NCBI GenBank assembly: GCA_030141605.1
Contig: JAQGDQ010000660.1
Span: 53,053 to 117,052, forward strand
DNA: 64,000 nt
Reading direction: 5' to 3'
Source: Tubiluchus corallicola
Lineage: Eukaryota > Animalia > Priapulida
The number at the start of each line of letters is the position of its first letter. Within the stretch, counting starts at the first letter, position 1. A model generated the notes under the pieces. It was not told the DNA's origin, did no database searches, and worked only from the letters and a program-made list of their open reading frames with translations. Of the stretch, positions 1 to 64,000 are shown in pieces. The position numbers were made by a program, and so were the translations under genes.

Positions 1-470
1 GTTTATATGTAAGCTTAAGTCGAGTAGCTGTTTTTTAATGTATGATAAATATATTGAACTGCAAATTAATATTTTAGTTAAAACGTTACTTCCAAACAAT
101 GTCTGGAAGGTGTTCCTGCCAGGTCACTAGAGGTCTGATTATAAGTGGGATAAGAATATTCAATTATAAGCAATAAACAATACGCTAACATTTCAAGCTT
201 CTGGCTGCTTCCTATGGTTACAGCTAAAACTTGTACCAGTACAAGTGAAATCAGCTGTATTGATTTTGAGCACATAATGGCTAGTGAGCTTGCCAGGTAA
301 GAGCCGGCAAATAATAACATTACTTGAAAGTGGAAAAATAGTTTTAATTAATATCACAAACAGTAACGTCTTCATAATTATTCAGAGTTCTACAATAACT
401 GCACTTAAAAAAATTTAAATTAGGGCTATTCAGCAGATAATTGAAAGAAAACTAAATTAGTAAACTCATC

Positions 471-1522
471 CGGGGCTGGTGCTAGGAAGTGCAGGTTCCA
501 ATTAGACAATTGTTAGTGGGGCCCTCTACCCTACAAAAGCTGAAGATTTATGTTTTGTGCTTTCCGGAAATATTCAATTATCTCGACCAGAAATAAGCAA
601 CAACAAGGAGTATATTCGTAGCTTTAACTCTGAATAGCGCCAACAGAAAAAATGGCTTTGCCGCTGTGAAGTAAAAATGCATTGTTTTGCTTCCCATGTT
701 TGCTGTATGGAGGTGATGTAACGATTCAAGTGTAATTTTCTGAAGCAGCACCCCCACTAATTTTAGCTGCTGTTTCGTGTAGTATGCCATGCTTAGTCAA
801 AAAATGTTGAGGGCTTGAGGCTCCACCATTCGCCATAGTGGTATGTACTAGAAATTGAAAACCTGTACGAAATATTTGAAGTTTTATTACAAGTCAAGAT
901 ATTTACTGGCATACTGTTTATGTTCCTTCTAAAAACAGACTCTTCTGGCTTTTTTATTCAAGAAATCTTTCAAAATTATTTCAAAGTTAATGGTTTTTAC
1001 AGCCATTTTCTATAGAGAGCAACACCAAATTATTTAGTCCGTCTAGTAAAGTTGTTGACCCAGGTATGTTTTAATCAGTTCTGACTTTTGAAAAACTTTT
1101 TTCACCTGATGCGACTGTTACGAGCATTGTCAAGCAAATCCTCGTCGCAATAAAAACATTAAGAAATGCTGTAAATCTATTGTTCGCTGCCAGGTCTTCA
1201 GCACAACCTTGCAATAGGACTAAACTAAATCGCGTGCTATGCACGGTGTGCTTCGAACAACTAATACATTAGGGCTCACTAACTACCTTTCTAAAAGATA
1301 ATTGGTGATGAACTAAAATTACAAAACAAATTAACAAGCGATCAGTAAAAATGCATTGAAACATAGATATACATCGTTTCAGTACGTTCACAATATCAAG
1401 AAAATTCGTGCATGCTCATTTGGTCTTTTTATAGCGTCTCCGGTTCGAGCGTGTGCACAGGACCCCTCGTGGGCGGGGCCCAATTTGAAGAAATTGGTAA
1501 AATAGGCTTATGACTGGCCCTG
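471..1522. mobile_element. Old hAT-like MITE (CAGGGCC-type ends)
   Basis: Ends CGGGGCTGGT / ACTGGCCCTG (7/10 complementary), flanks AACTCATC vs TACTCATT, GGGGCCC subterminal motif near both ends. Confidence 0.45.
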
Positions 1523-1845
1523 TACTCATTTTGTCCTGTACTGTAATACATTATGTAACTCATGCCTGGGGAAAAATTTAAAGGCAATTCCAACAAATAG
1601 TAATATTTTTAATTGATTCACATGATAATTTGAATGGAATTACTTTGTAGAATTTTTTGCGTTTTTTCTTCGTTTAAATGATAAAAAATATCTGAATATC
1701 GGAAACCTTGTTAATTGCAATACTTATAAAACTGTGTTTTATTGCGATGGAGACAGAAATTTTTGTTACAAAGACATTGTGTCTCTCAAGTGACTTATTT
1801 ATAAGTTTTTGAAAAATACTGTTACGATTACATTTATGCAAACAG

Positions 1846-3410
1846 GAGATACGTGTCCACCCGGTTTTATGTCGCTACCATCTCATGGCTGCTACTATTA
1901 CACAATGGAAACAATGACATATGATGAGGCAAAAGTATACTGCGAAAGTCTTAACAGTCGACTGTTGAGTATTGAGACATTACTTGAGTTTGAAAGTCTG
2001 AAGTCATGGCTCATACATGAACAGAGTAAGACTTTAAGAACATTAATAAAGATAAGTTTAAACTGTTAAAGATTTCATACCAGAGATGAAGAAAATGCTC
2101 TTGTATAAAAGTATTGAAATGTCATTAATGAAATGAGATTGCCAAAACATGTTAAATTAGATATTTAAATAAAACATGAGTAGAAGTTATTCATTCATGC
2201 TCTTTAACATAATAAAAGAGTTTTGTAGCATGACTATTGCAAACAAAAGGTACCAGTGTCTGACTTTTGCAGGCTGTGGACTCTTTTGTATCTATTTCTG
2301 CCACAAAATTTTATTGTATTTATTGTTGTTCAGTTATGTTGTTTGTGCTATAAAGAAGAACTCAAATTTTTAAATGGTACACACTTGAGCAGCATAGAGG
2401 TCTAAAAAGAAGGAAAAGTTTTGTAAAATTATGGAATAGTTTTCCAGACAAACAAACAGAAAAGTTACGTGCAGTTTGCAAGCTATGTGCTGTGATCAAT
2501 TTGCACTATTTTTTACTGAGGAATAGGTAAAACTTAATATAGCATACATTGTTGTCAGAATAGCTACCATTAACCCTTTCACTACAGTAGGCGGCACACT
2601 GCGCCCTATGTTTTTACTGCAAAAGACGGAAGGCGGGTAGGCTGACGCTTAAGATTAGCACTAAGCACAGTCACCCAAGTCTGATTATTTCACTGCTACG
2701 GCCATAGAAAACGTTTTAGAAAAGTTTAACAGCCATGGTATTGGGGGTTACTTCCCAGCAAGTATTGCTAACAAGGCAATCAGTGTCTGAAGACAGAAGC
2801 AATTCACAACACTGTACTGTATGGTATGCTCCCATGCAAAATCACTTGTAGATTGTTGATGAAACATATATTCACTTGACTATTCTCCACTTCTTATGAA
2901 ATGATTGCATATTATGGATTAGTATTACGCCTTTTGTGAAAACTGGTTTCAAAATATAAGTACATGCTTATTTATTTATCACGTGTGTGTGCATGAGTGC
3001 ATATATGTGTGCTTGTATGTGTGCGCATGTGTAGAAATAAAACTAATATTTAATTTTAGGTCTCGGTAACGAACAAATTATTTGTTTATTTACAAGATTC
3101 TGTTTTAGTAACACACCATAGGAAGTTATTGTCAAATGTGCACAAATCAATGTGGCCCAGTTAATAAACCAGTAATATTTGATTGTGTTGATTTAAATTT
3201 CAGTACCAAATAACAATGTGTGGACAAGTGGTTACTATGATGGTGAAAAGTGGTGGTGGGCTTCAACAGGAGAGGAGTTCACATTTACAGCGTGGGCACC
3301 TGATGAACCCTCCCTCGCAGGAGAAACTTACGTGATGTTAATGGCTTCACAGGACTTCGAATGGGATGATGTATTCACAAAAGATACTGCACACCCTATG
3401 TGTGAAAGAG
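1846..3410 (+). CDS. C-type lectin domain of the polycystin (exons 1846-2025, 3204-3410)
   Basis: CPPGF..GCYYY..TYDEAKVYC..LLSIE..E / VWTSG..WWW..G..F.AWAPDEPS..WDD..MCE; phase-1 junction CAG A|gtaag ... cag|TA. Confidence 0.9.
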
Positions 3411-6400
3411 GTAATTTATGCAAAAAGCCAAAGCTTACTACATTTTCACTATCTTAACTTAGTATGTGAATATTTTTATCTAGTTTTTCACACCAAATTA
3501 TTTTCATTTTGCACTGATTCTAAATGTTTACTTATTTGTATATCAGGCCTATTACTAGCTCAGGTGATACTGGCTGGTTGTTATTTTCTGTGAGTCTTAG
3601 TGTAGGTATCATAAATTAGTGCGTTATGATTTGGGTTCACTTTGCAGTATTAATTCATGCTTACAGCTGCTTACAGTTTTAGATGTTCACAAAGTTCCTT
3701 AAAATTTTTTTATTCATTTTGTTATAATGATATTGTAAGACCAAGTTACAGTAATTCGTACTATAACTAGGCAAAACGTCGCTAAAGAATTTTGCACGTA
3801 AAGTTACAGTGACAACCCAAACCACACCACATTACACGATTCCACATCAAACCATACCACACTCACTACACTACACATTCACACCACACCCACCACATCC
3901 ATACCATACATCACTACTCTCACCGCATCACAACATATCATCAGATCATATCACCTACACCACACCACCCAAACCATGCCATTCACACCACACCTTTATC
4001 AAGACAACAGTGGTGATGATAGCAGCAGCAAAAACAACAACAACAGCAACAGCACCAGCAGCGACAACGATAACAACAACAACAGCAACAGAAACTGCAC
4101 GTCATACATGAACAGCAACAACAACATTAAATTTTACACAAAAGCAGAACTGTGTAAAATGACAAAAACTTATTTTTTGCACCCACTAATGATCAATAAT
4201 GCATGAACAGTAATATCACACTACTTACGTAATCTTATGTTTAACAAAAACGGCTTAATAAAATAAGCAATCTATAGGCATAATACAATGGATGACGTAA
4301 CTAAGATTTAATTACGCTCTAGACTTCCCCAGTGGGAATCACGAAAAAGAAATGATAATTATTTCGTTCTTGTAGGTTATTGTGGAAATGTTTCAAAAAG
4401 AGATATACCTCATGAGGGACCCCAGTTCCTCTTCAATACAAAATGCCAGAAAACTCCCTCCAGAACTACGAGAAAGCTTCTCACAAACTATTTTTCTACA
4501 TAGTGTTTGGTCAGAATTTTGCAAAAAAATCTAGTGGCTGGCTTCGGGAAACACTTATTGCAGGAAAGCTGGGGCTTCCTGGGAAAGTAAATTATGTCTG
4601 TTAAGCCCTATGTTGAATACTCTTTCGAATGATATATAGCACCCTTGGCTCTCACAGTCCATTTTTTCAAATCTTTGTTTTATAAGTGTTGTGAAAGGAG
4701 CCCATCATTTTTGGCATTTTTTTGCCTGCTGTGGGACACAGTAAGACGCGTGATTCATCTAACCTCTTGTTGATATATAATTTGTTGTAAATAGTTAAAC
4801 TGACACTTTAGCAGTGCCGAGAAAATCACACGTTATATAAACATGTGAATCTAGATAGACATGAAGATACTTGGAATTAATGTGTTGTCATAAGCTGAGT
4901 TTTCCCTGCTGTGGATTCAAAGTTCCACTCTCTCAGGGATACAGAATGTAAGACCTGTACATTATATCATATTCACTTTATCACAAAAACGTGTTAAAAG
5001 GCGTGAATCCTGCTTCTGATTGACTCAAATTCAAATTTCTTACCTGACCCATCCCCCTGTGTGAAATTTATAAATCTATGTGATCTGCCATCAATATATT
5101 AATGGTGGCCATGGGGTCTAGGATCCAGCACTGGATTGTAACACTCTGGTACTCTATAGACAGCAATGACGACAGCAATGACATTACACAGGGCTGTTGA
5201 CTAACATAAATGGCATTTCGCATACTATGCAGTATATATGTAATTAGATAAGTGAACAGGTCAACTTACGTAAAAGACTAACACAACACTGTTAATGTAC
5301 ATTATCGCTAAAATCACGCAGTACAAAAATCAAGTACAAATCAGTACAAAATCAGCCATGAGAGATGTGACATTCTCCAATTGAAAAGTCAGAAGCATCT
5401 TCGTAATCATGATCAATCATCCAGTTACCAGATTAAGGCATTTATGTATCGGTCATACCCTGAGGCTACTATAACAATTAATGTGTTATTTTTCAGTGGC
5501 TAGAGAAGTCCGATCTGAATACAGGGGCTGTTGGCTGTTTCCACCAGACGTTCAGTTTACAGAAGAACGGCGGGCAGTGAAAACAGCCTCCGAATGCCTG
5601 GCTGAATGCAGACGACCTGAGCTGTTGGATAATGGCCAATTAACAATAGGCTATTTTGCCATTATGGGAAAAAAAGATTGGGCAAATATATGTTATTGCG
5701 ATCTCCTTGGTACTGGCAGGGCTACCTCTGCAGCTGATAAGGCATGCCCTCAGTGCATTGATGGCAGTTATTGTGGTAGCAGTAATTCATATGCTGTATA
5801 TGACACAGGAGGTAAGAATCAATGCTTTAATGTATAATAATATGTGGGCAGTTTGTAGAGAAGGTAAACAACAGAAAAACGTTTTTTACATTAATGGTGT
5901 TCCTATTTTTAGTCAGGCGTTTCCCACTGAATAAGAGCATACTTGTGAAAAAGACAGAGAAAATGGAATTCTTTTTGGTTTCTTTCAATAGTCTATTTTC
6001 CCTTACTGGTAACTGGGGGGCTGTTAGATAATGGTGAGGGTGTTATATTGGTTTTTCACAATTTTGTTTTCGACGAGTGATATATTGAGTGTCGTAATTG
6101 ACTCGTCTGTGTTGTTTTTGTAAGTGTAAGTCTATGAAGGTTAAAATCGGTACTGCACAAAAAATAGCTAGTATTTATAACAACATGGTACTGCTTACAT
6201 TTCGATACACTCCTGATGTATTGTGAATTTTATAATTATTCAGTCCATTAGGCATATGTTGACAATTTTTATATGGTTGCTCCTTCTACCCTAAAACCTG
6301 GTTATGCCCCTTTTGAAGCTCCTCCATACGATGGCCTTATACACTTTGCAGAAGCTTACAAGTTTCGTTGTCACCTTCATCTCGCTGTGGCTGAATTTAC

Positions 6401-9400
6401 CATTTGCATATTTAAGCGGGGAGTAATTTGCAACACCTGTTGATTAAGCAAATGAAATGTTGTTAAAGAGAGGCTTAGAATATTCTAAGTGGTTCATCTT
6501 AGTGGGACAGCTTTCATAACGAGCCAGATTCTGGCCTTCAGCTAGGTAATGAGCCACAGATATCAACATTAAATAGGCTATGTCACTGAGTACTCCCATT
6601 CGCTTTTGGAACAATTTCTATAAAAATGATAACTAAAATTAAATCCATCAGTAATGTGTATTTTTTGATATTTGCAATAATGGATGCCAAATTAGTAACA
6701 TCAACTAACTTATTAATGTGTGTTACAGGGCCTCATGAATACTACCAGGGATGCTTCTCACTTTTTCGCTGGCATGCTTATTTCCAAATACACCACAAAC
6801 TTAAACAGACTGTTAAAATTGACAAAGAGTGTGAAGAAGTATGCTTACAAAAAGGCTATTATTTTAGCAGCATTGTTTTGAATGACCTTGATGAGTATAC
6901 TTGTAAATGTGGTAATGGTTTTCCATTCACGAGATATTCATTATCCTGTATACGCTGCTCCATGACTACTACTGGCACATGTCCTGGAAAAAATTCTGCC
7001 GTTGTTTATGTTACTAGAAGTAAGTATGCAGATAATTTTGACCATCGTAAATTCACAACTTATGTTAACTGTACCCTTTGCTATGGGATACACGGGTTTT
7101 GTTTTTTCTTCCTTATTTATGTATATTTCTTTAGTTTCTCATATACAAAAAAATATAACATTTGCATAGCGTGGGCATGTAACTGTACTCTGGTGTGTGA
7201 AACAGCTCATGGGTCCCACTGTGTATTTTGATGTGTGAACGCTAATCAATATCAAGTCTGATTAGTATAGACGGCTTTCTGCTCCATGCAACTATTTTTT
7301 AAAATCAAATCTGTTCTTCTAGGTGATAAGTCCAACAGATTGTCCCACACTGTTACAAATCCCTTCTTGCTCTATCTGATGACGCATACTATGACAGCAT
7401 CTAGTGAACCCAAATTCTATTTTTAATTTCCGATAATAAACATGATGTTTTATTTATAGAATTTTCTTTGGAAGAAAAATAAAAAACGAGTTGACGATGT
7501 TTTTGGCGTAATTACTGAAGATTTTGTAAACAATAGTTATAAAAATGAGCCTTGAAAATGAAGAGACGACACCCTTTCTTTTTGAAAGTGCTTTTTTATT
7601 GAATTCACCGTGCTTGAATACATAGGACATGCATTTCACTCCTGAGCATTTAACTGTTTAGCCTATCACCCACGAGTCAAAGGTCAAACAATCCCAGCAC
7701 TACTTATATCATTTGGTTTGTCTCATTGAGATCTTTAATTTGATGTACAACAAGCTAGTTTTGGTTGATACTGGAAAGCATTTGTCTCCTCATCCCCTAT
7801 CTCCAGAGGGTTAACCATTCTTATTAAACTTATTCTTATTAACCTTTCATTTGATATGCTGCATGTTACTATTGCTCGACACTTGGTGCATTTCACTTCT
7901 TGACCCAATTTTTTCAGTTTTTGCCCCCTACTGGGGTCAGAGATCAACCAATCTCTGGGTAATTATTACCATTCACTTTGTCCCATCGAAACCTTTCATT
8001 TGATAGACTACGTTAGTTTCAGTTGACACTGGAAAGCATTTGTCTCCTCGATCCCCATTTTACCCCCTAGTGGGGTCATAGATTAACCATTTTCATTGTA
8101 CCCCATGCCTTTCGATTTGCCTCATCAAGATCTTTCAGTTGATATGCTACAAGGTACTATTTCTTGACACTCAGTGCATTTCTGTTTGCAATCGCCATTT
8201 TTTGGTTTTCCCCCCAGTGGAAATTTTTCCTCATGTATGTCCCATATTTTGTGATGCACAAAGGACACAGCCCCACTTAGCAGTATGCCAAACATTGTCG
8301 CCCTAGCTCAAAAACTATGAGAAGAGATGAATCCTAAAGAAAAATAAATGATGACCCACCTGCTCCGTGACCTTTGATCCTGCAATTCCCTTTGCCCAGA
8401 GAGTGTACCCTGTAAGTTTCTGGCTTCTAGCCCTCAGCATGTAAAAGGTCACCAAATGGGGAACCCAAATTTTGCATTTTGGCCCGTCTCTCGAGTGTTT
8501 AAGGCTTATAAGTACATCTAACCGACAGTAGCCAGATGCTTGTGAAAAAAATGGAAAAAACTGAAAGCCCTGGGAGAAGTTGCAAACTAAAGGAAAAACT
8601 ACGTCCATTGCCCTTCCCCTTGACCAGTGTCAGTGGTCAAGAAGCTGTTGTTCGTCCTCCGCCCAGAGTTACCAACTTTGTGAGTTTGGTGACCCTAGCT
8701 TGTAAGGCTTATGAATTATTGAGCATTAAAGTTGCAGAGAATAAGTAATACATAATAAATGATAAATAACTATATGAGAAACAGCAGAATGCACAGAAGA
8801 TGACTAAAGACTATTTTTATATTAAAATATTATGCAATACTGAGGAAGAACACATTGTACAACACAGAGAAACACAAAAACATGAATGTGGGCTTGATTA
8901 TCTTATAAAAGGCACCACTTACATTTTTAATACAGTAGGTGCCGCTTAATAGATTCACTTTGGGATGAAAGTGTTTTGATCCAATTAACAGACTGAATCT
9001 ATTCTATCGGACGTAGTACTGTCCAAGCTTGATCTTTTATTTTGAATGCCTGCGCAAGCCAAATAAACACTATTTTATTTTTATTCTTAACAATTAGGTT
9101 AATATTAATATGTTGCAATATTATAGTGCTAAGGTTATTTGAACTTGAAATATTTCTTTACGAGGTGAAGAGATGAAGCAGTTTAGTTTTGCATATGTAC
9201 AGCTGTGAAATCGGCACGGTAACCTAGTTATGTTTAACACATACTTGCCTCTCATTGGTTATTTTAAAAATGCATAAACACAGGTGATTCCTACAGGTCG
9301 TGGAGAAGTGAATTTCTCGATCTAGCTATACAGTTGATACTTAGTTTTTGAGTGTATTGTTGCGTGTGGCAGGCACATCTAAAGTCTGCCCACACTGCTC

Positions 9401-11162
9401 AGTTCGAACATCTCTAACGAGATTGATTGAGATGTTTTGATTTATACTATTGTGGAACTTCCTCAACTGATATAAACGGAATAGAAACGGCATGTTAATA
9501 TGGTAAATGGAATACGGAACTTAATCTAGACTTGTATTGGTGATACTCCCAGCAAGTTGGCAGACGGAGTCGAGCAAGCTAGACTCACGAGGAAGTTGTA
9601 GCTATCGTGTCAGTGGTGAGGCGAAGGGGTGGTGGTCCTTGAGGTGAGCTGTCAGCGGCTGTTGGAACTTGGTGGAATCGAATGACGGATGGTATGTTAT
9701 GAATCGATAACGCATAGAATGGAATGGAATGTTGCAGATACGTTTACAAAGTCTAGTGATGAAACCATTGTCATGGAATGGAAATGGAATGGTAACGCAG
9801 TTGATGCCAGGACTGGAACTCCGACGTGGTAAACCGGGTACCGGTATGCTTGTAGCCTCCTATACACTTGTACAGTTTTGCTTAAATGATCTGTGCACAG
9901 TTTTTTTCATGCATATTATATTTGTAATTAAATAAAGCAATTGAATTTAATGCCCAGTTTATTTAGACTAATAGAGATTGTCAATTTCTTCTAAATATTA
10001 CATCACAACAGTGACGATGTTACGCGTTAGGGAAATAACACAGAACCCTTAGCACGTGCTTTAGGAAGGGCCGTCACATCTATCATGTGATAGATTTAGT
10101 AATATTAATGTAGAAGTATAAATCATCAGCTTGGTATGCAGTGCAAAGTTTTTAAATGAATTTAAAAATGAAATAATGCCAAATTTCTATGCAGTTATTT
10201 AAAAATATTAATTTGTAAGGTGTATTAATAAAAAGAGAAGTTCAAAAAGTTTACTTTTCTAATTCTTTGACAGCAGTTTGTGGTGCCCGTGTTTTTCTGC
10301 AATTGGCTTTGTCTGTAGTTTCGTCTAAGCTTCCGCTTGCTGTCATGACAATTTCATCATTGGTTAATTGGTGAAAAACAGCGACAGTTTCAGAAGCAAA
10401 CCGCAGAGCAAGTGCTTCTATGTCTTGTTTCCATAAGTTCTTGGGTAACGAGGTTAATGCAGTTAGCACGTGGGTCAAAGCAAATCCTCTAGGCTAGCAT
10501 ATTAGCATATGATAAACGTTGCTTTTTACAATCAAAACTGTGCATAACATGATTACTTCTACATATACTATAGAACAAAAGTGAACTAAAATGACATAAA
10601 AGTCATAAAAACTTATTGGTCACACAAAAGTGTTTTATTGAAGCTTGTGAAACCGACATATTATGCAGAGTTATTTGAGCTTATTATCATATATATATAT
10701 ATATATAATTGTTATATACATATGAATAGAAGCGGTCCTCACTAGGTGAATAAATTAAGCGACTGATTCTATGCTTACTGTAATATGCTAAAATCTTATT
10801 GTTCTCTTTCTGTACAACTAAGAAGCAGCAGATTGTTTAATCAGCTTTAACTGAGAAAAAACTTTTGGTAAGTCTCAACGTATTAACTTAACGGCTTGAG
10901 GAAAACAAATAATATTTTTCAACTCAATTCTTCCATTAAAATCAACCAAATCACAATCAAAAATTAAATTTTCAGATGTGCATCACTGGTACATGACTTC
11001 CCTCTACCCATTAGACATACTCTTTGTGAAAAACTTGCCAGCTACACGTTAAAATTTAATATTTCTGTTTTTCTTTCATATGTTTCTAGAGACATCTGTA
11101 AATCAATTGTTAGTTAAATACCTGCATGGAGAGAAATAAAAAAAGGGATAAAAGGATATGAG

Positions 11163-11214
<52 letters not shown>

Positions 11215-14200
11215 AATTAGAAAGAAAGACAGGGGGAAAAGGGTAACAGAGAGGGGTAAAGAGAAATCCTATTGAAATAACATAAATCATAATGTAAAGA
11301 GAAATCCATGGCAACAGTAACAGATGTTTTAGATGACATATCCTAGTATTTGGACAGAAAACTACTAAATTAACAGATAACCCAATGCTTGTCATTCCGG
11401 ACCTGTTTTCTCTGTACCCTGTGACAATTAGCCTAAATTGACCTATATATTGACAGAGCCTGTAGTATTAGAAGAGCATTTTTTGCTGGTGGCACTGGCT
11501 TTTGGTGACATTTTGTGTCTTTTGTTATATTTTTATGTTTCTTTGTGGTGGCAAGTCATTTCAATTTGCTGTATAAAATCATTGAAACATTAGGCAGGCA
11601 TTATTTGATTATTGTTATGTTAATTTTACAGATTATCTTGCTAGTGACGACTTATTGGGGTGTTGGAAGGACAAAGTTCCCTTTTTGCAAGGTCATCTTC
11701 GCGGACCGCGAGATATTGGAAAACAACCAACAGGGGAACATTTTAGGGGAATGTTGACCCCGCAAAATTGCAAGAAAGTTTGTTCGGAGAAAAACTTTGG
11801 TTATATAGGCTTGCAGTATTCTGCAGAGTGTTATTGTGGCAATATGTATGGGCGACATGGTATTGTTTTTATGCCTTGTAATTTTGAATGCTTCTGGAAT
11901 TCTAACAGGCGATGCATTCTGCATGAATCATTATGTATGACTTGTGGTGGGAGTGCAGCTCTGCAAGTTCATCCAAGTAATGGTAAGAGTTTATTATTTC
12001 ATAATGAAAAGTAAGTTACCAATAATTTTCGAGTATCTTAGAATGAGTTTCTTTACACGCTGCTAGCTGTCATGAACAGGGTAGCTGATAGTTACTGTTG
12101 TGGTAGTGTATGTATCGTGTATTTTATCCCAACTTGTAAGATAGGGTCTTGGCCTGGATCACAACTTTTATATTTTTCATTCATCTTCTATTTTTTTAGC
12201 TATAATCATTATATATTAGTCGGGTTAGGAAAAATTGTTGTCATTTTAGTTCTTGCAAAATTTGATATGATGCTAGATGCTTCTTTAAGCAACAGTTCAT
12301 AAACATTAGTAGAGACCATTCCAAATTTGCCAGCATTTACAGTGCTGGACAAACTGGTTACGTAATCAGACAGAATTTACTAGCAAAGGCCTCTTCACCT
12401 GTCCAAATACTCTGGCCAAAGCTCAACACAGGGACAACGATTAAACACAGACCCTTCAGACTTGAAATTTCTATAATGATAAGCAAGAGTCAAATAATAT
12501 TGGGCCTAATGATACTTAAAATTTTAAACAGTTAACCCTGTTAACTACTTAATTGGTGCATGATGGTCCCTGCCTATATAAACTGGTTGTTTATTTGTAA
12601 ATTTACTACTGATAATGATAGCAGCAGCTAGTCGAAACGTATGGCATGATTTTAACTTTTAACTTTTTAATGTAAACGTTTTTGATAAAGTTCTGTTGTT
12701 TTTAACTGTAAATATTTAAAATTGGTATAATAACCATGTATAGGCATATGCCATGTAAATCACATGCTAAAACAAATTGTTGTTTCTTGTAGAATGTTTC
12801 TGATATTTTTAGGAGTGTTAGCATGATAATTTATTTATTCATGTTATTGTTTTAATTCAAGAATTTGAGCCCGGTGAAAAACTTGGTTATGGATGCCACA
12901 AATTGAGTTCATACCATGATCTGCTTGGGGTAGTTACAAGGGAAACCATGGCACCTAGAATGTGCATGTATCATTGCTATGAAAAAGGTATGCTAAAATT
13001 TTGTAGTGAGATAATACGTTGACTGATTTTGTAAAGTTTCTATGCTAAGCCACATTTAGACAATTGAGGGTCACATTCTGACCGAGTGACACTCAAAGTT
13101 GTCATTCTTGCATGTCAGAAATAAAAGTAAACGTTCGGAACATACTAATTTGTTATTTGATTTGTTTCTAATTTTTTTTTCTCGTTTTTAGACAGTTCAA
13201 TTTCTTGCCTCTTTCATTTGTCATTTACTTTTATGCCCAGTCATAATGGCAATTATGCTATTTTAAATGTAGTAAACTAAAATGATAATCCCATCCTGTT
13301 ATACTCTGGCTTTATGTTATTGTGTAATGAAAAACATGTATTTGATTCCACGTGTTATGTTCACAAGCACGTTACTGCTATTGTAACTTACAATGTAGTA
13401 TACGGGTTGTCATTTATTTTCAGGACACAAATATGCTGTAATTCTTAGCGAAGATACTTGTGGCTGTGCCGTACATGAAGCGACTTTCATAAAAGAAGTG
13501 GATTCCAAACTCTGTGATTACCTATGTGGCGGATCAATGACAGGCAGAAAAAATTTTCATTTTTGCGGTGGACATGAACATGCTAGTGTGTACAGATTAT
13601 ACCATGGTAACTACCTTTTTTGAACTCATACTTCTCTCGGCTATTTGTTGATATAACAAAATAAATGGTCATGTATAGGAAATTCGTGAATATTGTTTGT
13701 TTTAGGATTAATTGACATGAAACCACAATGCCATAGTTGTAGAATTGTCTGTTTATTGAATACAGCACTTTTAGTTTGTTCAGTAACTATAATAGTAGCC
13801 GTTTAAGCTCATTTCATAACAAACATTTTGGACACAGTTTATTTGGGCACATAGGACATTTAGGCACAAGATAATTTGTACGCAGGGGACATTTAGACAC
13901 ATCGGACATTAATTATTTTTGGCCATAGGTGTTTTTACATAGGACATTTACAAACGGCAATAATTTGGATACGTAACTGTTTAGAGATACTAAAGATACC
14001 ATTTCGATTCATTTGTGAGATCGTATCATTTAACAACAGTGGTTGTTTGGTTGTACCCTGTTCTTGGAGATTGCTGAATTTAAGTTGTTTTTTACAACAT
14101 TCAAGTAGTTTCTAATGTCTGAAAAGCCATAGATCAAACAAATTATGTAATATCTATTTGAAAGATCTATTTGTCGCTACTTCAGAGCTCCTCCAGAGGT

Positions 14201-17200
14201 AAACACTGCAGTCTGCAGGTCAAAAATATGTAAATTTTAGAGGGCTTTCATAACATGTGGATGTTCGGATGCGGTGACGGTAGCTGCAGTTATTGCGGCA
14301 ACAGAGACATGTGCAATTGACAAGGTACGGCGATTGTAATGGATGCAACGAGATTTTTTGCGGTAACTTTTCATGCTGAACTTTGAAACCAAAATCTAAT
14401 GGGCAATTAAGTGTGATAATAATGCAATATAGATTAAGCTGTTAATGTTCTAATTAAGATTTAATATTGAACAGCAGCGCGAGAAAATTTTCCTGAAAGA
14501 TTTTTCTTTAGAAGTTAATAAAATGGACTCAGCTACAGTTGTCATAGAAAATGAATAAATTTTTGGCATTCTCACCATGTGGAGACTGACTTGAGATTTT
14601 TTTACGGGTAGGATGTGGGTCAGACTCGGAGTGTATTAATTTTTGGGTCAGGTGGCTCAAATAAAGTTTTTTTTACAATTTTTAAATATCTGCATGTAAC
14701 AACCCATGCTGCAATCTGCCGATGCAGCCAAACAAATTATGACTTATTACTCATTAGCAAGATATCGGGTAACAACTTGTTATAGTTTAAATCGGCATGA
14801 TTTAAAGTGGCTGCATTTTTTCACAGACATTCAGTAAATATAATGATGGAGAATTACAATGCGTGTCAATACAGAAATAGCCTTGAATCCAAATTACCTA
14901 TGTCCAAATAGTCAATGTGCCCAATTTGTCTTGTACTCAAATGACTTATCTGTCCAAATCTCCTTGTGCACAAATTACCTATGTGTCAAAATAGCCTTTT
15001 GTCCAAATGAGCTATGTTCCAAATGTTTTGTGTCCAAATTACCTAGTGTTAAAATAGCTTTGAATCCAACTTGCCCATGTGTCCAAATAGCCTGTGTCCT
15101 AAGTATCCTGTGTCCGAATAACCCGTATACAAAAAGTCTTGTGACGAAATGTGCTGTGTCCAAACATAATGATATTAACGATAACGATACGTATCAATAA
15201 TTATTGACAATCGTATCGATACAATTTTTTTTATTGTTGTATAATATAATATTGTTATCGTATCGATATAATTCTAGGTATATCATTGTTGTAATGAATT
15301 TGGCACGTATTGTTACTTATCGCTTGCCATTATAAAATTGCATCAATTGTCTTTTCTATTTATGTGCAGTAATTATTTGTAAAAGTGGATAAAAGAATAA
15401 TTTAAAATTATGAGCTTATCAGATGTTGATTTCATGCTAACAAAGTACAGATACACTTTGATACTGACTGGTGCATGCCAAATATACTGTATACTATTTT
15501 TAGTGTCACTTTCCCGGTGATGTGCAGCTCGCATAGATAAATATTTTTATCATAGTAATATGTTTGTCCATCACAGCTTACTTATGTATGAATCATTATG
15601 ACAAATAAAATTTCATAACTAGCTGCTAATTTAAGTATACAGCTCTGAACGCAATGATAATTTTAATTATCAATGGTACTTTTTCTGTTGTTGCAAAAAC
15701 TGCCTAATTTCAGTATCATTTTTATCGTTTGAAAAAATTTTATTGTATTGTGCTGTCTAAGAAGTAGATTATCATTATCGTGCCATTGGAAAAAAGAATT
15801 GTGTGGTGTCATTATTGCATCACCAAATTTGATCATTCAACATCCCTCTACAAATGTCTGTGTCAAAATGCCTGCACACCAGTATATAGTGTAGAAATAA
15901 TGTTTCTATTTGTTATTCTGTCTTCCAGAACCAATTGATGCAGTAGAGCTTTTAAAAGAAGACAGACTTTTGTACGTTGGCGTTCCCTTGAAGTTTATCA
16001 TGCGTGCTGGAAGTTTACGTCCCAATGTTAAAATAAAATGGCAAATGAGAGATGGTTATGAATTGAACCTTTTCCACAAGGACTTTATTCCTACATATAG
16101 ACTTCCAGCTTCTGTGCTGAGCTCTTTCAACATAAGTGTAGATGCTTTTGCCCCAGGTGTGGCTTATTTAGGTACTTATACGTACTTCACACCTGGCTTA
16201 TTTGAAGTCATTGTTGATGCGAAAGATGATGGTGGCAATTTACTTTGGAAAGGAAGTCTTGCATTAGATATTTTGAATGCCACTATTTGCTCAATTAGAG
16301 TAGCAGTTGTTAATACTAATCCTACCAAACAGGAAGCAGAAAATAATCCATTTAAAGTGAATCAAATGTTCTCTGTCACATCAACTTCAAGAATGTCTGA
16401 CTGTATTTTTGTAATTTCAACTGACTATAAATGGGAAGTTTACAGCATTTCGAATAAGTGGCCTGTACCTTGTCGTGAAAACAAAATGGAGTTGCCAAGA
16501 AGACTGCCCACTGACAAAAAATATATAATATTTCCCAAATACGTATTACTTCCTGCCACCTACACTGTTCGCCTTGTTGCAACTGTTACTACAAACACCA
16601 CTACTGGGCAAGGAAGATCTGAGGTATTGTATGTACTTTTCACTTTAATTTTTGTGTATTAGAAGAGCAAATAAATAGTTACTTGTGACAGTGATGTTCT
16701 TTAGTAGTACTTATTTATTTAGTTTAACATTAACAATTCTCAGTCTAATACATGTATCTGTAAGTGAAGAAAAAGCAAGACAAGCCAAGTTTATAGAGCT
16801 GCCACCTCGCTTGGTGCTAAAGATCAAAATTTTGGGGTATCTTGGCCTTTTAATGGATTATTTAGGCTATTAGTGATTGGGAATAGATTTTTTTGTCTGA
16901 TCACCTTAATATGAGAAAAAAGTAATCAGTGATCAGAAATAAAATCATAATCAAGTATAAGCAATTAAATCAGCTAATCAGATTATGCGAATATAATATG
17001 CAATTTTTAGTTGATCCTTGATCAATTACTGATCATCAGTTCATCATTTAACATAAAGTCCTAAATTATGCCTTGTATACTTTACAGATAGATTTCACGA
17101 CATAATTAACATGCTGGTAGATTTGTTAAAGTATTTAAGGAACTAATTTGTTAGAATACATTTACGATGTCAGTGTGGATAATTTATGCTGCTTTACACT

Positions 17201-20200
17201 AACTTTGAATGAAATTATTTTATTATTATGCTGTAAGTTTCGGAGATTTTACTTTGAATTTGTGACCAAAAGTTTTGTATTGCTAAAGATAGAGATGGGA
17301 GAAGTTGGACTAATTGGAAAGCAGACATTTTAATCATTTATAGCAGTAATATGCTGTACATTGATACTAAAATAGCTAAATTTTTGGCCTTATCTCTTCA
17401 AAAGTAAAAGTAAAGTAAAGTAAACGTCAACCCTGCAGTTTCTCTCAGTAACAAACCATGAACATTCACGACGTTAGTATTTTCTTTAGTTACTGGGTAA
17501 TTAAGACACAAACTTTTGCCTGTCTTCTCGATGTAACATTTTATTTAGGGCTGGATTGTTGTTGCAAGTTCCCCTGTAATAGCAGTCATTTATGGGGGCA
17601 CCCGAAGAGTTGTTTCATGGGAGGAAGAATTTACTTTGAATGCTTCTATGTCCTATGATCCAGATGTGAATCCTCTCAGTGACAAGAGATACCTGGGTTT
17701 TACGTAAGTACATTGTTAAGATGGGAATGTGAGTCAGTATCTGTTTATACATTTGGCCTTCATGAGCAGCCAGTCTTGTTTTTTTTATTAGTTTGCAACA
17801 TAAGCAAATCCTTATAATTGTTCTTGTTGCTATTGGAGGAAAAAATCAGCTTTTTCGTACTAAGACATAAGTCATTCTAAATGAGTCAAAGACCGTAGAC
17901 ACACATTTTTGAGTCTCTCTTTTGGTCTTAGCAAAGTGAATGACATTTGTCACAAAGATTTGCGGGGCCATTCTATTGTATAATTCAATGAAATTGTATA
18001 TTTGCAATATCCATAGACGTATAATCAACAGAGATTAACCAAGAATACAAGCTATATCAATTTTCAACTTGCATGTTTCAGTTGTATAGTAATATTTTTA
18101 TATTGTATTAGCTCAGAATGTGAAAGAGAATTTTTTATCATTGATGCTGTCTTGGAATTACAGATTTAAATGGTACTGTTACATTGGCATTGGTGAGATG
18201 CCTAGTGATGATGCTCCAGGATGCCCAGGTCAGCAGCAAGTGTTTATGAACAATTTACAGCAAAATGATTCCGGTAAGTAAAGCGAGTTATTTTGCTGCC
18301 GTTGAACAAGATTAGGTATAATAATCAACTTAGAGTTAATGTGTCGATGTACAGCAATGACTGTAATTTGTGCTGCAATATCATATTGGTGACCATCATG
18401 AAAAGTCTTTTCACTTTTCATTAGGCCTGTAACGATACGATTCATTGATCTATCGAGATACCTTTTGTGACAATACATGTATTGTCAAAGTGCGCTAGTT
18501 ACGCGATTATCTGAATTGTTCTGTTTAGCACATGTTTGTCAGTCCGCTAACAAAAACAATGTGAAATAATTCAAGCTACAGTTATAGAATGTACTATGTA
18601 TACTTAACAGTCAGTGCAGTAAGCACAGCTTTAGCAGACTAGGCACAGGTAGACCTGCTGCTAACAACCAGCGCGAAGCAGTTGAAAGCACATGTATTTA
18701 TAATAATCTATAGTAGTCTAATTAAATATTTGTTTATAACTTTCTGAAGCAGCTTACAATAAATGTAGACAGGAAAATGCAAGTGCTTATTTTAAATCAA
18801 AAGTGCTGAAACGTTTTTCATTTCTACTGGCTTACAATGTAAACAGTACAAGAGTATAAGCAAAAATCTAACAGTTTGCTGAATCATTGTAGCACTCACT
18901 TGGCAATTTTAAAATTGTTGATAAATCTAATATATATATTGAAATTTTAATATATCAGTATATCATATTATAGCATATTAACAGCTGAAGCTAGTTTTTA
19001 TTAAAGCCTGCAAACGTTAACTCAATGTGTATTATTATTATGTTGGTATCGTGATATGTATTGTATCGTGACTTAGATGTACCATTACAGCACTACTTTT
19101 TATTGTAAGAAATCAAAAATGATCAAAGTTTTTGAATAGCTAACGTCACCAATAATTGTTATTATATAGCATATATTTTAAACGATTAAAGGACAAGGAA
19201 GAATTTTGGTATCATTGCTGTTGCTATCCTGATTATTGCTTTTGCAGTTGTTGCACTGTTGTTGTTACTGTGCTGTGGTACTTAAGCTTTACTATTGTTC
19301 TTGAACCTATTTATGTTCTTACAGATTGTGTGACTATTGATTTCAAATTTTTATTGTTCAGTGTTTGTGCTTGCTAATGTGACTTTGAAATTTTCACTTC
19401 TTTTATCATTTGTGTTTTTAACTGATGGTCTTTCTTTTCTATAGTTATTTATATGTCTGGAAATAATTTCACTGCCCTTGAGAGATATACATTTGTTGTT
19501 GAAGTTAAAAAGGGTGTGAGAGCAAAAAGATACACACAGGTTATTGAAGTTCTAGCAGGACAACGTCCAACTTTAGATATCAAGTAAGCAAGATTTGGAA
19601 CTAATCTTATTGTTTATTGTTCTTTATTCTTTACAGTTCACCTACTTTTGACACAAGCTACAAAAGAGTTGTTTAAGATGAATGAACTTTTAGGTTTCTT
19701 TTGCATGTTTCCTGTTATAATACATTCGAAATCTATTCAATGCAATTTTCAGTACTAAACTTTCAGCTGTTCAAAGCATTTAGCTTCTTAAGCAACTGGT
19801 AAGGTGCAAGCTGTACATAAATAAATTGGACTGTTGAAAATTAGAACATTTTCCTGATAGATTTAAAAGCTTTTCTTTTGACAAGATCAGAAGGCAGTCT
19901 AGGTTAAATGTTATTAGTTTTTAGTTTTACCCCCCCCCCCCCTATTTAAATTATGACTTTGAATTCCAAAAACGAACATACTATAGCATTGTGTATCTCA
20001 TCAACTATTAAGCAACCCGGTAATAGTTGGAAAAAAGATGCTGAAAAATTGTGAACCAGTCAAGTTTTGAACCCGAGGTCTTAGGATTAAAAAGTTCCTG
20101 TATCTAACAGCGCTGATTACTCATGTTGCAAGCTGAGCTACTTCACAATTTATAGCCTTTAAAATTCAACTAGCCGTATTAAAACATAAAGTTTGTATTA

Positions 20201-21075
20201 CGATGTGTTTATGAAAATTAAAATTCAATCAATCAATGTGCTATTGCAGATGCTTGTTGAATTGTGGTATGAAAATGAATCCCAGTGAAGCTATGTCATT
20301 CCAAGTTGAGTGCATCAGCTGTAATTACTCGGATGCAAGCCTTGTAGAATCTCTCAATTACATTTGGGCTATTGAGCCGCTAGATATTGAAAACAAAGAT
20401 TTGATTGTTGATCCACATGATACAAGTGTGAGTGTCAACACTGATACTTTTGTCATCAAACCAGATGCACTTAAACAAGGCTATACCTATTTTGTAACAG
20501 TTAAAGGTAAGCGATCTCTTGTGTCATAACATCGTTTAGTCTTTTGCTGAATTACTGCTGTGTTTGCCTCTCTTTCTTTTATTTTATTATTCTGCCTGCC
20601 CAATGTCTGCATTTGACGTAATATGTATATGGTGATATGATGATCATCTCTTGTGATATTTTAGGAACTTCTCATCTCAGCAAAACTTTAACAAAACGAG
20701 AGCAGGGTGATCTAGAAGTAACTTTTGTATGCTGTTAATTTTACATCAAAGTTTTATGTATCATTTTAAACTATTTATTGTCTGTGCAAAATTCAATGTT
20801 TTTAGCTATTAAAAATAGTAGTTGTACCTTTTGGAGTCACCGCTTTTAGTGACAGTGACATGCAATTTAAACAAATATTTAATATTGTATACCTCCCGCT
20901 TCTCTCAGTCACAATGTACAAAATATGGAAGTAGATGTTTTTTAAGTCATGGATATGTATTGTAAGGAACTTTAATGTTTAGTATGCTGACTTGTTTATT
21001 TTGCATTATTGATGGCTTTATGTTTGTTTAACTTTAAAAAACTTATAGTTAACTTTTATTAATGTTATTATTATT

Positions 21076-21110
<35 letters not shown>

Positions 21111-24100
21111 TATTATTAATATTACATTTGTATAACTTTATACACCTCAGTGGGTTAGATAACGGTGCATTAATTAAGAATCAGTATATTGTATATAATG
21201 TGGATTTGAAGTGAGATTTTGAACATTTTCTATGTTAGGTAAAGCTAAAGGTTTTTTCTTATATTTCAGGTGGCCCTGGTGGTGATGCATGTGGAATTGC
21301 TTATTTCCAATTTACTGTAAATGAGGCTCCCAGAACCAATACCTGTACTCTATCACGCTCTGAAGGTAAATGTATTATATTGGTATTTTGACTGTGGTCT
21401 CACTTTCAAATGGCAGGAATTACCTCACTTTTTTACATCAGATGATCACTACTTAATCCTTGCAATTTTATAAATATTCCTTTTTTCCTTAATATATATG
21501 TGTATTGTATATCCGTAACTGATTGCTAGAGTTCTGGTGTGTGGCAAAATAAGTACATTAAATATGCATTTTGGATAGTTTTTTCAACAATATTAGTTAC
21601 ATTTTTGGTTTACTAGCTTGTGATATAACATTTTTTCACTACAAACAGATTTTTTCCCATGAAGCTGGTTTATTTTTTGTTCTCATTGTTCTTGTTCATG
21701 TGATAATTTTTTAATCAATTTTTATATTGTGACATCTTTAGAGTAACTTTGTTTCTGAATTTATACAATAAAACAGATCTATGGCAACAGTGAAAAATAG
21801 ATTCCATGGCATCGCTAAATTCTGTTGCAAACGTCACAATCAGACAGTTGGCAGGGCACAAGTTTAACACTGGTCCGCCCGGAAATTCGGTAAATCCACT
21901 CGAGAACATGCAGAAGTAGTCTGAAAACTGGTCCTATGGCCATTATACTAAGTTTGCTATGTTTATTATGTCTCCATATCAATCAAACCTTGTATCTTTT
22001 TCGAGTTGATACAAACAGTTAGCCAAGCCCATTTACACTAATTTGTAATGTTTTAGCATAGTTTAAATTAAAATAGTTGTCTAAAAATCATCTAAATGCC
22101 TTATCACATGTAGTTTTCACTCATGTGTTACTGCTGTCGTGTTAGTGGCATTCTCGCTGGCGCTTGTTGGAATTGAACCACGTCACTTACTCGCACACCA
22201 AACTATTTTAGAAAGGCATAAATATGAAATAAAACAAATGAAATACAAATATATTTGACTAAAATGTATGCAGATAACATTTCAATAGCTTTTGCATAGC
22301 ATTCAACTAGAAAATTGATTTTTGTTTGTTGAAAACTCTGCTGTATTCACTTCTTACGATGCCATTGGACACAATTACTTATCAACCGCACAGCATATGT
22401 GTACGAACAGCATAGCAACCAAAAATAAGTAAAAACAAAAAACAGTGTTGTTTGTGAGTTTTTTAGTAAAATAGTTAAATGAGGAATTTACTGTTAAGGT
22501 AAGCAACAAGTGAGCAACCCAATGCTTTGCATTCCAAACTATGATGGCAGGCTCATCATGACTGAGTGCTTTTTATGACTAGTGTGTAGTCACAATGAGT
22601 CCTGGGTACTGTCACTTGTAAACCTTAGCTGTTTACCTCAGGTTTATATGTCCAAACATGGTTGTAACACTTCAGGTGGTTTAGTGGCTCTTAGAGGTTC
22701 CTTGATAATAAGCCAGACTTTTGTCTTTCAACAAATTTATTGAATAGATCTTGCAGTTGAACCCTGATTTCTGGGTTGCAATATGGTGAAGTGTATTAAA
22801 AAATAGTCAGAATAGCATGGTGCATGCTTGGTTCTGGTGCAAGCACCAACTTACAAACATCATCCCTAGCATCTTTGCATTAACCCAATATAGTTTACAA
22901 AGTATCTTTTTGCGTAGGTGTATCATTCAAAGATGAATTTACAATAAACTGTGAAAGCTATATTGATGGTGACACACCACTTACTTATGAATTTTACTAC
23001 AGAACTTTGGAAAAACCTGGCAATGACATATCAGATGGTAAAACATTTTCAGCTGTTGTTATATCATGTGTTTTCATTATCTGACTCTGTCTGAGACTGT
23101 CTCCTTTTAATATTCATGAGCTTCAATTTCATATGTTGAAACCCATTGCTAGCGTAATATGTCTAATGCATCTTTCCTGCAGTCATATAGTCGTAGAGTA
23201 CATTTACTCAAGTAAAAAACTCGTTCATTTTTTTCCAGCAATACTTCTCTATTTTACTGACATAAAGTCTTCACTGCCTGCTACAAAACTGCCACCTGGA
23301 AACATTGATAGGAATTATGAAGCCGACATTATTGTGCGAGTTCTTGATATATATAAGACAAGTACATCACGTACATTCACAGTTCGTGTAAGTTCAATTA
23401 CATTTTTTGTGTACGGTACACACAGCATTACTTTGTTCACAGTGTCATTTTGAAACTATATTAATAATTTTGTGATTAGACTGTACATATTACTGTCAAA
23501 GGATTTGAACTTCTTATTTTGAAACACAATATTAGTTTTGTCTGGATACAAAATTAAACGAACATTTCATTTCACATTTTTATTACATTGTTCTGTTCTA
23601 GGTAACTCCTGCAGAAGAACCATTAGAGGCTCTTAGAAAGTTTGCAGTAACGAGAGACCCCAAGAAACCATGTGAACTAGATCAGCTAGTAGCTGCTGGC
23701 AATGCTAATGGTATTTAGATAAGAAAGTTATATAGATTACAGAATTTGCTTGAGTCTCCTTTCCTCTCTTCATTAGCCATTGCTTAATTGTTGTTATAAT
23801 CCATTGTTCAGAATTAGCTAGCAATTGATTTCTTGATGTTTTACACTGTTTTATCTGATTTTTAATCTAATCTCTCTGTCTGTGTTGATGTTACTGCTTT
23901 TCGTGCATTTTGAGTTTAGATTGCAGTTATAGACATTTTCTTTATCAAGGAATTTAAGCGAGTGATTTATTTTTTGCTAACAGTTATTACTAGTTTTGGC
24001 AGGCAGTCATTATTTTTTAGGTGACCGACCCATATTTGAGTTGCTAGTCCCAAAGAACTTAAAGATCTCACAACCTTTCACCTAAGATTTTCCAGTCCAT

Positions 24101-27100
24101 ATGATCATGAAATTATTTGAAACACTAGTACCCGCTAGCTAGTCAGTTTAAGCATTTAGTGCCTGTTCCGAACTTGGCACTGATGCTTCCATCACTGCCT
24201 TGTTTCATTGGCTGAAACACGTCAAACAAAATTACTACTGCAGGGCATACTAAGCAAATTAACGAGCATTTTTAATCGCTTTTTCTAGGTATTATAAATT
24301 TTGCTGCAACAGCAGTTAATACATTAAATGCTCCTAGAAGTGTGCCAGAGACAGCTGAGGAGGAAACTAAAAAGCAAGAGGAGGACAAAATTAGAACTGA
24401 GGTAATTGTTGCAAATGGAATTATATGTCTCTAGCTTTTCAATGCTTGGTTGTTTGGTGCGTACAGTGCTCGTACTATCAAATTGTTGAAGTGAAATAAG
24501 TGAATGATCATTAAATAATGAAATTTTTGACTTTTTCGGTTGGTCCAGTTTACTATTCTCATAGACATTTGCCTTCCTCTTTAATTATCAGATCAGCTAG
24601 CCAGAAATGTGCCTTTTGTTATTTTACTTTTTTGTTTCTTGATAACTAGTATAGACTCAGCTTAAATTAATTGTAAATAGTTTTTGTAAGTCAGCTAGTA
24701 AGTTGATTCATTGGGTCACCACGACTTCTAAACAAAATGTTACCATTGCTTGAAGTAAAATACTGTAATCAAATCTAATTAAACTAGGCCAAAAAACATT
24801 TGGCTGGTAAGGAATTAGTTACATTGCTTTGCAGGACACTGCGAAAAAGGAATACCATCTCCGAGCAGGCATAATTTTTGCAACTTTCATTGATGGAAAA
24901 ATTATGTAGCATTATTTTTTGAACATATACTTTTGTAAAATGGCAATTCTTAGAAATCATGCAATGGGTCCTGTTTTTTTTTGTATGTCTGTTTATACTA
25001 GAAATGTTGTGGACTGTTCCCAGCCTAACTTGTTGCAACATTTCTTAACTCGACTTTTTTGCAGGTTAGGTCTGCTTTAATTAAAGCACTTGAACAGTTG
25101 CCGGTGCACGGTTTTGCTTCAATGAAACAGTTAGCTGGGTTGCTTAATCAAGCAAGTCTTATCTTTGAAGAACTGACTTACGAAGCAAAGGTTAGTTATT
25201 TGATGCACTGTTTTGTCATTAAATAACCATTATAACTATAATATATGTTTAATTACTCGTAATAGATTCTGTGATTAGCAGCAAGCTTGAAGAGTTATAC
25301 TATTTTATATCCATAGTGTCCTGTACGCTACCTAACAACAATTGTCATGTGATCTTCCCGCAAGCTCTAGAAATATCCCTACAGAGAGTGGGTAGTTTTT
25401 CCGTATTTGAGATCTAAAATGCTATAATACAATAATGCAGGTCCGATAAATGAATGCATTAAAATCAGTATAGTGATTTTTCTGTGTAATTTTAATGCAG
25501 TAATGTATACTCAAATTCGGACATCGGGTAAATGCAGCATATTATTCAATTTTTAAGAGGCATTATACTTTCTCATACTTGAGGAACAATACAGTTTCTT
25601 TTGTTTTTCAATACGACAAAAATCAAAGATGGATTCGTGGATGTTTTTAACGAAGACTTCTACTGTTATCTACCTTACAAAACATATTTCGAAAGCCATT
25701 ATGGGTTTCTTCCTCGTGCAGTGCGTATGTGAGCTACGTGGCACACCTCGAAATGGAAGATTGTAGATGAGGCCTAACAAAAATACAAAAAGTGTTCTCC
25801 CCATGGCAGATTGCTGTGCACATGTAATTTGTCTGCTAAGTTTCAACAAAGATCTCAGGTATCAAAAGTGGTAAACAATTAGATTCAAGAAAAATATCTC
25901 AAGAGAGTTTGGAGGACTAGTGTAAGCTCCCCATAATTGAAGCATCATGATTGAAGATTAATTTAGCAACTTACATTGGAACCAGGGTCTACTTCTATAA
26001 GAAAATACTAAACTTAAAAGTAAATTAAAAAATTCAAAATTTGTTCTACACAACTGGATCTGTTAAAAATAAGTTTTATTATGCACATACAATTTTCATT
26101 AATTTTACTCTAACGATGGTTTTGTTCGAATTAGTTGAAAAATGATATATGTACATCTGTACGTACTTATTATATTATATGCTAACCTTAACTGTGTGAG
26201 CAGGAACATAACCATAGTAATCGTTTATTTCACACAGTATCATGCTATTAGAAAGATTCCTTTTCATGCTTTTTTAATAAAATGTGGAACATCTGATGAA
26301 AGAAAGCTGGACAAAATTGCTTAATCTTTTTGTTTAGATTTCACTTATAGATGCACTTTTAAAGATTGCAATGTTTATGAGTGATCTAACAGAATTTGCA
26401 GACTTGTCAGTTCTACAGGACACTATGAGGTAAGTTGTTAATTACACCCAGGTTTTCATATTTCATTGCCCATAATTGTTAACTACTTGAACTGTACAGT
26501 AAAGCAGCACCGATAACTTCATTGCTAACCCTGCGTTTAACTGTAGTACATGATTGTACATAGCTTCTCATTAGTCTTTCAATTTTTAAAGTTGGATGGT
26601 AAGTGAGAGAAATAGGCTTAGCATAAGGCATTGTATACCTTGCAGTTAATTCAAAATTGTAACACTTGTATACTGTGTTAGATGAATTTTTCTTATCATT
26701 TTTGTAACATAGTACTTTATCGCATTACTCACTATTTGTAAACATAATGGCATATTTGTTTTTTTTTACCTTATTTTACACGAACTTTTTAGCATGTTAA
26801 TTATGATTTCGGAAATAAATCAGATTTTTATGTTAAAGGTTTCTAGTTGCTGGTGCGGCGAAAGCATACGAGCCTCTTGTGAAGGACTATCGAATCGAAT
26901 TGCTTGGCTTAGAGACTAATGAATCATTAACTATAAAAGAAAATACAGATATTGCGGTAATTAGAAATCAGGTAATGTGATTTGATTGTTCCCATTTTCC
27001 ATTTTCATATTTTGTATCTCACAGGCGGATTTCTAATGGAATAAGAGAGGGGCGATCAGCACCCCAAACTTTCCAGCTAGGGGCCTGGATAGGGCTGTTT

Positions 27101-30100
27101 TTGTGTTTTTGCTATTCTTAATTTAAGTAATTTGTTATCTCACCACCCCTGCTATCTCAGATATTGTAGCGTTGATGGTCTAACATTCTAAGAGCTCTTT
27201 TCATACCATACAATTTTATATTAAAATTGAAATAGTAAACTAAAAGTGATTAAAAGTAATTTGATTTTATTGCCATTATCAACACAGCAAGCATACTAAC
27301 ACATTTCCATAATAAGTTCTAATGAATATTGCAAGTTTTTGAATTCATTACAGTTTTGCATACAGCAGTAATTCATATAAAATGAAATTTCCATACATAT
27401 AAGCTTAGCTTTATTGATCGTCTGCTTTTCTCGATAGTTGGTAGTTGTTACTGCACAGATTCATAGAAAGGTGGGGTGCCAAAAGCAATCACCTCCGGGT
27501 GCAAGGGTGAGAAGGTGCAAAATTCTTCTAGTTCAGTGACCCTTATTCATTGACATTATTTATTTATTATTAATTATTAATTATGAATCCAACATTAACA
27601 AAAGTTTTCAAATTGCATCAAAATTGCCTAGTCAGAAATCATTGTAGCCAACTTAATTACTACATACGGCCTACAAAAAAGGCTATTATTGTTACTTTCA
27701 TAACTTTGCATGTTTTTATGCTGGAGCAGAATGTTTAAAGGTTCTCATGTTATGAGCAACTTATATATAGAAAAGAGTTATTCTGGTGCAGTACCACAAA
27801 TCAAACTCTGGGCGATTCTTTGTTTTTTTTTGTTTGGAAATGTTTGTTTATCTTTTTCCCATCATGAAAAAGCAAAGTCAGACTCAGGGATGCAAAATAT
27901 GTGCACAATTTATGGCTTCATCCACGAAACAAATGATGAATACATTTAAGGAGCGCCAGAAGTTTTAATGTCCCCGGGTGCCACAAGCACTTGCTACACC
28001 ACTGTTAGTGAATTAAAAATTTTGTTTCAATCAAAAGCAATTTTATATGCTTCAAAATTTTTTAGGCAGAAGTTTTGGTGGAAAAACTATACAATTTAAC
28101 TGTTATTATCAGCTCTGCTGTTTTTCATCATATGTTTGATCAAGATAAGCCTCTCGAAGCAGAAACAGAGTTCATAACTATGCATTTTGAAAGACAGTCT
28201 CTTCTTCATTTGGGAGGTAATTGCTTTCTTTATTAATATTTGATTGACATGTATTATATTGATCTCCAACATTAGTGCATGATGTGCCACTGCATCTGTA
28301 ATTTTTTGTGAACAGTCCATGAATCACCTTAATGAGTGTTTTATGCCACACATTTCAACCTGGTAGCAAGGGGCTAAATTTATATAATAGTGTGAGAAAA
28401 TGTCATCTATTTATTTTATCACTTTTTCTTGTGTAAAGTATGGAATAAATCTTGAGTCATTTTTGTTGCTAGAATTAACAATCTTGGTTTTACTTCTGAG
28501 TAGTGGTCAACATTACCTTGTGTTGTTACCTTACACAATCTGCTTATTAAACTACTGAAATGAAATTCTATGTATATGCAGGTACAAGAATTGACTTAAA
28601 AAGAATCGGATATTTTATAATGCCATCTCTTTCGTCATTGTTGTTACTTGGGTCAGAGGTAACAGACATAATTAATGTAACGGTAAGAAAATAAATAATT
28701 TATGTATAAAAAATAATTCAAAATAAATTCTGGTATGAGAGAAGAATATTTGCACTTTCATTTATTGCAAGATTTTAAATTTTTTTAATGCTAACCAGTA
28801 CTTAATATGTATACTATATGTACTATATGTATGCATATATACTAGTCCAAACCTGTGTTTGTCATCACTAATTGATTCATTCAATCTTAACTATACAACA
28901 TTTGTATTTTTTGTTCATAAAGGCCACAAATGTTTAACATGAAGATTAAAAGTAAAAGTAATTTAAACAAAATTTAGACAAAACAAAGTGTCAAAAATGA
29001 AATGCTTAAATGTTAACATATTTTTGTCGTTTGATAATTTTACTTCGTTCTTGTAGTAAGTATAATCTTGCGATTATAATTTTTCAGAATAAGTTGTGTA
29101 ACCAAAAGTTTCTAATGATTATACTGAATATGTATATGTCATTGGTATATGTTTGCTTTTTTATTTTGTTTTTTTTGTAATGCAACCTTTATCCTTATTT
29201 CGTTTTTACCTTAGCTTTTTTGACATTTGACGTTGTCTTACTGCTTTTGCCACTTACTCTCCCCTAACACAATTCATAGAAAGGGTTTTGTCTATCCTAT
29301 TGCTTTGCTGTCATCTAATTTGTCTTAAGTAAATGGTATATCATTAGTTACAACAAAAACGTATATTGTGAAGGAAACAAATTAACTGACAAACTTTAAG
29401 TGTTACAAATAAAAAGTAAAATTGTTAACTCTAAAATAAGAAAGTACTACAAGACCTTAAATACTGCTTGTTCAATCAAGTGTAAAAACTTTTTTACAGG
29501 TTTTAAGTGTCGCTGCAAATCCAGTTGTTTGGGGTAATTCCTTCTATCAAGCTAATACACGTGTTGCAAAAGTACTGTTTCAGGACATAGCCAATAAGTC
29601 TAAAGAAGAAACAATACAGCTTGTACAACCATTTGAGTACATTTTAAATATATCAGGTATTTCTAACCTTTTGTATCTTCATGTAATGCCTTATTCTTTA
29701 TCTTGTTAATTGAGTTTTTAACTTCCACAGTTTGTGAGATGTTGTCTGTGTTTTAAAAAAATATTTTTATGACATTTCTTTGTGTTTATATTTTCAAATA
29801 ACAATGAAGCCAAACAATGTTTGCATGTCAGTCAGCTAACATGTTGTAGAGCACTAATTGACACAGTTATACATATAATTACTTGGTTGCACGAGTATAT
29901 TATGAATGTGCAAGTAAATTGTGCCAATTTAGCACTACAAGAAAAATGAAAACATATGTACATTTTAACAATGCTATTCAGTATTTAAGCTTTTATATCA
30001 AAATGCACAAGTATTATGACTATTGTACATTTTTTGCCAAAGTACTTTTTCATTTTACTGTTTCGTTTATACTAAAGCTTAGTAAATGGTGAACTTCTTC

Positions 30101-33100
30101 TTTAATAAGTAATGCCACTTTAACACAAAGTAGTTTCTTGTATTTTATGTGTTACCACTTATTGAATTGGCAATTGTTGAGTTCTATTTGGGTTTATTAC
30201 TACAACTAACATTTCTGTAAACATACTCATTGCGCATTCTCATTAATACAGGTTCAAATGTGTCTCAGGTTGATTCATATTTTCTTATAAGTCCATTTAA
30301 GCCCAGTGACAGAGACATTACTGTGCACAAATTTACTATGGATGCAGAAAGGAACACTAGTTTAACGTTTGACAATTTACCTCCTGATGTCACATTGAAG
30401 GTAAAGATCATTGTGTACATATGTTTTTCAAAACTGTGTTTTTTAGGTTCGCTTTAAAATTTCACCCACTAAAAGTAAATTCATATCAATTATTGTAGTT
30501 TAACAATATTACCAAAGTTGCACTATGAGACGCCAAATAATAAGCAGTTTTTATTGTAGGTTATATTTAAATGGAAAGATAGACCGGTACTTGAAGATTT
30601 TGCAGAAAAAATAAATTTATTTCGTATTCCTGTGTCTCGAAGTGAAGGTGTGACTAGTGATATTCCTTTGCATAGTATAAATCTCTACAATGATAGAACG
30701 ACAACATCTGATTTGTACATTGGAATAATGTTTGAATCCTACGGTGATGAGTTATGTGGCAAACCGACTAAACGTTGCAGGGAAAAAACAGAAACGTGCC
30801 AACTTAGTGGGAATAATAATACGTGCCAGACTATGGATCAGTGTATGTCCGGTCAACAGTGCTATGATGGTTGGGTAGAACACTGTGTTCAAATTTCTAC
30901 AAAGTGTGAGAAAGCCATGACTAAATGTAGTAAAGCAGCTGTACTTAAGTGTGGCACTTTTGATGATTGTTGCAGAAGCAGTTGCAATGCTACTGCAAAT
31001 CCACCAGAATGCGAGTCTCATTGTGACGAAATGCAAAAAAATTGTACAATGGCTGCCAATGGCACGTGTGTTAGTGTAGAAACTTGTATACAAAACTCTG
31101 ATGGTGCTTGTGTAGAGACAGTGAAGAATTATCGTTTAAATGAATACTGTTTAAGCTTTTACTACAATTGTTCACAGCAACTTGAAACCGCCTGCAAGAG
31201 CACACTTAGGAATTGCAAGAAATCATGTTCAAATAATTTATGCAAACCTGTTTGTGACACCGCGTTACTGGACGAGTGTTTGCAAATGTGTCAAAGCGAT
31301 GCATCTAAATGCAAATCGCCAGTTGTAAAACGTTGCAGAGAAGAAGCTGTGGAAGCTGACAGCATATGTAAAGAGGTGCTTGAAACCAAAACTCCTGAAA
31401 TTGCAACAAATGAGCAGAAAAAACCTTCTGATTTGGGTATGTTATATAATAAATAAAAGCACAACCTATTCATTAAAACAAGCTGTAGTGTCTTCATGCA
31501 AAATTTGTGCAGCAGCACAAAAAACTGGACATGTTAATTTTCCAATTTTATTTTTTTAATTCTATGGTTACTAAAATAAACATCTACAGAGTTCTTTGGA
31601 AACATTCCTCTGTCAGATTAGCTATTCAGAATATAAACTTGCAACAAACATCAAATGAAGACATTTTAAAAATTTTTAGTTGCACTTGTCAGTGTTAATG
31701 AAAAGCCAAGCTTCCTTATGAACAAATTTAGATTACAAAGTTCTTGATGAATTTTTGGTGGACATGAGATATGAAAATATTAGAAAATGCAAATATTACT
31801 AATTAGACGTCCAGCTTGCTTGTTTTACAATTGTGGAAATAATTTGAATAAATATGAATATACATAAGAAAATAACTTGAAGATCAGGAAAAGATTGCAT
31901 TAATTATCAAAACGAGTATATAAGAGATCTTCTAATACAATTAAACTGTGTTGACAGGCGAGATTGTTGATTACCACGTTGCCACCTATACTGCAAATCA
32001 ACCAGATAGTGAGACTTCGGCTAAGGTGTCTGTCATCCTTCATGGCTACCAAGACTCTGGAGAACTGAATCTCGACATCTCTAAGTTTGCCCGTGGATCG
32101 TAAGACATAATATTGTCTGCAAGAAGCTTCAATTACTTATCAGAAACTGTGCAGAAAACAACTATTTACTTTAAAATTCTTGCAGATAGTTTATCGGCTC
32201 TATCGTCTCCTACCATGAGCTCTCATGTCTTGTTTGAGAAAAACTCGTTGTTATTGTTGTTTGTTTACAAAAAAGGCTTGTCTTGTTCAATCAACTAGTC
32301 TCTGCTACATATTATATATCTTTAATTGCTTACATAGTGGGCTAGTTTCATGCATAGGTACAAGGTTTGCTTATAATATTTGCATCTGCTTTTAATACTT
32401 AGCTCTTCTGATGAAATTTTAATACTTATAATGGAATTTTTTGTAATTTAAGTAAATGATTATATTGCAGAACTGACACATTTGAATTTAAAATAGCATC
32501 AATAGGAATGGTATCGGCTGTTAGTATCTGGCATGACAATTCAGGTGGAGGAGCTGATTGGTTGCTGGATAAAGTACGTAATTTATGATTTCAATGCCTA
32601 ATAGTGTTTAGCATCAAATACCTATATTCGAACAAATATTGTGATTCAAAATTCAGTTTGAACTTAGAAAATGTCTGACCAAACAAATTTGAATTATTTG
32701 ATAAAAAATAAAAAGTAATAGTTCAGTTTGTAATGCTACTTTCTGTAATAATAGCTTGTTACCAGTCTAAACAGTTTACGTTTTCTGCCCTCTTGTGTGA
32801 CTTCCATTTTTAAACTTCTTTTTGCAGTAGTTTACATTCATCTAAAACTATTGCATGGGAAATGCAGCATTACTTTCAAACTTGAAGGTGGGACAGTGGC
32901 TTGTTGATATTGCAACTGTAAATGTTAAAGCAAAATGTAAAATAAAAGTTCATTTGAAATTAATGAGAAATAACAAGACAATATTTATATATATAGTAGT
33001 GCAGCTGATGAAATTACAGTATGATGACTGACAATAATTTACAGTATCTTAAGCACCTTTTTTTGCTTTTTACGTAAAATTTCCAAAAATTATCTTTCTG

Positions 33101-36100
33101 TAGACTTAATTCAGGTATGGGTAGGACAAACATTCATACCTCTCATTTTACAAGTTCCTGGTTTTGGCAAATATTGTAGAATGTATGTGTATAGAATATT
33201 GTGTAATATTTTACAAAGGAAAACAGCATAATTTTTCATACCTTACCCCATTTTAAAGTATAGTAAAAGTATACAGTAAAATTCAACACCTATAATATTA
33301 CCAAAGTACTTCTATTAAATAAATAATAGTAACAACATCACGACAGAACATAACTTTCAGCAGAACAATCATTCCATGAGCACATTGCATGTGTTTTGTC
33401 GGAAGCAAAAATTGAAGCACAGTTATATCTATAAATATTCAGGGTTGTTTGCAAAACCTCGCAAATTGTACGCTTAAAATTCAAATTTAAAGTTTACCAC
33501 TGTGCTCATGCATGGGCTCTCAAACATGTGTACTGAACTCCTCTGAACTGAGAGGTACAGCATCTGTTGTTTGCATCGCATTTCCCAGTTGCAGGCATTA
33601 GTGATTATCTAACTAGCAAATGACGAAATGCATGTAACAGCAAAGTACTAACTGCATGAACATGAAATTATAGTTTTGTGGTAATAAAATATTCTCGTAA
33701 GTCATTTTTGGAAAAATAGTGTTCTCTTTCAATATTTTGTAAGATAGATTGTTTTAAGCTATAATTTAAAATGTGATTTTTGAATAGCAATAGATGGATA
33801 TACAATGTATTTGCATTAATAAAAAAAGTTTCGCTAGTTAGTATGGTTTATGTCTTTTCTTGTTGTTTTTTTAATCTTTATATTCAGGTGGCAGTATATA
33901 AAGGTTACCTGCAGTTCACCTGTCCTTGCAGGACATGGCTACGGGGCAGTGTCAATGAGAATCTACAGAAAATTCCTTGCTTCCTTAGTGCTAATACCAC
34001 ACCTACAGGTAATATAGAAATGTGGTTAAGTAGTTCTCATTAGATGCTTTTGAAAATGCTGAAATTCCTGTGATAAGTTTATGTGGACATTTATAGTGAA
34101 GTGCTAGACTGATGCAAATCTAGATGTTTTTTTTGCGTTAGAGCTAAGACTTGTTAGTTTTTGTCTTATGATTTTTTTGAGAGTGTAGTGCTGCCTTTAA
34201 GTTCTTATTGACTTCATAATTTTTCTAATGATCAGTCTAGATATAGTTCCATCATCAGGTACATGATTTGTACATGTTTGTGTTTATACATTTATGCGTT
34301 TTATGATTTGTGCTTCATCATTTGAGACCACTAATTATATTGCTAATTAAATACTGATGGCAATAATAAAAATTGGGTTGGTGATGCTGCTGCTGCTGAT
34401 GATGATGATGGTGATGGCGATGACGTCCACGACAATGATTGACAGTGATGATAATGAAGAGGAGGAAGAGAGGGAGGATGAATCATTGGTCAAAGCATGA
34501 AACTGCATGATGATTGGACCTAGCATGGGTGGTCCTAAGTTTGCTATGATGTGCTCAATAAGGGTGACAATACATGACACCAACGAATTCCATTGGTTGC
34601 ACTGCTCAGTAAATTTTTGTAATTTGGTTTCCAAGAAAAACAGTTCGAAGTTTGCAGGAAAGTACTGGTTTAACAGCAATTTTATTAGCTATAAAGAGAG
34701 CTCAAGCTTGAAAGGACAGGGACTTATATGGAGATAAGGCTTTGATTTTATGATTTCTACCTACCAAGAATAATGAACAACACAGTTGTGTGCCCATTGG
34801 GGTAGTGTGGCATCTTTGAGGTACTTGCTACAGTGACATCTTTGAACTATTGTAATGAGTAGAATGCAAAACTAAAGGCATGATTGTGTCAATATGAGAT
34901 TGATTTTTATCCTAATAGCTCGAACAAATTGCTGATTAAATATACGAAAGAGCTAGGCTCTAGAAATTAAAGTTGTTTATTAGATGTAGACGATCGTTTC
35001 AACAGCAACTGTCATTTTCAATGCTATAAATCAAACCACATCAATTAATAACCAACCTAACCAAGAGATACAATAAATTGCATCATTACACAATGACAAG
35101 AGTGAAATTCAAATTGGCAGGATACGATTAGAAATAAGTTAGAAACAGGTTCTCGTGTAAAGAAAACTGTATCAAATCCAAAAGAAGTACTTTATATATC
35201 AGATTCAGGCAAAGAGATGTTCTTAATTATTTGGTGTTATCTTTGCCAAAATCTGATATACAAGGTACTATTTTTATGCTTTCTTTACAGTTTCCTTTAC
35301 ACGAGAACCTCTTTCCAACTTATTTCTCGTTGTATTCTGTCAATTTGAATTCCATTCTTGTGATTGTATAATGATACAGTTTATTGTGTGCATTGGTTAG
35401 TAGTGTCATAACTGAACTGATTTATATTTTCCTTGATTTATTACTTTGAAAATGACAGTTGCTGTCCATCTGTGTTGATAAACAATATGCTGAATTGCTG
35501 ATTTTTTTCTTTTCAGTGATATGTACTTGGTGCGTATTTAGACAGATTTGTTATAACACACATAATAGCAGATTGTGCAATTACATACATGCAATACTTT
35601 TTTTACTTGCCTTTAGTTTTTAGATGGCAGACAAAAAAAATCACAGTGGTCACCATAGCAATGCCACTTACCAATGCCCAGTCTGATGTGCTTTTAGAAC
35701 CTACGACAGGACAATGTACATAACAGGCTGTGTGTTACACACACTACAGCAACCTATTGTTCAAGCTAAGCTGCAGCTTGGTGGTGCATGAAATAATACA
35801 CATTTTTTACAAATTTTATTAGCGCACAATAATTTCATGTTCAAAATTTGCACAAGTATCATATTCCAGTTGGATATTTCATTGGCCTTTTAAAGATGTT
35901 GTCTGTTATTGTTTAAGTATTCAGATAATTTACTACTTGAGAAAAATGCTGACCCACAGTGGAAACTGTTTCTTTTATAATATAAACACCGTAAAACACT
36001 CAATTACTTTGCTCATAACACACAAAGCCTAAAAAGAGCTTGACATTAAATGTGATAATTACAAAATTTAAGACCCACACTCACTAAATCCATTGGCTGC

Positions 36101-39100
36101 TTTTATGAGGAAATACTCTTTAATAGGATTAACGAATATTGTGTATAAAGTGAAATTTCTCAACGGCCAACAAGTAATCCGGCACTATAATGAAACTTGT
36201 AATTGCACTCTTTGCAGTCTCATGATTAGTAAGAATAATGAATATTAGAAATTAAATAATACTACTGATGAATTATATGAGGTGACCATATTGTCTACTG
36301 CTAGATGGTTTTTCTTCTTAGGAAAAAAGAAAATGTTTGTAAATAGGTATTAGCGAATAGCTAAAATACAATTTTTTTGCAGAGCCACCACAAATTAAGC
36401 GTGTAAATTTTACCCTGTATTTTACTCAATTCCAATGTATCTACTGGAATGAATCCGGTGCATGGTCAGACAAAGGATGCTTGGTAATGACATTCGTTAC
36501 AAAAATTTTACATTTAGTGAGCATTTATTTTCTTTTCCAAAATAACTAGGATGGTTCATAAAAATGTAATTTGATTTCAAGATCCATGGTAACTTCAAAA
36601 CTTTGAAAAAATCCTTTGTAAAGAAAATGACTGTTTACAACTGATGGAAAATGTAGCTACTTTTCCTGCTATTTTATGAAAAATACAAAAATGAAATTAC
36701 AGATCATGAAATGACATAACATGCCAAGAAATCTGAAGTTATTTTTATAGTAAACTTTACGTCAAAGATTGCTAGTATTAATAACTTCCTGTAGGCAAAC
36801 TGTCATTGTTGGCTTCTTCCAAGATTAAACAAATGTTATCTGAGATGATTGTCGAGTAGTATGTTGTACAGCTTTCCCTGTAAGTTAGTTTTCAGTCATT
36901 TATGAGATAAAAGGTTAATTAAAGTAGAGTTACTGTTGGCTTATATGTCATGTCTTGACCATGTTCATACGTTACATCTTTTGATGGATTTTGCTGTTTT
37001 TAATTTATTTAAGATGTAAGTTAAAAAATAATATAATAATATAACAATCTTTACACATTTCTCACCAATAAAATACTATTTCATAACAACTATGATTTAT
37101 AAAAAATAATCCATTGTAATAAGTATGTTTAGTTGTATAAATGCTTAATACAATTCAATTTTTCTTTATTTCTCCAAAAGAGATAACTTGAAAAATAAAA
37201 AAACTAATAACCTACCGTGTGTTACTTAGGTTGGACCTTACAGATCTGCCCATCAGCTTCACTGTCAATGCTCTCACATGACATTATTTGGCGGTTTTGT
37301 GTATGACATGCCAAATCAGCTTCTTCCTCCATTGGCAAAACTTGTTCGAGGGTTTTTTGCTAATGGTCTTGTGCTTCTAGTGGTACTGGTAACCTGGATG
37401 ATTTTTTTCGTTCTTACACCTTATCTAAGCAGAATGGACGAAGAAGATGTTTTGCAGGTACATCATCACGATGCAATTAAGTGAAGTACTTGCTTGTCAC
37501 ATGTTTGTAAAATTTCTTCATTTCATTTTCTCAGCAATTTATTATTATACTAATTTTTATATATAAACCTATGATTAACGTTTCCGATCGATGATATTTT
37601 TTAACAGTAGGTAATGTCTTTTTTTCAAATATCATTCATTTTCACATGCCATGGATAATTGTTACAGATATTATTACAACACGCAGTTTTAGTTTACATT
37701 TCATCTGACATAGGTGGAGCTGTCATGTAAGTGAGCCTATCTTGTAATTTTAAAACACGTAACACTTTTGTAAAAAATGAAACGATTGTTTTTGTTAGTA
37801 TGTTTGTTTAATTAAAACTTTAATAAATCCTTACTCCCTAATTCACAAAAACATGGTCGGCTAAATGCGTCATTATTATCACGGATTTCTGAAGAGATAC
37901 AGGAAAAACAGCTTGCATTTATTACTCATCACATGATCTGTTTAATTTAATTGGTGAAGTGACATTTATTAAAAGAAATATTGTGAGAGTTTGAAAAATA
38001 TGGTAAATGATTGAAAATTTAATAAGCAAAAATGAAAAAAATAGGTACAACATTAAATTTTATTGGTGCTCAAATGTCTCGTACCAGAGTGTCCCATGCC
38101 CAAATGTTCTGTGACCAAGTGTCTCGTGTTCAAGTGTGCCCATGCCCAAACGTCCTGTGCCCAACACACATGTCACATACTAAAAGAAATAATATACTTG
38201 CATTTTTCTTATTATAATTAATTTATAGATTGAATAAACTTACACTTCTATTAACAGAGTAGCATGGTCATACTGGGAGATAACAGTCCACTTGACACTG
38301 GTGCCTATGTAATCACAGCATACACTGGACAGAAAATTGGTTCTGGTACGACATCACGAGTTACTGTTATTCTGAAAGGTATTTCTCGTTTGAACTATTT
38401 AATGGCGATTAGTTTTGCACAAAATTTAAAAAGACCCATCATCATCAGATACAGCCTTCTTTCAATAAATACATACAACACTTTGACATTTTTATTGCTA
38501 TTCCTGAGAAAATTTATTTATTTACGAAAAATGTCATTTTCTCAATGACTACTGAATCATTTGTGACAAATCCACGTCAAACAAACCATCTCAGTGTGTG
38601 GCTTTCCATTGGGGCTTTGTTTCCGATTAGAGGCCACGTTTCTATCAAAATTTCAGGACAGCAATGATTAAGCTGAAATTATTACAATGGTACCCTTAGC
38701 TTATTATTGTACTACAAGAAAAAGAAACCCCAGTTTTGCCTGCGTAACATTTTGCAACAGATATAACAATATGGAACATATGTCTTTGTCTAAGTCTTTC
38801 ACTAAGTTTGGGTGAAAGAACTTCAGTCCTATCGATTGTTGATTCGGTTTGCGAAAATGGTCTGCAAAACTGGAAAATTCGGCAAAAAGTGCTGAACCAC
38901 CAAGGCAATGACAGTTTCATTCTTCATATTATTGAGTATGATCTGTATTTAGATGATAAGATCAATTCTTCCTGAACACACATCATGCATTCTGCTTTAT
39001 GTACCTATGGCAGTGTTTGATACACAATGCACGATACACGAATGACTGCTATTCAATACACGAATGTAATGAAAGAAAATTAAGACATTTCCTATAATAT

Positions 39101-42100
39101 AGGATTGAAACAAATGCAAATTTGGAAAAGAATATTTTCCTACCAACTCTCTAATCGCATTAGAAATGTGGCTGCACATTCTGAAACCAGACACATGTGC
39201 AGACTGTTATATAAATCTTTGCATATGCGACGGCATAATCAGCTGCAAATTTACAAAATTTTAGGATGTAAAATAAAGGAGCTAATTGGGTTTATTAATA
39301 ATTTAGTCGGTGGTTTGTTTTTATTTATTTAAGTAGTAGATACATGTAGAAGCTGAAGAAAGTAGACGATACATACGTGTAGGTGATGCAAAAGTAGATG
39401 TAGATTAGAAATAGATGCCCCAAAACTGACCCATGATGTTTGACTCACTTTAAGGCCTGCTACCAGAACAACAAAGTTGGTGTAATGCTTCATATTTGTA
39501 TTTACCATTCAATGCTATATCTGTATTTTTATAGGTAGCAAGGGAAGCAGTTTCCCAACTATTTTGTACAGCAAAGAAAGAATAACTATGCAGAGAGGAG
39601 GTAAGGATTTGTTTTTAATGACAACAGCTTATCCTCTTGGAGATCTGACGGCATGTGAGATATGGCATGATAATCGAGGAGAAAGTCCTTCATGGTAAGA
39701 GCTTATTATGTGTAAAATATGAAATCTTATGAATGTATAAGCAAGAATTTTTGTGTCTGAGAGGGTTTAACTTTTTCACAAGAAGGAACTCGAGAAAATT
39801 GTAAGAATTGCCAGCAAGCTGCATTGTCACTGATTAGTGTATGAGTGTATTATTTCCCGCATCTTTAATATAAATCGAAATATCGCAAATTTGGCAGTTA
39901 TTTTTACTGTGAAATATCTAATTTTTCTGGATAGGTTTATAAAATTATATTTTTTAATACTTCCATCTCTTACGTTATGATCATGCTTAACATTCAAGTG
40001 ATGACAAATGTCACAATGTTATGCATGTTGTGTGAGGTATTTTCTCTTTTAATAGTTCTGAATTCTTCAATCATTATAACTTTCAGGTTTCTGAGTGAGT
40101 TAATTGTAAGAGATATAGTTGCAAATGAAACCTGGTTTTTTGTGTATAACAACTGGTTAGGAGCTGACAAAGGTCCCAGGACATATTACTTTGAGCTAAC
40201 GCCAGTATCGGAAGAAGAACTTAGGGTGTGTAATGTTATCCTTTTTCATCATTGATTTGCTATTTTGGTGTTTACTGTGTTTAATTTAGAATATAATTTC
40301 CATGCCATTCAGTTAGCTCCGCTTTTGAAACAGTAATTTCTAAAACTAAATTTTTGCAGCAATTCCGGAATCTGTTTGTAAGTTACTTTCGGAAACATAT
40401 GAGTGACAGCAATTTGTGGACAGGTCTGCTTTGGAAGCCTCCTGAGAGTACTTTTACTCGTGTTGAGGTGGGCGGTTGTAAACTACATTATATTTGCTTG
40501 CATTACTTATTCCAATTTTGTACCAAGTGTTTATGCGAAGACAATAGTATATAAACACTTGTGCTGTTCAATTATGTATAATTCAAGGTTTGGTATGGTG
40601 CATGTTAAAAAGCTAGTTATTAATGCTTTTGTGTGTGTTTACAAGATTGTCTGTGAAGGATAAGTGAAAATTAACAATATTTTATGTGTGATTATGTACA
40701 ATAATTGTAATTGTTATATTCTGTGTTGTTTTATGCATACTAACTTTTTTCTTTTTTGAATGTTTACACTAACTATTCCTTGTTATATTTTGTGGCTGCA
40801 TTTTTTATCGTACAAAATAAAAGAAGAACGATAATAATGATTTGCCTCAGATAGTAATCACTGATTAGTACCACTTGTATGAAAATCAGCTGCCTTTTTT
40901 CTTTAGCTTTTCTTGTTAGTTATACCTGGTTTCTTACATCGATTTTTCTGGTTTTCGTTTGCAGAGATTAGCTTGTGCTGTGTGTCTCTTAACTCACGCA
41001 ATGTTCTTTAACATCTTCTTCCATGGCTGGCCTAGTACTGATCCGGCTGATCAGTTTAAAGTTGACAAAATACGACTTACGCCAACAACAGTTATAATAG
41101 GTAATGGTTTAGTACTCTGCCTACATCATTAAGATCTCAGACATAAACTCATTTGTTCATGTGCAGATGTTTTGCTTAAACTATCGAGCTGTTTTGCTTG
41201 AAAACCATTGCTTTGAAATATTTTAACAGACTGTTAGGTAGATAGATAAATAGACAGATAGATGTTGCTTTACTTTTCACTTAAACCTACATAAATACAC
41301 TTTATGAAACTGAAAAGGAAAAATTTGTTGACAATATTTGATTCAGACTGATTATCCTTTCTTTGCCGATCTCATGTTTTAACACACATTTAACAAAATT
41401 AAAATAAACTATGTCAACTGGTGGTATCTCAAATTTAAAACGTAAATTTCTTGTGCCTCTGACATTGCTATTAACTATGTTGGGAAATGGTGTTTTTTTT
41501 CAATACACAAACAGCATACAGTATAAAAATAAAGGTCTATAACATAATAATGATCTTTCAGGTAAAACTATAAATTATTTTCCTGGGCTCAGTCCCGGCT
41601 TTTTTGTGTTTCCTTTCTTTTCTGACAACTTGGTATTTGCTCTTTTGCTTCATATGCTTTTGTTATTGCTGTTACATATTTAAATGGTTTTTCTTTGTCT
41701 TTTCAGGTATTATTTCAGGTGCTATTTCAATTGTCACCAGCTTCATTATTGTACTGCTTTTCCGCTTATCAGAAAATCGACCCTTTTTTAGCACCTGGAA
41801 AATGAAAGGGTGAGATTGTGTAGTTACTGCATAGTTAAATCAAGAATGTACATATCTGAAAATTGTCTATCCACCTTGAATTTTGATGTCAATTCACTTC
41901 TGTCGCTCAACTATTATTATTCACTCTCATTTTATAGTGATGTTATATTATACAAGCAGATATAAGTCTCTATAACAAATAGAGACTATTTATTATGCAT
42001 TATGTGTAATATAAAAAATGGTTTGCAAAAAATCAATACAGTACGTGCATACTTGTCTATTTGGTGTAAAATATAATTTCTTCTACTTCTTACAGAATTG

Positions 42101-45100
42101 TGAAAGTGAGCAGAATTGTCCAAAATATGCGGAAAGGAAAAAGAGAGATGGTAAGTGGTACTTGCTTAAAAACATAAATAAGAAAATTGGATGTTGTTTT
42201 TAATTTCCATTTAATTAAGCATTTAAGTTCATGACTAAGAAACGTGTGTGTTCACATGCTTATACATCACCATGTACTTCACTATTTTATACTATCCAAG
42301 ATGCAAATGCATTTTACTTTCATGATCTATGAGAAATCTTTATCAGCAATATTTTTTGTGTTTTGTAATGTTGGCTTTACAGGTTGATGTTCTTGGTGTT
42401 TTTTCTTTTTTTTTGATTATTTTGCTTTATTAATTGTAAAATTATGCATTAAAAGTGTTCTGGTGGAGGAGCTTTATCTGATGATTTGCTGACTACCAGC
42501 ATGCAGTTAACTCAAGAAAAACAGCACAGTTTTGGATGCACTGGCACTCAAAGGTCGTAGTTATGCTTTAATCATGCGCATAAAATAAATTTATATTGCT
42601 TCCTTGTATATATGTTTGTGTTTTTTGATGTTTATTTTTAGCCCCTCCCACTTTTTACTGATGAATCTGAATGGCTGACTTGGATTAAAGAGAGCAGAAA
42701 AGATGAGAATACTTACCTGAAGCAAATGACAAAACAAATGAAGGAGGTACAGGCGGCAGTACGTAAACTAACGAGACAATTTAAGCCATCGGATCGTCAG
42801 AAATTTCTCAAGTCTTTCTTGCAAGATAAAAAGGCTAAGAAACCTGCTAGAGGTAAAAGAGATGCTACTTCTGTTGCTGAAGCAGAAGGAGATGGGGAGG
42901 AAGAAGCTGAACAAGTAAAGCAGTTTAAGCTGCCATGGTGGTGTACAAATATAGCTTGGACACTAATGATTTGCTCCTCCTTAACAGCATCTGTTTTAAC
43001 TATTATAATTGGCATCAGATACAGCTACTCACGAAGCTTTATTTGGTTATTCTCTCTTGTTGCCTCATTTCTTCTGAGTTTTCTTGTTTTTGAGCCACTT
43101 AAGGTGCTAATTTTGACTATCATTGCTTCTGCTTACATCAAGAAACCCATAGAACTTGAGGACCAACCAACAGATATACAAGTAAAGGATGAGCAAGGTC
43201 TTACAGCATTCTCGGAAAAGGAAGGTCGCAGGTTTGTAGGCAATGCAGTTTTGTTTTTAATTTACACAGCGAAATGTGCAGTTCTTGTGTTATTGTGACT
43301 AGTTCTGTTAAATATAACATCTAACGGCATTTTCTTTTGCTCTGAGCTTAGTACTTAGCAGAATTTATTTATTAAGTTCTTATCAGATCTACTTTTATTC
43401 TAAGACCTGGCCATTCAGCTGCAGCTGTTTTACGTAAATATATATTACAGAAAAGCGACATGGCTAACAATTTACTTCCAATTTAAGTATTATATTGGTA
43501 TCAACAAAACATTATTTATTGCACTGCTGAATAGTTTATAGTAAGTCTTGAAGCTACCATTTAATTTGGTTAAAAAAATCAGTATTTTCAATTACAGGAA
43601 TACTTGGTGCCGACATAAGCCAACACAAGAGGAAATTGATAAAGCAAGAGAAATTGCTGATGCGATACAAAGAAAACAAGATTTACTCAAAGATATCATT
43701 TTACTTACTTCCTACACTCTTGCTTTGGTTTTCTTACTGTTTGTTGTATTTGATCCCAGGTATGTGCGTAATAATACTTTTCTAAGTTAAATCTATTCTA
43801 TTTACCTATGAGGTTTACTAACATTCTTCAGTCTGGCCAAAGCTACCAGTGTCGTATTCTCAGATTAAAATTGAAATATATTTATCAAAGCTAGCAAGAA
43901 GGAAAAATTAGTAAAGAAAATTACTCGTAGACCATATAAGACCATACAGATTATAAGTATAAAACATTTTAAAACTGTACAAGTTTATTGACAAAAATGA
44001 GGACAGTATGTATAGTCAGATATAAATATTTTGCAGCTTCTGGTATTTGGACTGTAAGAAACAGACATGAGCGTCATTAGCTACGAAGTTAGATGTAGCT
44101 AATGTTTGAATCCCTCCAGCTGTTTTAATGATTTTTTTGGACTTAATTATGATAAATTTTGCCCCACCTTTCAAGTTTTTACATCAGCTAGAGGCTGAAT
44201 ATACCTAGTATGGTTTACGGTTAAACAAGACTATGTAATTCTGTGCGTGTCTGAGAGGGTGAGGGTGTATGTGTGTGTGGGGGGGTTGGGTGTGTGTGTG
44301 TTATGGTTTTAAAACTACATCTAATTTTGTAGGTGTTTCCAGATATCTCAAATGGTCGAGGCTGTTCTACTACATTCCCATACCTACACAAAATTTATTG
44401 AAGTAAGTAATTATGAAAGGAAGAATATATTTGCCTTTGTAAATAATTATGAAAAGAATATAGTTGCAATTGAATGCCTGTTACTGTTTAATTGCCTTAA
44501 CAAAACATTAATAGCCAAAAATTGCCAAATTATTATAAATTCTCATGAATACATTGAGACAAGGTGTTATCATAAATGCTCAATATCAAGGTTTTATGCC
44601 TAAAAAGATTCTGGTGGAAAATCATGAATGTCAGTATTGTGCAAAATTAGAAGCACAAGATCGGATGCTTTTCCTCGTATATTACTTGGTACCTACATAA
44701 TATGACATGATAATCCGGCACATGTCAAGCTGGTTTTACTAAATTGTTCCTGTGTTGCATTGATTAGAAGAGAAGATTTCACCAGTATGTGGACATTGCA
44801 AATATTTTATTAATTTATGTAGTGCGTAAATTTTACTTCTGATCTTAATGCACAAAAATGTGCTCGTTTGATCCCTGCTGCTTTTATTACTGTATAATTT
44901 TTATTGTTTAAATAATATAAATATTATTGTAATTTGTAATGTGTTATCATTGTATTGCCACTTCATTTTGAAATTGGTGCAGTAAGGACCAATTGGTCAG
45001 AATTGGTGTAGCGAAGATTAACTGGTCAGAATTGGTGCAGTGAAGCTAAATGGTCAGAATTGGTGCAGTGAAGATAAAATGGTGAAATAACCTTTAACAA

Positions 45101-48100
45101 TTTTTTTTTAATATTGCTATCATTACCCTTGTAGATAGAGGATGTAAAGACCATGTGGCATTACATTGAATACACACTTGTGCCAAGCTTGTATCTGACC
45201 AACCTCTACAACGGAAAAGTGGCGCCACCTGGTTTTACTGATGACTTTGTAAGCAGACGTGTAGGTGTTGTGAGATTGCGCCAACTTCGAATGCAACCAG
45301 GTATAACTAAAATACATAAAGCAGTTCTGTTAAATGTGTATTTTTTTATTATAATAACAATGTTCTTAGGAATGTAGCTGTAGATGCTGTAACACTATTT
45401 GTGGCATTATAGCACCATATATAATTAGCATAGGTGCCATAAATGTTAAGACTAGAAAATTTTTAGATGTTTCATTTGATACATTTTTGTACAGCTCTGT
45501 GCTTATACCTAGAAACAAAAAATGGATTTTGTATTTTAAATTTGCTGACATTTTCTAGGAAAGTGTGAAGTTGTTGCTCAAACGAAAAACATTGATTCAT
45601 TCTGTGTTGGTGCGTATAGTTGGTTAGATGAAGAAACAAGATCCTATAAACCCGGGTGGCGACCTCGTAAATATCCTGCATTTCCTCCAGATGAGTGGAC
45701 ATATCAATCTACAACAGACCTTCTCACATTACCATATGTGGGTTAGTTACTTTCTACTTTTGTTATTTTTGTATATAATTATATATATACAACATAAGCG
45801 TAAGCAGTATGTTTAGAACCATGTCAAAACTATACCAGCATGTAGCAATGATTATTATAAGGCTGCTTTACAGTTTTATGATTCTGTAGTAAAACATTAT
45901 GTTTTATGCATTCAAATGCATGTTTAAATAAAGATTAGGGCAAACTCCTACTGCACATTAATTAATATAATTTTTTCAACCAACACATTCAAAAAGAATG
46001 AACCTATATGGAACTAGTTCCTGTAAATGTGTAAATGTTAGGATTTAGAATGTTGCTCTGAAAACAACCCTAGTTTCAAAAAAAGCTAGACAAACTTATC
46101 AAAAATGGTGAAGGTAATTTGAAGAACAAAATAAAATCAACAGAGAAAATTCCACTAGTTTTGAGCAACAGGTACACACAATCAAACCTCATTATGACGT
46201 ACCTCGTTATAATGCCTGCCTTTTGCCCTGTCCTGATTTCCATAATATATTAAGCATACGAAATACTGTCAAACTCGCCTTCTGCCAAAAGTTTATTGTA
46301 CACAATAAATCTACCTCGTTATAATGCCTGCCAAGATAAAGTACAATGAATTGCTGCTGAGAAACAGCCATTGTGTTGTAAAACCAATGACCTCTGAACA
46401 GAAAAAAACAGTTATCCCATTTAAATTAAGGTTTAGGTCTTGTTGCAGATGACTGTATGAAAGTGAATGTTGAGGTTTTGAACAAGGAAGTTGACGGAAC
46501 ATGCATTAGATAAAAATTCAGACCTAATTGGAAATAGAAAAGAAAACGATTTATAAGTGACGAACCCGTGTGCATGAGAAAAAATAGGTATAGGTTGTGC
46601 TGTCAATCTGAAAGTAATACACAAAGTTATCAATGATACTAATGACCAAGTTTAGCCTAACAGCAAGCCATGCATACTTCATTGTGCTGTGCTAAATGAT
46701 GTTGCATTTGAGGTGCCTAATAAAGGTATAAAGTTTGCTACTATGTCCCACACTTTGTAATGACAAAGTCAAGCTAAAGTTCAACATAAAAATATAAGTT
46801 CTATAAAAAGCTGTACTTTCTTTAGTCGAGGCGCTCCCACAAAATCCCGAAGAGGTAAACTCTCTTGTTAGAAATAAAAGCACTTTGATCCTTCAAGAGG
46901 TGAAAATGTAAGATTGGATGCATATACTAAGTACTAAATAGGTATATTGTGAAGCAGAATTCCAACAAAAATGTTGCTTTAGTTCCGTGGAATGCAGAGC
47001 TAAGAATCTTTTTGCCTCCTGTGCAATTAATGTGAAATGAACCAAGCGATGCTTTGATTTCATTAAAAAGTAAGTTAAGATTATGACTTACAACACTATA
47101 CGTATGTAGGTGAAATTTATTTTGACTGTTTTGCCTCATGATCATTAAACATTGAATTTGTTTGTTTTAGGTCAGTTTGCTGTATATAGTGGAGGAGGAT
47201 ATGTACAAGAACTGTCATCAAACCTTACTGGGAACTTTGCATTAATCGGCAAACTTATTAATTCAAGATGGATAGATGATCATACTAGTGCTATAATGGT
47301 TGAATTCACATTATTCAATTCGAACTCAAACTTGTTTACTATCGTATTCTTAGTTATAGAGTTTAGTGTAACGGGAGGTTTGTTTCCGTCGCACGATATC
47401 TTTACTGTTCACCTTGATCGCTACTCAGAAAGGATTGACTGGTTAGATATTATAAGCAAATGCATTTACTTTATTTTCATTGTGATTTTTACATATAGAG
47501 TATATGTCAACCTAAGTAAGAAGCGTGTGTCATATTTTGTACATTTTGTAGACTGGGTTGATTTGGTCATACTGACGTTGTCCCTAGCAGCAATATCAGT
47601 GATGGGCAGAAAAGCATTCATTGTCGGCACTTTGCTAGATAAATATGCTGAAAGTGGAGATTCGCAATTTGTAAACTTCTACGAAGCTGTTCTCTGGGAT
47701 TCAGCACTTAAATATATTTTAGCCATTCAGTTTTTCATTATAAATTTAGACCTTATTCAGAAACTATCTTGCCATAAGTATACGTCAAAGTATTTATTAG
47801 CATTTGCTATGTCCTTGATAGAATTGCTCAACTTCATTATATTGATGTCATTGGGTGTGTTTATATTTGCGATGCTAGGGCAACTTATGTTTGGCAATAT
47901 TTTGAGAGACTTCCATTATTTTGCGTTAGCTGTCGAGACAGTTTTAAATATGATCTTAAAAAATGCTCAGTTTGAAATATTCGAGGAGACCCGTCATGGG
48001 ACAGCATGGGATTCGATTGGATATGTCTTCTTTGGAGTGTTTATAGCGTGCTTTTTTCTTTTAACGCTTAACATGTTTCGTGCTATAATAATCACTACTT

Positions 48101-48216
48101 ATCATTCTGCAGTCAGAAGTGACAGCGACAAGTACGATGTGTTTACGAAAGCAAAATCTAAAGATCTTAGAAGATTAACAATAGCTGGTGATGAAGATGA
48201 GGCGGAAGATGAGTGA
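1846..48216 (+). CDS. Polycystin-1 family (PKD1-like/REJ-type) receptor-channel subunit, 43 coding exons, 5' end incomplete
   Basis: Exons assembled from AG/GT sites with matching phases: 1846-2025, 3204-3410, 5497-5811, 6729-7019, 11632-11982, 12862-12987, 13424-13606, 15929-16623, 17549-17703, 18164-18273, 19445-19583, 20250-20506, 21270-21365, 22918-23037, 23239-23387, 23602-23710, 24289-24401, 25065-25190, 26338-26429, 26839-26971, 28066-28216, 28582-28682, 29500-29656, 30252-30400, 30560-31436, 31958-32099, 32471-32573, 33888-34008, 36383-36483, 37230-37457, 38258-38378, 39535-39694, 40087-40225, 40360-40467, 40965-41100, 41707-41809, 42096-42150, 42642-43231, 43598-43759, 44333-44402, 45135-45300, 45559-45741, 47171-48216 (TGA). 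Family motifs: REJ AVIYGG..SYDPD, GPS CIYW..W..GC..CQCSHMT, PLAT WHDN, FTRVERL, LPWW, RLRQLR, YSGGGY, LNMF. Exact paralog not assignable. Confidence 0.93.
3815..4128. repeat. Compound degenerate microsatellite (CACAC)n then (CAA/CAG)n
   Basis: Directly visible; explains ORFs 3809-4111 and 3976-4206. Confidence 0.85.
5497..13606 (+). CDS. Four tandem WSC (carbohydrate-binding) domains of the polycystin
   Basis: Each has (Y/L)xGC(W/F/H)...CxxxC...CxC...C...CG(G/S)...(A/V)VY: exons 5497-5811, 6729-7019, 11632-11982 (clearest: LTPQNCKKVCSEKNFGYIGLQYSAECYCGN...CGG) and 12862-12987 plus 13424-13606; all junctions phase 1. Confidence 0.82.
7700..8230. repeat. Degenerate tandem array inside a probable non-autonomous element
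   Basis: Motif CTTT(C/A)A(T/G)TTGAT recurs about four times; CTGGAAAGCATTTGTCTCCTC occurs at ~7771 and ~8029. Confidence 0.6.
8931..10782. mobile_element. pogo/Tigger-like (Tc1-mariner) non-autonomous element
   Basis: TA-CAGTAGGTGCCGCTTAATAGATTCAC at left; GTGAATAAATTAAGCG...TACTG-TA at right; internal minus-strand ORF 10251-10478 (QLTNDEIV...AVKELEK) resembles a Tigger transposase C-terminus. Confidence 0.55.
11161..11215. repeat. (GA)n microsatellite
   Basis: Directly visible. Confidence 0.95.
13820..15880. mobile_element. MITE-like element with inverted arrays of ~15-bp repeats, apparently interrupted by other insertions
   Basis: Array of TTTGGACAC-like units at 13820-13985, reverse-complement GTGTCCAAA-like units at 14860-15165 and again at 15850-15880. 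Confidence 0.55.
15929..23387 (+). CDS. Divergent PKD domain followed by REJ domain
   Basis: VKIKWQMRDG...TYTYFTPGLFEVIVDA resembles the PKD WDFGDG/HxYxxPGxYxV signature; then AVIYGGTRR..LNASMSYDPD, FKWYC, CLLNC..MNPS, NEAP..CTL..EG..F.I.C..DGDTPLTYEF, LPPG typical of REJ. Confidence 0.85.
18422..19095. mobile_element. hAT-type MITE
   Basis: Imperfect TIR TAGGCCTGTAACGATAC / GTACCATTACAGCACTA; 8-bp TSD CTTTTCAT vs CTTTTTAT; subterminal GATAC/GTATC motifs. Confidence 0.75.
21066..21116. repeat. (ATT)n/(CAT)n microsatellite
   Basis: Directly visible. Confidence 0.9.
27440..28003. mobile_element. Degenerate MITE with CAGTGG-type terminus
   Basis: Right end CCCCGGGTGCCACAAGCACTTGCTACACCACTG; matching CCGGGTGC/GGGGTGCC motifs at ~27470-27505; left boundary uncertain. 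Confidence 0.35.
30755..31369 (+). CDS. Cysteine-rich insert (about 205 aa, 31 Cys) within the GAIN domain
   Basis: Open frame inside exon 30560-31436, continuous with GAIN-like strand LYIGI; five N-x-S/T sequons. Confidence 0.85.
31958..34008 (+). CDS. Extra PLAT/LH2 domain upstream of GPS (exons 31958-32099, 32471-32573, 33888-34008)
   Basis: Spliced translation: EIVDYHVATYTANQPDSETSAKVSVILHGYQDSGELNLDISKFARGSTDTFEFKIASIGMVSAVSIWHDNSGGGADWLLDKVAVYKGYLQFTCPCRTWLRGSVNENLQKIPC; matches PLAT consensus Y.V..T....T.A.V...L.G...F.RG..D.F....G....I.HDNSG...W.L..V...F.C..WL. Confidence 0.9.
34380..34482. repeat. Degenerate (GAT)n-type trinucleotide tract
   Basis: gatgctgctgctgctgatgatgatgatggtgatggcgatgac... 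Confidence 0.75.
36383..37457 (+). CDS. GPS autoproteolysis motif and TM1
   Basis: VNFTLYFTQFQCIYWNESGAWSDKGCL|VGPYRSAHQLHCQCSHMTLFGGF then hydrophobic LVLLVVLVTWMIFFVL. Confidence 0.92.
38062..38178. repeat. Array of ~15-bp GTGTCC/CAAATGT units, same family as 14860-15165
   Basis: caaatgtctcgtacc agagtgtcccatgcc caaatgttctgtgac caagtgtctcgtgtt caagtgtgcccatgc. Confidence 0.6.
38258..40225 (+). CDS. Canonical cytoplasmic PLAT domain after TM1
   Basis: AYVITAYTGQKIGSGTTSRVTVILKG...MQRGGKDLFLMTTAYPLGDL..IWHDNRGESPSWFLSELIVRD...WFFVYNNWL. Confidence 0.93.
44972..45085. repeat. Minisatellite, 4 x 28-29 bp
   Basis: Unit AATTGGTGCAGTGAAG(N)AATGGTCAG repeated head to tail. Confidence 0.85.
45135..48216 (+). 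CDS. Polycystin TOP/cation-channel domain and short C-tail
   Basis: VGVVRLRQLR, YSGGGYVQEL, WIDDHTSAIMVEFTLFNSNSNLF, several TM segments, LMFG..DF..F, LNMFRAII; stop at 48214-48216. Confidence 0.95.
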
Positions 48217-49739
48217 TCCCTAGCTAAGTATGTCTCGGTGTAAAACTGCCAGTTTTTCATTAATTCCAACTGCTATGGCTTATAAAATTGTAGGCGCTGC
48301 CTTGGAAAAATTTAAATGTAAATAGTTCAACAAAATTTAAAACACTATCTCCAGAACATTGGAAACATGTTGAAAAAAGGTTTTGTGCACTCCTCTAATT
48401 GAATACCACAAATTATGCATAGATTGATACGTGCTTGGGTTTGATAATCAGATAACATATGATATGTACGTATAACTTTCTATGTGTATGTAATAGATGG
48501 TATCGCACTTTTGTAATTTAGTTGAACCCATTTTGTTTAACCTAAATTAGAGACATTGTTATATCAATACTACAGAAATTTAATTATCATGACATTTTGG
48601 GTTGAAGTTTTAGCTAATCTGACCAGTTTTTTTATTTTCTTTATGGTCTGGTCTAACTTTTAAATACGTAGCATTGAGCGAAGTAGCAAACAGTGATTGT
48701 GGCCAACAATTTGTGATAATTTTAATTATACCGCCTGCCTTAACAAATCTGAGCACACTGAGAGAGACTTCACGTACCATAATACTGGCCATTTTACAAA
48801 TTGTTTCAACTAAAGCAGTGGAAGAACCAAGTCTTTTATCTTATTACTGTATGACAAACCAGGCTGACTCTTCGTAGTTTGACACCCTAGGCAAAAGTCT
48901 TTACTGCCCCCTCCTCATTGGTCAACCACTTACCCCATGGCCCTATCATATTCCCAACTTTGAGTTTTTCTTGCATCATACTATATAAAATTATAATGGT
49001 ATTTGTGTTTTAGGCTTATGCATGTATTATAGTGTACTTAAGAATAGTTAATTACCTACAGCTTGTGCTGCTTGAATTTGAAATTGGACTTATGGCACAC
49101 TTTTTTTATTTTTCATATCTTAAATTCCATCTGAAGACTTAGATTCTTATAGGTTTATCTGCCATAGTTAAATAAATGCTATTGTAAGAAATTTTTTATT
49201 AACAAAAGGGCCATTCTATAAGCACTTAAATAGAAACTGGGTGTATAAGGGTAACTCGTCACTAAAGGAAACCAAATAAAGCAAAAATAGAAGGTGTTTT
49301 GCTGCAGGCAAGTGCCTAGTGGGAAAAGTGGCAGAGCCAGCCCTCCTGCAGATTGTTTTAGCTAATTAAAAGTTTAGACTGTGATAAGTTAAATTGTCAG
49401 TTTGTGATTATAGCTGCTTAATAAGCTATTTGTTTTATGGCTTTGTACACTTAGCTTTTAACTGTGATATTTAGCAGTCATTATAAAATAGTAACAAACA
49501 TTGTTTTTTAATAATAATAATAGATATTTATTTATATCCATGTGTTCATATGTTTGAAAGGTAGTGTTACTGAATATTTATTTACTGTATAGCCTATGTA
49601 TTTTTGTTGAGTTTACGCGTTGTTATCAATAAATTAAGTTTGTTACAGCTAAATACTTGTGTATGGTTTTATTTTTGTCGACTTAAATACAATTCGTCAC
49701 TTAATTTTTAAACAAATTTATGTTTATGCGCAAAAAAAA

Positions 49740-50876
49740 ACTAGTTTTAGGAGGCAAGTTAGAGTTAAACTAGAAGGGCTCTGCGATTGGGCAGTTGAAA
49801 ATGGTATGCAGTCCCATCCCAACAAGTGTAAGGTTGTATCTGTGGAAGCAGGATATGAGTATAAATACGAAATGTATGATGCAAGTGGCAAACTTTTAAG
49901 CTTCTGTGTGTGGCATTTGTGCGATCAAAAGTGGAGTATGGAAGTAGCATTTGGAATAGTCCTTGAGCATATAATATAGTGGACCCAGTCGAAGTGTAAG
50001 GTTGTATCTGTGGGGGCAGGATACGAGTATAAATACGAAATATATGATGCAAGTGGCATCCCGGCAGAACTGGACTTAGTGCTTGTGAGAAAGACCTTCG
50101 ATTATTACTAGATAATAAACTAAATTTTAAAGATCACATAGCTTAAATCATAAAGAATGCCAAACGAAACAATGTTTTAGTAAGGAGGAATTTCAAGTAC
50201 CTAGATCTGCAAACTTAAGCTTCTATATGTGGCATTTGTGCGATCAAAAGTGGAGTATAGAAGTAGTATTTGGAATAGTCCTAGAGCATATAATATAGTG
50301 GACCCAGTCGAAGCTCTCCAAATAAGAGCTTTCAAGATGTTACCGGAATTAATGAACTTGTTGTATAAAAGTCAGTTAAAACGAATAGGTTTGACTACAT
50401 TAGCTTTTTCACGTTTACGTGGACAGCTAATTGATGTATACAAATATGTATCTGGAGTTTACAGCTGTGATAATGATTGTCCTGTTAAATTAGAAGTACA
50501 TCGCACAGCAAGATCAGCTCCTGTTCTTCATAAATCAAGAACTGCACACAAAACTGGTAAATATGACTATTTTTCTTGTACGATGCCAGAGACCTGGAAT
50601 AGATTGCCTTGTGATGCAAGAACAGCAACATCTGTAAATTAATTTGAATCAAAATGAGATAGACACTGTCAACATCATCCATTGAAATTTAATCATCATG
50701 CCTATAACAAGGACGCTGGATTACATATTGTAATGAGAAAACCTGCAAGGTGTTGATGACAATCTAATGTATGTGCAAATGTGCAACTTGTCACAACTAC
50801 AGTGGAAGAACTATTTGTCTCAAATGTTATATTTAAAACTACAGGAGATTTACTACTACTACCACTACTACTACTA
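49740..50876 (+). mobile_element. Degenerate CR1-like LINE 3' fragment with internal duplications and (TAC)n tail
   Basis: Broken frames give WAVENGMQSHPNKCKVV, EKDL..LDNKL.FK.HI, AFVRSKVEY.SSIW.P, RLRGQLIDVYKY, WNRLP; tail tactactactaccactactactact at 50851-50875. Confidence 0.8.
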
Positions 50877-51257
50877 AATGTGAATTAAGTAATTACGTAG
50901 TCTGCACCACAGACATAAAAGTTATCATTAATTAACAGTTATTCTTGCAAATAAGTATTAATTTCGTATGTTTGACATTGCAAATTTATTAGTGAACAAT
51001 GGATTTTTCCAGTGCTTTCTATGTACTTTTACAATATTCTACTTATAGTATACAAAACTCTTTGCAGTTATACTTATTGGATATGAAATAAATGCGGCGC
51101 CTGCTTTTTAATTTTCGACATATTTTATCATTGTTACAGTTACTACAGGCTTTTTAACCCTACCTCAACACTTTATCGTCGAAACGAATTTTCATGTAGA
51201 TGTGATTTGTTGTTTTTTGTAATTTTAATTTATTATCACTTCAGCATGTATTTTTAC

Positions 51258-53800
51258 ATTATATATATATATATATATATATAATAATCTTTATTTGCCA
51301 TTAAAAACATTGATAATCACTGATAAAAACTTTATAGAGATAATCAATCAGTGTTAGTTAATAAAAACTTACACTGCTGAAGGCAAATGCGTCAGTGCAA
51401 TCTAAACTACTGTGCAGTAATGACGAATAAAATCAAACATATTTACAACTATACACAAAAAAATATAAAAAAAACTATGATTTAATTAATATGGCCGTGG
51501 TTATATGAATTCGGAATTAGTGTGTATGTTGTCGTACTGGTGTGATGGTATTTCATATCTGGTTAATATTAGTGATTTTAATTTTGTTTTAAATGCTGAT
51601 AGGGACTTGATTTGTTTAACCTGTAATGGTAGAGAATTCCAAAGTAAAATTGCTTGTTTGATTACAGAGTTCGTTCCATAGTGGGTATTTGTCCTAATTT
51701 GTTTTAGATTGCTTGTTCTGGAATTAACGATAGGATTTGGAAAAAAGGTAAATCTGTTATTCTGGAATGGTTTGCTGATGTTGTTAATGTATTTAAATAT
51801 AAAAAGCAGAGTAAAATATTCTTTGTGTGCTTCAATGATTGGGAATTTTAAAGTTTTTCTCAGGTTAGTTGTTGAAGCTTTGAATTTTTGTCTACCTGCC
51901 TTGTGTTTGTATGAGTACCCAGCTATCAATCTCAACGCATAGTTTTGAAGGAGATTTAATTTTAAGTAATTTTCTCTTTTGGTTTTTTGAAGTAGCGTAC
52001 ATCCATATAAGAAGTGTGGTAGAACTAAAGTTTTATATATTAGTGTTTTAGTTTCCTTTGTTAGTTGCCCTTTAACTTGTCGGAGATATGATGTGCTAGA
52101 TGCCATTTTTGTGTATATGTTATTAAAGTGATCATCCCATGAAAGATTATTGTCTACTTGTATGCCCAGGAATTTAACATTGTTAGTTTGTTTGATTACA
52201 GCATTATCTATTGTCAAAGTGGTTGATGATGCATCATTAGTATTTAATGAGGGTGACAGTATCATGAATTCTGTTTTGTCATTATTCATTTTTAGCTTGT
52301 AATGACTAAATGCCATATTTATATTTTTTATATCTTCTTCTAAATAATTTTTTGCAGTTTGGACATTTTCATGGGCTATGTAGATTGTGTCATCAGCGTA
52401 TTGCGTTATTTGTGAGTGTTTTAATACACTGGATATGTTGTTTATATATAGGCAAAATAATAACGGACCTAGTAGTGTTCCTTGCGGTATACCTCTGTTT
52501 AACGTGGCCCAGTCAGAAAAGTTGGTTGTATCTAACTTTACTCGTTGTTGTCTATCTTTGAGATAATTTTGTATCAGTTTTAACGATATCGAATCTAATC
52601 TGATTTGTTTTAAATTATCGTAAAGTAGTTCGTGATTAATGCTATCGAAAGCTTTACTTAAATCCAAAAATGCTGCTAAAATGTATTGCTTGTTGTCTAA
52701 ACTGTGTCTCCAATTTTCTGTTGTGTGTATTAGGGCGTCAATGGTTGAATGGTGTTTACGGAAGCCAAACTGATGTTTTGATAAAAGTTCATGTTTATTT
52801 ACATATGAATTTATCTGATCATAAATTACCCTTTCCCAAACTTTGCCGAAACAATGGATTACGGAAATTGGGCGATAATTCATGGGATCACATTTTGGAT
52901 CTTTTTTATGGATTGGAGTCACGTTTGCCATTTTACATACCGTTGGAAATTCGCCTCTCATAATTATCTGATTAGCAATGTAAGTCATATGCGGAGCTAT
53001 TACAGATGCGCTATCTTTTAGAATTTTGATAGGAATATCTGATGGTCCACTCCCTTTGTTGGAACTTAGGTTATTTAATATGTCGTTAATTTCTCCTACT
53101 GTGACGCTTTTGAATGAGAATACTGTGTTAGACGATTTGTTTTTTAATTTATTAATTATATTATTGCTAATATGAGAAGCCACTCCCTTAAAATTTCCAA
53201 GATTCAGGAATATTGCATTTAGCGCGTTGGCAATATCTTTGGGTTTTGTAATAACAGTGTTGTTGATCTTAATTTCGTCAACACGCGTTAGTTTGTTACG
53301 GCATTTATTTATTACATTGTTAATAATTTTCCATTTTTCTTTGGTATTTGTTGCGTTTTTACATTGTTGTTGTATATGTTTATTTTTCAAGCATTTATTA
53401 AGATTATTAAATTGATTTCTCTTTTTTTTATAATTGTTATGATTGTTTTTAGTTTTGTTCTTTTCCCATATATTATACATTCTGTTTTTCGCTATTCTTA
53501 GTTCGTCAAGTTCAGGTGTTGTCCAGGTACTTTCGTTATTGAGTTTGCTTTGTTGTGGGATTTGCTTTACGTTTTTATATGGTGCATGTACATTAAGGCA
53601 ATATTCGACATTATATGTCAGAATATTAACTTGTGTATCTATTTTATCAGTCATATATATGGAGGTCCAGTTCATTTTTGCTAAGTCGATTAAGTATGAA
53701 TGTTTGTTGTATTGGGCGTAATCTCTCATTAAATGCCAGACTGAATTTTGGTTATTACAATTTGCATTATTGTTTTTATAACTATTATGCTCTGTAACTA
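51258..53800 (-). mobile_element. 5'-truncated LINE copy with intact 3' end
   Basis: RT ORF, then ~200-bp 3' UTR ending (minus strand) GGCAAATAAAGATTAT followed by a (TA)n tail at about 51258-51283. Confidence 0.8.
51501..53729 (-). CDS. Non-LTR retrotransposon (CR1/L2-group) ORF2, RT and C-terminal part, 742 aa, no endonuclease domain
   Basis: KMANVTPIHKK..NYRPIS, QFGFRKHHST, FLDLSKAFDSINH, GIPQGTLLGPLLF, YADD, KFLGIQVDNNLSW, LWNSLP; no stops or frameshifts. Confidence 0.93.
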   Translation of the reverse strand: MRDYAQYNKHSYLIDLAKMNWTSIYMTDKIDTQVNILTYNVEYCLNVHAPYKNVKQIPQQSKLNNESTWTTPELDELRIAKNRMYNIWEKNKTKNNHNNYKKKRNQFNNLNKCLKNKHIQQQCKNATNTKEKWKIINNVINKCRNKLTRVDEIKINNTVITKPKDIANALNAIFLNLGNFKGVASHISNNIINKLKNKSSNTVFSFKSVTVGEINDILNNLSSNKGSGPSDIPIKILKDSASVIAPHMTYIANQIIMRGEFPTVCKMANVTPIHKKDPKCDPMNYRPISVIHCFGKVWERVIYDQINSYVNKHELLSKHQFGFRKHHSTIDALIHTTENWRHSLDNKQYILAAFLDLSKAFDSINHELLYDNLKQIRLDSISLKLIQNYLKDRQQRVKLDTTNFSDWATLNRGIPQGTLLGPLLFCLYINNISSVLKHSQITQYADDTIYIAHENVQTAKNYLEEDIKNINMAFSHYKLKMNNDKTEFMILSPSLNTNDASSTTLTIDNAVIKQTNNVKFLGIQVDNNLSWDDHFNNIYTKMASSTSYLRQVKGQLTKETKTLIYKTLVLPHFLYGCTLLQKTKRENYLKLNLLQNYALRLIAGYSYKHKAGRQKFKASTTNLRKTLKFPIIEAHKEYFTLLFIFKYINNISKPFQNNRFTFFPNPIVNSRTSNLKQIRTNTHYGTNSVIKQAILLWNSLPLQVKQIKSLSAFKTKLKSLILTRYEIPSHQYDNIHTNSEFI

Positions 53801-53909
53801 GAAAATGAATTGTAACAGAACTACATTAGTATACTATAGCATTATATAGTTAGAGAAAAAATTCCAAATATAATTACAAAAATTTAAGTAGTATATTAAG
53901 TATATTAAT

Positions 53910-53910
<1 letters not shown>

Positions 53911-53945
<35 letters not shown>
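53911..53945. repeat. (TAG)n microsatellite flanked by a 10-bp direct repeat
   Basis: TATATTAATG at 53901-53910 and 53947-53956. Confidence 0.85.
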
Positions 53946-54134
53946 ATATATTAATGCAATGTTAAGTAGTATATATAGTTGAAGTATATTAACATAGTTA
54001 CTAAACTACATAATAGTTTGTCAACAAGAAATAGATGCTGCATGGTGGTCAAGAAGCAAAGCTGGTAAGACCACCATGAAAAGTGAAAAAACTACTTAAT
54101 TTACAAGAGTGATTTACATACTACAATTTTGTGT

Positions 54135-54340
54135 ATGGCGGTGTAGGAAAACAATCGTGCTCGTCAGCCGAGGAAGTTAACATGCTCGTCATCATCGTTG
54201 ATGTCTGTTTCGCGGGAATCGGCAACATAAAGATTGTCTTTTATACGTACTGTGAAAAGTTACTCCTCAAAGTGTTGCTGAACAGCTGAAAAGCACATTA
54301 TGTTGTAAATTTTTGTAAACATTGAAAACTGATTGGTTAG
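54135..54340. promoter_or_regulatory. Candidate LIG1 promoter (E2F-type site, inverted CCAAT)
   Basis: Locally CpG-rich patch; TTTCGCGGGAA at 54208-54218; GATTGG at 54331-54336; the first coding exon of LIG1 is preceded by an acceptor (ctttctag, 57031), implying an upstream non-coding exon. Confidence 0.4.
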
Positions 54341-54584
54341 TGCAAATGTTATTTATTGTCTGAATTAAGAAAGTAACAGAAACCACGTTCAATGGCAACA
54401 AAATGTTCTGATGGTATGACCCCCTTCTATCTCCGGTGGTGCCACTATATTTAATATCTCTTACCGGACAGCAGCTTACTTCTGCAAAATCGATAACATT
54501 GTCATTGGACGTATTGTAACTTAGCTGTTCAATTTCTCATTAACTGCTTCCAATTTTTATAGCACATGACTATAACAGTCAGTC

Positions 54585-55560
54585 TAACTATCGTCCCATT
54601 TCACTTCCCCCACTAATCAAAAGTTTTTAAAAGTGTCATTTATCGTAGACCATACTCTTTTCTTGTCGAGCACTTCTGGAAAAAATCATTTTACAGCACT
54701 TGCAACTGTAGAAATTGTTCACAACCTTCTGCTCAGCCTGGATCAGAATTTAGTTACATGTGGTATCTTCTTCATCATTACAAAAATATTTGATAGTGTC
54801 AGTCACATAATATTACTAAAAAAACTTGAGCATTGTGGAGTACGTGGATATGCACAATCAACAGCACTTTACATCATTCAGTAATCCTTATTCTGCTCCC
54901 CATACGCTTGTTTGTAGTATTCCTCAAGGTTCAACACTTGGTCCTCTACCTTTTTGCTTTACATCAATAACCTTCTTATATTAATCATCGACTTTTTGCT
55001 GATGACACCGATCTTTTCCTCGCAGAGTTTAATATCGTAAACCTTGAGCTGAAAGTAAGCCAAGAATAAGTTAAAGTCGAAAAATGGTTATACTCAAATT
55101 ATCAGACTCTATTAACTTAAATAAAACAAAGTATATGATAATATCTAGAACATCCGTTAATTAATATTTCCAATAACTGTGAGATACATATGAACAATAG
55201 TATCATTGAGCAAGTTTTGTACATTAAAATCTTGGCATGTACATGGACAATGAATTTGCTTCGTATACACTAATTCAAAATATTGCATCTAAAATTAACA
55301 TTGGTATTATGTCAAGATTAAGACATTATTTGGACATCCTAACTCTCAAAATGACATATCTCGCTCTTGTCTACTCCTACTTACAGTATAGTGTTTTATG
55401 TTGGGGAACTGCATCAGCTAGTGAATTACAACCCGTGACGACGGCACAAAACAAAATTGTAAAAATAATGACCTTGGCGAAATTCGCGATCATGCAACTC
55501 CTTCGTAACTCAAACTATTAAAAGTAAGAGACATTTACACATTGGAATTAGCTAAGTTTA
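54585..55560 (+). mobile_element. Degenerate LINE RT fragment (L2/CR1 group)
   Basis: Remnant motifs in shifting frames: NYRPISL, FDSVSHIILLKKLEHCGVRG, IPQGSTLGP, FADDT, YLALVYSYLQYSVLCWG. Confidence 0.8.
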
Positions 55561-55566
55561 TGGAAT

Positions 55567-56293
55567 TAACCGGGTAATTACCCTCATCATTTATTACATC
55601 TGAGCCTGATAATGCTATTCAAGGCTTTTAAAAATTTTAAAAAATGGGACATTTATGATTAAGATCTTTAATATTGTAATTTTGTAGAAATTATGGCAAA
55701 AACTAGATTAAATAATGCTGATGTATTGATGAACTAGTACAATACTTGCAAAAGAACCTTGTTAGTGTCAAGCATACATTTAATTATTAAACAGTGAAGG
55801 AATGGACTAACAGTAGGGAGAGTGAACAACAGAATAGAAAGTTAGTCATCTAGATTGTCCAGCACTATTTATACACAAAGGTATATTATATATTAAATAA
55901 ATAATATATATATATAATATTTATGCCTTTGCATATAAATAGTGCCGGATAACTAACTTTCTATTCTGTTGTTCACTCTTCCTATTGTTAGTTCATTCCT
56001 TCACTGTTTAGTCGTCTGTTTTATTTTTATTATTATCTGTATCTGTTTTATTATTATCATTATTATTATTACCAATAATTAAATGTATGCTTGACACTAA
56101 CAAGTTTCTTTTGCAAGTATTGTACTAGTTCATCAATACATCATCATTATTTAATCTAGTTTTTTCCATAATTTCTACAAAATTTCAATATTACACACCT
56201 TAATCATAAATATCACATTTTTCTAAATTTTTAAAAGCCTTGAATAGCATTATCAGGCTCAATTAATAAATGATAAGGGTAATTACCCGGTTA
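55567..56293. mobile_element. Fold-back / palindromic MITE-like element (~725 bp) with TA flanks
   Basis: Left end TA-ACCGGGTAATTACCCT, right end AGGGTAATTACCCGGT-TA; arms of ~320-370 bp are reverse complements almost to an AT-rich centre at about 55885-55925. Confidence 0.85.
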
Positions 56294-57132
56294 CCCGATG
56301 GAAAAACTAGTTCGTAAATGTGTGTATATATATATATATATATAATAAATTGCCAAACAATGTAATTTCTCTGTGTTTAATTGACACAATATTTGTGTAT
56401 AAAAGTCAAACTATATTGTTTGGCTAATACATGATGTGAGATTATGTTTGTTTAATGCACTACTCAACTCGTTCAGTAAAATTACCCTCGTGCTTTATGA
56501 ATTACCCCCATGATGTAGGATATCTAGATTGGTAAAATTATCATGTCTAGAAGATCTTGTTGAATAGTTGTGCATTTAACTATTTTTTTTAAATCGTTAC
56601 TATATAATTCTGGGAGCAAACATTTAGTGTATCTGTAATGTACCCGTAGTGTACAATCTGTAGTGTACCCGACATCTGTACTGTACATCTGTAGTGTACC
56701 CTATGGAAAAATTAGTTCGTAAATGTTTTATTGGTGTGCACTCTTCGCGACAATATGAGAACCTGTATGACGTAGTACACTACATTCTTGAAAGCAAATA
56801 AAAAATTACTGTGAATTACATCAAAAAGATCACATTAGGCATGGTTTACAAATTTTTATATATAAGAAGTAAACCTACATTTACATTTAGGCCTATTTAT
56901 ATGTTACAGTTTTTTCACTAGATGTGTGCTTTATAAGTTTTACAAGAGCTGTTGAAAATTGTTATCATTAATTAATTGACAACTTCTGTATTGGTTAAGC
57001 TTAAAACTTATTTTTGGTATCACCTTTCTAGAGCTCCACTGAAGTGATTTAAGCTTAGCAGACCTCTCAAATTTTACCACCAGCTTTTGGGTACGTTTTG
57101 ACCCCTGAAAGCCACAATTTCCAACAACAGCA

Positions 57133-60100
57133 ATGGCTCAACGCTCTATTATGTAAGTTACTTCTAACGTTTCATTAAATTTTGTCGCTATAAATTGGCT
57201 TTGTACTATTTGATGTTTTTATAGTTTTTGAGTTACACGTAGGCTAGATGATAATAAATTAAAAGGGTAATGTTATTTGCAGAAATTAAGTTATATGTAC
57301 TAACCTGCCAGGCTGCTGTTCTTGGTGGTACTGGGTAGTGATGGGTGATTTTGAAATTTAGTAACTCGATTATAATCTTGTTTTTGTAATTTGATATCGT
57401 AATTAATCTTTTGTGACAATTTTTATTGGTGCACTTATATTTTTCTATGATTGCAGTGAAATATAGTCTATAGCTTCTTCATAACTTTTGTCACTATCTG
57501 CCATTTTTATACTCACACGCTATTTTTAGAGGCAGGCACCACTTTTTCATTAATTAATCTATTACTACATCACTTCACATGTCACATGTCATCGAATCTG
57601 AAGCCCCCAGTTTACAACACTGTTGTTTGCAATTATGTACAGTAAGAATGAAGAAAAAACACAAATATTCCTTTTATTTGTGCTAAAATACTGTGTTTTT
57701 GTCTGTGTGTAACACCCATTGTTTTGCTCTCGATTAATTGAATTTTCGTTCAGTCGTCGATTATATCAATTTATACATGGTTGTAATCACGATTAATTCG
57801 ATTAATCTATTAATCACCCATCACTAGTACTGGGTTCAGTTTCTTTGTTTATTTTTGTGTAGACAATAACAAAACATTAAGCTATTATTCATTTGCTGTT
57901 TAAACTTTGTTTCTTTTTTTAGTTTAAACAAATGAATATCGAAATAAGAAGATCAATGATAAATTTTGAAGCATGTTTATTTAGACTTCTTATAAATTAT
58001 TTTGTAATTGAGTTGTATAGTTGAATTACTTGCAAAAAAAATAAGTTAAAGTCTCAGATTTGGCAGAGAGTATTTTTATTTTTAGGAGTTTCTTTTCTCC
58101 AAAACAGAAAAACCTGTCCGATCATAAAGAAAAAGAATACAGCAACTCTAATGAGTCCAGTCAGAGTGATAGCAGGTAATATTTATTGCTAAGCGTTCTA
58201 TGCATTTCCTTTCTAGAATGGCTTTAGTTGTTTGCACTGGTATGTTTATAGCCGAAGTCAAGGAAATCTTTCTCAGAAATTAACACCACACATAACTAGA
58301 ATTTCAGCGACAGGCAAACTGTGTCCAGAGCCCTTCAGCTAATGGTTTTCTCGGATCTGTAGCACAGCTGTATCGATCAGTATATGAGCAGTTACCATTT
58401 ACCAATGACGTGATGCGAATTTATGGCCATTAAGTGCAGACTGACACTACAAGAAATTTAATTTTAGTCTAGCTGAAAGAATGACTGATTTAATATTCCT
58501 GTCTAATTCTTGATCGTAGTTTCTTAGTCAGATGTTCATTTTACCTATATATATTTTCTTACCTATAACAATTGCCAAATGGTGGTTATATTTTTAAATT
58601 GTTAATAATAATAATTAAAATTGTTAAATGATTAATTAATAGTTTGGAAAAACGGTTGATGTCAATGGGACATCATTGTTATGTGCAATTTCGAACAGCA
58701 GGGATCTTTCACAAATTTGTAAAAACAAAGATTGCTATTCAGCACTGCAGTATCCACTAGCAGTAAAAGATACAAACATTGACAGATTCTATGTTCCAAA
58801 TTCGGAGTGCAATTTTGTTGTTTGGCTAATGCTTGATTTCATTAGTCTGTCCTGACAGTTTAGTTAGTTTGTACATTTATCATTCTCTGCTGATTCGGTA
58901 CAGTACTTGTTTTTTTGTGATACGTTTCCACGTTTTGCTCATAAAGCGCCGAAAACCAATGGAATTAGTCTTTCAGTAATTCTTTAAAGTAAGTCGTTCT
59001 TAAAAAACAATACCTTGTTAAAATTATTTGGGGTCATGTTTTTTCGTTTTGAGTTCTGGCTAAACTGAATACTGTTCTTTTTTAAATTGTTAGTTTCCCA
59101 GCTATAACTTGTCTAAGTGACGCTATCAAAAGTCTGACTGCATTATTACAGTCCATTTACTTTCTAGAAATTCTTTAAATTTGATCATTTTCTTCGTTAG
59201 GATTGCGGAACAAAAAAGGAATGAAGATGATGTTGATGCTCTTACAAAAGTTGAATTCAAAAACAAAAATTTTTCTGCTTTGACGGGAGACTCGGTACCA
59301 GTAGGAAATCCTGTATCAAATTATGAGCTTGGTGTTTCATGCAAGAAACCTACACAAGTCACAAATAAACGTGCTAGGAGAATTATAGAAAGTGACAGTG
59401 AGGATGATGTGGAAGTGATGCCATCTGGTAACAAAAGTTCCGAGAAAGAGGATGCTGTCGCTTCTGCACCTGTACCAGCAGAGTCTCCTGTGAAGGTGAA
59501 TGAACATTACGTTATGAAACTAGAAATATTAACTATATTGAGATGTTATCACAATCCTTTAGGTTGAATGCTAGTATTCACATATATACATGTATATACA
59601 AATAACTTGTGACCAAATTCAGTGCTTATCTTTTTGCATGTGGAGTCATTATGATCATCATCATTATTATTGCAATGGCAATGTCATCATCGTTGTCTAG
59701 CTCAGCATCAGTTTTCACATCGACAAAGCCTTTCTGTTTGTCTATCTCTTTTATCTCTTTTTTCCTTTTGTCCATCTGTCTTTCTCCTGTTCCATTTCTT
59801 CTCGATGTGGTACTAATGCGGCTGTATTGCCATTTTCAGATGCTCCTCGGCCGCACTGCTTTAATATATATACGTAATGCATAGTCTTAAGTAATTACAG
59901 AAAAATACACGTTGTAATAATCGTATATGTTCCTGTTATTTACATGATGACTAAATAAAATTGTCACGTTCCGCCCTACATTTAATAGTTCTCACATTAT
60001 GCTTATGCAACATTAAGCCCTATTCATACTGTATGTTTAATTAATTGATAGGTATGATTTAATTGTGTATAGGTATGATTTGATTAAAGTGATATTTAGC

Positions 60101-63100
60101 TACTGGCAGTGATAGTTAATTGTATTATTAATTACTGATATTTTGTTAGGATGTAGGCACCTACTAACAAACCCCCTTTTGAATTCCGTCTGACCCACTC
60201 TTGTCTGCCCTATCGCGGCTGTAATGCACTGGCTAAGTCAAGGTTGACGATAGTGTACAGGTGAATAAAATTATAGCTGTTTAAGCGAGTGGCTTCTCGA
60301 TGAACTTCGTTCAACACTGTTTAGATATAGACAGCAACTTGACACAGAACGAGACAGGTCGTTTACTCGTCTCTGTGAAGTTACATGTTTTTGAAAAGAA
60401 ATGCCGTACTAGAAAGTTTCACACAAGATATGGTGTGTAATGTACATGGTGATACTGTGAGAGCCTAGTTGTTGTAAGCTGTGGTCGTCAACCAGAGTTG
60501 TCCAGAAATGCTGGCTTGCAGTCTGCAATAGTGGAGTTACCCACTGACTGACAAAAGGATCGACATCCAGTACTACAGAACCAGAGTTACCCAATACTAC
60601 AGAACCACATCCAGGGTGGTAACAGGTACTTTTCGCTTTTGTTACGATCGTATCTAACGTCGCAATGATAACGTAAACATCACGTATACTAGCCGAATGT
60701 TCTTCGATGCTACTTGCTGGGTAAAGACTAATTGGTAGTTTCTCTGACGAAGTTGGGAATCACAACTGTATTCAGACGCAGAGGTTATATTACGACGTAT
60801 TGCTACCGTTCTACAAACTGTTCGCTTTAAAGAAAAGGTGTTCCAAAAATACCTAGGTACAGAGTGGGCAGAGATGAACTTTATGCAAACGTATATACCC
60901 TACTAACCCCAAGCTTTGTCAATATTGCTATATCTTTGTTATTACTGAACTTTTGCTTAAATCGAATCACTTTGGAATTTGTTGATAATTAAATTGTTTG
61001 ATTAATTATTTTAATGTCTGCCATTTGATCTTTCTTTTTCTTCAGATCCATTAGTGTATAGAATGCAAATAGGCCATAGTCCCCCGTATTTTTAACATCA
61101 GCCTTAGGCCGATCTGCATCCATACATTTAGTGACTATCATACTAGCTCCCTTCTGTTATGAGATGTAAAACTAACGCAGCATGCCCCTCTTTGATTCCC
61201 CTATAGGAAATACAAGATCAGGGTCATCACAAAAATGTCGAAAATAAAATGCAGAGTTTTTACTTGCAGAACGTTGTTGTAAATGGAACAGCAGATCCTG
61301 ATGGCACTTGTGGAACAAGTATAGCAGATTTGCCTGGAACATCCACAGGCTTCACCACTGGACACAGTTTACAGTCACCGCAACATATTCCACTTCGTAA
61401 AACTGGTAAAGAGATCATTGCAAGGCAGTAGCTTATTTAAAGATGTAGTGTTAAATAGGGTGAAATTTTATTAGTTATTATATCTGTTATTAACAAAAGT
61501 TATACCCAAGATATATTATGATATATATATATATATATATATGGTAACAAAATTGTTTGCCAAGTTCTTTTCTGTTTAGTTTAGTTTATTCATTAACACA
61601 GTACATAATATACAACAACCTACAAAGATTGAAAGATGTCTTGCTGACCATACTATTTCCACTCATCTGGCAAAACGTGCTGTTAAACAAAGCCGTCCTT
61701 CCATTAAAAATGATGTAAAGACATTTAATTGCGTCCCAGGTGCAAAAATCAAGCACTTTGTTATGTTTTTAGCTTCTCTTCATTTTTACATCATTATATA
61801 AACACACAACTTTAGCTTCAATTACAGGGAAGCTATGAGACACATTATTTTTACCGACCTGAACAGCCTGATGGCTGCTTTCAGAATAAATAGGACAAAT
61901 TTTTACTATGATTTGCATTAGTACTGGACGTTTTGGAAATTATGAGTGCGGCAAACAAAATTTCGGCACTTAAAAAAACAAATAATCGCTGTTAAAACAA
62001 AATGTGACTAAACGGGGGTCATTAAGAGAGGCCTCACTGTGGAAAAGTTTTAAATTTTCCCAATTAGTTGGTGCCTAAAAAGGTATTAGTGACTCACCTA
62101 GAGACACTGCCATTAAACTCCTTCCTCACTCTCATGCCAGTGCCATCTATCCACAAGTTTACACTTTACCAGTAGGTGCTACCAGAAACTTGTTTTTAGC
62201 AAGGAAAGGCTTTGCCAGTCCCATGCCGTCTAAAAGAAAGTCAGAAGATGGCAGTCCTGGAGTTATTGACAGTACTTTACAAGAAAAAAGAAGCCGAACT
62301 GACCATTCTGCAACCTTGCCAACTATAGCAGGTAATATAATTTAAGAACAGTTATGTTTTAAATATGTCAGGAAAATACAAGTCACGCATAGTCATGGTT
62401 AATGTTTTGTTTAGCAATAGCCAGGTCTGTTATAGTCAAGTTTTGGAGTTATAAGCCTGTTAGTTCTCTTTTTCGGCTAACAGTATTGACTACATTGTGG
62501 AATAATAATCTCACGTCTTTGCACGTTTTGTTTCATGTCTGTTGAATGAGAGACAAAGAAAACTGTTGTCAATTAGCTCATTGGTCGAGATGTCAAATTT
62601 GTCTTTTATGCAAAAAGTTGTTTGTGTTACTAATTGTTGTGATTGTTGTAAGCTAGGTAATCCTCGCTGTGATGCTCCTGTTGCATCTTCCTGTACCACT
62701 TCTACTGATGATATTAATGTGATGAAATGATTGCTAACTTATGTGCCTTGTTATTATGACACAAATATTGGGTCTCACTTATCCATTTTTAAATTGCATG
62801 GTTTCTGGGTTTGCCAAGTCTATTATTGCTAGTAACAATATTTGCATTGATGACAATAAATTTTACATTTGTTTAAAATTTTATATTTATGTGTAATTTG
62901 TTTTTTTTTTAAGTAACATTGCTAGTGAAGTCAATTAAAGACACCTCTGTGGCATTAGTTAAATAACAACATGCAGGTATTTATGCATAGTTTGTTGTTA
63001 GGTAATATTACTACTGAACCAGGTAAAGAAGCATCGTCATCCAGTACAACTGAATCAGGGGATTATTCAAGAAGTGACAATCAATCAGTTTTAAATCACA

Positions 63101-63802
63101 CTGTTGAGAAGGATACTAAAGTCTCAATGAAGACGAGAAAAACTTTGAAAACTTTTTCTTATTCAGGTTTGTTTTGTTCAAATCTAACGTGAGTTTTCAG
63201 CAATCTTAATTTCTTATTTTCTTAAATTAAAAACTTTTCTCCACAGTAAAGACTAGTTTTGATGGCCAGTGAAGGGACAATTCTTTTTACTACTAGTTTA
63301 GGTGACATTTTGCACAACATTTTTTTAAGTTCTTGAATAAACTGACTGATATGTGATTAAGTTGATCTGTAATTTGACAACTATAATAATGACAAATATT
63401 ACGTGTGATTTGCCATTCTTATATTAATAAAATTTTAAATTAAACATTTTTGAGAACATTTTTGAAAGCAGTATTAGGAACACATCTTTGACAGGATGGA
63501 TTTAATGATTTAAATCATTATAATAAGTCCCTTGATTGGTCTTATAATCACACAGTAAGTGATTGTCTGAGATTGTGTCAATTTTTGACAGTGGAGCAAA
63601 GAGCGACAGCTTCTAATGAAGAAAAGGAGAGCATAGACACTTTAACAAAGAAAGATACCATTGAGTCAACGGATAAGGCAAAATTAACTGCAAAATCACC
63701 TGATGCAGATTCAGCGCAGGGAGATTCTGATATGAGTTCACAAGAAATTAAAGCAAAAGGCACAGACAAAAATTCGCCACAACAAAAGAAGTCTGGGATG
63801 AA
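57133..63802 (+). CDS. LIG1: DNA ligase I, N-terminal regulatory region (5' partial; continues beyond window)
   Basis: Exons 57133-57152, 58086-58175, 59201-59495, 61207-61405, 62200-62331, 63002-63166, 63592-63802 with consistent phases. Splicing yields MAQRSIMSFFSPK (human LIG1 starts MQRSIMSFF, a PCNA PIP box), KRARRIIESDSEDD, SPVK and SPQHIPLRKTARK. The catalytic core is not in the window. Confidence 0.88.
57336..57826. mobile_element. hAT-type MITE in LIG1 intron
   Basis: Perfect 15-bp TIR TAGTGATGGGTGATT / AATCACCCATCACTA; perfect 8-bp TSD GTACTGGG (57328-57335, 57827-57834); subterminal CGATTA motifs. Confidence 0.92.
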
Positions 63803-64000
63803 GTAAGCATCTTTTGCCGTATTTTGTTTCTCTTGTGTGATATTTTTTTTAGATTCCAACTGTACTTTAAAGTTTGTATAATCAAAGTGTAGGGAAATGA
63901 AGCGGCTCTTGTTGCCCGTTATGCATCTCTTTTTGTGAAGTGCAGCAGAGAAGTTTTAATGCTGACCCGCTGGATGCCACTCAGAACACTATTGACGTAA

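What the first reader, a model, noticed from the sequence alone, without database searches (positions are those of the whole stretch)
31958..34008. A second, extracellular PLAT domain inserted inside the GAIN domain of a polycystin-1
Seen: three exons splice into a complete PLAT domain (FARGSTDTF, IWHDNSGGGADWLLDKV, FTCPCRTWL) located before the GPS motif and TM1, while the normal PLAT is still present after TM1 (38258-40225). Established: polycystin-1 family proteins carry a single cytoplasmic PLAT in the TM1-TM2 loop, and PLAT domains bind lipids/Ca2+ or partner proteins. Inference: this protein has PLAT domains on both sides of the membrane; the outer one would stay on the N-terminal fragment after GPS cleavage, right next to the tethered stalk, and could couple lipid or membrane binding to channel activation. 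I do not know of a described polycystin with this architecture.
Basis: partly seen in the sequence, partly recalled or inferred. Interest (0 to 1): 0.88.

Follow-up and report, generated by a model that had tools for sequence, protein, structure and literature searches.

The report
Polycystin-1 with extra outer PLAT module
An animal relative of the kidney-disease protein polycystin-1 has three extra exons for a second PLAT domain, a module that this family normally keeps inside the cell; they lie just before the self-cleavage site, so the domain would sit outside the cell and likely act as a binding arm, but splicing and function are untested.

Summary
Observation confirmed. A 43-exon, 3,037-residue polycystin-1-like gene model reads without a stop. 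Exons 31958-32099, 32471-32573 and 33888-34008 encode a complete PLAT (69 bits; 2,000 shuffles at most 6.7) before the GPS and the first membrane helix; the usual PLAT follows TM1. None of 151 fetched GPS-plus-PLAT proteins has this order. Refinements: (1) a folded homolog places the site not in the GAIN core but in the last hairpin of a jelly-roll subdomain inserted into GAIN; (2) the PLAT follows an unidentified 235-residue, 31-cysteine block in the same loop (378 residues; homologs median 42, maximum 98); (3) the cassette is flanked by phase-1 introns, so it can be wholly included or wholly skipped in frame, and it looks imported, not copied from the inner PLAT (not statistically settled). 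No RNA over the cassette was available, and its first acceptor is the gene's weakest. Coupling of lipid binding to channel activation is untested. Verdict: new variant of a known kind.

The parts
1846..13606 (+). Seven N-terminal exons: C-type-lectin-like and WSC-like modules; all seven end in phase 1. Gene start and signal peptide not found in the window
   Evidence: Pfam WSC 43.7 bits, weak Lectin_C and WSC hits
15929..23387 (+). PKD/REJ region exons
   Evidence: Pfam PKD and REJ, both weak; blastp to REJ regions of homologs
23602..29656 (+). GAIN subdomain A helices and first strands of subdomain B
   Evidence: profile of homolog regions upstream of GPS, 59.7 bits for this stretch plus the front of the jelly roll
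30252..30730 (+). Front part of the jelly-roll subdomain inserted in GAIN (two exons, 30252-30400 and 30560-30730), ending in the strand LYIGIM
   Evidence: aligned to homolog P0064, whose fold shows a beta-sandwich at model residues 138-341; inferred for the window's protein by homology
30731..31436 (+). Unidentified cysteine-rich block, 235 residues, 31 cysteines, 5 N-glycosylation sequons, predicted mostly helical
   Evidence: no family, homolog or structure match; fold of low confidence, pLDDT 46
31958..32099 (+). Outer PLAT exon 1 (phase 1 to 2); weakest acceptor of the scored set, with a CTAAT branch-point-like word 26 bases upstream
32471..32573 (+). Outer PLAT exon 2 (phase 2 to 0), holds the HDNSG motif
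33888..34008 (+). Outer PLAT exon 3 (phase 0 to 1), three cysteines, strong splice sites
36383..36483 (+). Last jelly-roll strand running into the first half of the GPS
37230..37457 (+). Second half of GPS (H-M-T at about 37275-37283 in place of H-L-T), stalk and TM1
38258..40225 (+). Normal cytoplasmic PLAT, three exons, flanked by phase-0 introns, internal introns at other places than in the outer PLAT
40360..48216 (+). TM2-TM11, TOP and channel domain, stop codon
   Evidence: Pfam PKD_channel 83.8 bits, Polycystin_dom 76.9 bits; open model

Best explanation
The gene is an intact polycystin-1-like gene that likely gained, by exon shuffling, a three-exon PLAT cassette which is probably spliced into at least part of the transcripts and would place a second PLAT outside the cell. 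The cassette and a cysteine-rich block before it fill a surface hairpin of a jelly-roll subdomain that is itself inserted in GAIN, so the predicted nesting is GAIN, then jelly roll, then cysteine-rich block plus PLAT, and the GAIN core should still fold (inferred from a homolog model). After GPS cleavage (inferred; H-M-T rather than H-L-T) the arm would stay on the N-terminal fragment. Most likely working: it is a membrane-proximal binding arm for a lipid surface or a protein partner; because the strand that follows it runs directly into the first GPS strand, a pull on the arm would load the GAIN fold near the buried stalk and could tune receptor-channel activation (inferred, untested, about 0.3 on its own). 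Shown: exons, frame, domain identity, order, rarity in the sample. Inferred: splicing, topology, cleavage, origin, ligand, force coupling.
For: Complete PLAT in an open 43-exon model. Codon use of the 122 codons matches the gene's coding blocks (0.19; 16 held-out coding blocks -0.13 to 0.24; intron samples mean -0.14, 0.1% of 2,000 as high) and a stop-free run of this length has p about 2e-4 at intron composition. Only all-in or all-out keeps the frame; the six partial skips all give stops. Five of the six splice sites score within the range of the gene's other sites, and the exon-3 acceptor and donor rank 1 of 275 AG and 2 of 283 GT in 31437-36382. No start codon lies in the open frame before exon 1. 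Homolog P0064 folds with pLDDT 83: GAIN match Z 13-15.5 (rmsd about 3, 156-173 aligned) and a separate sandwich at 138-341 whose loop 251-333 is disordered; the window's insert maps to that loop. Outer PLAT scores 83 bits against LOXHD1-type and 46 against polycystin-type profiles, the inner 92 and 103; polycystin PLATs plus the inner form a 99/100 and a 98/92 group without the outer. Phase 1-1 flanks as for the gene's N-terminal modules, the class typical of shuffled extracellular modules (PMC8001218, passages). A relative, P0122 (88% identical), runs across the 45741/47171 junction on a 1,372-base contig, shorter than that intron, so a close relative is likely transcribed and spliced.
Against: No transcript over the cassette was seen. 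The acceptor at 31958 scores below all 36 other scored acceptors and ranks 134 of 275 local AG sites; two donors are in the lowest fifth. Skipping is in frame. An intact frame also fits a recent, unused insertion. The outer domain keeps 20 of 32 consensus residues against a median of 27 in 251 reference PLATs (inner 24), and changes G12, A17, G18 and the common D20 of the first loop. It sits on a long branch, and AU tests do not reject grouping it with the inner PLAT (p 0.40) or with polycystin PLATs (p 0.51). The fold is of a homolog, not of this protein. H-M-T occurs once against 53 H-L-T in a crude pattern count of homologs. P0122 could also come from a relative that lost that intron, and it says nothing about the cassette.
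Confidence: 0.62

Rival explanations
1. The cassette is a regulated, mostly skipped alternative module: most transcripts join 31436 to 36383, and a minor isoform carries the outer PLAT.
For: Symmetric phase 1-1 flanks and in-frame skipping; weak first acceptor and modest internal donors; strong acceptor at 36383 (9.5, above 24 of 36).
Against: Joint skipping of three exons needs coordination, since each partial skip shifts the frame; exon 3 has very strong sites. The constitutive set also holds an acceptor as low as -0.5.
Confidence: 0.2
2. The three exons are a recently captured, unused piece of another PLAT gene lying in the intron, never part of the protein.
For: Non-polycystin character of the domain; weak first acceptor; dispersed repeats and a 464-base palindrome in the same introns; no RNA support.
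Against: The piece begins and ends at the domain borders, in the phase that fits the host intron, on the host strand, with no stop; codon use fits the host; no long terminal repeats bracket the cassette. Whether a near-identical donor exists could not be tested, as no genome is held.
Confidence: 0.08
3. The PLAT is included but serves only as a spacer or a protein-docking surface with no effect on the stalk or on channel gating, or it ends a secreted short form (read-through of the 34008 donor stops 11 codons later).
For: The host loop is long and low in complexity in some homologs, so it tolerates passengers; first-loop consensus partly lost; read-through stop at 34041 and AATAAA at 34365.
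Against: The 34008 donor is strong; AATAAA is common in AT-rich introns; HDNSG and the core aromatic residues are kept.
Confidence: 0.08
4. Assembly artefact that placed exons of another locus here.
For: No single contig of run X1 bridges 31436-31958 or 34008-36383.
Against: Exact phase fit at both ends; an X1 contig of 785 bases covers 31818-32604, both first exons and their intron, with one other letter and a two-base gap, though X1 may be the source data.
Confidence: 0.02

Closest known systems
Polycystin-1 family (human PKD1, PKD1L1-3, PKDREJ; sea urchin SpREJ3-6; invertebrate PKD1L2-like proteins)
   Same: Lectin/WSC-like modules, PKD/REJ, GAIN/GPS, about 11 membrane segments, PLAT after TM1, TOP and channel domain. 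Best matches are lancelet, acorn-worm and cnidarian proteins at about 30-37% identity in GPS-PLAT.
   Different: A second PLAT and a 31-cysteine block before the GPS. PMC1934368 (passages) states that the PLAT domain of this family is always intracellular, right after TM1. 0 of 151 fetched proteins show a PLAT before their first TM.
LOXHD1-type PLAT repeats
   Same: Nearest sequence match of the outer domain: all 15 best blastp hits, 32-38% identity; 83 bits against their profile.
   Different: LOXHD1 proteins are arrays of 14-17 PLATs without GPS. The match is distant, the branch long; only LOXHD1 and polycystin PLATs were in the comparison, so the true donor may be neither.
Adhesion-GPCR GAIN domains (CD97, BAI3, GPR126, latrophilin-3)
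   Same: The homolog model matches them at Z 13-15.5; GPS as strands 9-13 of subdomain B (PMC9672506, passages).
   Different: Only about 165 of 392 model residues align; the polycystin homolog carries an extra jelly roll (Z 6.5-7.8 to collagen-binding/PPC, GOLD and SIDT domains, middling scores) that hosts the insert.
Extracellular or secreted PLAT domains (lipase C-terminal domains and clostridial alpha-toxin, recalled; signal-peptide-bearing mite TuPLAT10, bioRxiv 10.64898/2026.05.13.724795, passages)
   Same: PLAT folds can work outside the cytosol as lipid- or partner-binding modules.
   Different: None is part of a GAIN receptor-channel; no sequence comparison with lipase or toxin PLATs was made here.

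Membership tests
Polycystin-1 (PKD1-like) family | GPS motif just before TM1 | tested here: met
   Pfam GPS 21.9 bits on the half motif; own profile 48 bits; four cysteines kept
Polycystin-1 (PKD1-like) family | PLAT between TM1 and TM2 | tested here: met
   94 bits; groups with polycystin PLATs at 99/100
Polycystin-1 (PKD1-like) family | About 11 membrane segments ending in a polycystin channel domain | tested here: met
   hydropathy scan; Pfam PKD_channel and Polycystin_dom above cut-off
Polycystin-1 (PKD1-like) family | REJ and GAIN upstream of GPS | tested here: met
   blastp to REJ regions E 1e-30 and profile 59.7 bits; Pfam REJ weak on a single exon
Polycystin-1 (PKD1-like) family | Autoproteolysis at H-L-T/S | tested here: inconclusive
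   H-M-T here; 1 such against 53 H-L-T in a crude count; cleavage itself not testable
Polycystin-1 (PKD1-like) family | Channel complex with a PKD2-type subunit | not testable with these tools
   no partner gene in the window; no genome held
PLAT/LH2 domain (outer copy) | Full-length profile match with core Y, T, G, F, HD, W, W residues | tested here: met
   69 bits, positions 3-109 of 121; 20 of 32 consensus residues
PLAT/LH2 domain (outer copy) | Eight-stranded beta-sandwich fold | not tested
   the spliced domain was not folded; inferred from the profile match
PLAT/LH2 domain (outer copy) | Calcium- or lipid-binding loops | tested here: inconclusive
   HDNSG kept, first loop altered; which residues bind calcium is recalled, the primary paper was not held
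Polycystin-type PLAT (copy of the inner domain) | Scores and groups with polycystin PLATs; shares intron positions with the inner copy | tested here: inconclusive
   46 against 83 bits, outside the 99/100 group, other intron positions, no DNA similarity; but AU p 0.40 and 0.51 do not reject
Class 1-1 shuffled module | Phase-1 introns at both domain borders | tested here: met
   31436/31958 and 34008/36383 are both phase 1

The most novel reading that the evidence does not exclude
A polycystin receptor-channel with PLAT domains on both sides of the membrane: an imported, splice-switchable arm (new cysteine-rich fold plus PLAT) nested three levels deep in GAIN grips an outside lipid surface or opposing membrane and pulls on the strand that leads into the GPS, so that alternative splicing sets whether lipid contact can unmask the tethered stalk.
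Probability: 0.2. Interest if true: 0.8.

Novelty: new variant of a known kind. Interest (0 to 1): 0.52.

Why it matters
It is a counter-example to the stated rule that polycystin PLAT domains are always cytoplasmic. It also marks a natural, tolerant graft site next to the GPS: a hairpin of a jelly-roll subdomain inside the polycystin GAIN, for which the PDB sequence search showed no solved polycystin structure. If the mapping holds in vertebrate PKD1-like proteins (not tested), handles or tags placed there would let one pull on the GAIN fold and test force-driven stalk exposure, an open question for polycystin-1 (PMC9672506, passages; PMC9171645, abstract). The cysteine-rich block may be an unnamed domain. 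Limits: one gene of one unnamed animal, known parts, no transcript and no function.

Tried and rejected
RNA: no RNA holder listed. X1 behaves as DNA (contigs run through introns, no splice joints) and X2 touches only repeats; neither bears on splicing. No genome held. Cysteine-rich exon: no homolog among longer proteins (only 512-2000 residues searched, so full-length relatives were out of reach), none in PDB sequences, Pfam or metagenome contigs; single-sequence fold pLDDT 46, Foldseek no match at E 0.001; the Atlas did not hold it. Two apparent counter-examples were set aside: P0099 and P0135 have an extra PLAT, but each follows an earlier GPS or GPS remnant and a membrane helix, so they look like fused tandem gene models. 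A weak PLAT hit at 51708-51848 (12 bits) lies antisense to a reverse-transcriptase frame and was taken as chance. The first loop-length measure had an unsafe end correction and was redone (121 of 135 homologs with a matched motif were measurable, 14 not). The large-tree AU test did not finish; the reported test used 16 LOXHD1 and 15 polycystin PLATs of 139 and 112. Foldseek on the homolog model ranked unrelated capsid proteins first at rmsd about 20, with BAI3 GAIN at rank 13; only the VIA-align result was used. An odd/even cysteine argument (31 plus 3) and a lipase-like terminal disulfide were considered and dropped: a similar cysteine pair occurs in 21 of 112 cytoplasmic polycystin PLATs and 13 of 139 LOXHD1 PLATs. 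Literature: ten full-text searches found no polycystin with two PLATs; subscription journals and supplements were not seen, and no InterPro architecture query was possible.
Full report
1. The gene. The + strand of the window (about 33% G+C) holds an intron-rich animal gene. I placed exons by hand from the sequence and checked them by script: 43 exons from 1846 to 48216, all with AG/GT ends, give 3,037 residues with no internal stop. Order: lectin-like and WSC-like modules, PKD/REJ, GAIN, GPS, TM1, PLAT, further membrane segments, TOP and channel domain. The start and signal peptide were not found, and small 5' exons may be missing. The organism is not known; best named matches are lancelet, acorn-worm and cnidarian polycystins at low identity.

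2. The observation. Exons 31958-32099, 32471-32573 and 33888-34008 join in phases 1-2-0-1 and add 122 residues between the exon ending at 31436 and the one starting at 36383. A PLAT profile built from 225 domains of fetched proteins finds two domains in the model, 69.2 and 94.1 bits; 2,000 shuffles of the outer one reach 6.7 bits. No hydrophobic segment precedes residue 1984, and 22 sequons lie before TM1 against 3 after it, so the outer domain would be extracellular. Of eight include/skip patterns only all-in and all-out are open.

3. Is it used? Direct evidence is lacking: no RNA holder was listed and the two laid runs show no splice joints. Indirect evidence for use: coding-like codon use and no stop in 122 codons; exact fit of domain borders and phases; strong sites on exon 3. 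Against: the first acceptor scores -1.0, below all 36 other scored acceptors (lowest -0.5), although a CTAAT word lies 26 bases upstream. A 390-residue protein from an unnamed 1,372-base contig, 88% identical, crosses the last splice junction; this suggests that a close relative transcribes the gene, and says nothing on the cassette.

4. Where it sits. A profile of homolog regions upstream of GPS aligns the window's protein up to the strand LYIGIM and again from the strand before the GPS. Between them lie 378 residues (glycine of that strand to first GPS cysteine), or 256 without the PLAT; 121 measurable homologs have median 42 and at most 98. I folded the matching 392 residues of the acorn-worm homolog P0064 with a 38-row alignment: pLDDT 82.6, pTM 0.77, one disordered loop at about 251-333. 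VIA-align matches the model to adhesion-GPCR GAIN domains (Z 12.6-15.5, about 165 residues aligned) and, separately, residues 138-341 to jelly-roll sandwiches such as collagenase collagen-binding/PPC, GOLD and SIDT domains (Z 6.5-7.8, a middling range that names no family). The loop lies between the last two strands of that sandwich, and the strand after it continues into the first GPS strand (334-347). Atlas clusters with the same features are unnamed eukaryotic fragments, some with GPS. So 'inside the GAIN domain' is true in sequence, but the core strands are not broken. This is inferred by homology; the window's spliced protein was not folded.

5. The companion block. The same loop holds 235 residues with 31 cysteines, many spaced by 3, 6 or 7 residues, and five sequons. 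It matched nothing, and its fold is unreliable. It is as unusual as the PLAT.

6. Origin. The outer PLAT is 34% identical to the inner over 85 residues, with no DNA similarity and other intron positions; it is flanked by phase-1 introns, the inner by phase-0. It scores 83 bits against LOXHD1-type and 46 against polycystin-type profiles; the inner scores 92 and 103. Trees put the inner within polycystin PLATs (98/92 with 81 rows; 99/100 with 33 rows) and the outer outside, on a long branch; AU tests do not reject the alternatives (p 0.40, 0.51). Phase 1-1 is the class of shuffled extracellular modules (PMC8001218, passages). Import from another PLAT gene is the likelier reading, not a proven one; only two PLAT kinds were compared.

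7. How rare. Among 267 stored proteins, 151 have a GPS followed by PLAT, 143 of them with at least 250 residues before the GPS. Two have a further upstream PLAT, each behind an earlier GPS or GPS remnant and membrane helix. None has a PLAT before its first TM. The sample is biased to molluscs, rotifers and deuterostome invertebrates, holds isoforms, and has no full-length close ortholog. Ten paper searches found no such architecture; PMC1934368 (passages) says the family's PLAT is always intracellular. Other papers seen: PMC8740744, PMC13197933, PMC4890752, PMC4810088, PMC3321182, PMC9672506, PMC6423614, PMC12716839 and bioRxiv 10.64898/2026.05.13.724795 as passages; PMC9171645 as abstract and outline. 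No supplements were read; domain diagrams there could hold a precedent. The scan's notes held no such case; an unchecked note reports SRCR modules nested in a MAM domain, a like event in another family.

8. How it likely works. GPS cleavage leaves two associated fragments, and the stalk can act as a tethered agonist in polycystin-1 (PMC9672506, passages; PMC9171645, abstract). Here the site reads H-M-T; cleavage is plausible but not shown. The arm would stay on the N-terminal fragment, one strand away from the GPS. PLAT domains bind membranes or proteins, and some bind stretched membranes more tightly while others do not (PMC8740744, passages). The outer domain keeps HDNSG and the core but has altered its first loop. 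I commit to a binding arm that can load GAIN; the ligand and the coupling are guesses (about 0.3), the included extracellular module is likelier (about 0.8 for at least some transcripts).

9. Verdict. Real, intact, apparently undescribed architecture from known parts plus one unknown block; one gene, no transcript, no function. New variant of a known kind; interest 0.52.

Noticed in passing
window 30731-31436: A 235-residue block with 31 cysteines in the same GAIN-side loop; no match in any library tried; possibly an unnamed disulfide-rich helical domain.
   Followed up: partly
window 30252-30730 and 36383-36430; homolog P0064 model 138-341: Invertebrate polycystin-1-like proteins appear to carry a jelly-roll subdomain inside GAIN that Pfam does not annotate in the seven homologs scanned.
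   Followed up: partly
homologs P0013-P0031: In several mollusc and annelid homologs the same loop holds an R-x-K/R-R word, a possible furin site (recalled motif), which fits an exposed loop.
   Followed up: no
window 35002-35465: A 464-base imperfect palindrome (74% arm match) in the intron after the cassette, likely a small foldback transposon.
   Followed up: partly
window 33000-33750: A dispersed repeat in the intron between PLAT exons 2 and 3, with very high depth in run X1.
   Followed up: no
window 51501-53825 (- strand): A 773-codon open frame with a reverse-transcriptase domain (RVT_1, 130 bits), likely a LINE; smaller frames at 50205-50642 and 54588-55521 look like decayed pieces by eye but gave no Pfam hit.
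   Followed up: partly
window 5497-5811 and 6729-7019: Two phase 1-1 exons with WSC-like cysteine patterns by eye but no Pfam hit: divergent modules.
   Followed up: partly
stored proteins P0099 and P0135: Database entries that look like fused tandem polycystin gene models; they would mislead an architecture query for two PLATs.
   Followed up: yes
window 34009-34043: Read-through of the last cassette donor ends after 11 codons; a secreted short form ending in the outer PLAT is possible but unsupported.
   Followed up: partly
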